A stretch of 62,379 nt of DNA, counting the filler, from Babesia bigemina (taxonomy: Eukaryota): NCBI RefSeq assembly GCF_000981445.1. It is 11 parts of 11 records of this genome, joined end to end, with 100 filler letters (N's around TTAATTAATTAA, not from the genome) between each part and the next. Parts side by side here need not be neighbours in the genome. Positions count along the whole stretch, not along the records: positions 1 to 12,797 come from NW_012237047.1; 10 more parts are not named here. The stretch is one strand, 5' to 3'. Each line of letters opens with the position of its first letter. Positions within the stretch are counted from its first letter, which is position 1. The translations under genes and the position numbers were made by a program. Under the pieces are notes generated by a model, which was not told where the DNA came from, did no database searches, and saw nothing but the letters and a program-made list of their open reading frames with translations. This document shows positions 1 through 62,379 of this stretch, in pieces.

Positions 1-1092
1 GATTTTTTTCATGCACCAGCGTGTGATGGACACTCACAATTTTGTCACGCAACTTTTCGTTAAAATCATTAATGGCGTCTTTGTTGCTATTGTGACTATT
101 TTTGACATCTAAGTCATTAGTGAAGTTTCAGCTTTCCGCTGACAATCTGCCAGGCTCTTCTTAACGGACTCCTCGTTCAGTCCAATTTGCTTGGCGTCAT
201 CTGCAAGAGCATTATCTTTTTGTATTTCACTTACCGTTTTGTGAAGCAGCTGCATTTCCTTACTGAAAGTCTGTATTTTATTCTTAATGCTTTCATTCGA
301 CGACTTCACTGCCTGGTTGTACCGGTTGACGTTGACAGTCACCATGGGAAACGCCTTGCAAAAACCATCGTGACCTGAGTTCAAATTTGATTTTAAAGTG
401 CTACTAACTAATGTATTTAAGTATTCCTTACCTGTTTCGTAAGGCTGTTTCTCGCTGACATCCTCAAGCACACCACTCAAAAATCCCATCACTGCGTCAC
501 ACAGCCTATCCAAGTCAGAGTACACAATCCCCTGGCCATCGTAGCCTTTGGAGGCAGAGTTGAAGCCGAGGAAAGTCTGAAGGCCGTCACATAAATTATC
601 TAAGAGATTTTTAGGCTCATTTGAAGGCTTACTAACATTAACATAAAATCCACAAAGCTTCTCCACTTCCTTCAAAGCCTGCAACTTGGACTGCAATTTG
701 GCTGACTCAGCAGAGGGAGAGGGGGAAGAAAGAAGATTATTAGGAAGGTTATTTGGCTTATTAAGGCTATTAATATGCTGTTCAGTTTCAGTAATTTCTT
801 GGTTAACTCGCTCACTAAGCTTCTCAATTTCACCGGTGTCACCAGCCTGGCCAGCAGAGTTGACAGACACAGAAAGGTTAGTAACATAAGAAAAGTAAAC
901 ATTTTTAAGGTTTTCATTACTGTCAATTTTAGCGATAATAGCATTCTTAACGGCTTTCTTAACACTTTCACTCTCACCAACAAATCCGCCAAGCTGTCCA
1001 GCCAGGTGACCAAGGCTAATGAGCTTGGAGTCAATGTCCTCCAAGGCTCTTCTAGTAGCATCGTCAGTGAGAGAATGGTCGGCATCAACAAG
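1..1092 (-). CDS. ves1: VESA1-like variant surface antigen, 5' part (runs off window start)
   Basis: Motifs LGHLAGQLGGFVG and LCDGLQTFLGF..KGYDGQGIVYSDLDRLCDAVMGFLSGVL are shared with the other ves ORFs here. The frame is open 1092 to 109, then continues in another frame (DVKNSHNSNKDAINDF...) to base 1. No in-frame ATG before DAVMGF. Confidence 0.85.
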
Positions 1093-1276
1093 TTATTATG
1101 ATGCTTAATAGAGGTCATAGCGATATTATGGCGAGGTAATTCAAGAGATTTGGACATAGGGTGAACATGGTCAGGGCAGTGGCAAGAGGTGGAAGAGGGG
1201 AAGGGAAGGGTGACAAGGCACAAGTTATTGCTATGGTTTAGTAAGGTCATAGCGGTATTATGGCGAGGTAATTCGA
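1093..1276 (-). other. Conserved ves 5' leader element, two tandem copies (ATGs at 1250 and 1118)
   Basis: GAATTACCTCGCCATAAT..CGCTATGACC..AATAACTTGT occurs twice. The same element is at ~10700-10760, 35520-35665, 46134-46285 and 53865-54050. Confidence 0.8.
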
Positions 1277-1820
1277 GGGATGTAGAGTGGATAAAGGGGC
1301 GATGCAGAGTGGGTTAAGGGGCGATGTGGAGTGGATAAAGGGGCGATGTGGAGTGGATAAAGGGGCGATGTGGAGTGGGTTAGGGAGCGATTAGAGGAGG
1401 TTAAGGGGCGATGTAGGGTGGATAAAGGAGCGATGTAGAGTGGGTTAGGGAGCGATGTGGAGTGGGTTAGGGAGCGATGTGGAGTGGGTTAGGGAGCGAT
1501 GTAGAGTGGGTAAAGGAGCGATGTAGAGTGGGTAAAGGAGCGATGTAGAGTGGGTAAAGGGGCGATGTAGAGTGGGTTAAGGGGCGACGTAGAGTGGGTA
1601 AAGGGGCGATGTAGAGTGGATTAGGGAGCGATGTAGAGTGGATAAGGGAGCGATGTAGAGTGGGTTAAGGGGCGATGTAGAGAGGATAAAGGGGCGATGT
1701 AGAGTGGGTTAAGGGGCGATGTAGAGTGGGTTAAGGGGCGATGTGGAGTGGGTAAAGGGGCGATGTAGAGTGGGTAAGGGGCGATGTAGAGTGGGTTAAG
1801 GGGCGATGTAGAGTGGGTAA
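1277..1820 (+). repeat. 22-bp G-rich tandem array (GGGGCGATGTAGAGTGGATAAA / GGGAGCGATGTAGAGTGGGTTA)
   Basis: Directly visible; about 25 units. Confidence 0.97.
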
Positions 1821-1850
1821 TAATCACCACTTAGGTCAGGTGCTTGCTCA

Positions 1851-1932
1851 CCATTTCACCGCTGCCGTGACCATGTCACCGCTGCCGTAACCATGTCATC
1901 GCTGCCGTTACCATGTCATCGCTGCCGTGACC
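1851..1932 (+). repeat. 20-bp tandem repeat (CCATGTCATCGCTGCCGTGA)
   Basis: About 4 units; same repeat at 12731, 13491 and, inverted, at 45540. Confidence 0.9.
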
Positions 1933-1941
1933 ACTAACTTG

Positions 1942-2200
1942 CTCAGGTGCTTGGTCAACACGTTGGTCGTGGCATTGGTCAGCACATTGGTCAACACCTT
2001 GGTCACCACGTTGGTCAGCACCTTGGTCAACACTTTGGTCATGGCATTGGTCAGCACTTTGGTCATGGCATTGGTCAGCAGTTAGGTCACCACGTTGGGC
2101 AGCACTTTGGTCATGGCATTGGTCACCATTTTGGTAGGGTGCTAGGTTAGGTGGTTGATCAGCACGTTGGTCATGACATTGGCCAGGTGCTTGGTCACCT
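1942..2200 (+). repeat. 12-bp degenerate tandem repeat (GGTCAGCACTTT / GGTCATGGCATT / GGTCACCACGTT)
   Basis: Gives the GQHF/GHGI low-complexity ORF; inverted copy at 45212-45539. Confidence 0.88.
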
Positions 2201-2288
2201 CAATGCTAATGTGTGATTGATCATCAATGCAATAATAATCTTGCTTGTCTACAACATTAGATGTCAGTTGCCAGTTGGGTGATTGTGA

Positions 2289-2423
2289 TTAGCCGCGCAG
2301 TAGATACCGCACCCTATGGAACGGCCGGATGCAGAAGTAGATCATGACGCAGATGACGATGATGACGAGGGCGACGGCGGCGATGATGTAAGGGGCGGGT
2401 GTTACGGTCACCTCACTGCTCAT
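2289..2423 (-). CDS. 44-aa single-TM micro-ORF, duplicate of the TM/tail of the adjacent Cys-rich gene
   Basis: Translated by hand: MSSEVTVTPAPYIIAAVALVIIVICVMIYFCIRPFHRVRYLLRG*. Paralogous to the C-terminus of 2493..2930. Confidence 0.5.
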   Translation of the reverse strand: MSSEVTVTPAPYIIAAVALVIIVICVMIYFCIRPFHRVRYLLRG

Positions 2424-2492
2424 GTGATTGTTCATAAACACAATGATTACTGTCTAGACATTAGATGTCAGTTGGCAGTTAGGTTATTGTGA

Positions 2493-2930
2493 CTAGCTGC
2501 GCAGTAGATACCGCACCCTGTGGAACGGCCGGATGCGGAAGTAGCTCATGACGCAGATGGCGATGATGATGAGGGCGACGGGGACGATGATGATGGGTAT
2601 GACGACGGGGGAGGATGTGGAAGATGGTGGACCGGAGGTGTGCTGAAGGGTGGAGGAAGAGGTGACATGGGAGGATGTGCGGGATGCCTGTAGACTGCCG
2701 CCACGCTGAACAAGGGGTGCCGGAGGGCGTCTGCTCAGCCCGCAATAACATGAACACGCGCCAGGTTTACACTCTGTACATCCATCGGGCTCGCACTTTC
2801 CTTCTCCCCTCATGCGCTGACTGTAGATATTGCGACATATAGAAAAACATGATACACATTTATTACAAGACACGTAGCAGCAATAACAATTACTTCGAGT
2901 ACATTTATTGTTGCACTTACACAGCGCCAT
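2493..2930 (-). CDS. Small Cys-rich single-pass membrane protein (145 aa), ves-associated family member A
   Basis: Cys-dense N-terminal ~63 aa, Ser/Thr/Pro stalk, hydrophobic VVIPIIIVPVALIIIAICVMSYF and a basic tail. Homologous starts at 40058 and 47513 share the GGAAG-ATG context. Confidence 0.78.
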   Translation of the reverse strand: MALCKCNNKCTRSNCYCCYVSCNKCVSCFSICRNIYSQRMRGEGKCEPDGCTECKPGACSCYCGLSRRPPAPLVQRGGSLQASRTSSHVTSSSTLQHTSGPPSSTSSPVVIPIIIVPVALIIIAICVMSYFRIRPFHRVRYLLRS

Positions 2931-2938
2931 CTTCCCCT

Positions 2939-3478
2939 CCCAGTCCCCTCAACCTGCAAACATGTCAATCACCTAGCAACGCACTCACCAACTGCAACAC
3001 GTACCACTGCCGCTACCACTCCCCTCAACCTGCAAGCATATCAATCACCTAGCAACGCACTCACCAACACAACACTACCACTGCCGCTCCCAGTCCCCTC
3101 AACCTGCAAACATATCAATCACCTAGCAACGCACTCACCAACACAACACGTACCACTGCCGCTCCCAGTCCCCTCAACCTGCAAACATATCAATCACCTA
3201 GCAAGCACTCACCAACTGCAACACTACCACTGCCGCTACCAGTCCCCTCAACCTGCAAACATATCAATCACTCAAGCAGCACTCACCAACTGCAACACTA
3301 CCACTGCCGCTCCCAGTCCCCTCAACCTGCAACCATGTCAATCACTAACCAACGCACTCACCAACTGCAACACGTACCACTGCCGCTCCCAGTCCCCTCA
3401 GCCTGCAGACATATCAATCACCTAGCAACGCACTCACCAACTGCAACACGTACCACTGCCGCTCCCAGTCCCCTCATC
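2939..3478 (-). repeat. ~75-bp tandem array (~7 units) directly upstream of the Cys-rich gene
   Basis: Unit starts at 2941, 3017, 3091, 3166, 3240, 3314, 3390 and 3466. Confidence 0.95.
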
Positions 3479-3991
3479 AACACGCACCCTCACCCCTGTA
3501 CCCCCCCAGCCCAGGCCACCGACACCCACGCTGCCCGGGATACCACAGCTGCCCTGACGCGACGCATGTGATCAGCACCAACTGTCACTCTAAATTATTT
3601 ACTATTCGCAACGCGGTAAAAATTGCAGCGAGCCCCGTGCGCTCAACTCCCACAGTGCAGCAGCACCGTGCTACGAGCCGCGGTATCGGCGCCATGCTGG
3701 CGGAGCGTGTCGGCTACGTGCCTAAATGTGACATTAACGATCGTTACATTGCCGCCTATAAATGCTACTTAACCAGGCCAACTCGGATTGCGCCACCCTG
3801 CCAGTGACTCGCAACACACGACTTAGGTCACCCGCCGCGGTCCTCACGGCCGCCTACGTTAGCAACCAATCACCCAGCCTCACGTGACACTCACTCAATG
3901 GGCAACGCGGACGCCTCTCACAGTCAACGCACAACTCAACTTACCAGGCAATCAACGTGCTACAACACCCACCAAATTACGGTTCATCCGC
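3479..3991. promoter_or_regulatory. Conserved ~500-bp non-repetitive block (candidate promoter/regulatory element)
   Basis: Near-identical copies at 14731-15236 and 40836-41335, always between the 75-bp and 24-bp arrays. Function is inferred from position only. Confidence 0.45.
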
Positions 3992-4920
3992 CACCTTAGC
4001 ACTTAGCTTGGTTGCTAGGTTACCACTTTGCCTGGTTGCTTGCTTATCACTTAGCTTGGTTGCTAGCTTATCACTTAGCTTGGTTGCTTGCTTATCACTT
4101 TGCCTGGGTGCCAGCTTAGCACATTGCCTGGTTGCTACCTTAGCACTTTGCCTAGGTGCTAGGTCAACACGTTGCCTGACTGCTTGCTTAGCACATTGCT
4201 TGTGTGCTAGCTTAGCACTTTGCCTGCGTGCTAGCTTAGCACTTTGCCTGCGTGCTAGCTTAGCACTTTGCCTAGTTGCTAGGTCAGCACTTAGCCTGAG
4301 TGCTAGCTTTGCACTTTGCCCGGGTGCTAGCTTACCACTTTGCCTGGTTGCCAGCTTTGCACTTTGCCTGGCTGCTAGGTTAAGACCTTGCCTGCGTGCT
4401 CGCTTAGCACTTTGCCTGGTTGCCAGCTTAGCACTTTGCCTGGGTGCTAGGTGAGCACTTTGCCTGGGTGCTAGGTTAGCACTTAGCTTGTGTGCTACCT
4501 TACCACTTAGCCTGGGTGCTGAGTTAGCACGTCGCCTGATTGCTTGCTTACCACTTTGCCTGTGTGCCAGCTTACCACGTTGCCTGGTTGCTAGGTTAGC
4601 ACTTAGCCTGGGTGCTAGGTTACCACGTTGCCTGTGTGCCAGCTTAGCACTTTGCCTGGCTGCTAAGTCAGCACTTTGCCTGTGTGCCAGCTTATCACTT
4701 TGCCTGGTTGCTAGGTTATCACTTAGCCTGGTTGCTAGGTTATCACTTAGCCTGGTTGCTACCTTACCACGTTGCCTGGGTGCTAGCTTAACACTTAGCC
4801 TGGTTGCTAGCTTAGCACTTTGCCTGGTTGCTTAATCAACACTTTGCCTGGGTGCTAGGTCAACACTTTGCCTGGTTGCTAGCTTACCACTTTGCCTGGT
4901 TGCTAGGTCAACACGTTGCT
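3992..4920 (+). repeat. 24-bp tandem array (CTTAGCACTTTGCCTGGGTGCTAG), ~39 units
   Basis: Directly visible; ~145 bp downstream of the ves stop codon. Confidence 0.95.
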
Positions 4921-5065
4921 TTGTCGTTCACTCATCACTTAATCTCAACGCTATCTAGTTCACAGGTTGCCGCTAGAGTAATTCGAGACATTAGACTACG
5001 TTTGTCGGTTAGGTGAGTAGGTGAGTAGTTACGTGAGTTACTGTGAATTACAAATGTGACGATGA

Positions 5066-8000
5066 TCACGGTTGTAGATACGATATCTTGGCAAGCCTTC
5101 CGACTTGCGCCGCCGCCAACAATGACTGCGCCGTTATCTTGTGCGACGACGGTATCCTCAGGTGTGAGCGTATGTGGAGCACATCCAGTCTGCCAACCAT
5201 TACGCAGATGAGGTAGAAGAGGGAGAGTGACCAGAGTGCGAGAACCAAGTAGGTGAACGGTTGTCTGATGGTCCAAATGAAGTTGTCACATTCTTCAAAT
5301 AATTTGGTGAAGTGTTGCGATGTTAGTACGTTCTGTAATTGCGCGTAGAGGTTACGGCAGTATCTTCTTTGATCATCAGACAACAATTTTTCGGCGTCGC
5401 CAAATGTGAAGCCGTAGTTGTATAAAGTGCTCAGCACACCACGGCATCCCACCAGCGATCGGCACCGACAGCTGTATATATCGCCGTGTTTGCCCGGTCT
5501 ACAAGAAATGCCGTCGACACATCTGCTGCATCCCCAATCTTGACAAGAGATACTGCTATGCGAATCGAACAATGATTTCAGATAGCTATACAAAGACCAT
5601 GGTAAATACACGGCCCATGATAGGTAGAGGTTGCAATGCTTCTTTGCCAGATAGTGATACGAGTCGCAAAATAGAGTCTGAAGGTAAGGCCCGCAGTTAA
5701 CGTTGTCTTCGTTAGCAAGCATACATGACTCGTCCATTGAGAGGCTTGACATATCAGCCGATTTGGGGTTATGCTTACTTTTATCATGACTACTCTGGTT
5801 GCTACCATACGCGGCATCAAGCGCACTTGTAAGTTTGTTTGAGTCTTTATACAGGTCGATGGACACCGCGTTGATTGATGTGTTAAAAGCTGTCGTAACG
5901 TCCTGCGCAGTTGCATTTTTCGTATTATGCAATACATGAGTTAACGCCAACGCAAACTGGAAGTGCTCAGGCAGCGTGCTCGGCGGGCTGGGTACAAGGC
6001 ACAAAAGGGACGACACTAGGCCGCTACCAAACAGCAGTTTCAAAATCTCATATATATCTCTACCAGTTTTGGTAGATCCCGAGAACGCCCTGAAACCGAG
6101 GGGAGTGACGCATGGCATTCCGAGTTTAGCGACAGATGGACACGTTGAGCAAACGGACCGGCAGCCGATGGAAGTCAGCTTGTGAGGCAAGTGACCAGTT
6201 AGACAGTCACCCAGATACGACATTAATGGAGACGTTGGTTGACAATTTGGTCGGCACGTTACTTTGTCGTTTGGTTGGCATTTTGGTTCATCCGTTGAGT
6301 GATTTTTGCATGGCCATTTGTTCGTCTTGATATCTCTGCCGTATAGGCATTGCGCCCATCCACCGTGGTTTGTGCCTAGACTGCATTGGTAATACAAGTA
6401 TCTCAGTGGCGGCAACATACGACGCAGAATATCGAGAATGGTTTGCAGACATTCCTCACCGGAAGTGGGATATTTGAGGTTGAAGTAGTTTGTGTGGAAG
6501 TCGACCGCGTACACTGTCTCGGCGTTGCCGTGGCCCATGACGGTGGTGAGCAGATCATACGATTTCGTACACAGATGTTGCAACGCTGTGTTCACGCTGT
6601 TGTACGTAATGTTGCTCGGATGTGCCGTTATGGATTCCACCCGCGTGTCTGTTAACGTCAGCTCAAGGCCGTCATCGTCCACAACTCTCTGCTTAGATGG
6701 ATTCTCAAACGGCGCACTGAGGCCGTTCTGTAACAGCTCCTCGTAAACGGGGTGATGTGGGAGGCCGGTGAACCATACAAGCATTTCATGAACATTACAC
6801 GGCAGACGTGATTTGGGCCGGAGTGCTTGGTGGCAGACGTCGTAGTACTGCTTAAGGTAACTAGAAAGCGTATTAAGTGGTCCTTTCTCTCTTGCATCAT
6901 CGTGGCTGCTGTACACTTTCCCACTGCGACCGATAAGTCGGCCTAGGATATGCTCGCCGGTCATATCACTTCTGTCTTGCAGCTCGCCATTTTGCTCCCC
7001 GTTATCCGACACTTTGTAACCTTGCTCGGCTAACAGATCGCCAATGTCAGTATCTCTGTTGATTCGTTTCTTTGGCAAACTCTTGCAGTTAGATTTCAAC
7101 GTATGCAGCGAAACGTCCAAGGTGCGGAGCACCGTGAGGAACACCTTAGACAACCTGGTGCCTTCGTCAGTCAGATCATATTTCATGTTAACGTCACTAG
7201 TGCTGGAGACGTGTTGAAGGTTTTTTACTAGCTCACCGTAGAAGGTCTCACTATCATACACGCTCACGTACGCCTTTTCCAGCTCACCGTGCATCCTCTG
7301 CACGCCCTTTCTAAGACACTCGAGCAGGGGGTTGCTAGCGTCGGCGTAGGATGCGGGGCGGATGGTTGCGAGGAGGGAGGAAAGGGAGGAGAGGTTGGAG
7401 AGGAAGGGGCGGTTGAAACGGGATAATCCTGTAAATAATGCACCAAACGATTGGAGAAGTTCTGTGATTTTAACAGGTTCAGGCATGATTTGAGTGTTAG
7501 TGTCAAGTGTGGCAAACAAAGCGCTAAAGAAGATGTTAACGTCGGATGAAAAGTCAAGCAGAACATCAGTGCGCTGTGATGCTGCATTGAGATGCAAGAC
7601 TGCTTTATCATACAACTCCTTCATGAATCCCTTGTAGCATTTGTTTGCATCGTCTGCGATTTGTGCAGGCAGATGTTCGAGTTCCTTGTTGACTTTGTCG
7701 GCGAATTCCACAAGTTGGGATGCAATAAATTTGGCGTATCTCAATTTCAGGTGGTTGGTTATGCTGGACATGGCTCTGTCAAATTGTTCAGTGATTTTCT
7801 CGGAGAGTTGCTCGATTATAATGTTACCGTATCTACCGGCATCGTTAACAATTTCTTGAGCTTCGTCAACACGAGGGCGTATGTGTTTGGTTTGCAACTC
7901 ATACATCAGTGAGTGAAATTCCTCTAGACCACCTGGCAATTCGGTATTTCCTTTAGCAAGCATTCTTCTCAACTCTAATAACTTCGCCTTAGCACTATTG

Positions 8001-10723
8001 TGATCGGCGTCAGCGGCGTTTCTTATGGTGTCACAGAAGTTTGTGATGTGAGTCGTAATTAGCTGTGCTGTAGATTTTATCGTAGAAATATTAATTTGTT
8101 TTACGTTTACCGGAACAATGAATGCGTCTAACGCCTTTTCATGAACTTGTCTAATAGCCTTGCCAAGCGTACCGTTACTTTCAACATATATATTATAATC
8201 CGTCATTTTTGTCTTCAACTTCTGCCTATCGGCTTTCAGGTAATCCATCATGATTACTTCGATGTCATTATCAACTTCCTCGGTTGTTAAAATTTTGTCA
8301 AGCTGCTTGATCTTATCCTTTACGGTTAACAACGCCGTGCGTAGCTTTCCTCCGTATTTCGCATCATCCGTAAGTTCAGTCCATATTTCATTAGCTTTGC
8401 TTATAGCGTCGTCTACATTTTTTCCTAAGTTGTAGGCAACTATACCGTTGCTATGGTTTTCGGTGGTGAATGCCTTGATCTCATCTGCCGATTTTCTCAC
8501 TACGAGACTAAGTTGTGCTAATGCAGTTCGAATAGCAGATTGCAGATAGTCTTTAGACTGAACTGCGGAGGCTCGTGATGTCAAAAATTTTTTTTCAACT
8601 TCTGTAGCTATAACATTTGCATTATCCGGACTAACGCCTTTCTCAATTGCAGCAGCTACTTCATCATGGAACCTATTAATTTCTGATAGCATTGAAGCAA
8701 CGTTTCCACTGACGGCTGGTTTTTGTATGTTACCTTCTTTAACAAGTTTCACTATCTTCGGTATTATATCAGCGATAACTTCCTTCCGCTTCTGTTCCAA
8801 TTCGTTGCCACGCTGCGCACTACTAAGGTTATTACTCTGAATGTACCAGTCTATATGCATATTTACTGTATCGTTCTTTTCCAAAATCTTATTCAACCAG
8901 CTCTCCACCGTTATTGCAAACGCATCCGTTGTAAGTTTTTGAGCATACTCCTTCAATCGTTCTTTTATCCCTTCAAGGCCGTCATGCTTTGGATGCCCTT
9001 TTTCTTTCCCTGCTCCAGTCCCATTAATTTTTTTGATAAGTCCATTAACCACAATCTTCAGCATACCCAAATTGTGTTGGATACTATTATCGCTACCGCC
9101 AGAAGTCTGCTCTAGTGTGTTCCTCTTAATTTCATCAAACTCCACGCGAGCCCACTCTATATACTCCTTCAACTTTTCTTTGATTTCTCCTTCCAATCTC
9201 TGCAGACCTTTTACGATAACTCCATCTAATCCTGTAACCGCAGTTTTAACATTTTTTATCAGATGCGGCAGGGCTTTTTCAGCTATCTCATAAGCCTCAT
9301 ACAAAGCCACTCCTTTTCTTTCCAAAGTCAGAACGGCCTCTTTGAGTTTCTCTACATATTGAGTTTTAGATTGGCCCGTAGCTTCACACAATACTTGTTC
9401 AACTTTATTTAACGCAACTATGACAACCTTGTCTGCTTTCGTGATCCACTCGTTAAGTTCATTGACATAATGTGTCAACAACCCATTTATATCTGAGAGT
9501 TTCTGTTTAATTTCAGATATCTTCTCGCATATTACGCTTACGAACGCTTTAATGTTCTCAACGGCCATCTCATTTATTGTATTTCTAGCAGCATTCAGTT
9601 GAGTTTCTATCAACTCACTGGCATGCTTTATATGAAGTTGTTCTATTTTCCATACTTCACCAAGCCGCCAATACTGATATGTAATTGCATCACTAGCATT
9701 ATTAATTTTAGTTTGCAAGTCCGTTTGTAAATCGTCTATATTCTTCTTCTCAGCTGCCATGCCATCATCGTATGACTGCGCTTGTTGGAGGCATGTCTGC
9801 ATATGCGCATCTACTTGACTCACGGCCATGTTAATTTCACCTGCAACAGCATTACTAATACTAATTCCACTTACCGATGCTTTGATCTCTTTCATTTGTT
9901 GTGTGAAAGTGTCAATGACATTTCTTACAGCTTGATTACTCTCCCTCACCTTCTCATTATACCCCCGCACCCCTGCGACCACCCTTCCAATCGCAGCATT
10001 AAAACCGTTTTTACCGGCGTGTTTATTGGTGTTAAGAATGTCAATTGTTTCATTTAAAGTCTCTTTATGCTGCCCTAAATGCTCTTTGATGTTGCTGAGA
10101 ACACCACTCAAAAATCCCATCACCCCGTCACACAGCCTATCCAGGTCAGAGTACACAATACCACTGCCGTCGTAGCCTTTGGAGGCAGCATTGAAGCCGA
10201 GGAATTTCTCGAGGCCGTCACATAAATGCGTTAAAATATTATTATTTTCACCATTTTTAGTAAGTGATTCAGCAAATTCAGCAAGCTTCTTCACAGTCTC
10301 CAAAGCAGACAACTTGGACTGACAGTCATGTAAACGCTTATTTTCTTCTTCAGTTAGATATGAATTTTGCTTACTTTGAAGCTCTTTTATAGTTTCAGGA
10401 AGATTTTTGACTTCATTTTTTATCGCTTCTTTAATCTGCTCGAAACTTTTTTTCTTGGGAGTAGTAGACTCAGTAGGCTTAGCAGGCAAAGGAGCCGAGC
10501 CGGCAGGCGAGGCGACGGAAGAAGAAGCTTTAGCGAGAGGGTATTGCTTGTTTAGAGATTCATAAGCTTTACCTATAGCCTCCTCAATCAACTTTTTCAA
10601 AGCTTGAGACAACTTGGTAAGACCATCATCACCACCATTCCCATACCTAACCTGGATCAACCAGTCGATGGACTCAGTCAGAAGGGAAGTGAAAGGTGAC
10701 AAGTCACAAGTTATTAGGATGGT
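5066..10723 (-). CDS. ves1: VESA1-like variant surface antigen, near full-length open frame (~1,885 codons)
   Basis: N-terminal ESIDWLIQV, GIVYSDLDRLCDG, long helical variable region, Cys-rich C-terminal region, TM (FTYLVLALWSLSLFYLICVMV) and tail RLDVLHIRSHLRIPSSHKI..SYLQP. The ORF-track start is TTG, not ATG. Confidence 0.92.
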   Translation of the reverse strand, partial: TILITCDLSPFTSLLTESIDWLIQVRYGNGGDDGLTKLSQALKKLIEEAIGKAYESLNKQYPLAKASSSVASPAGSAPLPAKPTESTTPKKKSFEQIKEAIKNEVKNLPETIKELQSKQNSYLTEEENKRLHDCQSKLSALETVKKLAEFAESLTKNGENNNILTHLCDGLEKFLGFNAASKGYDGSGIVYSDLDRLCDGVMGFLSGVLSNIKEHLGQHKETLNETIDILNTNKHAGKNGFNAAIGRVVAGVRGYNEKVRESNQAVRNVIDTFTQQMKEIKASVSGISISNAVAGEINMAVSQVDAHMQTCLQQAQSYDDGMAAEKKNIDDLQTDLQTKINNASDAITYQYWRLGEVWKIEQLHIKHASELIETQLNAARNTINEMAVENIKAFVSVICEKISEIKQKLSDINGLLTHYVNELNEWITKADKVVIVALNKVEQVLCEATGQSKTQYVEKLKEAVLTLERKGVALYEAYEIAEKALPHLIKNVKTAVTGLDGVIVKGLQRLEGEIKEKLKEYIEWARVEFDEIKRNTLEQTSGGSDNSIQHNLGMLKIVVNGLIKKINGTGAGKEKGHPKHDGLEGIKERLKEYAQKLTTDAFAITVESWLNKILEKNDTVNMHIDWYIQSNNLSSAQRGNELEQKRKEVIADIIPKIVKLVKEGNIQKPAVSGNVASMLSEINRFHDEVAAAIEKGVSPDNANVIATEVEKKFLTSRASAVQSKDYLQSAIRTALAQLSLVVRKSADEIKAFTTENHSNGIVAYNLGKNVDDAISKANEIWTELTDDAKYGGKLRTALLTVKDKIKQLDKILTTEEVDNDIEVIMMDYLKADRQKLKTKMTDYNIYVESNGTLGKAIRQVHEKALDAFIVPVNVKQINISTIKSTAQLITTHITNFCDTIRNAADADHNSAKAKLLELRRMLAKGNTELPGGLEEFHSLMYELQTKHIRPRVDEAQEIVNDAGRYGNIIIEQLSEKITEQFDRAMSSITNHLKLRYAKFIASQLVEFADKVNKELEHLPAQIADDANKCYKGFMKELYDKAVLHLNAASQRTDVLLDFSSDVNIFFSALFATLDTNTQIMPEPVKITELLQSFGALFTGLSRFNRPFLSNLSSLSSLLATIRPASYADASNPLLECLRKGVQRMHGELEKAYVSVYDSETFYGELVKNLQHVSSTSDVNMKYDLTDEGTRLSKVFLTVLRTLDVSLHTLKSNCKSLPKKRINRDTDIGDLLAEQGYKVSDNGEQNGELQDRSDMTGEHILGRLIGRSGKVYSSHDDAREKGPLNTLSSYLKQYYDVCHQALRPKSRLPCNVHEMLVWFTGLPHHPVYEELLQNGLSAPFENPSKQRVVDDDGLELTLTDTRVESITAHPSNITYNSVNTALQHLCTKSYDLLTTVMGHGNAETVYAVDFHTNYFNLKYPTSGEECLQTILDILRRMLPPLRYLYYQCSLGTNHGGWAQCLYGRDIKTNKWPCKNHSTDEPKCQPNDKVTCRPNCQPTSPLMSYLGDCLTGHLPHKLTSIGCRSVCSTCPSVAKLGMPCVTPLGFRAFSGSTKTGRDIYEILKLLFGSGLVSSLLCLVPSPPSTLPEHFQFALALTHVLHNTKNATAQDVTTAFNTSINAVSIDLYKDSNKLTSALDAAYGSNQSSHDKSKHNPKSADMSSLSMDESCMLANEDNVNCGPYLQTLFCDSYHYLAKKHCNLYLSWAVYLPWSLYSYLKSLFDSHSSISCQDWGCSRCVDGISCRPGKHGDIYSCRCRSLVGCRGVLSTLYNYGFTFGDAEKLLSDDQRRYCRNLYAQLQNVLTSQHFTKLFEECDNFIWTIRQPFTYLVLALWSLSLFYLICVMVGRLDVLHIRSHLRIPSSHKITAQSLLAAAQVGRLAKISYLQP

Positions 10724-10762
10724 TTAAAGAGGTCATAGCGTTAAAATAACGAAGTAATTCAA

Positions 10763-12712
10763 GGGATGTAGAGTGGGTAGAGGAGCGATGTGGAGTGGGT
10801 AAAGGGGCGATGTAGAGTGGGTAAAGGGGCGATGTAGAGTGGATAAAGGGGCGATGTGGAGTGGGTTAGGGAGCGATGTGGAGTGGGTAAAGGGGCGATG
10901 TAGAGTGGATAAAGGGGCGATGTAGGGTGGGTTAGGGAGCGATGTAGAGTGGTTAAAGGGGCGATGAAGAGTGGATAAAGGGGCGATGTAGAGGAGGTTA
11001 GGGAGCGATGTGGAGTGGATGAGGGAGCGATGTGGAGTGGATTAGGGAGCGATGTAGAGTGGGTAAGGGAGCGATGTAGAGTGGATAAAGGGGCGATGTA
11101 GAGTGGATAAAGGGGCGATGTGGAGTGGATAAAGGGGCGATTAGAGGACGTTGAGGAGCGATGTGGAGTGGATAAAGGGGCGATGTAGAGTGGATAAAGG
11201 AGCGATGTAGAGTGGATAAAGGGGCGATGTGGAGTGGGTTAGGGAGCGATGTAGAGTGGGTAAAGGGGCGATGTAGAGTGGATAAAGGAGCGATGTAGAG
11301 TGGATAAAGGAGCGATGTAGAGTGGGTTAAGGAGCGATGTAGAGTGGGTTAAGGAGCGATGTGGAGTGGATAAAGGAGCGATGTAGAGTGGATAAAGGGG
11401 CGATGTAGAGTGGATAAAGGGGCGATGTAGAGTGGATAAAGGGGCGATGTAGAGTGGGTTAGGGAGCGATGTAGAGTGGATAAAGGGGCGATGTAGAGTG
11501 GGTTAAGGGGCGATGTGGAGTGGATAAGGGGCGATGTAGAGTGCGTTAGGGAGCGATGTAGAGTGGGTTAGGGAGCGATGTGGAGTGGGTTAGGGGCGAT
11601 GTAGAGCGGGTTAAGGGGCGATGTAGAGTGGGTTAGGGAGCGATGTAGAGTGGGTAAAGGGGCGATGTAGAGTGGGTAAAGGGGCGATGTAGAGTGGGTA
11701 AAGGGCGATGTAAGGTGGGTAAAGGGGCGATGTAGAGTGGGTTAGGGAGCGATGTGGAGTGGATAAAGGGGCGATGTGGAGTGGATTAGGGAGCGATGTG
11801 GAGTGGGTTAAGGGGCGATGTAGAGTGAATAAAGGGGCGATGTAGAGTGGATTAAGGGGCGATGTAGAGTTGATAAAGGAGCGATGTAGAGTGGGTTAAG
11901 GGAGCGATGTAGAGTGGATAAAGGGGCGATGTAGAGTGGGTAAAGGAGCGATGTAGAGTGGATAAGGAGCGATGTAGAGTGTGTAAAGGAGCGATGTGGA
12001 GTGGGTTAAGGGGCGATGTAGAGTGGATTAAGGGGCGATGAAGGGTGGGTTAAGGGGCGATGAAGGGTGGATAAAGGGGCGACGTAGACTGGGTAAAGGG
12101 GCGATGAAGGGTGGGTAAAGGGGCGATGTAGAGTGGATAAGGGGCGATGTAGAGTGGGTTAGGGAGCGATGTAGAGTGGGTTAGGGAGCGATGTAAACTG
12201 GGTTAAGGGGCGATGTAGAGTGGATAAAGGGGCGATGTAGAGTGGACTAAGGGGCGAGGTAGAGTGGATAAAGGGGCGATGTAGAGTGGATAAAGGGGCG
12301 ATGCAGAGTGAGATAAGGGGCGATTGTAGAGTGGATAAAGTGGGCGATGTGGAGTAGATTAGGGAGCGATGTTGAGTGGATAAAGAGGCGATGTTGAGTG
12401 GATAAAGGGGCGATGTAGAGTGGGTTAAGGAGCGATGTAGAGTGGGTTAGGGAGCGATGTAGAGTGGGTTAGGGAGCGATGTAGAGTGGATGAAGGAGCG
12501 ATGTAGAGTGGTTAAAGGGGCGATGTAGAGTGGGTTAAGGGGCGATGTAGAGTGGATTAGGGAGCGATGCAGACTGAGTTAAGGGGCGATGTAGAGTGGA
12601 TAGAGGAGCGATGTAGAGTGGGTAAAGGGGCGATGTGGAGTGGATAAGGGAGCGATGTAGGCTGGGTTAGGGAGCGATGTAGAGTGGGCTAGGGGGCGAT
12701 GTGGAGTGGATA
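10763..12712 (+). repeat. 22-bp G-rich tandem array, ~1.95 kb
   Basis: Directly visible. Confidence 0.97.
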
Positions 12713-12730
12713 ATACTCCCCACTCTGGTC

Positions 12731-12797
12731 TCCATGTCATCGCTGCCGTGTCCATGTCATCGCTGCCGTGTCCATGTCATCGCTGCTGTGTCCATGA
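12731..12797 (+). repeat. 20-bp tandem repeat (cut by gap)
   Basis: TCCATGTCATCGCTGCCGTG x3. Confidence 0.88.
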
Positions 12798-12897
12798 NNN
12801 NNNNNNNNNNNNNNNNNNNNNNNNNNNNNNNNNNNNNNNNNTTAATTAATTAANNNNNNNNNNNNNNNNNNNNNNNNNNNNNNNNNNNNNNNNNNNN
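12798..12897. other. Assembly gap with TTAATTAATTAA linker
   Basis: N44-TTAATTAATTAA-N44 artificial contig spacer. Confidence 0.98.
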
Positions 12898-13474
12898 TGG
12901 ATAAGGAGCGATGTAGAGTGGGTTAAGGGGCGATGTAGAGTGGGTTAGGCAGTGATGTAAGGTGGATAAGGGGCGATGTAGAGTGGGTAAAGCGGCGATG
13001 TAGAGTGGGTTAGGGAGCGATGTAGAGTGGATAAAGGGGCGATGTAGAGTGGATAAAGGAGCGATGTAGAGTGGATAAAGGGGCGATGTAGAGTGGGTTA
13101 AGGGGCGATGTGGAGTGGATAAAGGGGCGATGTAGAGTGGGTTAGGGAGCGATGTAGAGTGGGTTAGGGAGCGATGTAGAGTGGGTTAAGGGGCGATGTG
13201 GAGTGGAGTAAGGGGCGATGTAGAGTGGATAAAGGAGCGATGTAGGGTGGATTAAGGGGCGATGTAAGGTGAGTTAGGGAGCGATGGAGAGTGGATAAGG
13301 GAGCGATGTGGAGTGGGTTAAGGAGCGATGTAGAGTGGGTAAAGGAGCGATGTAGAGTGGATAGAGGAGCGATGTAGAGTGGGTTAGGGAGCGATGTGGA
13401 CTGGATAAAGGAGCGATGTAGAGTGGGTTAGGGAGCGATGTGGAGTGGGTTAGGGAGCGATGTAGAGTGGATTA
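12898..13474 (+). repeat. 22-bp G-rich tandem array (cut by gap)
   Basis: Directly visible. Confidence 0.96.
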
Positions 13475-13490
13475 TAATCACCACTAGTGT

Positions 13491-13610
13491 CCATGTCATC
13501 GCTGCCGTAACCAGTAACCATGTCATCGCTGCCGTGACCATGTCATCGCTGCCGTGATCATGTCATCGCTGCCGTAACCTTAACTTGGTAACCATGTCAT
13601 CGCTGCCGCG
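13491..13610 (+). repeat. 20-bp tandem repeat
   Basis: CCATGTCATCGCTGCCGT units. Confidence 0.88.
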
Positions 13611-13611
13611 T

Positions 13612-14730
13612 CCAGTCCCCTCAACCTACTAACTTATCAATCACTCAAGCAGCACTCACCAACTGCAACACGTAGGCACTGCCCGCTCCAGTCCCCTCAA
13701 GCTGCAAGCATATCAGTCACCTAGCAACGCACTCACCAACTGCAACACGTACCACTGCCGCGCCCAGTCCCCTCAGCCTGCAAACATATCAATCACTCAA
13801 GCAGCACTCACCAACTGCAACACGTACAACTGCCACTCCCAGTCCCCTCAACCTGCGAACATATCAATCACCTAGCAACGCGCTCACCAACTGCAACACT
13901 ACCACTGCCGCTACCAGTCCCCTCAACCTGCAGACATATCAATCACATAAGCAACGCACTCACCAACTGCAACACGTACACTGCCGCTCCCAGTCCCCTC
14001 AACCTGCGAACATGTCAATCACCTATGCAAGCACTCACCAACTGCAACACTGCCACTGCCGCTCCCAGTCCCTTCTGCCTGCAAACATATCAATCACTCA
14101 AGCAACGCACTCACCAACTACGACACGTACCACTGCCGCTCCCACTCCCCTCAACCTGCAAACATATCAATCACCTAGCAACGCACTCACCAACTGCAAC
14201 ACGTACCACTGCCGCTCCCAGTCCCGTCAAGCTGCAAGCATATCATTCACCTAGCAACGCACTCACCAACTGCAACACGTACCACTGCCGCGCCCAGTCC
14301 CCTCAGCCTGCAAACATATCAATCACCTAGCAACGCACTCACCAACTGCAACACGTACCACTGCCGCGCCCAGTCCTCTCAACCTGCGAACATATCAATC
14401 ACATAACCAACTCACTCACCAACTGCAACACTACCACTGCCCCTCCTAGTCCCTCAACCTGCATAAATATCAATCACCTAGCAAGCACTCACCACCTGCA
14501 ACACTACCACTGCCGCTACCAGTCCCCTCAGCCTGCACGCATATCAATCACCTAGCAACGCACTCACCAACTGCAACACTACCACTGCCGCTCCCAGTCT
14601 CCTCAGCCTGCGAACATATCAATCACTCAAGCAGCACTCACCAACTGCAACACTACCACTGCCGCTCCCAGTCTCCTCAGCCTGCGAACATATCAATCAC
14701 TCAAGCAGCACTCACCAACTGCAACACGTA
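13612..14730 (-). repeat. ~75-bp tandem array (~15 units)
   Basis: Same unit as 2939-3478. Confidence 0.95.
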
Positions 14731-15236
14731 CCCTCACCGCTGTATCCCCCCAGCCCAGGCCACCGACACCCACGCTGCCCGGGATACCACAGCTGCCCTG
14801 ACGCGACGCATGTGATCAGCACCAACTGTCACTCTAAATTATTCATTATTCGCAACGCTATAGAAATTGCAGCGAGCCCCGTGCGCTCAACTCCCACAGT
14901 GCAGCAGCACCCTGCTACGAGCCGCGGTATCGGCGCCATACTGGCGGAGCGTGTCGGCTACGTGCCTAAATGTGATATTAACAATCGCTACATTGCCGCC
15001 TATAAACGCTACTTACCCAGGCCAACGCGGATTACGCCACCCTGCCAGTGACTCGCAACACACGACTTAGGTCACCCGCCGCGGCCCTCACGGCCGCCTA
15101 CGTTAGCGACCAATCACCCAGCCTCACGTGACACTCACTCAATGGGCGACGCGGACGCCTCTCACAGTCAACGCGTAACTCAACGCAACAATAAATCAAC
15201 GTGCTACGACACCCACCAAAATACGGTTCATCCGCC
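14731..15236. promoter_or_regulatory. Conserved ~500-bp block, copy 2
   Basis: Near-identical to 3479-3991. Confidence 0.45.
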
Positions 15237-15348
15237 AGCTCAGCACTTTGCCTGGGTGCTAGGTTAGCACTTTGCCTGGGTGCTAGGTTAGCACTTTGCC
15301 TGGCTGCTAGGTTACCACGTTGCCTGTGTGCTAGCTTAGCACTTTGCT
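15237..15348 (+). repeat. 24-bp tandem array, ~5 units
   Basis: Same unit as 3992-4920. Confidence 0.9.
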
Positions 15349-15505
15349 TTGCTGTTCACTCATCACCTAATCTAGGTGCTATCTAGTTCACACGTTACCC
15401 CTTGAGTAATTCGAGACATTAGACTACGTTTGTCAGTTAGGTGAGTAGGTGATATGCTAGGTGAGTAGTTACGTGAGTTACAGTGAATTACAAATGTGAC
15501 GATGA

Positions 15506-16075
15506 TTACGGTTGTAGATACGATATCTTGGCAAGCCTTCCGACTTGCGCTGCCGCCAACAATGATTGCGCCGTTATCTTGTGCGACGACGGTATCCTCA
15601 GGTGTGACCTGATGTGGAGCACATCCAGTCTGCCAACCATTACGCAGATGAGGTAAAAGAGAGATAGTGACCAGAGTGCGACATTGAGCCAGATGAAGGG
15701 TGCGCGGATGGTGAACATGAAATTATCAATGGTTTTGAAAAACTTCACAAGATGTGAGTCTTCTTCAAATGCCTCCTTAAATACATCACAGAAATCTCTG
15801 CACGTGCGTTTCGTATGCGATTGTCCATCCCTGTTCAGCCTCTCTGGATCGCCGAGAACAAAGCCGTATTTTGCCAATGTCGGCAGCGTAGCATTGCACT
15901 GTACAATGGATTTGCATTTGGGATCGTGATATCGTGGCGGTTGATACGTGGTGGATGTAGTTCTACAATCTTTGACGCACGCTTTCACGTGGCAATTTGA
16001 TCCCCTGGCACCGCATTTGGAATTGCACTCATCGTAGAGTTTCTTAAGTAAGTCGTAGAACGTCGCCGTCAGGTA
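15506..16075 (-). CDS. ves1: VESA1-like antigen, 3' fragment (cut by gap)
   Basis: YLTATFYDLLKKLY...TM...RLDVLHIRSHLRIPSSHKITAQSLLAAAQVGRLAKISYLQP*. Confidence 0.9.
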   Translation of the reverse strand, partial: YLTATFYDLLKKLYDECNSKCGARGSNCHVKACVKDCRTTSTTYQPPRYHDPKCKSIVQCNATLPTLAKYGFVLGDPERLNRDGQSHTKRTCRDFCDVFKEAFEEDSHLVKFFKTIDNFMFTIRAPFIWLNVALWSLSLFYLICVMVGRLDVLHIRSHLRIPSSHKITAQSLLAAAQVGRLAKISYLQP

Positions 16076-16076
16076 A

Positions 16077-16176
16077 NNNNNNNNNNNNNNNNNNNNNNNN
16101 NNNNNNNNNNNNNNNNNNNNTTAATTAATTAANNNNNNNNNNNNNNNNNNNNNNNNNNNNNNNNNNNNNNNNNNNN
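16077..16176. other. Assembly gap with linker
   Basis: N-TTAATTAATTAA-N. Confidence 0.98.
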
Positions 16177-16669
16177 TGATAAACGGCAATGCTCGAGCAG
16201 TGTTTATACGAGTGACGTCCGAGATAACTGGTAACTAGGTGGCGCATACCGAAACCGGGTACCAGGCGGAAAAGGAGTGACATTCTGCACCATATATCAC
16301 CTATATATCAGGCATGTCAATCGAGTAATGGCCAACGGGAGCTGAATGTGCAGCCCTGTATACCAGTTGACTACATTAAAATGGGTTTGAAATTGTAAGT
16401 AGCGTGACGGCTGCCACTTTTATATGCTCATTTGTCACGATTCGTGTGAGTGGAGTGCTATAGCGAGCTCTGAAAGCGCCTCCCGTTCTTCTTGATCGCT
16501 AACACGTCCCAGGCTATCTTTGCTGCCAGAACTCTGGCATTGGTAGTTTTACTGCACCTTTTTCCAAAAAAGGCCAGGCCCACGCCAGGGGAGCGTTTCT
16601 TGTCCATAGGTGACAAATAGTTGCTGCCCTTTCGTGCCGTACTTGCACGGTAAGATCCAATCCCGGGTG

Positions 16670-18300
16670 TTAATCCGTGTCATCACTCCCAATTGCTGGT
16701 ACATGGCTGTCCAGGTCCACACAAACCCTTCCTTTAGCGTTCACTTTTATACCCTCAATAAACTTATCGCTAACCATATCGTATCGCAAAAGGTCGACGT
16801 CTGTACCGATTGGAGTCTCATAATTCATTCTAAAATTTGTACATTGTGGATGTAACTGATGGATTTTCTCAGGTTGTGTAACATCTGGAGACTGTAAAAC
16901 TCGGGTTAATGAATTTTTGACTGCATTTAATTTGTGTAATCCTTCAAGAAAATCTTCGCCCCGATCACAGTCTAACGTGGTGTCTCCGTGATCCTCCACC
17001 CACAACGAGTCGTCTTCTTTCCCTTTGGTGTTGATTTTGTTAAGTTTGTTGTATAGATCTCGTTGGAAGCTTGCCATGTAAGTCTTAGCAGATGGCATTG
17101 CCCCAAAGCCAGCTGGCATGTTGAAAACCTGTAAACAGTGAAGACGGCCGCGCAATCTCTAACGTTCGATTTGTGTGATCGTGCTTAGCAATATGCCTTA
17201 AACACAACGTAGTTCAACACTGCAGTAATGCATACCTAGTCACCCAACTAACCTTTTGCTTCAATATCTCAAGCCGCTTTGCCTCCTTAAATTTCGCGTG
17301 TTTTTGAACCAACCGCTCGGCCTTTTCGCCGCCTAATTGCTCATACTGCCACTTATATAAGCTTAATGCGGATAATACTTACATCTATACGCTGTGGTGA
17401 CGCTCGAAGATAATGTAACAGTGCATCCATAACAGATGAAACCGAGGAAATCTCCTTAAGTGATGATTGTGGCACCACTAAATCCGAACCTTGCATGTAT
17501 ATTTTGCAAATGGAATAGACTCCAATGAGAACGGCGGTAACGTCACTGAGATCAGGAAGATCCCTCTCTACCTGCGTGGAATATACACAGACATGCGGAT
17601 GTTTTGGCACCAGTGTTTTCCCGAGCCTCCAGCCACGGTTGCAGAAATTACATTGTAAGCGTGAATACCACTCGATTTGTCCCTGGCATGAAAACGGTTA
17701 CAGAAGCTATGCTTCAAGCGATAACTAAGAATTCGAGCAGGAACAGAACAGCTGGATACACTTGCACAAATTACAAATAACACACAAACATGTGCATCTA
17801 TATCTCCCGCAAGATTAAATGGAACAATTGCTTCTTCAGACTTACTTGTTGGTACCTCCTGCATCTGACACGTTTGATGCATCCACGGCATATCTGTGCC
17901 TCGGGCACTCCGAAGAAGTTTCGCAATTTTTTGGCCGACTTCATAACATTATTTGGCATCGATTCTACCGGGGGTATCATGCTGGATATCGTTGTGCAGC
18001 GCAAAATAGAGATAAGACCTACACCTTCCGATTGGGGCAGATGACTGGGCATTCCATGTGTATCATTGTCTTTAAGTGTTGTTTTTCCGTAGGTCCCAGG
18101 AACCTCACGAAATGCGTGAGAGATCTCCCACGAGTGGCATTGAGAAGCCCCTTCTTTAGATAGACTCTGTTGGGATTCTTGGTTGCGAGGATGGCGCCAG
18201 TTTTTACGCCTAAATTCACCAGTTTCTCTATAAATTCTCCACACAGGCCAGGCCATCGATCCGATGCTATTGGCAACAATTTCGATGGTGTGGTAGACAT
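16670..18300 (-). CDS. Multi-exon conserved protein with OZ1/VAR3-like motif (exon boundaries partly unresolved)
   Basis: ORF pieces WPGLCGEFIEKLVNLG, SAKKLRNFFGVPEAQICRGCIKRVRC and DLSDVTAVLIG. Short GT-AG introns at 17129-17163 (35 nt), 17220-17252 (33 nt) and 17352-17382 (31 nt). Confidence 0.55.
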
Positions 18301-18678
18301 GTTTTACATGGTCAATGTAAACAATTTTTAAGCTGCCTTTATCCCGTGATGCAAGATTCTATGCGTGTGTGTGGATGAGACACTGCAACGGCAGTCACAC
18401 ATTTCGGTACAAGGACGCATATAAGTCTTAGATACTAATTAAAACGTCCATATTATTAGCAAGGGGCGTGGGTGACGATCGCAAGCCGTTGCTTCGTAGC
18501 ATATAATGAGGGGTATCCAACGGCGGTACTTATGACACACAGATAAGGGCGTTTATTGTCCCCCCTGATGAAATGACCACTATCAGGTTATAATGTGAAA
18601 TGTAACTTGCCTGTGACGGCAGTGTAACGCTTTGTGGCTGTCTCTGTTTTTGCTGTTATAACATGACGTACCAGCAGG

Positions 18679-21629
18679 ATGCCTGTTAAGGTTTATGCGG
18701 AGCCACGGGGCTTCAAAGCTGTAAATCAACGCCAAGTCAGCTCCCTCACCGTCTCTAATAAGTCGGTGTGGTTTGGTCTGCAGGATGGTCGGATTCTGCG
18801 CTACACCTGCCCATCAAGTTCAACTCAGGATTCCAGATCAACCCATACGTCGGCTGATGTGTGACTTTGCGCCCCAAGGCACAAGGTACGTCAAATGTAT
18901 CGCATGTATTTCCTCATCGCTAAGTAGGGGCTGCTTCTGAGGTGCACGACTGTTCGTAGACACGAAATCCTTCCACTGTATCGCATGCCTCGCATCCGGA
19001 CACCACTGGTACTCCAACTTTCAAGCCCCTGACTGGTATCGCTAAACAGTTTAAACGGGTGCTCCTGCGCTCTGCTTGTTTCCCGGAGGCCAACAGTGAG
19101 GACTCCCTGTGATCGTCCTACTAAGCACCAAACCGGCAACCTGGTTGAAGGGCCCATTACTACCGCCAAGGGACTTTGCCTTTCCACGCCGTATAATTTC
19201 CCGGAGGGGGAGCCAGTACTCGACATAGGCATTATTCCCGTGGTGTATCGCGGCGGACGCTGTCATGTGTTGGTGGCTTCGTCCACACGTTGCCTCTACG
19301 AGTTCTTTGGAGGCACGTCGTTCGATGACACCTTTTCGAAGTACTCGAAGACGGGTGCCAATGCGTTGCGATACGAGGTGCCGCTGGCTGGACCAATCGG
19401 GGATATCATCGTCTCCGAGCGTAGTGACGGGAGCCACGACTTATTCTGGGCGAATGCTACGGGGATAGTATTCGTGAACGTCCCGTATCGTGTGGCAGAC
19501 GACGCTTCAAGTTGTTTGAAGTTCCCGCCCAGCGTGATAACCTATATTATGACGCCACAACATCCTCTTTCATCACTGCAAGAGACCAAGTTGCGACATG
19601 TGAGGACCTTCTTGCGCCGCCCCGCCATCCAGGTGCCTAGAAGCGTTGTGGTGGTCCGTGATTCGCTGCTCCTTCTATACGACGACACCATAGGCGTGGT
19701 GAACACCATAGTCGGTAAACAAGTTGGCACGCTGCCATTACCTCACGGCGCATTTGGCAAGGTGCACTGGCTGTTGCGCGACCGTTTGACGGGTGAAGTG
19801 TGGCTCCATGCCACCGAAGGCATGTTCGAGGTCAGTGTCAGCGCGGAGTCCGAAGATGCGTGGAAGCACTATTTGTTCAAGGGTGACATCGCCAACGCCC
19901 TTTCCAGCTGTAAGACCTCAGGGCAACGCGACAACGTACTACTTAAAAGCGCTTATGACTTGTACGAACGTGGGAAATACCTTGAGTCGGCGCGTATGTA
20001 TGGACAGGTGGAGGCTAGCTACCCTAACTTTGAGAACATTTGTCTCAACTTTCTAAAAAAGCACCAGGAGGAAGCGGTTGTGGAGTACATCACCATGAAA
20101 CTGCAGCAGCGCAATTGGTACCGGTACAATCCGCGTTTCATCATCCTCACAGTATGGATTATCGAAATGCTCGGGTACCGTTACCGGGACGTCTTCCTCA
20201 CCCTGCAGGCGAGCCGCGGCGTGTCGGGCATTGACACTGGTGCCCTGGCAACTCGGTGTGAGGAGTACCGGCGAAAGCTGTTTTCCACCATAGGGTCGCT
20301 GGCGCACATTGATGAGCTGGCACCCTCGATCAACTTTCTGCTGCAGACCGTTATGGGCTGCGGGGACGAGTGTGTGGATTTCGCCCGTATCCGCCGCGAT
20401 TCGTCAAACGTGGTCTACTACATGATTAACAGTGGCAACGTTGAAGGGGCATTGAGGGAGCTCATTAAGATGCCTCCCAGCGATAAGCGAGACGCTTTGG
20501 TGCTGAGGTTTGCCCCGCTGATGTTCATGGACGCCCCAGCGTTGTTTGAGCAGGCCTCGTTCAGCAAGCTGGACCCGGTGATACTGCTCCCCATTGCCCT
20601 TTTGCCGCTGATGATGCGAAATGAGCGTTACCTGCGCCACTCCTTGGGCATGGTGGAACGGCTGCTTTTTTCCAACGAAACTGCGCACGAGGAGTCGAAG
20701 CGTTCGCTGCTGTGGTGCTGCTACATCCTTCTTTTAGCTAACTTGGAGACTGAGGAGCCCTTGTTGGAAGTACTCAACAAGAATCTGGTAGATTTCCGCC
20801 ACATTGACCTCGCTATAGCACTTCGCTATCTAAAGGTCAAATCGTCAACGGACAGCCGGTGGTCTGTGCCCTTTATTGTCTTGCAAAGTTTATGCGGCAT
20901 GAACGAGGATGCGCTGGAAATGGCGCTTTCCCAGAACAATATGGAATTGGCGAAACAGTGCGCAATGAGGCCGTCAGACGAATTTACCCGTTGCCGTCTC
21001 TGGCGCTACATTCTGCTCCAGTCTTCCCGCAATGGCGAGGCATCTTTGGGCTCCATCATTGACACGTCAAACGGACTGCTACAAGTGCACGACCTTTTGC
21101 ACCTGCTCCCAGAAGACACGAAATTGGGCGACCTGAGCAGCATCATCTCGAGGTCTGTGGCCGAGTATGAATCCGACCTGGAGGAGCGTCGCCAGGAGGT
21201 TGACCACCTCTGCGCATGCATCGCCGAGACCAAGTCGGAAATTGAGATGGCTTCTCGCCGCTGCGTTAGCCTGCCCGTGGACAGAAACTGCATGTCATGC
21301 TCTCACCCACTGCATACGGTCATTTCATCGTATTTCCCTGCGCGCACGCATTTCATCGTTCCTGCGTGGCTACAACGCTTCGCAGTTTGCTGAGCGGAGC
21401 TGATCTGTTAGAGCTAAAACGCCTGCACAGGGAAATTCGAAAGCGAGTGGATGAGCGTAGCGTATCGGCATACAACGAGTACCTGTCGAGGGCATGTGTG
21501 GATTGCGGCTACCCCGCTTGCCTCTTGGCCTCCAAGCCTTTCATTGCCAACGTGAACCCGGCCCAGAAAATTGGTGGGAATAAATATTTTGGCAATATTC
21601 TTAAACCCCCGGGCCGCCCGGACCCCTGA
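18679..21629 (+). CDS. VPS18: Vacuolar protein sorting 18 (Pep3), HOPS/CORVET subunit; apparent frameshifts
   Basis: Beta-propeller-like N-terminus, ESEDAWKHYL, helical/clathrin-repeat region (AKQCAMRP..RCRLWRYI), C-terminal RING-H2 CMSC..FIVFPCAHAFHRSC..CVDCG split by a frameshift near 21315. Confidence 0.85.
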
Positions 21630-22975
21630 AATTTTTTTAAAAATTCCCTTTGGCCCAAAAGGGGGGGGGGCTTTAAAATTGGGGAAACGGGGCTAAATGG
21701 GAAATTCTTTTTTGACGGAATTATGTACAAAAACGGCGGATCCAGCTTGAACTTTCTATTCATGAGCAGCGGTTTGTGCGCCTTGGTACTGCGATTTCGC
21801 AGGTGTCGCTGCGGTACTTGGGAATAGTTACCAACTGGATGTACCGCTCTTGGACATCCTCCGGCGTGCGCTGCATCTCCCACGACAAGTACAACCAGGG
21901 GTCCCCGTATTCGGCGTCGTAGAACTCGGCAAGCCGCAGGAGCTCAGCGTCGTCCTCTGACTCCCACGGCATACCCTCGTTTGCTAGCGGTTTGGCCTAC
22001 TCCAGATGAGTCTGCTCATCACCAACCCCACCTGAAAGGTACTAATATAGTCATCGTATTTGCCAAGCGGCCACATGCAGTGGTTGTATAACCTGCAGTT
22101 ACCATGTGTTTTCCCACACACTGGACGAACGTGATATGCTTGAAGATGGTGCGCCGCTGTTTGTGGTCATGCTGCGGTTGATAAGAGTCCTACCGGAATG
22201 AATTGCGGAATATCACCCTACCCCCAAGGTGCGGCTGAAGAATTCCATCCACGGCTGGAACGATTCAGGCATGAGCTCAGCTCCTTCCTGGTACCGGCGC
22301 AATTAAGGAACTCCAAGATGCCCCATCCTCGGCACAACTATATCGGTCAAGTCTATCCAGTTGCTAAACATATCTATAATCCGGTTTATGGTATGAGCTT
22401 GCTGCTCGTCTACAGGGACGCTAAGGTGGTTAACGCATCGTACCTGGAGGTGGCTTGGCATGCGCTTGTGCTATGGCTCTCTTCTCATTTTCTATGTCCC
22501 GTATCCTCTGTTGCTTCAGAAACATCCGGAAGGTCTTCATATCTAGGTAGCGTAGAAGCCGCTTTATGGGCGGGCCTGCGATCATATGGCGCGCTTGTAG
22601 GCAGCACATACCGAGCTCCTCCATCGAGTTATCACATCGCACAGCCGAAGTTGCGATTGACCTGATAGCGCCGGAGAGCTCTCTCACAGGACGCGTTGAT
22701 AGTGCAGCGGCGCATTGGAGTGGTCTATTACAGGTGTACACTGCCACAGCGTACGGGCTGACATTACCGACACAGTTTCCCAGACCGATCCAAAAATTGG
22801 CCCTGTTGAGGCACTGTAGCCGGCTATGACCAAGTATCTCAAACAGTATCATGTGTTGTTTGCTGTATGTGTGAGACGTAACAACAATAAGAGCGGATTC
22901 TCCGGCAGGCCTCCACAATGTCGCCGACAAGATTCCACAGCACCTGTTCACATAGTGACGGCTGAGTAGCGCCAA
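21600..22975 (-). CDS. Multi-exon hypothetical protein with Myb/SANT-like segment
   Basis: Exon pieces linked by short GT-AG introns. PWESEDDAELLRLAEFYD..W..LSWEMQRTPEDVQERY resembles a Myb repeat; Arg-rich, acid-poor N-terminus. Boundaries approximate. Confidence 0.45.
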
Positions 22976-23310
22976 GTAAGTGTGTACACGCTTGTGTTAC
23001 TTTGGCGCTGTCTGGGACGCGAGTGAAGTCGGTAGTAGGTGGTTATCCCGGGTGTCGTGGTGTAGGCGCCTTCCACCCTGCCGGCGGGAGGGCACGCGCC
23101 AATGTATCGTTTGCACCTTCAAGCGTACAGAATTAACGAGTGCACAGTTTTACAAGACATAATAGGCCTGCTTCCAGTTTTTTGTTACACATCTTACTGG
23201 GCCAAGGTGCCGCAGGGTGTTCATATGTAACGTTGTAACTACTTCCGCGCCTACGTTTATAGTGATAGTTCACTTCGTTCTTTAAAATCGCATTATGACC
23301 CCTCGACAGG

Positions 23311-24841
23311 ATGGCCTGGAGCCAATCTGGGCCTCAATTCCAGCGCGTTCCGCACTTCGACATTTGTGAGCTGTTTGACCTATCGAGCATCATAATCGTA
23401 GACGGCGAGCGGAGATGCACTCGACCTCCCTACTGCCACTACGAATCCGACCATGAAGCTGCCCTGGAGTTGTCAAGCTCACTCTACCCAGCCCCGAAGC
23501 ACCGTCGGACGGGCGTAGGTTCAGTATCGGTACTGGCGCCTCGGCCCCTGCCGCCTGAGCTGCAGCCAACGGTGATCCTTGATTGTGACCTTAAGAAGGA
23601 TTTGCCGACAAGCCATGTTGACCTGTTTGCGTTCAAGGATGAATATCGCCAGGTGATAGAGCGACTGGATGCGCTGCGGCAGAAGTCCATCGACATCAAG
23701 AAATCGCGCTTGAAAAGACAGATGAAAGGAGTTACCTCTGCCTGCCTCACGCAGCTGTGCCAGTTGCGGACGGAACATCGTTGAAGCGCTACTTAGCGCG
23801 ACCTATCCTCTCACCGACGATTACCGAGGTCATTTGGGATGCCGCCGACATGAACTTGCGCCACATGGCGAAGATACGGAGGGAACAGGACCAGAACGCC
23901 CGTAAGCGTTTAGACCTAACCGTCGACGAAGATAGTAATGTTTGGTCGGAGAAACCGCTACACAAGTTGTTCGCGGATATTGTCACCCTCGATAGCTACC
24001 AGCTTGGTTATTGGCGAGCGACGGTATGCGTATCGCAACATGCCAGATGAGCTAGAGACAACACGGCCGCTGATCCTTACGGGCCCCCATAATCAGTCGA
24101 GCGCGCCGTTGTTACACCAAAGCGCCACCGAACGCTACCTTTAGGAGCAGAGCCTGATCGGCTCTCATCATGACTGCGGATGACGATCTGATAGTGACAG
24201 TTTACTCTGTATCATGGGTGTCAGAGGCCACAAACTGTGCGAATACGACTTACAGGCGTCCCTAAGCCGCCCCTACCTGCGCGACTTGTTTCCGCTGCCC
24301 TGCCGAGATCCGCCCAGTGGGCGTCGACCTCGAGGTGCGCGGCTCCTGTTTTATGTTGAATGGCCAGCTGTTCCCCGACCTCCGTGGAGACGCGTGCGAC
24401 TACTCAGAGCCCCTTTTGCACTTCTATCAGCAGTTCAAACCGGGCGCACTACACACGAGCGAGTGTATCGAGCAGAGCGATGCAATTCTGTATCATATGG
24501 AGCTGCCAGTGTATATTCCTGGGTACCTGCTGCACCACGGAGACTGCGAGCACAGGATGATGATAACGGCTGTACGAGCATTCGACCGCGTGCGCGACTG
24601 TCCATACGAGCCCTGCTACCCCGTATGCGTCTTCATGCCACGCCGGCGCTCCGTGCAGTGCCACATCTGCGAGCTCAGGGAAGCCGACAAGTCCGTGTTC
24701 AACAGTCTGGCGCTGCCTCAAATCCCGTGTTACCTATGCGACGACTGTTACGGTCGGTTCCAGCGCCTAGGAACGTTGGATGGTGTGTATCGCTCCGATG
24801 GCCTGGCGAAAACTGCGGCGATCGAGTTTTGCGAGGAGTGA
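23311..24841 (+). CDS. SNAPC3: snRNA-activating protein complex subunit 3 (SNAP50); introns/frameshifts
   Basis: SCFMLNGQLFPDLR..DYSEP, LLHHGDCEHRMMIT, YP..CHIC..PCYLCDDCY match the SNAP50 C-terminal zinc-finger pattern. Confidence 0.82.
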
Positions 24842-25408
24842 CAATGGACCTTAAGGGCCCAATACTTATTATAATTTAGTCCCAATCGAGCACATCGCGC
24901 CCGACGTACTTATGTCGCTGTTGTGAGCGGCTTTTATCGAGTTTTGCTGCCCCCAAACGGGCTGCGGCTCTGTTGGTCGGCGTGGCCCGCAGCCACGATT
25001 TTAGGCGGCGGCTGTGACCACTTTTTGGCACTTTACTAGATGCTATAGCCTCAAATAACCACCAGTTCGGATGTCTTGTGAGAAATAATGGGCTCTCTGG
25101 CACCTGCTGTGCTTCCCCATTACCGACCCTGGCGTGGTGGGTGGGTCGCGCGGCGCCGGTTTCCCGGAAACCGCAGGGCCTGCCGTCATTTCACGCAGTA
25201 TCGCCTTTTTCTACTTTTACGGCGAAACCTATACATCGGAATCCATCGGAAAGCTTCCCGCAAACGCTTCAGCAGGTGGGTTGGACGTGGTGTATACACC
25301 GGTTGCGTGGGTTACGTGCGTGCGTGCCTCGCCTCTGACTGAGCCGCGCCCTGCACGCAAACCGCTGATATTACCATTGTTGTTGTGGCTCCTAACTTCT
25401 GTTGCAGG

Positions 25409-25855
25409 ATGGCCAAGCTTATGAAACCAGGCCGCATTGTAGTCTTGCTCGCAGGCCGTCGTGCGGGCCGCAAGGGCATCATCGTCCACTGCAACGATAG
25501 CCCGAGCAAGCGCCGCCCGTACGCTAACTGTTTTGTGGTGGAGGGCCAATTAGCAACACGCTTAAGGTCGCCCTCAAGATGAGCCAAGACAATATACTCT
25601 AACGTATGGCGCTCATGCCCTTTAAGAAGTACATCAAGGTGATCCACCCTTATGCCCATACCCTACAACGTTACGGGCCGCATCGACCACAAAATTCTTG
25701 TTGACCGACCGAGATATGGTGAACCAGGCCCCCCGCCAGGAGGATCCCAAGGGGTTCGAAGGCGGGTGCTCGAGGAGACCCTGAACAACCCCGACCCTGC
25801 CGACGGAAAGATCTCCAAGGATGCACTCTTCCTCAGGAAGAAGCTGAGGTTCTAA
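25409..25855 (+). CDS. RPL27: 60S ribosomal protein eL27; mid-gene frameshifts (likely read errors)
   Basis: MAKLMKPGRIVVLLAGRRAGRKGIIV..RPY and C-terminus ..FLRKKLRF*; a polypyrimidine-TTGCAG acceptor lies just before the ATG. Confidence 0.92.
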
Positions 25856-26198
25856 CTCTGTTGCTAATCATGCGGTCTACGCAATGGGAGCGCAGTTAGT
25901 TGTTGTCAATCCAGGGCTTGCCCCGCCAACATCCATGGCCGGCGGCGTGTGACACTTAGGCAACTGGAGAAGTTCGGAGCAGCGTTTGCGATCGCATAGG
26001 ACAGCGATCAGTACTACAGCTTATTTTGATGTCCGTGCATGCGAGTCTGCACGCGGCAGGAGGGCTTGGTTCACGTAGTGAGGGTACCGCAAAGGGATTG
26101 TAGCCTACATTGCGATTGAACTAAGCTTGCGCGACAAGCGTGGCATCTCGTATATGCGCTATGGAACAGAGAATCCGCCTAACGAGAGGGCTGTCGCG

Positions 26199-26794
26199 CT
26201 AGCGGTCAAAGGCGGCCTGCTGGGGGGGGGAAAAGACGCGGGTTTTCGGATATTGGCACTGACGGGGTGGTCTCGGATATGGTCGTCTGAGACCATTCAT
26301 TGGGGTCATCCTCATCGGCTGTATGATCCGCTGAATGTAGCTCTGGATGGGGCGCGTTCTCATCGTTCTGCTGGCAGATCTCCTGGTGGAAATGGTAGAA
26401 CCCCTTGTTTCCCTAGAGGTCGTTGAAACTGCAGAAGGACCGGCCGTCATGGTGCTGCTTAGCCGGAAGGCCACGACATGTGCGTCTATTATCAAAGCCT
26501 TGTGGACGTTGTTCAGCCCCTGGAGTTATAACGCCGAGGATTCTTCGACATCCTCAGCGCTATCACCCGCCGCTTGTCGTCAACCTGTAGGTGTAGGCAG
26601 TCTTCTGCCAGGTCGTAGATCACGGAGCACGGCAGAGAGCTGCCGTCTGCGAACACGATGTGTGTTTCGCATCCGTTGACCATATGGTTCATGAAATACG
26701 TTTCCTCCTCAGGCTGGAGCGACTCATCGCGCGCAAATAGGGCATTGGGGTCGTACTTTCCATCCCCCTGGGCGCTGCTCGGTTGATTTCCCAT
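26199..26794 (-). CDS. IMC sub-compartment protein (ISP family)-like; frameshifted
   Basis: MGN myristoylation start; GCETHIVFADGSSLPC..LHLQVDDKRRVI and VVAFRL resemble the ISP PH-fold core. Confidence 0.6.
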
Positions 26795-26919
26795 CGCTGC
26801 TCCTCCCGGTGGTCTCACGCGCCGCCTCGCAGTCGCGGGCTGCGATGACACCTAAACCTTACTCGCACAGGCCCTTTATATATCGCTAAAAGCAACAATT
26901 ACGTTACACTTATTTTGCG

Positions 26920-28742
26920 TCAGAGAAGATCGTTTGTGCCGCGAGCCTGCGGTTGGAAGGCCACTGTGTCGAGCGCGGCAAAGAGGTCGTGTTCAGGAGT
27001 GGATGTGCGATTCTTTGCAGTACTTATGGCGAGATTCTCGAAATCCAAAATGTCGTCGGCAATAGTGGTTTTAGGCGCGTTGCTCGCCTGAGACTCCTGA
27101 GGTGTGCGGATGCTGCTGACGGGGGTGAAGCTGTCCAAAAGATCGAAGGCGGGGTTTGTGAAGTCGCTGGGGATGCTCCTCAGGGGCTCGTTCTGATTGT
27201 TGTCATCCGCTTTCACAACGTCACTGGCGAACAGGTCCAACTCTGATGCGCTGCTAGTATTTACGCCCTCGCCCGCAGTAGGACTTTTCCGTTCGGTAGG
27301 GCTCGTGGTACTGATCAGGTTGACATCTCTCGAAGGCACATTCGCCGCGCTATTCAGCAGTTGCATCACCCTGTATGCCTTGTTTTCAGCTGGCTCTCTC
27401 GCGCATTTGACCAGATGGCTGCAGCTCGGTGGCGAGATGGCTGATGACATCGTCCGCCATATTCGCGCGCACGATCAGCGCCTCGAAGATGCAAAGAATC
27501 CTCAGCTGCAGTTGCCACCTGTTCGCCCTGTTGTTGATGCTCCGTAAGAGTTCATCCACCACATAACGGACGTTGGCGTCCTTCAGTTGCATGAGGAAGT
27601 CGTCGATTATCTGCTGCGACGGCGAGACCTTGATACCGCTGAACGTGAGAATGTCCTTCACGAGCTTCGACTCAATCTCGCCCGATACGTCCTCCACCGT
27701 GCTGTGCTGCGCGTGCGCATCGGGTATGAGCGACGGCAACAAGGTACGTTCCGGCTGGGTGTTGAAACTTGGCTGGACGAACGCTGGGACGGGTCGATGG
27801 GTGTTTGCGAAGCTGCCTGCGTACGGTTCTTGCATCGTGCTTTTGCGTTTGTCAAAGGCCGACGTGACGTGCCTCTCGATCTGATCCAACGTCGTCGACG
27901 TGAATGCCGAACTGACGCGTTCTATCTTGTCCATTATGGAAGTTGGAATGAACCTATTGGCGACATCGGAGATTACCTTGAAAGCCTGGTTGCTCGTGGA
28001 CTTGTTTACAGGCGTCTTCGATTTGAAATTACCGAACCCCTCCATTTTGCGACCGGCACCGGCATTACCGTATGCTGGGCTGCCCACGGCGGTGTTGCCA
28101 AATCCCATATTACCCACGCCGCTGCTAGCAATACCGCCCTGATTACCGTAGGCCGTGTTGCCGAAGCCAGTGCTAGCAATACCGCCCTGATTACCGTAGC
28201 CCACCGAATACGTGTTCGGAAGGGAGTAGTTTTGATTTGCAGGATTTGTGCTCCCGAATTGATTGTACCTGAAGACTGGGAAAATGGCATGGTCCCCAAG
28301 GCGATCATGCGGTTTTGAAGAAGGATAACAAGGGGAAAACCGCCACGGGCGAAGCCGTTTGCTGGCCCTATATTCACCTTAAGAGGGCTCCACCCCCTTT
28401 TCGGACATCTGACAAGGTAATCCCCCCTTTGGTCCCCCGTAAGAACCCTGTTACTACCCGCCTTTATAACGGCTGACAAATAAACACCCTGTTCCCGGTG
28501 AACTCCTCCGGGAACCGGGGCCCAAGGTTTTTCAGCAATTTCAGGCATTTGAACTTTATGTAGTGTCCATTCCGCGGTAATTTTAGCAGGGGAAAATTCT
28601 TAACGGTCGGCATATTAAAGGTTTTCCGAGGAAAATTGGGGGGAAGTCCTGGGTACACATCCCCGGGGATGGCTCGAAGTCGCCGAGGTGGCTCTGCTAA
28701 ACAGTTGCGCTGGAAAGCGCTGAGCACCTCTTGTTGCGCCAT
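26920..28742 (-). CDS. Tepsin-like ENTH/VHS-domain protein (AP-4 accessory); frameshifts in low-quality 5' part
   Basis: N-terminal RATSATSSHP.G and IKFKCLKLLKNL, Gly-rich linker, second helical domain ESKLVKDILTFSGIKVSPSQQIIDDF..WQLQLRILC, and a DLF/DLL-rich tail. Confidence 0.65.
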
Positions 28743-29020
28743 AGGGTTGGCGTTAGCTCTGGCTCTGCCGTGATTCGCTCCACCCTGGGAAGCGAAGAGT
28801 GCACCAGTAAAGAGATACTCTGCATGGAAATAGTACTCGCGAACCGCTGCGATGAGGATGTGTGTATATTGAATCCGCAGACGCTTTGGTGCGGGTTTAA
28901 ACATACGTTCTGGTGGTGAGCGATGTCCTCCTGCGTGGGTTACAGGCGGACCGACTGCGCGGCGCAGACATGAGGCAAAAAAGGGCAGATAAATTAATAT
29001 CAGATAGACGGGAAGTAGAC

Positions 29021-30382
29021 TTATTGAAGTATGGTTATCGTTATGCAGATTCCAGTGGCGGCTAATCCCGAGAGGCCGTAAACGTATAGATACAGATTTT
29101 CGACACTCAGCCTTTCCACATCGGCCGCATCTCCATCCGCGCCTTTACCGGTCTTGTACGGAGGCGACCATCGCCATTCGCCTCTGACGGATCCGACTGG
29201 GCTCACATTTTGTCGTAGCAGTGTTGCCGTCGCTACATCGCATCTGCCTCCGTTCGCCTCTCCGACTGCATATAGGTCCGCTAATACCCTGGCCTTGAAG
29301 GGTCGCAGCTGCGTAGCATGTGACGTGCTGGGTGATAGTGTTTCGCACCTTGAATTGTACGTGTTTTACCATGTAGCACAGGTTGTTCCTGGTGACCATG
29401 TCGGTGACGTAAAACTTCCCATTCACGCTCACGACCCGGCCTGTATCGGTGCTTGAGCACGAACTATCCGAATGACCGTCGTTATGTACATTGCGATAGT
29501 TCTCGTTGGCGCTGCGGCGATCGGTTTTCCACAGTAGGCAGTTGACTCCGTGGAGAGGCAGCGGATGCAGCGTTTCGAATAACGTGCGAATTTGGGGCTC
29601 ACGCCGCGCAAAATCGGAAAATATGCTTATAGTTATGTCCTCCGGCTTGGGAAAGCGTTTCTGATGTGAATGCCATGGGTACTTGTCTATGCTTGGCCAG
29701 TAGTACTCTGAGCGTTGTGTGCGGTAATGTGTGACACATACGAGGAGTACGTGGATTACGGGCACGGTATACAGGTTTGTACTGCCAATAGTAGGGATAG
29801 AGGATGTTTTTGAGCGGACGCGGATGAAGACGGTGTGTACCAATTGCGCTATGGTAATATATCGTCTTCGTCGTCGCTGTCACATTACCGCCTCTCCTGG
29901 ATGCCATCCCAAAATACTCAATGTGTGCGACGCTGCGTTGCCGAGCATTGTAAGGCGCGCTTCACAGCGTTTCGACCTAGCTTACTCGAAATTGCGCAGG
30001 TCGATAATTAAAATGCCCCCTGGACCGGGCTGGGGGAAGGGTATCACTTCCTTCGCATGGAAAGATTTCGGTTTGATTCCCGAGAATTCCATTTTTCAAA
30101 GACCCTCCTTACTTCATACAATGCCGGAAAAGTTTCTTTAAAGGGTTAGGGTGGAACAAGACTACATATCATCAGTTGCTTTGAATTTGACCTCGCTCGG
30201 GACATGAAACTTTTTAAATGTGATGCATCCAACGACATCGAACTTGCACGATGCTTGGCTACTAGAACGCTGTTTACGGTATTGGATGCCACAATCGATT
30301 GTTGCATGGCGGCCATATTCTTAAGTGAAGGATTTGACCCGAGAAGTAATCGAGCGTCTAGTGAAATACCATCCCCGCCCAC
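29021..30382 (-). CDS. Hypothetical protein (fragmented ORFs)
   Basis: Successive minus-strand ORFs 30146-30382, 29599-29907, 29145-29843 and 29021-29206; no family recognised. Confidence 0.3.
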
Positions 30383-31214
30383 AAAACTGGATCATAAGGG
30401 CGAAGAGAGCCTATAAGAAAATGCCTCACCGTGCAATAACAAACGAGCAAAGATGATGCCAGCGTCCACAATATAAGCATATACACAGGAATATACTAAT
30501 CTTTGTTTCAGGTTGTATGGCATCGTATCTGGACATGTTTGACCATGTCAGCCGCTGCCGCTAACTCGTCTCACTACCTTCGCGCCATTTATATAAACTG
30601 CCAGCTCAACGTCGTGCTGATTACGAATATCAGGCGTCCAATCCGTGATGGTATCCACCCTTTCTGGGCAATGTGACTATTCACAGTCATAGTAGCCTGG
30701 GTTTCGTGTTCCACGTCGGATGGATTGGCGTATTGAAACTCGGCACTTGGTTCGAACTGCCCATTTGAGATACTCCGCCGTCTACGTGGTTCAGATGCCT
30801 AATGTCTCTCACGCAAGATGGTTTTGATTAGTCATTCCGATATGCACGATGACGATGGTCTTCCTCAGACATACGGATGGCTTGTCAAACATTCCCACTA
30901 TTTACCGATATGGGCGGATTGCCGGGCGGAATCCTGCACTACGGCCACGAATAAGCTTATAAATACGTCCACGGCATTGCTTACTGCTGTACTTATTAGT
31001 TTAACCGATTAGCAGTTTACAACAATAGGCGTAGGGGATTTACACTTATATCAACACATACTTAATAAGCGGTGTGAGAATAGGCCCTACGACAAGCCGA
31101 ATAAACATGACATGTAGCCCATCAAAGTGGAATAGCCGCTCCTAAATCAGATACTGTGGGCGTACCGGGATAATACATGTTACCCGACCCGAGCGCAGTG
31201 TATGTGCTAGACGG

Positions 31215-32085
31215 TCAGCGGAATCCTATCTTCATGGAAGCGTCTATGGGCTTCATGTTAACGTCAAAATCAACTTCCGATACCGGATAGTTTCCATGTT
31301 TACCAGCTCCCAAATCAGGATTATTCGATCCACAGAAAGCCCAGAATCCTGTGAAGTCGCATAGCGTTATCAGTGTTCGTAAATATAGACCTCTCAACGC
31401 TTTGGGGACATCAAACCCACTCATGCCAGCGCGGCGTTGTGGCTCTACGTAACCCAATGCTTGTATCAACTGCTGCATACGCTTACAAGCAATAAACGGC
31501 GGCAATCTCAATTTCGCAGCAAACACAGCAGCATTCAAAGATGATATGCTTGCCCGTAACATGGGCGCAATACCCACGAAGACAGCTGCGCAATCTTCCG
31601 GCTTTTGGGTACATGATTTACTCCACGTAGCCTCTGGACTGTAAGCAGACTCGTATTCGCCTGGGCTTTTAATATCATCCAAGAATATCTCGGTACCATG
31701 AACAACTTTGCCAAGGTTCTCCACAATGGCTCCAGCAGTGATACCCTTGCCCTTTACGACGTTCTCATCGGATTCGTCAACAACCCGAAAGTACTTAGCT
31801 AACCCTCCAGGTGATTTATTAATAAGGTCGTTGTACCGTTTAACCAGCCCTCCTACGAACCACTGGTTCCCAAGCTCCGGTTGATCCAGGAACTTTAGTA
31901 ACATGTTTAACATCTTCGAGGGCCGGCATCTCCATCTTGTCAACAGTTTTGTCTGCCAGGGAACTGAAGAGTGCGGCACACAATGCTGCTACGTTGCTTT
32001 TAGCATCATCTCCCTTGACGGCCACCAACCAGTCAATGGGCTCCCTGAAGTTGCGAGGGACATTGGTCAACGAATTGTATACCAT
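31215..32085 (-). pseudogene. Short ves-family gene (ves2-like) with one frameshift near 31900
   Basis: MVYNSLTNVPRNFREPIDWLVAVKG (VESA1 N-terminal motif), then YESAYSPEATWSKSC..PEDCAAVFVGIAPML..QALGY..CDFTGFWAF. The frameshift could be a read error. Confidence 0.7.
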
Positions 32086-33527
32086 TTTGAAGGGTTAGTT
32101 AAATTACGCAATTATTGTAATGAAATCGTGTGAATATCGTGCCTATCTACTAATTGCGTCGCGAAGATCCCGCGTATGTAATAGGAACACTGAATGGAGG
32201 TAATGTCGTAATAGCGGGGAAGGACAAGACAAGTGTTGTTGCCTTCTAATACATATGCGCTTTAGCACGGTATGCGAATTCTTCTTAATGCGAACGAGGC
32301 AGACCTAGGCAAAGCAACGGCGACCCAAGTGCCGTATCGCAGCCAGTTCTAGACAATAAGCGTGGCATGTACTATGTAAAGCGCGAGTGATAGACGTGCA
32401 TAAGTTTTAGCCAAAAAGGGCGTATACAGTAGCTCTGCATGTTGAATCAATGTGTGACAATGTGTAGATATTTCAACAATGTTGCAAGTGGTGTGTTGCT
32501 GCGCTTATGGAGTCGCGCGTTACTCGCTGTTGATCGACCTCGCAATCATTCGGTGACGGAGTCAGACGATTCTTCTACTGTCTAACGTGCGCATCGTAAT
32601 TGTTTTCTGCTTTAGGTGATTGCGGCAACTGCGATTCCTAAGGTTTCTTGGCATGTAACAACTTCAGACGATGGCACCGTTGGTCGCCTTCCCTATAAAT
32701 CAGGCATCATATCAGCGGTGATCGGCGGTTGCTGCAGAGTCTAGTGCACAATTAGTTTAGGTACTGCTGTGTGTATGCGTACGATCTTGTGTGTATGTGC
32801 GTCCTTCACATGTGTATTCTTGGGGGAATAGTTTGTTGGTTTGTAACCTAATCGTACGGCTCTACTAGTAGGTGTTAATTGCGGAACATTGCAGCTCCTA
32901 TGCGACGTTCTATAAAGCCTGAGGGAATCTCGAAATTTGACGCAATCTTCCACGGCGGGATTCCTGAACCGCAGTTGTACACATTCCCATATATCGTTTG
33001 CCCATACCAATGTGAGCTCATTTGGATTTCAATTGAAGGTCATGCCTCCAGTTCAGGCTGCCACGTTTCCGCCGCACCCATATACCACGCTAATGGTCTA
33101 ACAACGGTCTGTGTGAACCACGGTGTAGGATTAAGATGCAGTAGATTCATATCGATTCCTCAAGAGACACGACATATCACATCACATGGGTACTCAAACA
33201 ATCATTCGCATTCCGTACATTCATCTGGCGGACGCGTCACCGAATCTTACAAGGCGTTGTCGTGCTGCCGACTTTAGCGATCGCCAGACCAGAGCATAAA
33301 CAAATAAACCGACGCATTCATGTATTACATTACTTTCTAGTTGCTGCTTAGGTGATATGCGCTTGTTATTACTGGATGTAAGCGTGTACAGCAAGGGTGA
33401 AGTGCACAAGGAGGGTAGGAAGCACTGCGTGAACGTCGTCCCCGTCTTTTCTTCATCCAGGCTGTCGAATAGTTCGTGCCCACGCTGCCACCTTCACGTG
33501 GCGATTCCCGCGGGTGCAAAGAGCTAT

Positions 33528-33788
33528 TTACAAGCCTCCTTCACTCTCAGAATTATGGTCTTCTTCAGGCGGAAGATCCTCTGTACCATCCTCACTGCCT
33601 GCACTAAACGTGTCGTTTGAACTCTGTTCCACGTCTTCACGCGCATTGTCGTTTTTGTCACGTTCTGAATGGTGCTTTTGGGGGGGAGGTCCAAAATGAA
33701 TCAGCCGGTCTAGATTCTCCGCAATATGCTTGACAAAAGTGCTTATGTCTTCGGCATATTTGGCAGTGTCAATGATAACCTGTTCCAT
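33528..33788 (-). CDS. Small acidic hypothetical protein
   Basis: ATG-initiated 86-aa ORF, helical then acidic; no family recognised. Confidence 0.3.
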   Translation of the reverse strand: MEQVIIDTAKYAEDISTFVKHIAENLDRLIHFGPPPQKHHSERDKNDNAREDVEQSSNDTFSAGSEDGTEDLPPEEDHNSESEGGL

Positions 33789-34149
33789 ATTTCTACTACC
33801 GCAACTCTCAGAAGTGCTGCTAGAGTTGCGGTCATACTCACTACGAAAACGGAAACGTTTCTTTATAGGGTTCCAGAATTTACGCTAAGCCTTATGACGT
33901 ACACCCCTTATATCCTGCTTCTGAATCATCTTTGCCGGCGCCGCTACCCGCTTACCGTAAAAGTTAGCCACGGCCTCTAATCGCTTCTTCTGACGCGAGT
34001 ATGCCTCTTGTTACCTCTGCACTGTGGACGTTTGCCGCTTGCACCCGCTATTTCTGATGAGGGTGTGGCGCCTGCAACAGCCTCTTGTGGCAAGGATTCA
34101 CGGCGTGCAACAGGCACTTGTGGAATGAATGGGGGGGGTGCAACAGCTG

Positions 34150-34735
34150 CTAGTGACGGGAATATGTCTCTTATACCCGCTGCTAGTGACGCGAGTATGT
34201 CTCTTATACCCGCTTCTTGTGACGCGAGTATGTCTCTTATAGCCGCTTCTTGTGACGAGAATCGGTGGCCTTCATACGCTGCTTGTGGCGCGAGTGTGCC
34301 GCTTGTTGCCGCTGCTTGTGACGCGAGTATGTCTCTTATACCCGCTGCTAGTGACGCGAGTATGTCTCTTATACCCGCTTCTTGTGACGCGAGTATGTCT
34401 CTTATAGCCGCTTCTTGTGACGAGAATCGGTGGCCTTCATACGCTTCTCGTGGCGGGATTGCGCTGCCTTCATACGCTGCTTCTGACGCGAGTATGCCGC
34501 CTGCACCAGCTGATGGTGGCGCGAGTATGCCGCTTGCACCCGTTGCTTGTGACGCGAGTATGTCTCTTATACCCGCTGCTAGTGACGCGAGTATGTCTCT
34601 TATACCCGCTGCTAGTGACGCGAGTATGTCTCCTATACCCGCTGCTTTTGACCAGAGTTTGCCCCTTGTTCCCGCTGCCTGGGACCCCAGTATGTCTCCT
34701 AAACCCGCTGCTTTGGACCCGAGTATTTCCCTTTA
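34150..34735. repeat. 33-bp coding-type tandem repeat (GACGCGAGTATGTCTCTTATACCCGCTGCTAGT)
   Basis: In-frame 11-aa periodicity: DASMSLIPAAS on +, LAAGIRDILAS on -. Confidence 0.85.
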
Positions 34736-34741
34736 ACCCCC

Positions 34742-34841
34742 NNNNNNNNNNNNNNNNNNNNNNNNNNNNNNNNNNNNNNNNNNNNTTAATTAATTAANNN
34801 NNNNNNNNNNNNNNNNNNNNNNNNNNNNNNNNNNNNNNNNN
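34742..34841. other. Assembly gap with linker
   Basis: N-TTAATTAATTAA-N. Confidence 0.98.
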
Positions 34842-35326
34842 CCCGCCAGCGAAGTGCTAGCCGTGCAGATCCGCACTTGGAGCAATGATCCACGTTAATG
34901 CACGGCGATAATGCCTGACACACGCCTTTGAATTGACATCCGTCCATTCCACAGTCGCTTCCCCCCTTTTTAGACCCCATTGCGCGCGACGTTAGACACG
35001 TAAAGGGACACACTCGCGCCCATACTGCTGCATGACACCATTACGGCGGCTGATGTTGCGGAACTGCGCCTTGCAGAGTATAAGCCCCGTCACCAGGCGC
35101 TGATAACGGGGTTGCGTTTACGTCTCTCGTACCCGGCTGAGCAACATGCCTCCGTTGCAGCATTAGGAGCGAAGGTGTACATTTTTACGAGTTGCTACAC
35201 GCAGTAAACGCTATTCTCACGCCAACGAATCGCTGCTTCATCGATGTTAATTCTCGCATTTTGCAGTTGTGTAATGTGTAGCTGTGTATTATGCGAATGG
35301 GCATGCAGCTCGCCAAACGCTTTGAT

Positions 35327-35639
35327 TCACCGCACCAAGCACACCACTCAAAAATCCCATCACCCCGTCACACAGCCTGTCCAGGTCAGAGTACACTATC
35401 CCACTGCCGTCGTAGCCTTTGGTGTCAGAGTTGAAGCCGAGGAATTTTTCGAGGCCAAAGCAAAGGTTATTAAGGATGTTAGTAGGGTTGTTATTTGAGG
35501 TATTTTTAGGATTTTAAATTTTGTCAAATTTCTTGTGAAGCTCCCTAGGCGGCACATGGTCAGGGCAGTGGCAAGAGGTGGAAGAAAGGAAGGGAAGGGT
35601 GACAAGGCACAAGTTATTGCTATGGTTAATAGAGGTCAT
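35327..35639 (-). pseudogene. ves1: ves 5' fragment with in-frame TAA, truncated by junction to unrelated DNA
   Basis: MTSINHSNNLCLVTLPFLSSTSCHCPDHVPPRELHKKFDKI*NPKNTSNNNPTNILNNLC..GIVYSDLDRLCDGVMGFLSGVLGAV, after which homology stops. Confidence 0.8.
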
Positions 35640-35665
35640 AGAGGTATTATGGCGAGGTAATTGAA

Positions 35666-37592
35666 GGGATGTAGAGTGGATAAAGGGGCGATGTAGAGTG
35701 GACAAAGGGGCGATGTAGAGTGGACAAAGGGGCGATGTAGAGTGGGTAAAGGGGCGATGTAGAGTGGATAAGAGCGATGTAGAGTGGATAAAGGGGCGAT
35801 GTAGAGTGGATAAAGGGGCGATGTAGAGTGGATTAGGGAGCGATGTAGAGTGGATAAGGGAGCGATGTAGAGTGGGTAAAGGGGCGATGTAGAGTGGATT
35901 AAGGAGCGATGTAGAGTGGGTTAGGGAGCGATGTGGAGTGGATTAAGGGGCGATGAAGAGTGGATTAGGGAGCGATGTAGAGTGGATAAGGGGGCGATGT
36001 AGAGTGGGTAAAGGGGCGATGTAGAGTGGGTTAAGGAGCGATGTAGAGTGGGTAAAGGGGCGATGTAGAGTGGATTAAGGGGCGATGTGGAGTGGGTTAA
36101 GGAGCGATGTAGAGTGGGTTAAGGGGCGATGTAGAGTGGATAAAGGAGCGATGTAGAGTGGATTAGGGAGCGATGTAGAGTGGGTTAAGGGGCGATGTGG
36201 AGTGGGTAAAGGGGCGATGTAGAGTGGATTAAGGAGCGATGTAGAGTGGGTTAAGGGGCGATGTAGAGTGGATAAAGGAGCGATGTAGAGTTGATAAAGG
36301 GGCGATGTAGAGTGGTTTAGGGAGCGATGTAGAGTGGGTTAAGGGGCGATGTAGAGTGGGTAAAGGGGCGATGTAGAGTGGATAAAGGGGCGATGTAGAG
36401 TGGGTTAAGGGGCGATGTAGAGTGGATAAAGGGGCGATGTAGAGTGGGTTAGGGAGCGATGTAGAGTGGATAAAGGGGCGATGTGGAGTGGATAAAGGGG
36501 CGATGTAGAGTGGGTAAGGGAGCGATGTAGAGCGGGTAAGGGGCGATGTGGAGTGGGTTAAGGGGCGACGTAGAGTGGGTAAAGGGGCGATGTAGAGTGG
36601 GTTAGGGAGCGATGTAGAGTGGGTAAAGGAGCGATGTAGAGTGGGTTAAGGAGCGATGAAGGGTGGGTAAAGGGGCGATGTAGAGTGGATAAAGGGGCGA
36701 TGTAGAGTGGGTAAAGGGGCGATGTGGAGTGGGTTAGGGAGCGATGTAGAGTGGATAAAGGAGCGATGTACAGTGGGTTAGGGAGCGATGTAGAGTGGGT
36801 TAAGGGGCGATGTGGAGTGGGTTAAGGGGCGATGTAGAGTGGGTTAAGGGGCGATGTAGAGTGGGTAAAGGGGCGATGAAGGGTGGATAAAGGGGCGATG
36901 TAGAGTGGATAAAGGGGCGATGTGGAGTGGGTTAAGGGGCGATGTAGAGTGGGTTAGGGGGCGATGTAGAGTGGGTAGAGGGGCGATGTGGAGTGGATAG
37001 AGGAGCGATGTAGAGTGGGTTAGGGAGCGATGTAGGGTGGGTTAGGGAGCGATGTAGAGTGGGTTAGGGAGCGATGTAGAGTGGATAAAGGGGCGATGTA
37101 AAGTGGATTAGGGAGCGATGTAGAGTGGGTTAAGGGGCGATGTAGGGTGGATAAAGGGGCGATGTGGAGTGGGTTAGGGAGCGATGTAGAGTGGATTAGG
37201 GAGCGATGTAGGGTGGGTTAGGGAGCGATGTAGAGTGGGTTAGGGAGCGATGTAGAGTGGATAAAGGGGCGATGTAAAGTGGATTAGGGAGCGATGTAGA
37301 GTGGGTTAAGGAGCGATGTAGGGTGGGTTAGGGAGCGATGTAGAGTGGGTAAAGGAGCGATGTAGAGTGGATAAAGGGGCGATGTGGAGTGGGTAAAGGA
37401 GCGATGTAGAGTGGATAAGGGAGCGATGTGGAGTGGATAAGGGGCGATGTAAGGTGGGTAAAGGGGCGATGTAGAGTGGGTTAGGGAGCGATGTAGAGTG
37501 GGTAAAGGAGCGATGTAGAGTGGATAGAGGAGCGATGTAGAGTGGGTAAAGGGGCGATGTGGAGTGGATAAAAAGGCGATGTAGAGTGGGTA
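35666..37592 (+). repeat. 22-bp G-rich tandem array, >1.9 kb (cut by gap)
   Basis: Directly visible. Confidence 0.97.
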
Positions 37593-37692
37593 NNNNNNNN
37601 NNNNNNNNNNNNNNNNNNNNNNNNNNNNNNNNNNNNTTAATTAATTAANNNNNNNNNNNNNNNNNNNNNNNNNNNNNNNNNNNNNNNNNNNN
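37593..37692. other. Assembly gap with linker
   Basis: N-TTAATTAATTAA-N. Confidence 0.98.
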
Positions 37693-38050
37693 CAGGCAAA
37701 GTGCTGTTATGATCGCTGCTCTAATATGTGTAGAGGATGGTTATTTTGCCAGTATGAAAATCACACTCATAGTATAGCATCACCGAACTCAATGACCGCT
37801 TTTGCATAGATCTTTAAATGGTTTAATCTTCAGACTACTGACAAATATTACAATGAAGCGAATCGTACATTGTTGACTATTAACACCTTTTAATGTCATG
37901 CTAGCGTCAGCGCGCTCATAATTGCAGGGTGTGGGAGGCAGAATCCCTCACAAAATGCAGCTACTAAATCTACATATTTTACGTTCATTGGGATGCTGCC
38001 ACGACGATGTATAGCCATATTTGCTTGTATTCGGTTGTTCTCGTTTAACT

Positions 38051-38735
38051 ATGTCTGCCCAACGCAGTTTACCTTTCCACAAGATACACATTGCGCTTTC
38101 ATTAGCCAGCGCCGGTATAATAAGTAGTATATGTGACGCTCGTTTGATTCTACCTGTGGGCATAGGAGCCTTCCATACCGCTGGTAGGCGCATCTGTCTT
38201 CCAAGTGACAGAGAATATAGAGTAGATGGTACGTTATTGAAGCGTTACACAGGTTTTAAAAAAACCGCATCAAGCGCAGAAGGTCTTCTATTTACAAATC
38301 GTACGTGCAAAAAAAGTCACATGTTCCGGTGCCAATGTCTCTTGTTCAAACCAAAGATGCAATGACAGTCGCAGGTAATCTACCGGGATGGGCTCAGAAA
38401 GCCTTCAAAATACAACACGACGCTTACGAAAAGATAAGAGAGGCATTTATTCCAGAGTTGGGCGTGGCTGCTGTAATTTATAAGCATAAAATCACGGGGA
38501 TTTCCATTATTTCTTTGGCAACTGATGCGTCGAGCGGTAAGGAGATATGTTTCGATATAATTATACCCACCCCGCCGTCAAACGATTGCGGATGCCCCCA
38601 TATATTGGAACACGCAGTGTTGGAAGGTTCAAAAAAATACCCTAATAAGGGTGGATTCTCAATCCTTCTCCAAGGGGGTTTCCAGAGTTTTGTTAACGCC
38701 TTCACATATAAAGATCGCACATCGTATTTGTTTGC
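38051..38735 (+). pseudogene. Falcilysin-like M16C metallopeptidase 5' fragment, copy 1 (frameshift in A-run)
   Basis: Same as copy 2 but with one A fewer at ~38310. Confidence 0.7.
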
Positions 38736-39093
38736 CAGGCAAAGTGCTGTTATGATCGCTGCTCTAATATGTGTAGAAGATGGTTATTTTGCCAGTATGA
38801 AAATCACACTCATAGTATAGCATCACCGAACTCAATGACCGCTTTTGCATAGATCTTTAAATGGTTTAATCTTCAGACTACTGACAAATATTACAATGAA
38901 GCGAATCGTACATTGTTGACTATTAACACCTTTTAATGTCATGCTAGCGTCAGCGCGCTCATAATTGCAGGGTGTGGGAGGCAGAATCCCTCACAAAATG
39001 CAGCTACTAAATCTACATATTTTACGTTCATTGGGATGCTGCCACGACGATGTATAGCCATATTTGCTTGTATTCGGTTGTTCTCGTTTAACT

Positions 39094-39779
39094 ATGTCTG
39101 CCCAACGCAGTTTACCTTTCCACAAGATACACATTGCGCTTTCATTAGCCAGCGCCGGTATAATAAGTAGTATATGTGACGCTCGTTTGATTCTACCTGT
39201 GGGCATAGGAGCCTTCCATACCGCTGGTAGGCGCATCTGTCTTCCAAGTGACAGAGAATATAGAGTAGATGGTACGTTATTGAAGCGTTACACAGGTTTT
39301 AAAAAAACCGCATCAAGCGCAGAAGGTCTTCTATTTACAAATCGTACGTGCAAAAAAAAGTCACATGTTCCGGTGCCAATGTCTCTTGTTCAAACCAAAG
39401 ATGCAATGACAGTCGCAGGTAATCTACCGGGATGGGCTCAGAAAGCCTTCAAAATACAACACGACGCTTACGAAAAGATAAGAGAGGCATTTATTCCAGA
39501 GTTGGGCGTGGCTGCTGTAATTTATAAGCATAAAATCACGGGGATTTCCATTATTTCTTTGGCAACTGATGCGTCGAGCGGTAAGGAGATATGTTTCGAT
39601 ATAATTATACCCACCCCGCCGTCAAACGATTGCGGATGCCCCCATATATTGGAACACGCAGTGTTGGAAGGTTCAAAAAAATACCCTAATAAGGGTGGAT
39701 TCTCAATCCTTCTCCAAGGGGGTTTCCAGAGTTTTGTTAACGCCTTCACATATAAAGATCGCACATCGTATTTGTTTGC
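39094..39779 (+). CDS. Falcilysin/presequence protease (M16C) 5' fragment, copy 2
   Basis: TPPSNDCGCPHILEHAVLEGSKKYP (HXXEH zinc motif) and FVNAFTYKDRTSYLF; hydrophobic then basic N-terminus suggests organelle targeting. Confidence 0.88.
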
Positions 39780-39879
39780 NNNNNNNNNNNNNNNNNNNNN
39801 NNNNNNNNNNNNNNNNNNNNNNNTTAATTAATTAANNNNNNNNNNNNNNNNNNNNNNNNNNNNNNNNNNNNNNNNNNNN
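39780..39879. other. Assembly gap with linker
   Basis: N-TTAATTAATTAA-N. Confidence 0.98.
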
Positions 39880-40058
39880 AGATGACCAAAGTATGCCCGG
39901 CAGTCAGTCTTATTTTTGCGCAGGAGGAGATATCCCCAACATCCATTGCAATTGTCACTCTTACATTTTTCACAGCACCACGAGCAGCAGACACAACTAA
40001 ACCGTGGACAACTAATATCACATGTACACGGAGAACCTGACGTGGACACCCAAACCAT
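39880..40058 (-). CDS. Small Cys-rich protein, family member B (5' part, cut by gap)
   Basis: MVWVSTSGSPCTCDISCPRFSCVCCSWCCEKCKSDNCNGCW..; same position and ATG context as member A. Confidence 0.72.
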
Positions 40059-40067
40059 CTTCCGCTA

Positions 40068-40835
40068 CCAATCCCCTCAACCTGCAAACATATCAATCAC
40101 CTAAGCAGCACTCACCAACTGCAACACTACCACTGCCGCTCCCAGTCCCCTCAACCTGCAGACATATCAATCACTCAAGCAGCACTCACCAACTGCAACA
40201 CGTACCACTGCCGCTCCCAGTCCCCTCAACCTGCAAGCATATCAATCACCTAAGCAACGCACTCACCAACTGCAACACGTACCACTGCCGCTCCCAGTCC
40301 CCTCAACCTGCAAGCATATCAATCACCTAGCAACGCACTCACCTACTACGACACGCACCACTGCCGCTCCCAGTCCCCTCAACCTGCTAACATATCAATC
40401 ACTCAAGCAACGCACTCACCAACTGCAACACGTGACACTGCCGCTCCACTCCCCTCAACCTGCAAGCATATCAATCACCTAAGCAACGCACTCACCAACT
40501 GCAACACGTACCACTGCCGCTCCCAGTCCCCTCAACCTGCAAGCATATCAATCACCTAGCAACGCACTCACCTACTACGACACGCACCACTGCCGCTCCC
40601 AGTCCCCTCAACCTGCTAACATATCAATCACTTAGTCAACGCACTCACCAACTGCAACACTACCACTGCCGCTCCCAGTCCCCTCAACCTGCAAACATAT
40701 CACTCACTCAAGCAGCACTCACCAACTGCAACACTACCACTGCCGCTCCCACTCCCCTCAACCTGCAAGCATATCAGTCACTCAAGCAGCACTCACCAAC
40801 TGCAACACTACCACTGCCGCTCCCACTCCCCTCAT
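40068..40835 (-). repeat. ~75-bp tandem array (~10 units)
   Basis: Same unit as 2939-3478. Confidence 0.95.
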
Positions 40836-41335
40836 CAACACTCACCCTCACCGCTGTATCCCCCCAGCCCAGGCCACCGACACCCACGCTGCCCGGGATA
40901 CCACAGCTGCGCCTGACGCGACGCATGTGATCAGCACCAACTGTCACTCTAAATTATTCACTATTCGCAACGCCATACATATTGCAGCGACCCGTGCGCT
41001 CAACTCCCACAGTGCAGCAGCACCGTGCTACGAGCCGCGGTATCGGCGCCATGCTGGCGGAGCGTGTCGGCTACGTGCCTAAATGTGATATTAACGATCG
41101 TTACATTGCCGCCTATAAATGCTACTTAACCAGGCCAACGCGGATTACGCCACCCCGCCAGTGACTCGCAACACACGACTTAGGTCACCCGCCGCGGCCC
41201 TCACGACCGCTACGTTAGCGACCAATCACCCAGCCTCACGTGACACCGACTCAATGGGCAACGTGGACGCCTCTCACAGTCAACGCACCGGGCAATCAAC
41301 GTGCTATAACACCCACCAAATTACGGTTCATCCGC
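40836..41335. promoter_or_regulatory. Conserved ~500-bp block, copy 3
   Basis: Near-identical to 3479-3991 with small indels. Confidence 0.45.
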
Positions 41336-42527
41336 CAGCTTACCACTTTGCCTGGTTGCTAGCTAAGCACTTTGCCTGGTTGCTAGCTTAGCACTTTGCC
41401 TGGTTGCTAGCTTAGCACTTTGCCTGGTTGCTAGCTTAGCACTTTGCCTGAGTGCTAGCTTACCACGTTGTCTGGTTGTAAGCTTACCACTTTGCCTGGT
41501 TGCCAGCTTAGCACTTTGCCTGGTTGCCAGCTTAGCACTTCGCCTGGTTGCTAGGTCAACACTTTGCCTGGATGCTAGGTTAGCATTTAGCCTGGTTGCT
41601 AGGTTACCACTTTGCCTGGGTGCTAGGTTAGCACTTTGCCCGAGTGCCAGCTTACCACTATGCCTGGGTGCTAGCTTACCACTTTGCCTGGTTGCCAGCT
41701 TAGCACTTTGCCTGGTTGCCAGCTTAGCACTTCGCCTGGTTGCTAGGTCAACACTTTGCCTGGGTGCTAGGTTACCACTTTGCCTGGTTGCTAGGTTACC
41801 ACTTTGCCTGGGTGCCAGCTTACCACTTTGCCTGGGTGCTAGCTTACCACTTTGCCTGGTTGCTAGGTCAACACTTTGCCTGGATGCTAGGTTAGCACTT
41901 AGCCTGGTTGCTAGGTTACCACTTTGCCTGGGTGCTAGGTTAGCACTTTGCCCGAGTGCCAGCTTACCACTATGCCTGGGTGCTAGGTTAGCACTTTGCC
42001 TGGGTGCTAGGTCAACACTTTGCCTGGGTGCTAGCTTACCACGTTGCCTGGTTGCTAGGTCAACACTTTGCCTGGGTGCCAGCTTACCACGTTGCCTGGG
42101 TGCTAGCTTAGCACTTTGCCTGGTTGCTAGCTTAGCACTTTGCCTGGGTGCTAGCTCAGCACTTTGCCTGGGTGCTAGCTTAGCACTTTGCCTGGATGCT
42201 AGCTTAGCACTTTGCCTGAGTGCTAGGTTACCACTTTGCCTGGGTGCTAGCTTAGCACTTTGCCTGGTTGCTAGCTTAGCACTTTGCCTGGGTGCTAGGT
42301 TACCACTTTGCCTGGGTGCTAGCTCAACACTTTGCCTGGTTGCTAGCTTATCACTTTGCCTGGGTGCCAGCTTATCACTTTGCCTGGGTGCTAGGTTAAC
42401 ACTTAGCTTGCGTGCTTGCTTAGCACTTTGCCTGGATGCTTGCTTAGCACTTTGCCTGGGTGCTAGGTTAGCACTTTGCCTGGGTGCTTGCTTAGCACTT
42501 TGCCTGGGTGCTAGGTCAACACTTTGC
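41336..42527 (+). repeat. 24-bp tandem array, ~50 units
   Basis: Directly visible. Confidence 0.95.
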
Positions 42528-42682
42528 ATTGTCTGTCAGTCATCACTTAATTTCAACGCTATTTAGTTTACAGGTTGCCGCTAGAGTAATTCGAGACATT
42601 AGACTACGTTTGTCGGTTAGGTGAGTAGGTGATGGTAGGTGAGATGTTACGTGAGTTGTGTGAGTTACAAACGTGAATACGA

Positions 42683-43584
42683 TTAAGGCTGCAGGTACGA
42701 TATCTTGGCAAGCCTTCCGACTTGCGATGCGGCCAACAATGACTGCGCCGTTATCTTGTGCGACGACGGTACCCTCAGGTGTGATTTGATGTGGAGCACA
42801 TCCAGTCTGCCAACCATTACGCAGATGAGGTAGAAGAGGGATAGTGACCAAAGCGCGACGGTCATCCATATAAACGGCTGCCTGATGGTGAAGATGAATT
42901 CGTCGCATTTTTCGAACAGCTTTCTGAAGGAGTTGGAATTTAATACATTGTGAAGTTGTCGGTGGAAATTGTGGCAATACCTTCTACCTTCAGCGTCTAA
43001 CAATTTTTCAGGATTGCCGAACGTGAATCCGAAACTATATAACGTGCTTACGACACCGCGGCATTCAACGATGCCTTTGCACTGGCAGTTATAGGCTGCG
43101 CCATGCTTACCCCGTTTACAAGCCGTGCCGTGCGTACAGCGACGACATCCCCAATCCTGGCAGGATATATTGGTAAACGCCCTGAACAAAGATTCAAGAC
43201 ACTGCCAGAACGACCACGGTAAGTACACTGCCCATGACAGGTAGAGACCGGCGTGCTTCTCGGCAGCGTAGTGGTATGCATCACTGTACAACGTGGACAG
43301 GTACGGAGCGCAGTGAACGTCGTCAGTACTAGCGTATTTGCAGGACTCTGTTTTCGAGAGACTCGACAAGTCGGCCTCCGTAGGTCTCGAATGATTTCTA
43401 CCCTCATGACTTTGGCCGTTTTTGTAAGCGTCACTAAGCGCGCCTGTGAGTTGTGATGGCTCCGCATACAAGTCGATGGACTGCTTCCTTATTGCCTTCA
43501 CAAACGCAGCATTGACGGCATCTGAGTTGCCATCTCAGGTAGCATTAAACGCACCGACCGAAGGTAAATACAAACTGGAAGTGC
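42683..43584 (-). CDS. ves1: VESA1-like antigen, 3' fragment (cut by gap)
   Basis: CAPYLSTLY..YLSWAVYLPW..CQDWGC..TM..RLDVLHIKSHLRVPSSHKI..SYLQP*. Confidence 0.9.
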
Positions 43585-43684
43585 NNNNNNNNNNNNNNNN
43601 NNNNNNNNNNNNNNNNNNNNNNNNNNNNTTAATTAATTAANNNNNNNNNNNNNNNNNNNNNNNNNNNNNNNNNNNNNNNNNNNN
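43585..43684. other. Assembly gap with linker
   Basis: N-TTAATTAATTAA-N. Confidence 0.98.
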
Positions 43685-43802
43685 TTTTTAAAACGATCAG
43701 AGATTCGTCCCTTAGCAGTGCAGAGCAGTACCGCGTTTTTCTCCTTTTGTAGGCTCTGAGTCAGATGAAAACATTTCTCCACTTCCCCCCCCTTCCCCCC
43801 AA

Positions 43803-45205
43803 GATATCGCCGCCGTCATCGTTGCCATCATCGTCACCATCATCCTGCTCAACCTGTGCATCTTCCGCTTCCCGGTGGGCCGCAACATCCGCGATTTCCT
43901 CGTCCGCAAGATACCCTTCTGCATCGCGTTCTACAGCTGATCTCCGCAATTTGTTAGTGCAAACATCGTAATCCAAATTCCACTGATCACCCAACTGCCA
44001 ACTGACGTCAAATGTTCTAGACAGAGTAATGATTGAATTGATGAACAATCACATGAGCAGTGAAGTGACCATCCCCCCCTCCCTACTCCGCCATCGCCGC
44101 CGTCATCGTTGCCATCATCGTCGCCATCATCCTGCTCGACCTGTGCATCTTCCGCTTCCCGGTGGGCCGCAACATCCGCGATTTCCTCGTCCGCAAGATA
44201 CCCTTCTGCATCGCGTTCTACAGCTGATCTCCGCAATTTGGTTGGCGCAAATTTCTTAATCCTTATTCCACAGATCACATAACTGCCAACTGACATCTAA
44301 TGTTGTGGACCATAATGATCGCGTTGATGATCAATAACAGGAGCAGTGAAGTGACTGCTTCCTCCCTCTCTACTCCGCCATCGCCGCCGTCATCGTTGCC
44401 ATCATCGTCGCCATCATCCTGCTCGACCTGTGCATCTTCCGCTTCCCGGTGGGCCGCAACATCCGCGATTTCCTCGTCCGCAAGATACCCTTCTGCATCG
44501 CGTTCTACAGCTGATCTCCGCAATTTGGTTGGCGCAAATTTCTTAATCCTTATTCCACAGATCACATAACTGCCAACTGACATCTAATGTTGTGGACCAT
44601 AATGATCGCGTTGATGATCAATAACAGGAGCAGTGAAGTGACTGCTTCCTCCCTCCCTACTCCGCCATCGCCGCCGTCATCGTTGCCATCATCGTCGCCA
44701 TCATCCTGCTCGACCTGTGCATCTTCCGCTTCCCGGTGGGCCACAGAATCCGCGATTTCCTCGTCCGCAAGATACCCTTCTGCATCGCGTTCTACAGCTG
44801 ATCTCCGCAATTTGTTAGTGCAAACATCGTAATCCAAATTCCACTGATCACCCAACTGCCAACTGACGTCAAATGTTCTAGACAGAGTAATGATTGAATT
44901 GATGAACAATCACATGAGCAGTGAAGTGACCATCCCCCCCTCCCTACTCCGCCATCGCCGCCGTCATCGTTGCCATCATCGTCGCCATCATCCTGCTCGA
45001 CCTGTGCATCTTCCGCTTCCCGGTGGGCCACAGAATCCGCGATTTCCTCGTCCGCAAGATACCCTTCTGCATCGCGTTCTACAGCTGAGCTCAACAATCT
45101 GTAAGCGCATAACTTCTTCATCCAAATCCCACCGATCACCTAACTGGCAACTACATCTAATGTGCTAGACAGAGTAATGATTGCGTTGATGACCAGGCAC
45201 ATGAG
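43803..45205 (+). repeat. Five tandem 287-bp units, each encoding a TM helix plus cytoplasmic tail
   Basis: IAAVIVAIIVAIILLDLCIFRFPVG(RN/HR)IRDFLVRKIPFCIAFYS* with TGA ending at 43940, 44227, 44514, 44801 and 45088. Confidence 0.9.
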
Positions 45206-45211
45206 CAGTGA

Positions 45212-45539
45212 GGTGACCAAGCATCTGACCAATGTGCTGACCAATGCCACGACCACGTGTTGACTCAATGCTATGACCAGAGTGCTGACCTAGAACCTTA
45301 CCAAAGTGCTGACCAAAGTGCTGACCAATGCCATGACATAAGTGGTGACCTACCACCTGACCAAAGTGCTGACCAAGATGCTGCCCAAAGTGCTGACCAA
45401 CGTGGTGACCAATGCCATGACCAACGTGGTGACCAAAGTGATGAACGATGTGTTGACCAACGTGTTGACCAAGGTGCTGACCTATGTGCTGACCAATGCC
45501 ATGACCAACGTGGTGACCAAGCACCTGACCAAGTTGATG
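45212..45539 (+). repeat. 12-bp degenerate tandem repeat (inverted relative to 1942-2200)
   Basis: ACCAAAGTGCTG / ACCAATGCCATG / ACCAACGTGGTG units. Confidence 0.88.
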
Positions 45540-45685
45540 GTCACAGCAGCGATGACATGGTCACGGCAGCGATGACATGGACACGGCAGCGATGACATGG
45601 ACACGGCAGCGATGACATGGTTACGGCAGCGATGACATGGTTACGGCAGCGATGTCTTGGTCACGGCAGCGATGACATGGTCACC
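45540..45685 (+). repeat. 20-bp tandem repeat, ~7 units (inverted)
   Basis: GTCACGGCAGCGATGACATG units. Confidence 0.92.
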
Positions 45686-45699
45686 AGAGTAGTGATTAT

Positions 45700-46133
45700 A
45701 ATCCACTCTACATCGCTCCTTTACCCACTCTACATCGCCCCTTAACCCACTCCACATCGCCCCTTTATCCACTCCACATCGCCCCTTAACCCACTCTACA
45801 TCGCCCCTTAATCCACTCTACATCGCCCCTTTGTCCACTCTACATAGCCCCTTTATCCACTCTACATCGCCCCTTAACCCACTCTACATCGCTCCCTTAT
45901 CCACTCCACATCGCTCCCTAACCCACTCTACATCGCCCCTTAACCCACTCTACATCGCCCCTTTACCCACTCTACATCGCCCCTTTACCCACTCTACATC
46001 GCCCCTTACCCACTCTACATCGCTCCCTTATCCACTCTACATCGCTCCTCTATCCACTCTACATCGCTCCCTAACCCACTCCACATCGCTCCTCTATCCA
46101 CTCCACATCGCTCCCTTATCCACTCTACATCCC
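45700..46133 (-). repeat. 22-bp array, C-rich on + strand, ~20 units
   Basis: Reverse complement of the G-rich unit; precedes a + strand ves gene. Confidence 0.96.
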
Positions 46134-46159
46134 TTGAATCACCTCGCCATAATACCGCT

Positions 46160-47128
46160 ATGACCTCTATCCACCATGACAATAACTTCTGCCTTGTCAC
46201 CCTTCACCTCCCTTCTTCCACCTCTTGCCACTGCCCTGACCATGTGCCGCCTAGGGAGCTTGACAAGAAATTTGACAAAATTTAAAACCCTAAAAACACC
46301 TCAAATAACAACCCTACTAACATCCTTGATAACCTCTGTTCCGGCCTCGAAACTTTCCTCGGCTTCAACTCTGATTCCAAAGGCTACACTGGCCAGGGGA
46401 TTGTGTACTCTGACTTGGATAGGCTTTGTGATGCAGTGATGGGATTTTTGTATCAGGTGCTTAGGGATGTCAGCGAGAAACAGCCTTACAGTGTGGGTAA
46501 AAATATATTAATTAACAACATTTTAACGCTTATTAACAAACATCTTTGCTCAGGTCACGAGGGCTTTAAAAGGCTTTTCACCGAGTTGCCTGCTCGCATC
46601 GCGGGGTATAACAGGGAAGTGCAGGAGGGGAATGAGAAAGTTAAACAACCAATAAAAAAGCTTGAAGGGGAGATGAAAGAGCTTAAAACTCAGGTAAGTG
46701 CTATATTAAATGATAATGCTGTTGCAGGTACTACTATGATCCTGAGGACGGGGGACGCCGATGTCGCTAAGCAAGCGGTTGATGACGTGAACCGAAAGTT
46801 AAAGGATTCAATTAAGGCGACTGTCGGATTCACCGAGACTACTAAGACTTTGCAGACTGAGATTGCTGATTTGAATTTCGACACTCGTAATAATGTTAAT
46901 AATGCTATAAATGCCATGAAACGTGAATTAGACGTGCTGCAATTTTCGTGTCAGAATCAGAGTCACGATTTGGAATACAGCATTAAGAAAGTTGTTGAGA
47001 GGTGCAATGACATACATAGAAAAGTCGATGATGAGACTAGGACAAAAGTGGAGGCTCTATTAAATGATATTAGAAACAAAATGAACGCATTTCAAAGTAC
47101 CCATGAAAAAGACATTTACCACCCTTGA
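46160..47128 (+). pseudogene. ves1: VESA1-like 5' part with in-frame TAA at 46283-46285; 3' end lost in low-quality contig end
   Basis: MTSIHHDNNFCLVTLHLPSSTSCHCPDHVPPRELDKKFDKI*NPKNTSNNNPTNILDNLCSGLETFLGF..GIVYSDLDRLCDAVMGF. Confidence 0.8.
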
Positions 47129-47300
47129 GCGACTGGGTTAAGAACAATAAAGAGAATTAGTAGCCTCCCGGCATTTACGTCGGCGACGAATTTTGAAATT
47201 CAAAAATCGTTATCCTAAAATTCAAACGGGCCTGGCGGAAAATAAAAAGGGGGTTCCCCCCCTGAAGATTTTAAATTCCTCCGGTACCCTAAGAAAAACC

Positions 47301-47400
47301 NNNNNNNNNNNNNNNNNNNNNNNNNNNNNNNNNNNNNNNNNNNNTTAATTAATTAANNNNNNNNNNNNNNNNNNNNNNNNNNNNNNNNNNNNNNNNNNNN
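47301..47400. other. Assembly gap with linker
   Basis: N-TTAATTAATTAA-N. Confidence 0.98.
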
Positions 47401-47513
47401 CCACACTCACCGCAATAGACACTCTTACATGTTGCGCAACACCACGGACAACAAACACATGATCGACCCATTCGACATCCCGTACCACATATACACGGAT
47501 CCCCGCTCCCCAT
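47401..47513 (-). CDS. Small Cys-rich protein, family member C (5' part, cut by gap; absent from ORF track)
   Basis: Translated by hand: MGSGDPCICGTGCRMGRSCVCCPWCCATCKSVYCGEC; GGAAG-ATG context. Confidence 0.72.
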
Positions 47514-47527
47514 CTTCCCCTCTCCCT

Positions 47528-47661
47528 CCCAGTCCCCTCAATCTGCAAACATATCAATCACTCAAGCAGCACTCACCAACTGCAACACGTACCACTGCCG
47601 CTCCCAGTCCACTCAACCTGCAAACATATCAATCACTCAAGCAGCACTCACCAACTGCAAC
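47528..47661 (-). repeat. ~75-bp repeat, 2 units
   Basis: Same unit as 2939-3478. Confidence 0.9.
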
Positions 47662-48365
47662 CATGAACCACGTACCTCAGCCAAGGACACTGCCGTCTTC
47701 CATAAGTTCCACAGCCACCCGGCTAACCGCCATAAAACTTACATCCAATTACATCACAACTATGCAGCTGCCAAAGCTGAAGTACTACCGAGGTAGAGCA
47801 CGTGGCTGGTATCCTCGCCGTGGCATGCAGGTCACCCGGTGTCATTTGATAAGGCAATTTGATCCATTGCAGTCCATCCGACGTTGCCAATTCCGCTTAT
47901 AAATATCATCACCTTTGTGTCATCATTAGTGCCTAACTGAGCCACATCACTTGATTAACGTGCTTCTCATTTACACCGTTGCCATCAATGTCACATAGCT
48001 ACGCCGCCCACTGGCCATCACATAGGGTAACCGCAGCTACATTCATTGCCTAACATCGCACATGATAGCTAACGTTCAACACAGTCACGTTTCATACGCT
48101 TCACGTTCACTTATCACAACACGCTTAAGCAGCGTAGGTTGATGACTTATAACCCGACATCACTACCCACTAAAGCCATGGGAGGGCGTGGGCACATTTC
48201 ACCTGTAGCTCACAACTCTATATCGCAAAACAAGAACCTATAATTGCATGAACTACATTAACTGCCAATTGCTGAGTAGGAATTACGTAATATATTTGGG
48301 TGAGTATTAGGTTAGGCGGTGGGTTGCTAGGTAGTGAGTTAGGTGAGTGGTGGTGAGGTGGTCTA

Positions 48366-51300
48366 TCAAGGTTGCAGGTACAGCACTTTGTTGAGTGCTT
48401 TAACACGTGCAGCGGCGAGTAGTGATTGCGTGGCGATGCGATGTGATGATGGTGAGTGCAAATGCGATTTGATGTGGAGCAGGTCGAGGCGGATGACCAT
48501 GATGTGGAGGAGGTAGAGGAAGGAGAGGAGCCAGAGGGCGACGTTGAGCCAGATGAAGGGCTCTCTGATGGTGAATAAGAATTTGTCACACTCTTCAAAT
48601 AATTTTGTGAAGTATTCCGACTTCAATACATTTTTCAATTGCTTGCGGAAGTCGGCACATGTGTTTGGATAATGCTCGTTCTGCAATTTCGATGGGTCAC
48701 CGAAGGAAAAGCCATAACTGTACAAAGTTGGAGCGACGCCTCTGCAGTCAACAATGGAGTGGCATTGGCAATTAGGTTGTTTGGAAGCGTCACTTATTGA
48801 TCCATGTTCTCCACGTTTGCACTTGTCGCCTCTTAAGCAACCACGACAGCCCCAGTCTTGACAGTAAATGTTGCAAAACGCGTCATATAGATTTTTAAGA
48901 TTCGTCCAAAAGCTCCAAGGGAGGTAGACAGCCCATGACAAGTAGAGGTTGGAATGCTTTTTACCGAGGTATCGATAACAGTCGACAGATAAATTGGCAA
49001 GGTACGGAGCGCATTCGAGTTCCAAATTGGTCTTCCCTTTGCAGCTATCGGACGCCGTGAGATTTCTAACGTGGGCATGTTCGCATACGCCATGTGTTGG
49101 AGACGGCGACCCATATGCGTCGGTTAACGCATTGGTCAATGTGGATTGGTCGGTACAGAGGTTAATAGTTTGCTCGTAGATGGATGCGGCAAACACGCCT
49201 CTAAACGCATGAGGATCGTAATTATTAGTTCTAGATGTTGCATTAATACCAATCGCCAGCGCCAAGGTAAAACCGAAGTGCTCTGGCAACGTGGAAGGCG
49301 GCTTGGGAATCAGCGTGAATAGACCCGTAAGATGCTTGATGTTGATGAATTTGGTCAGCACTTCACATATGTCCTTACCCATACGTGTGGATCCGGAGAA
49401 ACCTTTGAATCCAAGAGGCGTCAGGCAAGGCTTACCCTTTTTAGAAGTTGAGCAATTGGAACACTCGTACTTACATCCAATTTTAGTAAGTTGATGAGGT
49501 AAATGACCCGGCAAGCAGTCGTTCAGGTAACTCATCAATGGCGATGTTGGTTGGCAATCTACTTGGCACGTTACTTCGCACTTTGCTTGGCACGTTGGTT
49601 TACACTTTGCTTGGCAGTTTGATTTATTATCTGGTTCGTCGGATGGATGAACTTTGCATGGCCATTTGGCTGTCATGATATCCTTGCCGTACTTGCACGC
49701 TTGCCAACCGTTGAGCCCATTGCTGAGCCTGCACTGACTATACAAATATTGTAATGTTGGCAACATTCGACGAAGGATGTCAAGGAGCATATCGAGACAA
49801 TCTTCCCCGTTTTGGGGGTAATTGAATTTCATGTGATTGTTGGAATAGTCCACAGCGTATGTCGTGAATTCGTCGCCGTGACCGGCAATTGCGCAAAGGA
49901 CGTCATATGAAGTCGAACATATATGCGTCACGGCTGCCCACAGTTCATCATATGATACGTCACGTGGGTAGGCTTCCAGGGATACGGAGCGTGCATCAAC
50001 CAATGACACTTTGAACTCCCCTCCGTCTGCTTGTCGTTCTACTGCTAATACGTCGCCATGTTCTCCCTCATCTTCTCTACCTCTTTTGTATAGCTCTTCC
50101 AAAACGTTCATGATGGCTACGCTTAGCTTACTTTGGTGTACCGGATTGTGCGTTAGTCCCGAGAGCCAAGCGAGCATCTCGTACACGGAGCATGGCTGTC
50201 TCTTGGAGGTTAATGTTGAGAGATGGCATAAGTCGTTGTATGTCTCCAAATAGTCGAAAAGTATCTCGAGTGCACGTTTACCGTTTTTATCTGAGTGATA
50301 AATATGCTGCTTATCGCCTACAAGAAGACCGTCGTGGATATATTGACCTTTGCACTGCTCCTTATTCCTCAGGTGACCTTCATGGGAATCATGCGACTTG
50401 GAAACTTTGTAACCGCACTTGTTCAAAAATTGACCAAATGAGTTTTCATCTTCGTTACTGTCTTGCAAATAAATTTGTCTTCCTCTCCAGGCGTTTGGAG
50501 CATTCTGCTTTAACTCGTCTAACCCGGCTTTCAAAGTCACCAAAATCGTCAAAAATACCTTCGACAAATTTCTGCCGTCATCCGTTAATTTTTCACCTTT
50601 ATCACCATCACTAATAACCAATTTACCCATATTAACCTTCTGCTTATGCCCATCATACCTGCTAACGTACATCCTCTCCAGCTCCCCGACGAACTGCTCC
50701 AGGCTTCGGGGAAAGGCGTCGAGCACGGGGTAGGATGCGTTGCCGAAGTGCGAGGACTTGAAGGAGGTGAGGGATGTCTTGAGCGTTTCGAGCATCTCGG
50801 GAACCTGGTGGTCGAAGTGTTTGTGAGCGCTGATGTGGGTGAGGAGATCGGTGAGGTTCGAGCGGATGGTGGAGACAGTCTGGTCATACTGGCCGATGAC
50901 CTGAGGCTGGGAGGCGAAATTATGTTTGAGGTCCTTATCGAGGTAATCGAAGATGTGTTCAGAATAGTGCTTGAATGTGGAGGACAGCGTTGCAACTTTG
51001 TCTCCATGTTCACCTCTTTCAAGAGCGGTCTTCACTTCGTCGAGCGGATTGGTCTTCTGAGCTTTAGGAGGGAGATGCTTCGGACGCTCCTTATAACCAG
51101 CCAAATAAATGTCGACATAATCCCCGCTCAGCGTCTTGAGGAAGCCTTTCAGGCCGGTGTTGAGGTTTTTGTTGACGGTGCAGGTGATGATCTTGAGCTG
51201 CCTGGTGACGAGGGTCTTGAGGGCGGAGAGGTGGGCGGTTCTTTCTTTGGCAAATAGGGATTTTACTTCAATGTTTATGATGTGAAATGCCTTATCCACC

Positions 51301-53864
51301 TTCTCTGTCAGTTCTTCCTTCAGTTGGTTGACAGCTTGGTTGGCCTTTATATCAGCTTCAGTTAATGCATCTTGGATGTCATTGATGACTGCTTCCAAAT
51401 ACGCATCTGCATCAACGACAGCCTTAAGAATGACACTGATATGCGATTGAATCTGGGATTTCAAATCTGCCATTTTGTCGACGACCGCTTGCTTTTTTTG
51501 TTCAATGCTGCCATTTGTATTTTTCGTTTTCGTAAATTCTTGAAGCTCCGTGACAATAGTTTCAACCGCGTTCGCAGTAGCACGCAAAGAGCCTGTAGCT
51601 TCATTTTTCAATATAGGTTCAAGTAGACGTATTTTGTCATTCACCGTTATCAATGCCGCGGTTATAAATTTGCCGTTACGCCCTTCTCCACCAGCTACGA
51701 ATTCCTTTCGGATATTATCAATCTCTTTTAACGCCTCATCGACGCGTTTTCCAAGGCTATAAGTGCTATTTTCGGCAGTTACAGATTTGATCTCGAGGGA
51801 TGCACTCCTAGACATTCCCACGAGTTGTTCCAGAGTGGAACGAATAGCATCCGATATATCGCGTGCGTCATTTGTTTTAGTGGTTGTTTTCACTTGTAAG
51901 TTAATCGCCTCCAAAATGCTTTTTGCAATGTCGACTAGCGTGTCGTGCGCCTTGATCTTCTCATGAAGCACTTTGGCAAACTTATCGCAAGAGGATTGGA
52001 CAGCGTTAATATTTTGCTGAATGCTGTCGCGACCTTCCATGACTCGCACTGTGAGCGGTCCATTTGTTTTTATGACCTTTGCATTAAGCTGTTCCTTAAA
52101 TACGCGTGAAATCGCAGTCTTATCATTTTCTGTTATATTACCATAATATTTATTAACCTTATCGATTACCATCCCCTTACCATCATTTAATATCTCTGCT
52201 ACCCATTTCTCCACTACATTCTCAAAATGCGTAAATCCTTCAGCCCACTCCTTCGTTCTAGTTTGGATACCTTCAAGACCATCATGGCTTGGATGGTTTT
52301 TGTTGTGCCCTGCACCAGTCCCATTAATATCACCAACTATTGATATAATCTGCGTTTGTAGCTCTTCCCATTTCTTTCCTATGCTATTGTCCTCCCCGTT
52401 GCCCGGCTCTTTTTTAATGGTATTAATTTTAAGTTGTTCAAAGTGCTGCCAAGCGTATGCAACTAACTTCTCAAGTCCTTGTTTTTGTACAGATAACATG
52501 GCATGTACGTTTTTAACTACCGTTTTTATATCTTCAAACTTACCAATAACATGACTTTTGTATTCATAGTCAAATTTAGTATTCAAAAACTTCTGCGCCT
52601 CCTCCAATCTATTTTTAATGCTCCCAAATTGCGTTTTTTCCACATCACTAAGATGTCGTATATTCCTAAATACTTCTTGAAATCCCTCTTTAAAGGTGTC
52701 TGTAATTGATATAGATTGCCTAAGTATCTCTTTCTTAATTTCTTTTTCCTGCTTCTCCAATTCAGCATCTACCTTGGTCGCCTGCTTCACCAATGCATCA
52801 TTTTGGGCGGACTCAAGCAGCAATTGAACCGACGTTTTAACAGGCTCGAATTTATGCATGATATTATTTCTAAGTGTCTTATCTAACGCATTAATATTTT
52901 CGGTTTCAATTTTTGTTAGGTCTCGTTGAATCTCGCCGACCACATTGGTCCAGTCAGACAGCTGTTCTCGAAGGCTCTTCGTCGAGCTACCTGAAACACG
53001 TTTAATATAGTCATAACCAATTTTGGAATTCATAAACTTACTTATTTCAGCAGTTAACTCGCTTGTTTTTTCCTGCAAAACAAAATTATACTTACGCAGC
53101 CAAAAAATCACGTCGGCCATTGCCTCCTTGAAGGCCTCCGGCCCCTTACCAATACAGTCATGTATTTTGCTAACTACACTATTAATATTAGTTGAAGTTA
53201 TGTAATTATCATAAGTTGTCACTTCATTTTCGTTTTTCACCGCACCAAGCACTCCACTCAAAAATCCCATCACCCCGTCACACAGCCTATCCAAGTCGGA
53301 GTACACTATCCCAGTGCCATCGTAGCCTTTGGAAGCAGAGTTGAAGCCGAGGAAGGTTTCGAGGCCGTCACATAAATTATCTAAGAGATTTTTTGGGTTA
53401 TTATCAGAAGTTTTAAGTTTCTCATAATTTTCACAAAGCTTCTCCACTTTCTCCAAAGCCTGCAACTTGGAGTGCAATTTGTCTGACTCAGCAGAGGGAG
53501 AGGGGGAAGAAGGAGAGTTAATTACAGAAGGTTTAAGCTTCTTCATTGTCTCTTCAGTAAGCTTAATTTCAGTGGTAATTTTACTTTTTAGCTCACTAAT
53601 TTTTCCGGTGTCATCAGCCTGGCCAGCAGACTTGACAGACTCAGAAAGGTTAGTAACAAGAGAAGAGTAAAGATGTTTAAGCTCTTCATTACTGTTAATT
53701 TTAGCGATAATAGCATTCACAACGGCTTTCTTAACACTCTCACTTTGACCAACAAATCCGCCAAGCTGCCCAGCCAATTCACCAAGTTGAATACGGCTAT
53801 CATTGATACCATTCAACTGCTTTTTCCTGGCATCCTCAGTAAGAGAATGGTCACCATCAACAAG
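48366..53864 (-). CDS. ves1: VESA1-like variant surface antigen, near full-length open frame (~1,832 codons), second C-terminal type
   Basis: LGELAGQLGGFVG, GIVYSDLDRLCDG, Cys/Lys-rich CQAKCKPTCQAKC, TM and tail RLDLLHIKSHLHSPSSHRIATQSLLAAARVKALNKVLYLQP*. The ORF-track start is TTG. Confidence 0.92.
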   Translation of the reverse strand, partial: LVDGDHSLTEDARKKQLNGINDSRIQLGELAGQLGGFVGQSESVKKAVVNAIIAKINSNEELKHLYSSLVTNLSESVKSAGQADDTGKISELKSKITTEIKLTEETMKKLKPSVINSPSSPSPSAESDKLHSKLQALEKVEKLCENYEKLKTSDNNPKNLLDNLCDGLETFLGFNSASKGYDGTGIVYSDLDRLCDGVMGFLSGVLGAVKNENEVTTYDNYITSTNINSVVSKIHDCIGKGPEAFKEAMADVIFWLRKYNFVLQEKTSELTAEISKFMNSKIGYDYIKRVSGSSTKSLREQLSDWTNVVGEIQRDLTKIETENINALDKTLRNNIMHKFEPVKTSVQLLLESAQNDALVKQATKVDAELEKQEKEIKKEILRQSISITDTFKEGFQEVFRNIRHLSDVEKTQFGSIKNRLEEAQKFLNTKFDYEYKSHVIGKFEDIKTVVKNVHAMLSVQKQGLEKLVAYAWQHFEQLKINTIKKEPGNGEDNSIGKKWEELQTQIISIVGDINGTGAGHNKNHPSHDGLEGIQTRTKEWAEGFTHFENVVEKWVAEILNDGKGMVIDKVNKYYGNITENDKTAISRVFKEQLNAKVIKTNGPLTVRVMEGRDSIQQNINAVQSSCDKFAKVLHEKIKAHDTLVDIAKSILEAINLQVKTTTKTNDARDISDAIRSTLEQLVGMSRSASLEIKSVTAENSTYSLGKRVDEALKEIDNIRKEFVAGGEGRNGKFITAALITVNDKIRLLEPILKNEATGSLRATANAVETIVTELQEFTKTKNTNGSIEQKKQAVVDKMADLKSQIQSHISVILKAVVDADAYLEAVINDIQDALTEADIKANQAVNQLKEELTEKVDKAFHIINIEVKSLFAKERTAHLSALKTLVTRQLKIITCTVNKNLNTGLKGFLKTLSGDYVDIYLAGYKERPKHLPPKAQKTNPLDEVKTALERGEHGDKVATLSSTFKHYSEHIFDYLDKDLKHNFASQPQVIGQYDQTVSTIRSNLTDLLTHISAHKHFDHQVPEMLETLKTSLTSFKSSHFGNASYPVLDAFPRSLEQFVGELERMYVSRYDGHKQKVNMGKLVISDGDKGEKLTDDGRNLSKVFLTILVTLKAGLDELKQNAPNAWRGRQIYLQDSNEDENSFGQFLNKCGYKVSKSHDSHEGHLRNKEQCKGQYIHDGLLVGDKQHIYHSDKNGKRALEILFDYLETYNDLCHLSTLTSKRQPCSVYEMLAWLSGLTHNPVHQSKLSVAIMNVLEELYKRGREDEGEHGDVLAVERQADGGEFKVSLVDARSVSLEAYPRDVSYDELWAAVTHICSTSYDVLCAIAGHGDEFTTYAVDYSNNHMKFNYPQNGEDCLDMLLDILRRMLPTLQYLYSQCRLSNGLNGWQACKYGKDIMTAKWPCKVHPSDEPDNKSNCQAKCKPTCQAKCEVTCQVDCQPTSPLMSYLNDCLPGHLPHQLTKIGCKYECSNCSTSKKGKPCLTPLGFKGFSGSTRMGKDICEVLTKFINIKHLTGLFTLIPKPPSTLPEHFGFTLALAIGINATSRTNNYDPHAFRGVFAASIYEQTINLCTDQSTLTNALTDAYGSPSPTHGVCEHAHVRNLTASDSCKGKTNLELECAPYLANLSVDCYRYLGKKHSNLYLSWAVYLPWSFWTNLKNLYDAFCNIYCQDWGCRGCLRGDKCKRGEHGSISDASKQPNCQCHSIVDCRGVAPTLYSYGFSFGDPSKLQNEHYPNTCADFRKQLKNVLKSEYFTKLFEECDKFLFTIREPFIWLNVALWLLSFLYLLHIMVIRLDLLHIKSHLHSPSSHRIATQSLLAAARVKALNKVLYLQP

Positions 53865-54052
53865 TTATTATAAGGATTTATAAAGGTCATAGCGTTAATA
53901 AGACGAAGTAATTCGAGAGATTTGGAGTTAGGGTGAACATGATGGGACATGGCAGTGGCAAGAGGTGGAAGAGGGGAAGTGAAGGGTGACAAGCCACAAG
54001 TTATTGTTATGGTTTAAAAAGGTCATAGCCGTATTATGGCGAGGTGATTCAA
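53865..54052 (-). other. Conserved ves 5' leader, two tandem copies (ATGs at 54026 and 53890)
   Basis: MTFLNHNNNLWLVTLHFPSSTSCHCHVPSCSP* then MTFINPYNNLL.. out of frame with the ves ORF. Confidence 0.8.
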
Positions 54053-55610
54053 GGGATGTAGAGTGGATTAGGGAGCGATGTAGAGTGGATAAAGGGGCGA
54101 TGTAGAGTGGGTAAGGGGCGATGTAGAGTGGATAAAGGGGCGATGTAGAGTGGGTTAAGGAGCGATGTAGAGTGGATAAAGGAGCGATGTAGAGTGGGTA
54201 AAGGGGCGATGTAGAGTGGATAAAGGGGCGATGTAGAGTGGGTAGAGGAGCGATGTAGAGTGGGTTAGGGAGCGATGTAGAGTGGATAGAGGAGCGATGT
54301 AGAGTGGATAAAGGGCGACGTAGAGTGGATAAAGGAGCGATGTAGAGTGGATAAAGGGCGATGTAGAGTGGATAAAGGGGCGATGTAGAGTGGATAAAGG
54401 GGCGATGTGGAGTGGGTAAAGGAGCGATGTGGAGTGGATAAGGGAGCGATGTAGAGTCCGTCAAGGGGCGATGTAGAGTGGATAAAGGGGCGATGTAGAG
54501 TGGGTTAAGGGGCGATGTAGAGTGGATTAGGGAGCGATGGAGAGTGGGTAAGGGAGCGATGTAGAGTGGATAAGGGGCGATGTAGAGTGGATAAAGGGGC
54601 GATGTGGAGTGGGTTAAGGAGCGATGTGGAGTGGGTTAAGGGGCGATGTAGAGTGGATAAGGAGCGATGTAGAGTGGGTTAGGGAGCGATGTGGAGTGGG
54701 TTAAGGGGCGATGTAGAGTGGGTTAAGGGGCGATGTAGAGTGGGTAAAGGGGCGATGTGGAGTGATTAAGGGAGCGATGTGGAGTGGATAAGGGAGCGAT
54801 GTAGAGTGGGTAAGGGAGCGATGTAGAGTGGATAGAGGGGCGATGTAGAGTGGGTTAAGGGGCGATGTAGAGTGGATAAAGGGGCGATGTAGAGTGGGTT
54901 AGGGAGCGATGTAGAGTGGGTTAGGGAGCGATGTAGAGTGGATCAAGGGGCGATGTAGAGTGGATAAAGGAGCGATGTGGAGTGGATAAAGGGGCGATGT
55001 AGAGTGGGTAGAGGAGCGATGTGGAGTGGGTAGAGGAGCGATGTGGAGTGGATTAGGGAGCGATGTAGAGTGGATAAGGGGCGATGTAGAGTGGGTAAAG
55101 GAGCGATGTAGAGTGGGTAAAGGGGCGATGTAGAGTGGGTTAAGGGGCGATGTAGGGTGGGTTAAGGAGCGATGTAGAGTGGATAAAGGAGCGATGTAGA
55201 GTGGGTTAAGGGGCGATGTAGAGTGAGTTAGGGAGCGATGTAGAGTGGGTAAGGGAGCGATGTAGAGTGGATAAAGGAGCGATGTGGAGTGGATAGAAGA
55301 GCGATTAGAGGAGGTTAAGGGGCGATGTAGAGTGGGTTAGGGAGCGATGTAGAGTGGGTAAGGAGCGATGTAGAGTGGGTAAAGGAGCGATGTGGAGTGG
55401 GTTAAGGAGCGATGTAGAGTGGATAAGGGGCGATGTAGAGTGGGTTAGGGAGCGATGTAGAGTGGGTAAGGAGCGATGTAGAGTGGGTAAAGGAGCGATG
55501 TGGAGTGGGTTAAGGAGCGATGTAGAGTGGATAAGGGGCGATGAAGGGTGAGTTAGGGAGCGATGTAGAGTGAGTTAAAGGGCGATGTGAGTGATAAGGG
55601 GCGATTAGGA
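54053..55610 (+). repeat. 22-bp G-rich tandem array, >1.5 kb (cut by gap)
   Basis: Directly visible. Confidence 0.97.
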
Positions 55611-55624
55611 TGATGTCGTCTTTT

Positions 55625-55724
55625 NNNNNNNNNNNNNNNNNNNNNNNNNNNNNNNNNNNNNNNNNNNNTTAATTAATTAANNNNNNNNNNNNNNNNNNNN
55701 NNNNNNNNNNNNNNNNNNNNNNNN
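55625..55724. other. Assembly gap with linker
   Basis: N-TTAATTAATTAA-N. Confidence 0.98.
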
Positions 55725-56700
55725 TTAACGGTTGCGGATTTTCGCAGATCTCAGATTGTCTACTCTGGCAACCGGGTCTACTATGTCACGCATGGGTTGT
55801 TGCATAATCTGGGGGTTGCTCGCGGATAAGTATGCTTCGAAATTTGTGCTTGGTGGCGGACTGTTACTGATGGGCGCGGCTTCTATTTTGCTTAATTCTG
55901 CATCGCACTACTAGATGGAGAGTTGTCCTTATTACTATATATCCTCCCGCAGCATTGGGTTCTTGCGATTCTTGCACGGATTCTGATTCGCCTGCCTATA
56001 CCCGGCGTCACAAAAGATCGTTTCCTATTCATCTGACTCGAAGGAAGCCCAAGAGCAAGCCTAACCAAGCTTGCCAAGTGCGGGTTCCCCTAGCGTAATT
56101 AGAACGCTGGGAAGCAGCCAGCAAGAGCTCTGTACTGATTCTCAGAAGTCAGATAAGAAAAAACAATCAAATGAAGCCAGCGAGAAGTTCACGGCTCTTC
56201 AGAGCTCTAGATTGCGTTGGACGATTAATAAGCGCAGTCGTAACTACGCTCATTGCACGCCAAATATTGTTGCGATATTATGGTTGGCGTACTTCCTACG
56301 TTGTTTTGGGATACGTGTGGATACTGTTCGGTATAGCCATTTTATTTGGCTTGGTTTTAGACACATCGTGTAATAAAAACAAGGATAATACACAAAATGA
56401 CAGTTTCATGGAGCGCATACCTAAGGCCTTTCAGGAAGTATTTACGAATCCAACAGCAGCGATTTCCATATTTACAATTTTCATCGCAGAAGCCCCAATG
56501 TGCGCGTTTAATTATATGACCATATATCTCCAATATTTGGGAGTGTCTGACACTATGGCAGGCGTAGCGATTGCAGTTACACTGATAGGTGGCGCAGCTG
56601 GAAGTGGAGCGGGGGGTGAAATTATAAATGCAATTACGAAGGTTAATGCTAATTATGTCGGAACTTGGTTCTGGGCTTGTAGTAATGGCTGTATAACTGA
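55725..56700 (+). CDS. Major facilitator superfamily transporter, internal fragment
   Basis: IWGLLADKY (MFS motif A-like), YGWRTSYVVLG and multiple TM helices; low-quality frameshifts. Confidence 0.75.
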
Positions 56701-56724
56701 CTGTACGTCGACCACTAATCCAAT

Positions 56725-57710
56725 CAACGTCGCCCCTATACCCACTCTACAGCGACCCTTAAGCCACTCCACATCGCCCCTTTACCCACTCTACATCGCC
56801 CCTTTATCCACTCTACATCGCCCCTTAACCCACTCTACATCGCCCCTTAACCCACTTTACATCGCTCCTTAACCCACTCCACATCGCTCCTTGACCCACA
56901 CTACATCGCCCCTTTATCCACTCCACATCGCTCCCTAACCCACTCTACATCGCTCCCTTACCCACTCTACATCGCTGCTTAACCCACTCTACATCGCTCC
57001 CTAACCCACTCTACATCGCCCCTTAAACCCACTCTACATCGCCCCTTTATCCACTCTACATCGCCCCTTTACCCACTCTACATCGCTCCCTAACCCACTC
57101 TACATCGCCCCTTAACCCACTCTACATCGCCCCTTAACCCACTCCACATCGCCCCTTTATCCACTCTACATCGCCCCTTTATCCACTCTACATCGCTCCT
57201 TAACCCACTCTACATCGCCCCTTATCCACTCCACATCGCTCCCTAACCCACTCCACATCGCCCCTTTATCCACTCCACATCGCCCCTTTACCCACTCTAC
57301 ATCGCCCCTTTACCCACTCTACATCGCCCCTTTACCCACTCTACATCGCCCCTTTATCCACCTTACATCGCCCCTTTATCCACCTTACATCGCCCCTTTA
57401 TCCACTCTGCATCGCCCCTTAACCCACTCTACATCGCCCCTTAACCCACTCTACATCGCCCCTTAACCCACTCTACATCGCCCCTTAACCCACACCACAC
57501 CGCTCCCTAACCCACTCTACATCGCTCCCTAACCCACTCTACATCGCCCCTTAACCCACTCTACATCGCTCCTTAATCCACTCCACATCCCTCCCTTACC
57601 CACTCTACATCGCTCCCTAACCCACTCCACATCGCTCCCTAACCCACTCTACATCGCTCCCTAACCCACTCTACATCGCTCCCTAATCAACTCTACATCG
57701 CCCCTACCCC
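56725..57710 (-). repeat. 22-bp array, C-rich on + strand
   Basis: Directly visible. Confidence 0.96.
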
Positions 57711-57729
57711 TCAGCAGACTGGAAAAAAT

Positions 57730-57829
57730 NNNNNNNNNNNNNNNNNNNNNNNNNNNNNNNNNNNNNNNNNNNNTTAATTAATTAANNNNNNNNNNNNNNN
57801 NNNNNNNNNNNNNNNNNNNNNNNNNNNNN
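57730..57829. other. Assembly gap with linker
   Basis: N-TAATTAA-type linker TTAATTAATTAA flanked by N. Confidence 0.98.
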
Positions 57830-58492
<663 letters not shown>

Positions 58493-58767
58493 TTAAGCCA
58501 GCCCCGACACCCGCCAACACCCGCTGACGCGCCCTGACGGGCTTGTCTGCTCCCGGCATCCGCTTACAGACAAGCTGTGACCGTCTCCGGGAGCTGCATG
58601 TGTCAGAGGTTTTCACCGTCATCACCGAAACGCGCGAGACGAAAGGGCCTCGTGATACGCCTATTTTTATAGGTTAATGTCATGATAATAATGGTTTCTT
58701 AGACGTCAGGTGGCACTTTTCGGGGAAATGTGCGCGGAACCCCTATTTGTTTATTTTTCTAAATACA

Positions 58768-58796
58768 TTCAAATATGTATCCGCTCATGAGACAAT
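58768..58796 (+). promoter_or_regulatory. bla P3 promoter (vector)
   Basis: -35 TTCAAA at 58768 and -10 GACAAT at 58791. Confidence 0.88.
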
Positions 58797-58825
58797 AACC
58801 CTGATAAATGCTTCAATAATATTGA

Positions 58826-59698
<873 letters not shown>

Positions 59699-59868
59699 CT
59701 GTCAGACCAAGTTTACTCATATATACTTTAGATTGATTTAAAACTTCATTTTTAATTTAAAAGGATCTAGGTGAAGATCCTTTTTGATAATCTCATGACC
59801 AAAATCCCTTAACGTGAGTTTTCGTTCCACTGAGCGTCAGACCCCGTAGAAAAGATCAAAGGATCTTC

Positions 59869-60127
59869 TTGAGATCCTTTTTTTCTGCGCGTAATCTGCT
59901 GCTTGCAAACAAAAAAACCACCGCTACCAGCGGTGGTTTGTTTGCCGGATCAAGAGCTACCAACTCTTTTTCCGAAGGTAACTGGCTTCAGCAGAGCGCA
60001 GATACCAAATACTGTTCTTCTAGTGTAGCCGTAGTTAGGCCACCACTTCAAGAACTCTGTAGCACCGCCTACATACCTCGCTCTGCTAATCCTGTTACCA
60101 GTGGCTGCTGCCAGTGGCGATAAGTCG
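59869..60127 (+). other. pMB1/ColE1 origin, 5' part (vector)
   Basis: TTGAGATCCTTTTTTTCTGCGCGTAATCTGCTGCTTGCAAAC... Confidence 0.93.
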
Positions 60128-60151
60128 GTCTACCGGTGATCAGCGCTCGCC

Positions 60152-60251
60152 NNNNNNNNNNNNNNNNNNNNNNNNNNNNNNNNNNNNNNNNNNNNTTAAT
60201 TAATTAANNNNNNNNNNNNNNNNNNNNNNNNNNNNNNNNNNNNNNNNNNNN
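60152..60251. other. Assembly gap with linker
   Basis: N-TTAATTAATTAA-N. Confidence 0.98.
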
Positions 60252-60280
60252 AAGCCCACCATATGCATCCCTGTATGCAA

Positions 60281-61558
60281 TCACAACTTAGGAGCCCTTC
60301 GTTGCAAAATTTCAGCGTTTTTTCTTATTGTTGCATATCTATCACCATAATTCTCCTCATCCAACCTCTCCAAAAGTTTCTCACACTTTTTAATACCCGC
60401 ATTTACGATTCTCATGGCTGCTTCACTCCAACTTGCCAAATTGCTCTTCACCTGTGCTAACGCCTTCTCAACCGCAGAAATGCTCTTCTTGATTTCGGCA
60501 AACGCCTTCTTCAATGTCTCGTCAAGCGCATTAATTTGATTGCGTATTTCTGTGTACACATTTAATCTTAATGTACTGAATCTCTCTTCCACTTTTTTCC
60601 CCAACCTCCTAAGTTGGTCGACGTCCCTATTCGCTGAATCATTCAAATTGTTAACCGCCGTCTTTATTTTTTCAAAATCATTCGTAACCTTCGTTTTCAA
60701 CGGTGTATCAAGTTCATTTATTGCCGACTCTGCTGACTTAATTAGCGCAGTAAGTCCATCAGTAACTACGTCCTTCCACTGTGCAACCACATCCTCGTAC
60801 TTCTTGGTAGTCAGTGAATCCTGCAAGTTCCTGATATTTTTATCAATTTGAGATTGCAATGCATATAACGTACCATTGGAATTGTTTTCCACAACTGCAT
60901 TGATTCTTCTGTTAACCTCAGCATCATAGTAACCAAGCACGGCACCTATGTTACTCAATGCCAGACAAAATTCATGCGGGCCTTTATACATTTTTTTATT
61001 TATTTCTTGCGGTAATTTATTTAAATGGCCGTTTACATCATAAGTTATCACTTCATTTTCGTTTTTCACCGCACCAAGCACACCACTCAAAAATCCCATC
61101 ACTGCATCACACAGCCTATCCAGGTCAGAGTACACTATCCCAGAGCCGTCGTAGCCTTTTGATTTCGGGTCGAAGCCGAGGAAAGTTTCGAGGCCGTCAC
61201 AAAGATTTGTTAAAAGATTTTTGCAATTCTCTTCTTTAGTCAATCCAGTAAGACTTTCTTCAAGCTTTTTAAGCTGATCCAACCTGGACTCAATGTCCTT
61301 ATAAGCCTGGGACGTGGGATAGTCCTTGTGCTTAGCTTGACACTTAGTTAAGCAATCTTTAAGGACACTTAAATTAAGATTTTCTTTGACAAGTTCTTGA
61401 CTTGATTTTCCAGCATTTTCAGGTTTTTCAGTTTTCTTAATCTGTGACTGGTAGTACTGACAGTAAGTCTCCTTATCAGAGTATTTGAAGGGGCAAGAAA
61501 GGGAGTTGGAATCTTCTGTGATTTTGGGGGAAACTTTGAGAAACGTGTTTTCTCGGGT
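60281..61558 (-). CDS. ves1: VESA1-like antigen, N-terminal-region fragment
   Basis: Frame is open upstream of the ORF-track start (SLSCPFKYSDKETYCQYY..DIESRLDQLKKL); contains LCDGLETFLGF..GIVYSDLDRLCDAVMGFLSGVLGAVKNENEV. Confidence 0.85.
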   Translation of the reverse strand, partial: TRENTFLKVSPKITEDSNSLSCPFKYSDKETYCQYYQSQIKKTEKPENAGKSSQELVKENLNLSVLKDCLTKCQAKHKDYPTSQAYKDIESRLDQLKKLEESLTGLTKEENCKNLLTNLCDGLETFLGFDPKSKGYDGSGIVYSDLDRLCDAVMGFLSGVLGAVKNENEVITYDVNGHLNKLPQEINKKMYKGPHEFCLALSNIGAVLGYYDAEVNRRINAVVENNSNGTLYALQSQIDKNIRNLQDSLTTKKYEDVVAQWKDVVTDGLTALIKSAESAINELDTPLKTKVTNDFEKIKTAVNNLNDSANRDVDQLRRLGKKVEERFSTLRLNVYTEIRNQINALDETLKKAFAEIKKSISAVEKALAQVKSNLASWSEAAMRIVNAGIKKCEKLLERLDEENYGDRYATIRKNAEILQRRAPKL

Positions 61559-61690
61559 TTATCACAGAAAGGAAATTTTTCCGATGTCACTGGGGGGTGT
61601 ATTGAAGGCCAAAAGTGCGGAATTAAAGCGGCAACATCGCGAGGCGAAAGGCGGCCACACAGGCGCGCTGGATAGACGAACAAGGTACCA

Positions 61691-62379
61691 ATGGAGAGCT
61701 CACAAGAAGTGCAGCTGAGCAGTCAAATCGATGAGGACGGAGACCTCATGGTTATTGACGTGGACGTCCCCGATGGGATGGACATCGATGCTCCGCTTGC
61801 CACCGTGGGGCGCCGAGAGTGTCGGCAACCCGAAAGGCGGCATGAATCCAGAAAACCGGTACAAAGCGGTGTTCAGGGCCCTAAAGGTAAACCCACAAAT
61901 TCGAAGGGGGCCGGCCGTGGCGGCGAAAGCCGGCCAATCCCGCAGGCAAGCCGGAAACGACACCAGCCCGGAACCACTCCGGCTGTGAAGGGCGCTGGAA
62001 ACAAAGCGCGGAACGGCGGTCCCCAGGGCCAAAAGGGTAACAACCGGAAGGCCAAAAAGACAGGAAACACGGCTCAAACGCCGCCTGTCGTGGTTTGCAA
62101 CGCCGGGCCGAGTTCCTCGGAACGCGCACCCGTGTGTGTGCAGACACTGTCTACCCTGCAGCCACCGGCAGGGGAGGTTGTCGGAAACGGTGGCTGCCGC
62201 TCTCCGGCCGTGTGTTCCATCTCCTGTGCGTGCTTCAGTGAAATGAACGGTAAGCTGAAACCGCATGCACGGTCGCGCTCTATGCGGCAACCTAACACCG
62301 CGACGGTATCAGGGCGTTTGCAACCGGCACTGCAATACATCGCCACTCATACAGTAAGCGATGGCGCCCACCGCCTCCT
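61691..62379 (+). CDS. Hypothetical low-complexity protein, open to window end (absent from ORF track)
   Basis: Translated by hand: MESSQEVQLSSQIDEDGDLMVIDVDVPDGMDID.. with no stop in ~229 codons. Confidence 0.45.
   Translation, partial: MESSQEVQLSSQIDEDGDLMVIDVDVPDGMDIDAPLATVGRRECRQPERRHESRKPVQSGVQGPKGKPTNSKGAGRGGESRPIPQASRKRHQPGTTPAVKGAGNKARNGGPQGQKGNNRKAKKTGNTAQTPPVVVCNAGPSSSERAPVCVQTLSTLQPPAGEVVGNGGCRSPAVCSISCACFSEMNGKLKPHARSRSMRQPNTATVSGRLQPALQYIATHTVSDGAHRL

What the first reader, a model, noticed from the sequence alone, without database searches (positions are those of the whole stretch)
1093..5065. Fixed-order multi-repeat cassette between ves genes: a candidate antigenic-variation module
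SEEN: reading in ves transcription direction, this 4-kb interval runs ves stop > conserved 3' block > 24-bp array > ~500-bp unique block > 75-bp array > Cys-rich TM gene > extra TM tail > 12-bp array > 20-bp array > short boundary (TAATCACCACT on +) > 22-bp array > ATG leader > next ves gene. The same order and polarity recur in parts at 10724-12797, 12898-15505, 35514-37592, 39880-42682, 43803-46285 (inverted, in front of a + strand ves), 47401-48365 and 53865-55610. Mostly the copy numbers change (24-bp about 5/39/50 units; 75-bp about 2/7/10/15 units; 22-bp 0.4 to >1.9 kb), though some loci drop modules. KNOWN: B. bovis ves1 varies by segmental gene conversion into an active locus, and T. 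brucei 70-bp repeats delimit VSG conversion. INFERENCE: this is a structured recombination/regulatory unit, not random satellite. I do not know of a description of it.
Basis: partly seen in the sequence, partly recalled or inferred. Interest (0 to 1): 0.88.

Follow-up and report, generated by a model that had tools for sequence, protein, structure and literature searches.

The report
Repeat spacer of ves1b antigen archive
In the cattle parasite Babesia bigemina, a fixed series of five short DNA repeats and a small unnamed membrane-protein gene lies between tandem surface-antigen (ves1b) genes that have lost their normal start, so it likely marks a silent archive of antigen sequence that the parasite would reshuffle by recombination.

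Summary
The cassette is real and its order is fixed. The window, however, is 11 separate contigs joined by linkers, so most 'partial copies' are just contig ends and the 'inverted' copy is a flipped contig. Outside the reference copy, 24 of 28 module junctions keep the reference order, one is a forward deletion and three join foreign sequence. Several junctions recur in contigs of other public runs, which argues against misassembly. The flanking genes are B. bigemina ves1b. The 'ATG leader' does not read into the ves frame in 5 of 5 window genes, and all lack the normal ves1b start. Among tagged reference proteins that start is present in 4 of 4 interstitial copies and 0 of 11 chromosome-end copies. 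Published proteomics detects mostly interstitial VESA1B (17 of 18 rows). The Cys-rich TM gene belongs to an unnamed family (28 homologues found, all B. bigemina) enriched beside ves genes. Best reading: the co-duplicated spacer of a silent ves1b archive that passively supplies homology for ectopic exchange. An active role like the trypanosome 70-bp repeat is untested. I found no description in print (10 searches).

The parts
109..1092 (-). 5' part of a ves1b gene; begins at about residue 110-128 of intact ves1b and has no in-frame ATG from the leader
1093..1278 (-). Conserved 'leader': an ATG-containing block of about 50 bp present twice here, out of frame with the ves ORF; may itself be decayed ves1b 5' sequence (untested impression from the alignment)
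1279..1820 (.). 22-bp array, 24.7 units, G-rich on the strand opposite to ves (GC skew 0.82); G4 score no higher than composition-matched shuffles
1821..1849 (.). Short boundary (TAATCACCACT); variants seen at the same junction in contigs 1, 2 and 7
1850..1933 (.). 20-bp array, 4.2 units; shares CTGCCG with the 75-bp unit, the site of the natural 75-to-20-bp join in contig 12898-16076
1951..2135 (.). 12-bp array, 14.6 units; its unit resembles half of the 24-bp unit (by eye)
2200..2492 (-). Duplicated 3' end of the Cys-TM gene (second TM tail plus 3' flank); contig 43685-47300 holds about 5 copies of a related 287-bp unit with a different TM tail
2493..2930 (-). Cys-rich single-TM ORF, 145 aa, 17 Cys, ending RIRPFHRVRYLLRS; member of an unnamed family with 28 homologues found, all B. 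bigemina; ATG directly after the last 75-bp unit in 3 of 3 window copies
2937..3476 (.). 75-bp array, 7.2 units
3477..3994 (.). 518-bp non-coding block, 94-96% identical among 3 copies, with 1-2-bp indels; conserved TATAAA and CCAAT on +; no Rfam family and no unusual folding
3995..4906 (.). 24-bp array, 38 units
4907..5065 (-). Conserved 3' flank of ves1b (85-91% among 3 copies; about 65% to the other ves1b 3' type)
5066..10723 (-). ves1b-class gene, 1885-codon open frame lacking about the first 12-14 residues of intact ves1b; the leader ATG upstream meets a stop after 10 codons
10724..12797 (.). Leader, 22-bp array (88.7 units) and 20-bp array, cut by the contig end
12898..15505 (.). Variant cassette that lacks the Cys-TM gene, TM tail and 12-bp array (75-bp array joined to 20-bp array)
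35514..37592 (.). Leader and 22-bp array (87.7 units), cut by the contig end; the leader frame has a stop shared with the copy at 46129-46285
39880..42682 (.). 3' half: Cys-TM 5' end, 75-bp (10.3 units), 500-bp block, 24-bp (49.6), 3' flank; cut by the contig end
43806..46285 (+). 5' half on a separately oriented contig: TM tails x5, 12-bp, 20-bp, 22-bp, leader
47401..48365 (.). Second cassette type: Cys-TM 5' end, about 2 units of 75-bp, an unrelated block of about 530 bp, diverged 3' flank, behind a ves1b with the other C-terminal type
53865..55610 (.). Doubled leader and 22-bp array (70.5 units), cut by the contig end

Best explanation
This is the conserved spacer of tandem ves1b arrays in Babesia bigemina whose genes lack their normal start, and it likely works as a passive homology scaffold of a silent, probably chromosome-end antigen archive. 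SHOWN: the repeating unit is ves1b, 3' flank, 24-bp array, 500-bp block, 75-bp array, small Cys-TM gene, 12/20/22-bp arrays and leader. Unit counts vary, modules are lost by joins at short shared motifs, and the window's cassette-linked ves1b genes have decayed 5' ends. INFERRED: the order is fixed because the whole unit was copied by ectopic or unequal recombination. The 94-96% identical block and the long arrays give several kb of homology around otherwise diverged genes, which lets whole genes move between arrays. The archived genes would donate segments to intact interstitial ves1b genes, as segmental gene conversion does in B. bovis. On this reading the repeats need no sequence-specific function.
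For: 24 of 28 junctions outside the reference copy keep the order; 25 of 25 junctions between two known modules run forward. Order 500-bp block > 75-bp > Cys-TM is read in 6 of 28, and 75-bp > Cys-TM in 13 of 28, annotated homologues on all four chromosomes and small contigs. 7 of 16 chromosomal family members with accessions lie within two genes of a listed ves1b/ves1ba (background 3.8%; 0 of 100,000 permutations), and 3 more lie within two genes of a ves1a. Contig pieces from 3 of 4 other public runs bridge 75-bp|block, block|24-bp, 24-bp|3' flank or 3' flank|ves with at least 31 bases on each side (table 8; 32 of about 16,000 pieces shown). Identity is 91-93% over the last 180 nt of ves and 94-96% in the block, but 69-76% over the last 560 nt, so the homology block starts in the gene's 3' end. 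The leader ATG fails to reach the ves frame in 5 of 5 genes; two pairs share the same defect, so read error is unlikely. The missing N-terminus ranges from about 13 to about 150 residues. The normal start is in 4 of 4 interstitial and 0 of 11 chromosome-end tagged proteins (Fisher p 0.0007). 17 of 18 labelled VESA1B proteomics rows are led by an interstitial tag, while 47 of 81 listed ves1b/ves1ba sit in end clusters (p 4e-5; PMC4066756 supplement). A 75-to-20-bp join sits at a shared CTGCCG.
Against: No DNA beyond the window could be obtained, so genome-wide order rests on mis-translated annotation and covers only the 3' half. The tagged proteins may come from the same genome as the window, so they are other loci, not necessarily other strains. 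Database starts are gene-predictor choices, and 19 of 31 B. ovata homologues also start at the internal Met. 8 of 89 B. bigemina proteins are annotated with the leader in frame. A single GT-AG intron could give an open frame in 4 of 5 window genes, and one donor position recurs in 3 of 5. One intact-start protein lies on a small unplaced contig (P0046), and one window ves1b without its start has no leader (60281-61558). A published RNA-seq table lists only 1 of 5 interstitial genes I looked up, and two end-cluster ves1b appear at about 1-2 CPM. One abundant peptide group in the proteomics also names five end-cluster tags, and peptides were mapped across strains. That the window contigs are subtelomeric is inferred; no telomere repeat is present. 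Six of the 16 family members had no listed ves within two genes (their ves1a/ves2 neighbours were not all looked up).
Confidence: 0.5

Rival explanations
1. Active cis-element: the arrays are bound or processed specifically. Either they steer donor choice and conversion boundaries like the T. brucei 70-bp repeat, or they nucleate silencing like the repeat blocks upstream of subtelomeric P. falciparum var genes.
For: The 22-bp array lies directly upstream of 5 of the 6 ves1b 5' ends visible in the window, up to about 2 kb long, with fixed polarity and extreme G skew. The 3' half also follows interstitial ves1b genes detected as protein (tags 0305020 then 0305030; 0305600 then 0305620), so archive and expressed loci share at least that flank. 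The 500-bp block is more conserved than the adjacent coding sequence and keeps TATAAA and CCAAT in 3 of 3 copies.
Against: G4Hunter fractions equal dinucleotide shuffles (0.37 vs 0.35; 0.25 vs 0.28; 0.31 vs 0.30; 0.18 vs 0.23), although long-loop G4 motifs are about twice the shuffle count in two long arrays. No structure in the block; 24-bp hairpins are inconsistent (z from -3.1 to +1.4). No Rfam family. Modules are dropped or swapped in real copies. B. bovis conversion breakpoints use 2-35-bp patches (PMC7485966).
Confidence: 0.22
2. Ordinary promoter and terminator DNA of an expressed ves1b subfamily: the leader is a real spliced first exon, and the 500-bp block plus 75-bp array is the promoter and 5' UTR of the Cys-TM gene.
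For: Single-intron solutions exist in 4 of 5 genes, with one recurring donor in 3. 8 of 89 proteins are annotated with the leader in frame. The 1,800-codon frames stay open. The Cys-TM ATG context is conserved in 3 of 3 copies.
Against: No single intron rescues the gene at 35.5 kb, acceptors differ among genes, and splicing cannot supply the missing conserved N-terminus. An intact ves1b (tag 0305020) is annotated as one exon: 5,226 nt for 1,741 aa. Detected protein comes mostly from interstitial loci. The TATAAA faces away from the Cys-TM gene.
Confidence: 0.15
3. Functionless debris: decaying pseudogene arrays whose minisatellites hitchhike and play no part in antigenic variation.
For: Decayed starts, duplicated tails (5 copies in one contig) and free copy-number change are typical of unstable chromosome ends.
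Against: Two full-length genes keep unbroken frames of 1,885 and 1,832 codons despite lacking starts, and the non-coding block stays 94-96% identical. Both suggest ongoing homogenisation or use.
Confidence: 0.1
4. Assembly artefact: the order was produced by repeat-induced misjoining.
For: Draft assembly with short contigs ending inside arrays, vector contamination and one odd MFS-to-22-bp join. No listed piece from another run spans the whole stretch.
Against: Copies differ by 4-6% in the unique block and carry different flanking genes. Four junctions are bridged in other runs. The 3'-half order recurs at chromosomal loci.
Confidence: 0.03

Closest known systems
B. bigemina ves1b family (PMC4066756: results parts 1-3 of 4, annotation methods, discussion, passages and proteomics supplement read)
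   Same: The flanking genes are ves1b-class (homologue BBBOND_0303890, a dominant VESA1B). The paper reports frequent transposition and mosaicism and says flanking motifs 'may exist'.
   Different: In the parts read, the paper describes no intergenic repeats, no Cys-TM family and no split between intact interstitial and start-less end copies.
T. brucei 70-bp repeats and silent VSG archive (PMC4858185, abstract read)
   Same: A direction-fixed tandem repeat lies upstream of archived antigen genes, with conserved 3' ends.
   Different: One repeat type, shared with the expression site, with a genetically shown role. Here there are five repeat types plus an embedded gene, the presence of the 22-bp array at expressed loci is untested, and no function is shown.
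Pneumocystis msg-I archive with UCS and CRJE (PMC5676039, passages read)
   Same: Tandem subtelomeric antigen genes lack a start codon and leader and are thought to serve as donors and mosaic reservoirs.
   Different: msg-I genes begin at one fixed 33-bp junction that fuses in frame to a single expression site. Here the junction varies from about residue 13 to 150, and many intact copies exist.
T. congolense conserved telomeric region: 369-bp repeat, CNE1, VSG (PMC6152948, passages read)
   Same: A fixed-order complex of repeat, conserved non-coding block and small genes beside variant antigen genes, with an unproven regulatory role.
   Different: One copy per chromosome end next to a telomere. 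Here the unit repeats between tandem genes, and its 3' half also occurs at interstitial loci.
P. falciparum subtelomeric repeat blocks (TAREs, rep20, SPE2) upstream of upsB var (recalled; search listing only)
   Same: An ordered series of different tandem repeats beside variant antigen genes in an apicomplexan.
   Different: Those lie between the telomere and an intact var promoter, not between genes, and a binding factor is known (recalled).
B. bovis locus of active transcription and segmental gene conversion (PMC7485966 and PMC4066756 passages)
   Same: Likely the same route of sequence transfer, from inactive ves genes to an active one.
   Different: B. bovis uses divergent ves1-alpha/ves1-beta pairs with a bidirectional promoter. 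The genes here are head to tail.

Membership tests
B. bigemina ves1b (flanking genes) | Homology to named VESA1B proteins over the conserved C-terminal TM region | tested here: met
   367 hits at E<=1e-10; the best 120 are B. bigemina, B. ovata or window-encoded, incl. BBBOND_0303890 at 52%
B. bigemina ves1b (flanking genes) | Intact conserved N-terminus with an in-frame start | tested here: not met
   Absent in 6 of 6 visible 5' ends (5 with leader, 1 without)
70-bp-repeat-type recombination element | Direction-fixed repeat directly upstream of archived antigen genes | tested here: met
   22-bp array upstream of 5 of 6 visible ves1b 5' ends, same polarity
70-bp-repeat-type recombination element | Same repeat upstream of the expressed gene | not testable with these tools
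   No genome held; only the 3' half could be traced to expressed loci through protein annotations
70-bp-repeat-type recombination element | Conversion boundaries fall in the repeat, and its loss changes donor choice | not testable with these tools
   Needs clones and genetics; one natural deletion joins two arrays
Pneumocystis UCS/CRJE-type archive | Archived genes lack the start | tested here: met
Pneumocystis UCS/CRJE-type archive | One fixed junction element at the same position in every archived gene | tested here: not met
   Join points vary from about residue 13 to 150
Structured ncRNA (Rfam families) | Covariance-model match or unusual folding of the 500-bp block | tested here: not met
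   One sub-threshold mir-11 match in the 24-bp array only; block z-scores -0.9 to +0.8
G-quadruplex switch element (pilE-type, recalled) | G4 propensity beyond base composition | tested here: inconclusive
   G4Hunter equal to shuffles; long-loop motifs 13 vs 7.1 and 17 vs 8.0 in two arrays, 4 vs 2.6 and 6 vs 4.1 in two others
VESA-derived mini-gene (Cys-TM ORF) | Detectable homology to the VESA1B C-terminus | tested here: not met
   hhalign probability 0.6%; best hmmsearch E 0.11; no Pfam family
Telomere-associated repeat block | Adjacency to telomere repeats | tested here: inconclusive
   No tandem telomere repeat in the window; GGGTTA hexamers occur inside 22-bp units; contigs are short and unplaced

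The most novel reading that the evidence does not exclude
B. bigemina runs a two-tier antigenic-variation system not yet described in Babesia. A few dozen intact interstitial ves1b genes are the expression-competent loci. Large arrays of start-less ves1b genes form the archive, each delimited by a 22-bp array upstream and a 24-bp/500-bp/75-bp/Cys-TM module downstream. The repeats actively set conversion boundaries or silencing, as an independent counterpart of the trypanosome 70-bp repeat, with an unnamed variant membrane-protein family travelling inside the cassette.
Probability: 0.25. Interest if true: 0.82.

Novelty: new variant of a known kind. Interest (0 to 1): 0.6.

Why it matters
How B. 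bigemina varies its erythrocyte-surface antigens is essentially unstudied: no expression site is known, and ves1b copies are counted as ordinary genes. If most arrayed copies are start-less donors marked by this spacer, the repertoire splits into a small expressible set and a large archive, and each class can be recognised from sequence. Expression-site mapping and donor-to-recipient tracing then become direct tests. The cassette also shows that some annotated 'hypothetical proteins' are partly translations of non-coding repeats. It points to an unnamed small membrane-protein family and to high-copy repeats, seen here only in B. bigemina data, that might serve for detection or strain typing.

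Tried and rejected
No genome is held for this window. Pattern scans found nothing in metagenome, viral or prokaryotic collections. No RNA holder was listed for the stretch, so transcription of the cassette stays open. Summed contig depth was not used as copy number. Module-skipping joints (12-bp to 24-bp; TM tail to 75-bp) fit natural deletions but may be mis-laid repeats, so they carry little weight. Pfam found no family for the ves or Cys-TM frames. The protein atlas gave only sub-0.9 hits. Cys-TM as a VESA C-terminal fragment was rejected. Rfam, folding and G4 tests gave no special signal. The long ORFs over the 24-bp arrays are repeat translations. The RNA-seq table of PMC9806345 lacked the 6 Cys-TM tags searched and did not separate intact from start-less ves1b; it is filtered, so absence was not counted as evidence. 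The proteomics and other supplements of PMC4066756 lacked 6 Cys-TM tags (file 1 not searchable). Earlier scan findings held nothing on this genome or sequence; the two hits by words were unrelated bacteria. Not in print, as far as searched: paper searches (77, 78 and 84 were for analogues), plus term look-ups in PMC10463595, PMC5660447, PMC4066756, PMC6630957, PMC10471129 and PMC7999288. Subscription papers, theses, figures and unseen supplements could hold a description. The SpeI-AvaI diagnostic fragment was looked up only as a search listing and not compared.


Full report
1. Observation. TRF and self-BLAST recover every module at the stated places. Reading in ves direction these are: 3' flank 4907-5065, 24-bp array 3995-4906, 518-bp block 3477-3994, 75-bp array 2937-3476, Cys-rich TM ORF 2493-2930, duplicated TM tail, 12-bp array 1951-2135, 20-bp array 1850-1933, boundary, 22-bp array 1279-1820 and leader 1093-1278. 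The window is not one locus: ten N44-TTAATTAATTAA-N44 spacers join 11 contigs. Contig 1 ends at 12797, the length on record for the contig of a protein it encodes, and one contig carries cloning vector. Only one cassette is complete, most partial copies stop at contig ends, and the 'inverted' copy is a separately oriented contig.

Within contigs, 24 of 28 junctions outside the reference copy keep the reference neighbour, one is a forward deletion and three join foreign sequence; none runs backwards. Array polarity relative to ves is constant. Two real variants exist. Contig 12898-16076 joins the 75-bp array to the 20-bp array at a shared CTGCCG. Contig 47401-55624 replaces the 24-bp array and block with unrelated DNA behind a ves1b of another C-terminal type.

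2. Not an artefact. Laying contigs of four other public runs on 700-5400 gave pieces that bridge four junctions with at least 31 bases on each side: 75-bp|block (X3), block|24-bp (X2, X4), 24-bp|3' flank (X2, X3, X4) and 3' flank|ves (X3). Only 32 of about 16,000 pieces were shown, and none spans the whole stretch. The three block copies in the window differ by 4-6% and flank different genes.

3. What the genes are. The long ORFs are B. bigemina ves1b-class; hits include BBBOND_0303890, named a dominant VESA1B in PMC4066756. The 145-aa ORF has 17 Cys, a Ser/Thr stalk, one TM helix and a basic tail. It found 13, then 28, homologues, all B. bigemina hypothetical proteins, with no Pfam family, no atlas hit of 0.9 or more and no detectable link to the VESA C-terminus. 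Its ATG follows the last 75-bp unit in 3 of 3 window copies.

4. Genome-wide order, by proxy. No genome or related DNA could be fetched, but gene predictors have read into the cassette. Of the 28 homologues, 13 begin with a translation of the 75-bp array on the same strand, and 6 with block > 75-bp > Cys-TM. I had accessions for 16 of the 21 chromosomal members. Seven lie within two genes of one of the 81 ves1b/ves1ba listed in the PMC5660447 supplement (background 3.8%; 0 of 100,000 permutations). Three more lie within two genes of a ves1a, and six were not resolved. So the 3' half accompanies ves genes generally, including interstitial ves1b detected as protein (0305020 then 0305030; 0305600 then 0305620). 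These proteins may derive from the same genome as the window, and the 5' half (12/20/22-bp) could not be traced this way.

5. The 'ATG leader' is not a working start as written. In 5 of 5 window genes the leader ATG meets a stop or lies out of frame with ves, and two pairs of contigs share the same defect. All lack the conserved ves1b start seen in intact proteins, with about 13 to 150 residues missing; a sixth gene lacks it without any leader. Among the 120 best of 367 homologues, 5 of 89 B. bigemina proteins (two of them window-encoded) start normally, 47 start at an internal Met, 14 at leader-type sequence and 23 elsewhere. Of 15 with chromosomal tags, the normal start is in 4 of 4 interstitial and 0 of 11 chromosome-end copies (p 0.0007). 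In the PMC4066756 proteomics table 17 of 18 labelled VESA1B rows are led by interstitial tags, against 47 of 81 listed genes in end clusters (p 4e-5; my end/interstitial assignment from accession order).

Against this: database starts are predictions, and B. ovata shows the same internal-Met habit (19 of 31). Eight proteins are annotated with the leader in frame. One intron could open the frame in 4 of 5 window genes, with one donor position recurring in 3. One abundant peptide group names five end-cluster tags as well. The RNA-seq table of PMC9806345 did not separate the classes.

6. How it likely works. Identity among copies is 91-93% in the last 180 nt of ves, 85-91% in the 3' flank and 94-96% in the block, but 69-76% over the last 560 nt. 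A long homology tract therefore begins in the gene's 3' end and runs through the spacer, and the 22-bp array bounds the next gene's 5' end. I infer that the gene-plus-spacer unit spreads by ectopic or unequal recombination, which fixes the order by descent, changes unit counts and drops modules at short shared motifs. I further infer that the start-less genes act as silent donors for intact interstitial genes, by the segmental conversion shown in B. bovis (PMC7485966). I put 0.5 on this whole reading; the structural part is much firmer. Sequence tests gave no sign of a special repeat function: G4Hunter scores equal shuffles, the block does not fold unusually, and Rfam gave no family. Rivals are an active 70-bp-like or silencing element (0.22), ordinary promoter and spliced leader DNA (0.15), debris (0.10) and misassembly (0.03).

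7. Known systems. It works like the repeat-flanked silent VSG archive of T. brucei (PMC4858185 abstract) and the start-less msg-I arrays of Pneumocystis (PMC5676039 passages). It resembles the fixed-order telomeric region of T. congolense (PMC6152948 passages) and, from recall, the P. falciparum subtelomeric repeat blocks (listing only). It is not a CRJE system, because the junction varies. Membership of the 70-bp type cannot be claimed without the repeat at an expressed locus.

8. Novelty. PMC4066756 (results parts 1-3 of 4, annotation methods, discussion, passages, supplements 2-4) says only that flanking motifs may exist. Term look-ups in PMC5660447, PMC10463595, PMC6630957, PMC10471129 and PMC7999288, and seven Babesia searches, showed no description of these repeats, the Cys-TM family or the intact/start-less split. 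Unseen figures, one unsearchable supplement and subscription papers could bear on this.

9. Verdict. A real, ordered, apparently undescribed spacer that is a new variant of a known kind. Its main value is that it marks a probable archive and makes the B. bigemina switching mechanism testable. Interest 0.6.

Noticed in passing
window 57830-60151: Contig with polylinker/lacZ-alpha-like sequence from about 58225 and a complete class A beta-lactamase ORF (58826-59698; TEM-like by recall): cloning-vector contamination joined to parasite-like sequence.
   Followed up: partly
window 12798-12897 and nine similar spacers: N44-TTAATTAATTAA-N44 linkers (stops in six frames) join 11 contigs; any order across them is artificial.
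   Followed up: yes
window 55725-57729: An MFS transporter fragment runs directly into a 45-unit 22-bp array; either a real join or a chimeric short contig.
   Followed up: no
window 31215-32060 (-): Short ves-like gene with an intact-looking ves N-terminus (probably ves2) and an apparent frameshift; no cassette module lies near it.
   Followed up: partly
window 33977-34736: 33-bp tandem repeat (17.8 units) with open frames on both strands, at a contig end; unrelated to the cassette.
   Followed up: no
window 43806-45219: About five copies of a 287-bp unit encoding a second TM-tail type (ending KIPFCIAFYS). In 3 annotated proteins it follows the RIRPFHR tail, and in 2 it replaces it.
   Followed up: partly
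window 60281-61558 (-): ves1b 5' part lacking the normal start, with unrelated upstream sequence and no leader or 22-bp array in the 800 bases visible.
   Followed up: partly
proteins P0003, P0008, P0009, P0010, P0135, P0137, P0140, P0141, P0147, P0148: The annotated N-termini of these 'hypothetical proteins' are translations of the 75-bp array and, in some, the 500-bp block, so their gene models are probably wrong at the 5' end.
   Followed up: yes
window 19033-21393 and 39058-39831: Housekeeping genes on other contigs: a Vps18/Pep3-like ORF and an M16 peptidase fragment.
   Followed up: no
neighbours of P0007, P0009, P0013: Members of the expanded 6-Cys cluster #3 of PMC5660447 lie next to several Cys-TM genes at ves1a loci.
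   Followed up: no

What the first reader, a model, noticed from the sequence alone, without database searches (positions are those of the whole stretch)
2493..2930. Hypervariable small Cys-rich membrane protein family paired with ves genes
SEEN: three ORFs start at the identical cassette position (GGAAG-ATG, 23-29 nt after the last 75-bp-unit AG): A 2930 CKCNNKCTRSNCYCCYVSCNKC; B 40058 CTCDISCPRFSCVCCSWCCEKC; C 47513 CICGTGCRMGRSCVCCPWCCATC. The scaffold CxCx3Cx4-5CxCCx2(C/S)Cx2C is conserved while most intervening residues differ, although the upstream non-coding DNA is nearly identical. A continues into an S/T/P stalk, one TM and a short basic tail, with no signal peptide, which is the same topology as VESA1. 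INFERENCE: a second, miniature variant-antigen family (disulfide- or metal-stabilised scaffold with variable loops) co-inherited with ves. It looks unlike the SmORF proteins known from B. bovis ves loci, which carry signal peptides.
Basis: partly seen in the sequence, partly recalled or inferred. Interest (0 to 1): 0.87.

Follow-up and report, generated by a model that had tools for sequence, protein, structure and literature searches.

The report
Hidden cysteine-rich Babesia membrane protein family
The cattle parasite Babesia bigemina carries, beside its known ves antigen genes, dozens of unnamed small genes whose proteins keep a fixed cysteine scaffold and a membrane anchor while the residues between the cysteines differ, so they are likely a second, mostly silent set of variable surface antigens, though no transcript or peptide was found for the copies checked.

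Summary
ORF A (2930-2493, minus strand, 145 aa) is intact; B and C start as described but run into assembly gaps after 59 and 37 codons. Searches found 45 gene models of this family, all B. bigemina 'hypothetical proteins', and none in other species. In 12 complete members, 17 cysteine columns are 96% identical and the residues between them 20%. Each has no signal peptide, a stalk, one transmembrane helix and a basic tail of one of two types. The genes sit in a repeat cassette downstream of ves1 genes, behind a tandem array of 34-36-nt GT-AG elements that look like introns. Homology to VESA1, VESA2, SmORF, 6-Cys or metallothionein was not shown. [quoted passage not shown] Best reading: an undescribed, species-specific family of miniature variant surface antigens, mostly silent (0.4). 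Rivals: tick-stage protein, silent passenger, cytosol-facing metal binder.

The parts
2493..2930 (-). ORF A, 145 aa, the only complete family member in the window
2835..2921 (-). Cys module 1 of A (residues 4-32; 10 Cys here, 11 in most members)
2742..2795 (-). Cys module 2 of A (residues 46-63; 6 Cys here, 7 in most members)
2607..2741 (-). Ser/Thr/Pro-rich stalk, predicted disordered
2496..2606 (-). TM helix (109-127) and basic type-1 tail ending RPFHRVRYLLRS
2289..2435 (-). spare copy of the TM-tail, a 48-codon micro-ORF with its own ATG, 92% identical in DNA to A's tail
2937..3476 (-). 76-bp array of cassette A: 7 putative 34-35-nt introns (GTGAG...CAG), each holding an ATG, between 39-41-nt putative exons
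3480..3990 (-). conserved spacer, 93-96% identical in cassettes A, B and D; candidate promoter (inferred)
3995..4906 (.). 24-bp array following the ves1 3' end
5066..10723 (-). ves1-type gene (probably ves1b) upstream of A
   Evidence: degenerate VESA motif
1279..2135 (.). 12-, 20- and 22-bp arrays between A and the next ves gene
109..1250 (-). 5' part of the next ves gene, same strand
39880..40058 (-). ORF B, 59 codons, cut by an assembly gap
40054..42527 (-). 76-bp array (10 units), spacer and 24-bp array of cassette B
42683..43534 (-). 3' end of the ves1-type gene upstream of B
43685..45219 (+). stalk and type-2 TM-tail of a member whose start is lost in a gap, then four spare tail copies (287-bp period)
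47401..47513 (-). ORF C, 37 codons, cut by an assembly gap; two units upstream, no spacer
48366..53864 (-). ves1-type gene upstream of C
13603..15510 (-). empty cassette D: ves1 3' end, 24-bp array, spacer and 15 units that join the 20-bp array with no ORF

Best explanation
ORF A belongs to an unnamed Babesia bigemina gene family of at least 45 annotated copies whose proteins keep a fixed cysteine scaffold, a stalk and one membrane anchor while the residues between the cysteines differ, and these are likely small variant surface antigens that would be displayed like VESA1, with most copies likely silent at any time. Shown: coding constraint on the cysteines, the architecture, two tail types, linkage to ves1 genes in a repeat cassette, restriction to B. 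bigemina in the databases searched. Inferred: (1) the helix acts as an uncleaved anchor with the basic tail in the cytoplasm and the cysteine domain outside (net charge +3 to +5 after the helix, 0 to -2 before it); (2) export by the signal-peptide-free route that VESA1 uses; (3) about nine disulfides staple a small domain whose loops can vary freely; (4) recombination among cassettes keeps flanks and tails alike and shuffles the domains; (5) only one or a few loci are active, and the leader's 35-nt introns must be spliced out, or their short upstream reading frames would damp translation.
For: 45 models, all B. bigemina. In 12 complete members: Cys columns 96% identical, other domain columns 20%, type-2 TM and tail 96%, type-1 62%. 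Among A, B and C, 9 synonymous TGT/TGC differences at shared Cys codons in 27 pairwise comparisons (pairs not independent). Core of 18 Cys in 9 of 11 complete BOND members; A has lost one Cys from each module. Domain is 26% Cys and 11% Lys; B. bovis VESA1 has a variable cysteine- and lysine-rich domain, no signal peptide and one C-terminal TM (PMC6630957 passages; PMC9477259 Table 1). All 3 starts in the window lie downstream of a ves1 3' end; 8 of 11 models on unplaced BOND contigs share contig length with a ves1-type protein. Flanks 94-96% identical while synonymous sites in module 1 differ at 0.4-0.9. Tail type is not clustered on the domain tree (5 changes). 34 of 34 units keep GTGAG and YAG ends.
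Against: 0 of 23 loci checked (of 45) are in the RNA-seq table of genes passing 1 CPM in blood stages or kinetes, while a control gene is (PMC9806345 supplement 1). 0 of 12 checked are in the PR proteome (PMC4066756 supplement). pN does not exceed pS clearly. Only 11 of 45 BOND models show an intact module 1, so the share of intact genes is unknown. One of 4 cassettes in the window is empty. The AU test does not reject tail-type clades (p 0.24). One ATG remains at the head of the arrays of A, B and C even after splicing. B. bigemina does not cytoadhere, so no adhesive role is implied.
Confidence: 0.4

Rival explanations
1. The proteins are real surface or adhesion proteins of a stage not sampled (tick-gut sexual stages, zygote, egg or sporozoite), diversified for binding or tick immunity and not switched in cattle blood.
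For: Absent from blood and kinete RNA-seq yet under coding constraint. Two members lie next to strongly kinete-induced genes by locus number: 0100170 beside 0100160 and 0312480 beside 0312490.
Against: Linkage is to ves1-type genes, and large coiled-coil genes of that size class are blood-stage induced in the same study (their identity as ves1b is inferred). Ticks lack antibodies (general knowledge), so 20% loop identity is harder to explain.
Confidence: 0.2
2. The ORFs are passengers or an archive: a once-functional gene copied along with the ves1b cassette, now mostly untranscribed or serving only as donor sequence.
For: No expression found; an empty cassette; spare tail copies, four of which are out of frame with or lack their upstream ATG; pN about equal to pS outside cysteines.
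Against: Cysteine columns stay 96% identical and frames stay open across members that are only 20% alike elsewhere; neutral decay would erode both alike. Donor copies still imply an expressed site.
Confidence: 0.2
3. The proteins are tail-anchored with the cysteine domain in the cytosol of parasite or red cell, where it binds zinc or copper as a thiolate cluster or is palmitoylated; the loops vary because only cysteines matter.
For: No signal peptide and only 15-25 residues after the helix. 26% Cys in CxC, CC and CxxC groups, 18-20 Cys per domain, a density like metallothionein (recalled). An odd number (11) in module 1.
Against: Conserved Trp and about 9% aromatic residues, which metallothioneins lack (recalled). 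The basic tail favours the C-terminus inside (positive-inside rule, general knowledge). 45 divergent copies in one species beside antigen genes are not needed for metal buffering.
Confidence: 0.15

Closest known systems
[quoted passage not shown]
   Same: No signal peptide, one C-terminal TM, short conserved tail, variable Cys/Lys-rich region, multicopy, same loci.
   Different: About one tenth the size; no VESA C-terminal domain or signature motif; TM likeness only weak (hhalign probability 9%); no VESA1 among 41 profile hits. B. bigemina VESA1 itself lacks a CKRD.
BbigVes2 (ves2)
   Same: Short, multicopy, B. bigemina, found at ves loci.
   Different: VESA2 derives from the ves1b 5' end, has a predicted signal peptide, lacks a TM and is abundant in the proteome.
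SmORF of B. bovis
   Same: Small, variable, interspersed with ves1.
   Different: SmORF has a signal peptide and no TM and is reported absent from B. bigemina.
Giardia variant-specific surface proteins (recalled, not from a call)
   Same: Variable cysteine-rich ectodomain on a nearly invariant TM and short tail.
   Different: VSPs are larger and have a signal peptide (recalled); no VSP Pfam match in 33 members.
Metallothioneins (features recalled)
   Same: Cys density and CxC/CC/CxxC groups, 18-20 Cys in two modules.
   Different: Aromatic residues, stalk and TM, large variable family; no Pfam or PDB sequence match was returned.

Membership tests
VESA1 | homology to the conserved VESA C-terminal domain | tested here: not met
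   hhalign against 111 ves1 C-termini: probability 9%, 17 columns in the TM; 2.4%; 1 of 100 column shuffles scored as high, a weak hint of shared TM origin only
VESA1 | large size (about 100 kDa or more) and P(K/R)TIREILYWLS-type motif | tested here: not met
   complete members are 137-201 aa; the motif is seen in the neighbouring ves1 genes, not in the family alignments
VESA1 | no signal peptide, single C-terminal TM, short tail | tested here: met
   hydropathy of 9 members; TM helix confident in both models
VESA1 | CKRD homology | tested here: inconclusive
   composition fits; no B. bovis VESA1 was fetched for direct comparison; none among profile hits, no VESA1_N Pfam match
VESA1 | display on infected red cell and clonal switching | not testable with these tools
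   needs bench work
VESA2 | homology to ves1b 5' end, signal peptide, no TM | tested here: not met
SmORF | signal peptide, no TM | tested here: not met
6-Cys (s48/45) | s48/45 domain with signal peptide | tested here: not met
   no such Pfam match in 33 members at E 0.1; no signal peptide
metallothionein | about 25-30% Cys in CxC/CC/CxxC groups (recalled) | tested here: met
   26% Cys
metallothionein | soluble, without aromatic residues (recalled) | tested here: not met
   TM present; Trp, Tyr, Phe about 9% of the domain
metallothionein | sequence or fold match | tested here: inconclusive
   no match returned, but filters drop biased sequences and the model is poor
metallothionein | metal-thiolate cluster binding | not testable with these tools
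   needs assay

The most novel reading that the evidence does not exclude
B. bigemina has moved the cysteine- and lysine-rich variable domain that its VESA1 lacks onto a separate miniature membrane protein, which travels with ves1b in one repeat cassette and serves as its variable companion on the infected red cell; the protein is switched on by splicing out up to 15 tandem 35-nt leader introns, each of which carries a four-codon upstream reading frame.
Probability: 0.12. Interest if true: 0.85.

Novelty: new variant of a known kind. Interest (0 to 1): 0.6.

Why it matters
B. bigemina persists in cattle by antigenic variation, and the described repertoire is ves1a, ves1b and ves2. A further family of at least 45 genes in the same loci, hidden because most gene models misread it, would change the count of variable antigens and gives testable targets: a nearly invariant anchor for detection and a small scaffold for structure work. 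The repeated-intron leader would be an unusual way to gate translation. If the family proves silent, it still marks out the repeat cassette in which ves1 genes sit.

Tried and rejected
No whole genome was held, so no six-frame census. No RNA holder was listed. Two low-share arthropod runs covered only the repeat arrays, unspliced, and neither ORF A nor the ves1 3' end; two other runs gave 1 and 0 reads: no test of expression. The control lay on housekeeping genes was not obtained, so whether those runs hold parasite mRNA is open. Pfam: no match at a curated cut-off for A or 33 members; weak TM-only matches such as RIFIN and endomucin rejected as compositional. ESM Atlas: no usable hit. AlphaFold2: pLDDT 57 and 63; only the TM and module 2 are confident; fold searches matched only the helix. 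PDB sequence searches gave nothing meaningful. Complex of A with the ves1 C-terminal domain: no verdict. JGI metagenomes: no relative. Two unnamed marginal hits (E 5e-4, 9e-4) rejected as stalk-plus-TM look-alikes. Rejected: cysteine richness as a by-product of TG-rich DNA; module 1 as an intron, although a GT-A donor-like site opens it, because Cys codons vary synonymously in frame and the BOND models were ab initio. Earlier scan findings: 4 look-ups, nothing returned. Single-cell and B. ovata supplements held none of the locus tags searched; these are lists of selected genes, so no evidence.

Full report
Organism and setting. All named homologues of ORF A are Babesia bigemina proteins. The window is a draft assembly with 10 scaffolding spacers and a stretch of cloning vector, so order across gaps is not secure. 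The long ORFs at 5066-10723 and 48366-53864 and the 3' ends at 15506 and 42683 share a C-terminal domain; 120 B. bigemina and B. ovata proteins match it, and the two whole genes carry degenerate forms of the VESA signature quoted in PMC6630957. I read them as ves1, probably ves1b.

Observation. A is a 145-codon ORF; B and C begin in the same position but hit gaps after 59 and 37 codons. The starts lie 23, 23 and 29 nt after the last repeat unit's AG; cysteines fall in one frame; the motif was found in 0 of 5000 shuffles per ORF and in none of 20 shuffled windows. At shared cysteine codons there are 9 synonymous differences in 27 pairwise comparisons; other codons give pN/pS of 0.50/0.88, 0.76/0.76 and 0.45/0.41. 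So the cysteines are kept at protein level, and positive selection is neither shown nor excluded.

Family. Word-index searches gave 13 and then 28 proteins. A profile search of 1.84 billion representatives gave 41 hits: 22 seen before, 17 new B. bigemina models and 2 marginal unnamed proteins that I dropped. The total is 45 models, all 'hypothetical', 34 on chromosomes and 11 on unplaced contigs. No B. ovata protein was hit, although that species is present in the related database searched. 24 models end in tail type 1, 18 in type 2, and 3 are predicted with both. 25 of 45 begin with sequence read from the spliced 76-bp repeat, and 22 of these lack an intact module 1; only 11 of 45 show it. 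The models were ab initio (PMC4066756 methods), so misannotation likely hid the family. In the 12 complete members (11 BOND plus A), 17 cysteine columns are 96% identical, other domain columns 20%, type-2 TM and tail 96%, type-1 62%. The core has 18 Cys (11+7) in 9 of 11 BOND members, 19 and 17 in the others; A has 16 (10+6, counted by hand, as the script's split for A was wrong); the domain is 26% Cys and 11% Lys. None of 9 members with clean starts has an N-terminal hydrophobic stretch; net charge is +3 to +5 after the helix and 0 to -2 before it. Tail type is scattered over the domain tree, but the tree is weak and an AU test does not reject tail clades.

Cassette. On one strand the order is ves1 3' end, 24-bp array, 500-bp spacer, 76-bp array, ORF, spare TM-tail copies, 12-, 20- and 22-bp arrays, next ves gene. 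Three of four ves1 3' ends carry the spacer (93-96% identical); one of these (D) has no ORF; C has a different spacer. Type-2 tails sit in the same downstream DNA. 3 of 34 chromosomal models are next by locus number to one of the 13 named chromosomal ves1 loci, two more are next to 200-kDa hypothetical proteins, and 0305330 is two numbers from a dominant VESA1B. The rest could not be checked.

Leader. Anchored on an inner motif, 34 of 34 units show GTGAG at one end and CAG (33) or TAG (1) 34-36 nt later; 33 of 34 hold an ATG, mostly opening a four-codon frame; the internal 39-41-nt pieces have none. About half of all unit columns are invariant, so this support is moderate. One ATG remains at the head of the arrays of A, B and C. 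That such short introns are normal for Babesia is recalled; one search gave only B. microti's 20 bp. Splicing was not observed.

Expression. PMC9806345 (Mexico strain mapped to BOND; sections 6, 10, 14, 23 read, supplements searched) reports 3,721 genes after a 1-CPM filter; its table includes a non-significant control gene but none of 23 family loci tested of 45, five of them complete members. 0 of 12 tested are in the PR proteome table of PMC4066756, which covers about 8% of proteins. Caveats: another strain, domains too divergent to map, near-identical tails whose reads may be discarded, wrong models, 22 loci untested, and stages not sampled. It is still the main evidence against abundant blood-stage expression.

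Relation to known families. Profile comparison with 111 ves1 C-termini finds only a 17-column TM match (probability 9%; 1 of 100 shuffles as high). VESA2 and SmORF differ in signal peptide and TM. Pfam, PDB, Atlas and fold searches named nothing.

Literature. Nine searches found no description of the family; six locus tags occur in no main text. PMC4066756 (abstract, passages, results parts 1-2 of 4, one methods section, supplement searches) notes only that remaining B. bigemina-specific genes often have a conserved C-terminal end and TM. Seen as passages only: PMC5660447, PMC10463595, PMC10471129, PMC9477259, PMC6630957, PMC10975891, PMC7216689, PMC9250747, PMC9531838 (the first and last also by supplement search). 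The supplements of PMC10975891 were not seen and may bear on expression; subscription journals are not covered.

Verdict. A real, apparently undescribed, species-restricted family that works, by architecture and placement, like a miniature VESA1 or Giardia VSP but is a member of neither. Function and even expression are unproven. Novelty: new variant of a known kind. Interest 0.6.

Noticed in passing
window 58240-60151: pUC-type cloning vector (lacZ fragment, TEM beta-lactamase at 58826-59698, origin) inside the assembly; contamination, not parasite DNA (vector identity beyond the Pfam match is recalled).
   Followed up: partly
window 13603-15510: Empty cassette: 15 units run straight into the 20-bp array at a shared GCGGCAG, as after a microhomology deletion of the ORF.
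   Followed up: partly
window 2289-2435, 43866-45219: Tandem spare copies of the TM-tail after the stop codon; one is an intact 48-codon micro-ORF, four are out of frame with or lack their ATG. BOND has similar 59- and 68-aa models.
   Followed up: partly
window 1279-1820, 10765-13474, 35668-37592, 45703-46131, 54055-55593, 56716-57705: Strand-skewed 22-bp arrays, most directly upstream of ves 5' ends; by far the best-covered sequence in two arthropod runs.
   Followed up: no
window 37693 and 38736: A segment restarts exactly 1043 bp later, beside an M16 peptidase ORF (39058); duplication or misassembly.
   Followed up: no
window 34146-34733: 33-bp coding-like repeat, open on both strands, no Pfam match for the minus-strand frame scanned.
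   Followed up: no
window 19033-21393: Vps18/Pep3 homologue.
   Followed up: no

What the first reader, a model, noticed from the sequence alone, without database searches (positions are those of the whole stretch)
2939..3478. 75-bp repeat units are a 34-35-nt spliceosomal intron plus a ~40-nt exon: a tandem mini-intron 5' UTR
SEEN: on the Cys-gene sense strand the units contain GTGAGTgcgttgctaggtgaTTGATatgtttgCAG, with a strong donor, a branch-point-like TTGAT/TTGAC and a TTTGCAG acceptor. Examples are 2954-2988 (35 nt), 40082-40115 and 47543-47576 (34 nt). Ordinary introns in this window are 31-35 nt (17129-17163, 17220-17252, 17352-17382). In the ~34 units of the four arrays, the GT and AG were retained wherever I checked while neighbouring bases vary (variants GTGAGC and TAG remain valid). 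Most introns hold an upstream ATG (ATG TTT GCA GGT TGA), and the last exon has an in-frame TGA before the real ATG, so the exons are UTR. INFERENCE: a variable-copy array of 2-15 UTR introns whose removal strips uORFs. This could be a splicing-dependent expression rheostat or an intron-proliferation mechanism.
Basis: partly seen in the sequence, partly recalled or inferred. Interest (0 to 1): 0.86.

Follow-up and report, generated by a model that had tools for sequence, protein, structure and literature searches.

The report
Tandem mini-intron repeats before Babesia genes
In a cattle parasite (Babesia bigemina or a very close relative), a 75-base tandem repeat of 2-15 copies, each a short intron-like stretch plus a non-coding spacer, sits in front of small cysteine-rich membrane-protein genes and is likely spliced out copy by copy from their untranslated leader, though no RNA read has shown this yet.

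Summary
The sequence observation holds. Four arrays (7, 15, 10 and 2 units) give 34 of 34 units with G|GTGAG(T/C)...YAG segments of 34-36 nt and 39-42-nt spacers. 33 of 34 segments hold an ATG; 0 of 30 internal spacers do. Three arrays end just before a Cys-rich ORF, with an in-frame TGA upstream of its ATG. The 15-unit array has no ORF. The ORF belongs to an unnamed family of at least 37 annotated B. bigemina proteins lying beside ves1 antigen genes. The intron-like layout beats shuffles (15 of 5000). GT+AG conservation alone does not beat chance (P about 0.10); the extended signals do (P 0.013-0.002). Ab initio reference models already appear to splice at these sites, as coding exons. I found no RNA junction evidence either way. 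Best reading (about 0.58): a leader intron plus exon amplified by ordinary DNA-level tandem duplication, with each copy kept spliceable because it hides a four-codon uORF. It is not intron transposition. The rheostat is untested.

The parts
2937..3476 (-). 75-bp tandem array A1, 7 intron-like segments plus spacers
   Evidence: TRF period 74/149, 92% matches; units parsed
3403..3437 (-). candidate intron 1 of A1 (35 nt)
3327..3361 (-). candidate intron 2 (35 nt)
3253..3286 (-). candidate intron 3 (34 nt)
3179..3212 (-). candidate intron 4 (34 nt)
3104..3138 (-). candidate intron 5 (35 nt)
3030..3064 (-). candidate intron 6 (35 nt)
2954..2988 (-). candidate intron 7 (35 nt); the following exon has TGA in frame with the ATG at 2930
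2493..2930 (-). 145-aa Cys-rich ORF: 16 Cys in the first 65 aa, Ser/Thr/Pro linker, one C-terminal TM helix, no hydrophobic N-terminus; member of a B. bigemina family of hypothetical proteins
3477..3994 (-). conserved ~515-bp block upstream of the array (candidate promoter and first leader exon); 93-94% identical copies at 14722-15237 and 40835-41337
3725..3731 (-). single TYAYWWW initiator-like site (TCACATT) in the block, at the same offset in all 3 copies (14975, 41088); weak, could be chance
   Evidence: motif from PMC4148916
3995..4906 (.). 24-bp tandem repeat between the ves1 stop and the block
5066..10723 (-). upstream VESA1-family ORF (1885 aa stop to stop)
   Evidence: Atlas scores 0.96-0.98 to clusters with VESA1_N on 14-79% of members; no Pfam hit
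13603..14732 (-). array A2, 15 units, no Cys-rich ORF behind it (runs into the 20-bp repeat)
40054..40834 (-). array A3, 10 units, higher-order 229-bp period
39880..40058 (-). start of a second Cys-rich ORF behind A3 (cut by the contig end)
47543..47664 (-). array A4, 2 units, with a different upstream region (no 515-bp block)
47401..47513 (-). start of a third Cys-rich ORF behind A4 (cut by the contig end)

Best explanation
Each 75-bp unit is likely a real 34-36-nt spliceosomal intron plus a ~40-nt non-coding exon in the 5' leader of a ves1-linked family of small cysteine-rich membrane proteins, and the arrays likely grew by DNA-level tandem duplication of intron and exon together, not by insertion of new introns. 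Inferred working: transcription would start in the upstream block. The spliceosome would remove every copy, giving a G-rich leader whose array part has no ATG, and translation would start at the conserved GAAGATG. Adding a unit changes no protein, so copy number can drift (2-15) as in the other spacer minisatellites. A copy that lost its splice signal would leave a four-codon uORF (M-F/L-A-G-stop) in the leader and would damp the gene, which would explain why the extended splice signals are the best-kept part of the unit. Shown: sequence layout, strand, uORFs, co-duplication, the protein family. Inferred: transcription across the array, splicing, selection.
For: 34 of 34 units have the full signal set at a fixed 34-36 nt, on the ORF strand only. 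Shuffle rate is 15 of 5000. In this window 31 of 32 matches to the strict intron pattern lie in the arrays. The 8-position and 11-position splice masks are fully invariant (P 0.013, 0.0017) and fit in only 1 of 77 registers. ATG is confined to the segments (33 of 34 vs 0 of 30), and the last exon has TGA in frame with the ORF in 3 of 3 cases. 9 of 24 annotated B. bigemina relatives carry peptides that the window's units give only after removal at exactly these donor and acceptor sites (0 unspliced, 10-17 per array spliced), so gene finders trained on B. bovis appear to accept the sites. The array stays with the ORF even where the upstream block differs (A4). Whole units, intron plus exon, are identical in tandem (A2 1=2, A3 4=7), and distances within and between arrays are alike (8.8 vs 8.1). 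One family member, BBBOND_0111400, is in a published differential-expression table (logCPM 8.28, logFC -9.16), so the family can be transcribed. Two runs of unrecorded library type from two studies hold the units with similar indels, so the repeat is not an artefact of this assembly.
Against: No RNA read shows a junction or a start site. GT+AG alone is not more conserved than chance (P 0.10); 5 of 10 GT and 3 of 7 AG dinucleotides in the unit are fully invariant, and a 6-nt invariant run also lies in the exon. Units are not independent samples. The ORF-less array A2 keeps all 15 sets of signals although it is the most diverged, which selection on an mRNA does not predict. The neighbouring 24-bp repeat also gives 6 donor+YAG matches on the same strand. 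The spliced leader would be about 560 nt with three ATGs left if transcription starts at 3731, against a B. bovis median 5' UTR of 152 nt. 34-36 nt is not shown to be typical here: the one homology-supported intron is 42 nt, the B. bovis mean is 60 and the T. parva short mode is 55. 0 of 18 named family loci are among the 3,721 genes passing the expression filter in one RNA-seq table (cross-strain mapping, weak). I could not check that BBBOND_0111400 has an array.
Confidence: 0.58

Rival explanations
1. The array is an unspliced minisatellite, perhaps a fossil intron-exon piece, upstream of or at the promoter. Gene conversion among ves1 spacers keeps the units alike, and the splice-like motifs are passengers.
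For: It is one of five tandem repeats (12, 20, 22, 24 and 75 bp) in the same spacer. About half of all columns are invariant. Exon columns are about as conserved as intron columns (29 variant alleles in 41 columns vs 25 in 36). Units are shared between arrays. The ORF-less array keeps the motifs.
Against: The extended splice mask is invariant in only 1 of 77 registers (P 0.013-0.002). Segment length never falls below 34 nt despite frequent internal indels. No initiator motif lies inside any array or between it and the ATG. If transcribed unspliced, the leader would hold up to 15 uORFs.
Confidence: 0.22
2. The array is a splicing-dependent gate: retention of any copy leaves a uORF, so copy number or regulated splicing sets how much protein is made.
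For: Unspliced units give 4-codon uORFs in most copies (7 of 7 in A1). Copy number varies 2-15. One family member differs about 570-fold between two strains (logFC -9.16).
Against: There are no data on retention, on protein level or on copy number versus expression. The strain difference is at RNA level and could be transcriptional switching or a mapping effect. Strong, uniform splice signals suggest constitutive splicing.
Confidence: 0.12
3. The spacers are coding micro-exons that add a Gly/Ser-rich N-terminal extension, as many reference gene models assume.
For: 18 of 24 annotated relatives carry spacer-derived peptides; two of three spacer frames are open.
Against: Spacer lengths of 39-42 nt shift the frame. 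The longest stop-free stretch after splicing is 53-80 aa, and TGA is in frame with the Cys ORF in 3 of 3 cases. The models switch between several donors to stay open, some read the Cys domain off-frame (P0008, P0009), and they are ab initio consensus predictions.
Confidence: 0.08

Closest known systems
Intron gain by internal (tandem) gene duplication
   Same: An intron and its flanking exon are copied together at DNA level, raising intron number. [quoted passage not shown]
   Different: Here the unit is only 75 bp, appears non-coding, and behaves as a variable-number minisatellite (2-15 copies) shared across a gene family.
Epstein-Barr virus internal repeat 1 (BamHI W repeat)
   Same: A variable-copy tandem repeat in a transcript leader, each unit holding exons that are spliced together, homogenised by gene conversion (PMC5686732, passages).
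   Different: IR1 units are 3 kb, carry a promoter and two exons, and encode EBNA-LP. These units are 75 bp, show no initiator motif and break the frame. An analogy only.
B. bovis ves1-beta variable intron number, and smORF genes
   Same: Linked to ves1 loci; ves1-beta has 2-11 introns of variable number; smORFs are small ves1-associated variant genes.
   Different: The passages read do not describe ves1-beta introns as tandem copies. smORFs have signal peptides, 42 of 44 are single-exon, and none was found in B. bigemina. This family has a C-terminal TM helix and no hydrophobic N-terminus.
Introner / introner-like elements (recalled, not from a call)
   Same: Many near-identical short introns in one genome.
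   Different: Introners sit at unrelated sites with unrelated flanks. Here the flanking exon is co-duplicated head to tail.
B. bigemina reference (BOND) hypothetical-protein models
   Same: 9 of 24 appear to be spliced at the same donor and acceptor, so the introns are implicit in the database annotation.
   Different: They treat the spacers as coding, rest on ab initio prediction, and the family is unnamed.

Membership tests
U2-type spliceosomal intron (short class) | GT donor with extended consensus | tested here: met
   G|GTGAG in 34 of 34, +6 T in 33 of 34
U2-type spliceosomal intron (short class) | YAG acceptor with pyrimidine run and branch-like motif | tested here: met
   YAG in 34 of 34; strict YTNAY pattern in 31 of 34; shuffles 15 and 0 of 5000
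U2-type spliceosomal intron (short class) | Length within the organism's intron range | tested here: inconclusive
   One homology-supported local intron is 42 nt; the three cited ones are unverified; B. microti 20-25 nt, B. bovis mean 60
U2-type spliceosomal intron (short class) | Splice signals more conserved than the rest of the unit | tested here: inconclusive
   P 0.10 (GT+AG), 0.013, 0.0017 (extended); units not independent; ORF-less array also intact
U2-type spliceosomal intron (short class) | Excised from the RNA | not testable with these tools
   No parasite RNA run was served; the lays were no test
5' UTR intron | Lies between the transcription start and the start codon | tested here: inconclusive
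   Upstream of the ATG with an in-frame stop in 3 of 3; start site only suggested by one initiator-like motif
Introner / introner-like element | Related introns at unrelated sites with unrelated flanking exons (recalled definition) | tested here: not met
   Exon and intron are duplicated together in tandem
VESA1 (for the small ORF) | Homology to the conserved VESA C-terminal domain | tested here: not met
   hhalign probability 5%, 20 columns (shallow profiles)
VESA2 / SmORF (for the small ORF) | Signal peptide, no membrane anchor | tested here: not met
   Best N-terminal 19-aa hydropathy 0.91; TM peak 3.35 at residue 109; definitions
EBV IR1-type leader repeat | Each unit carries a promoter and coding exons | tested here: not met
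   No TYAYWWW in any array (weak test); spacers break the frame

The most novel reading that the evidence does not exclude
The array is a copy-number-tuned splicing gate on an unnamed family of variant, ves1-linked membrane proteins of B. bigemina: every unit hides a four-codon uORF that only splicing removes, so recombination that adds or drops 75-bp units, or stage-specific intron retention, sets how much of each variant protein is made.
Probability: 0.13. Interest if true: 0.82.

Novelty: new variant of a known kind. Interest (0 to 1): 0.55.

Why it matters
If the units are spliced, this is a very compact case of a minisatellite whose repeat unit is an intron plus exon. It gives a natural series (2-15 copies in this window, in a family of dozens of loci) for asking how intron number changes and what keeps non-coding introns spliceable. 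It can be tested at once with published RNA-seq. It also points to an overlooked family of at least 37 small Cys-rich membrane proteins beside the ves1 antigen genes of a cattle pathogen, whose reference models are probably mis-annotated at the N-terminus.

Tried and rejected
No genome is held for the window, so there is no genome-wide unit count or intron-length distribution. Run search: no RNA holder listed. Lay on 3362-3995 (4 of 24 listed runs): no joints in any run; X1 and X2 (RNA by guess only) gave intron-containing contigs of the unit. Control lay on the single-copy stretch 16177-34100 (X1, X2, X3, X12): 0 records laid for X1, X2 and X12, so these runs are no test of splicing; trace DNA of a multicopy repeat explains X1 and X2. 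DNA pattern scans: 0 in metagenome contigs; 3 single bacterial matches in genome contigs, treated as chance (only L001 checked, no 75-bp array). Earlier scan findings: none. Pfam: no family for the small ORFs or the ves1 ORFs. Atlas for the small ORF: best score 0.84, a lead only, not used. AlphaFold model: pLDDT 53, only the TM helix confident, so no fold search. My idea that the Cys-rich part is itself an intron (a GTAAGT..CAG stretch) was dropped because the Cys pattern is conserved across relatives. VESA1 homology of the small ORF was not supported. An automated splice search of Vps18 failed on draft indels; the 42-nt intron was read from the orthologue by hand. Family loci were absent from single-cell supplements (0 of 6), a proteomics table (0 of 5, one file not searchable) and B. 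ovata supplements (no control hit, uninformative). P0046 (E 7.6e-4, TM only) was dropped from the family count. Folding energy per base of the spliced and unspliced leader was similar (-0.33 vs -0.29), uninformative.

Full report
Setting. The window is a string of draft contigs joined by ten 100-base linkers. Vps18 matches B. bigemina best (92% against 63-68% for four other Babesia species), with an identical N-terminal stretch and indels that look like draft errors. The 1885-aa ORF at 5066-10723 scores 0.96-0.98 to VESA1-type clusters in the Atlas. On the minus strand the order is: ves1 stop, 24-bp repeat, a ~515-bp block (three copies, 93-94% identical), the 75-bp array, a small ORF, then 12-, 20- and 22-bp repeats and the next ves1-like gene.

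Observation. Four arrays hold 7, 15, 10 and 2 units. All 34 have G|GTGAG(T/C) ... TGA(T/C)A ... G(C/T)AG segments of 34-36 nt, separated by 39-42-nt spacers. The cited coordinates are exact. ATG lies in 33 of 34 segments and in 0 of 30 internal spacers. Unspliced, most give a four-codon uORF across the acceptor. Three arrays end about 25-30 nt before a GAAGATG start of a Cys-rich ORF, each with TGA in frame upstream. The 15-unit array has no ORF. Runs X3 and X4 (library type not on record, two studies) hold the units with similar indels, so the repeat is real DNA.

Is it more than chance? Donor, branch-like motif and acceptor at 30-40 nt occur in 15 of 5000 dinucleotide shuffles of a unit, and in 0 of 5000 with the pyrimidine run. 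Donor plus YAG alone is common (198-580 of 5000) and occurs 6 times in the neighbouring 24-bp repeat. Among 28 units cut on an exon motif, 36 of 71 free columns are invariant. GT+AG gives P=0.10, G|GTGAG+AG 0.013, and with the branch TGA 0.0017; the extended masks fit 1 of 77 registers. The units are related and the branch mask was chosen after looking. The 'ordinary 31-35-nt introns' exist as GT..AG stretches but do not give one frame when removed together. One intron supported by orthologues is 42 nt. Published values are a B. bovis mean of 60 and B. microti 20-25 (PMC3467087, passages), and a T. parva short mode of 55 (PMC2612703, passages). So 34-36 nt is plausible but not shown typical.

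The gene. The 145-aa ORF has 16 Cys in its first 65 residues, a Ser/Thr/Pro linker and one C-terminal TM helix. Searches found 24 relatives and 14 more with a full profile scan. 37 are B. bigemina hypothetical proteins and one weak TM-only hit was dropped. No other Babesia species appeared. There are two tail types. It is not detectably VESA1, and it lacks the signal peptide of VESA2 and SmORF as defined in PMC4066756 (sections 22 and 23 and passages) and PMC2034396 (passages). Of the first 24 models, 18 carry spacer-derived peptides and 9 carry peptides that the window's arrays yield only after removal at the proposed sites. The 13 later proteins were not run through that script. I did not see the models' exon coordinates. 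The annotation was an ab initio consensus, manually improved, so this is agreement from trained predictors, not RNA evidence.

Expression. In the supplement of PMC10975891 (519 differential genes), 1 of 17 family loci searched appears: BBBOND_0111400, logFC -9.16, logCPM 8.28. By the sign convention of the paper's Table 4 it is higher in the virulent strain. Whether that locus carries an array was not checkable. In PMC9806345 (supplement and passages), 0 of 18 loci pass the 1-CPM filter among 3,721 genes, while neighbouring genes do. Reads of another strain mapped to variable paralogues make this weak. My own lays gave no test of splicing.

Mechanism. Intron and spacer are copied together: identical whole units stand in tandem, a 229-bp higher-order period exists, and units are as alike between arrays as within. 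That is slippage or unequal exchange plus conversion, as for the other spacer repeats, not intron transposition. The most economical reading is a leader intron plus exon that can be amplified at no cost to the protein and must stay spliceable because each copy hides an ATG (0.58). A single initiator-like TCACATT at the same offset in all three blocks (motif from PMC4148916, passages) would put the start about 255 nt before the array, but this leaves three upstream ATGs and a long leader. The intact ORF-less array is the main fact against selection. The rivals are an unspliced minisatellite (0.22), a regulated gate (0.12) and coding micro-exons (0.08).

What is known. Intron gain by internal duplication is a recognised route (PMC3488318, passages). 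EBV IR1 is a variable-copy, exon-bearing leader repeat (PMC5686732, passages), but it is 40 times larger and coding. I found no description of this repeat or family in ten full-text searches (listings only unless named here), or in passages of PMC5660447, PMC10463595, PMC6630957 and PMC7126163. PMC9531838 was searched in its supplements only. The library lacks most subscription papers, and one supplement of PMC4066756 could not be searched. The Introner comparison is recalled, not from a call.

Verdict. A real, well-formed intron-exon minisatellite in front of an unnamed ves1-linked gene family. It is likely spliced and unproven at RNA level: a new variant of a known kind. Interest 0.55.

Noticed in passing
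window 2516-2454 and 2312-2249 (-): Behind the Cys ORF's TM segment lies a tandem copy of the TM module. Two GT..AG stretches of 63 and 64 nt, if removed, keep the frame through the second TM module. Reference models P0017, P0019 and P0023 appear to join modules at the same motif. Possible alternative C-termini; untested.
   Followed up: partly
window 43806-45219 (+): Five 287-bp tandem copies of the family's second tail type (TM plus basic tail) without the Cys domain, upstream of the 12/20/22-bp repeats and a ves1-like gene.
   Followed up: partly
window 13603-14732: The longest and most diverged array has no ORF after it yet keeps all 15 sets of splice signals; unexplained under the selection model.
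   Followed up: partly
each unit, e.g. window 3375-3362 (-): The spacer holds a second donor-like G|GTACGT in 41-nt variants and an acceptor-like TGCAG near its end; three units have tandem acceptors 3 nt apart (40648, 40419, 13659). Alternative splicing is possible.
   Followed up: no
BBBOND locus tags: Family members are numbered next to proteins of one VESA1B peptide group (0305030/0305020, 0200060/0200070, 0111400/0111420, 0305330/0305310), suggesting the cassette is general beside ves1b.
   Followed up: partly
window ~58200-60150: Cloning-vector sequence with a TEM-type beta-lactamase ORF (58826-59698; name recalled from the translation), a draft-assembly contaminant.
   Followed up: no
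window 37693-39779: A peptidase-like fragment is present twice about 1043 bp apart ('falcilysin-like' is recalled); possibly a mis-assembly.
   Followed up: no
whole window: Ten 100-base N/TTAATTAATTAA linkers join draft contigs. Vps18 shows indels against its orthologue, so single-base variants may include read errors.
   Followed up: yes
window 34146-34733 (-): A 33-bp repeat with an open frame of 251 aa stop to stop, unexamined.
   Followed up: no
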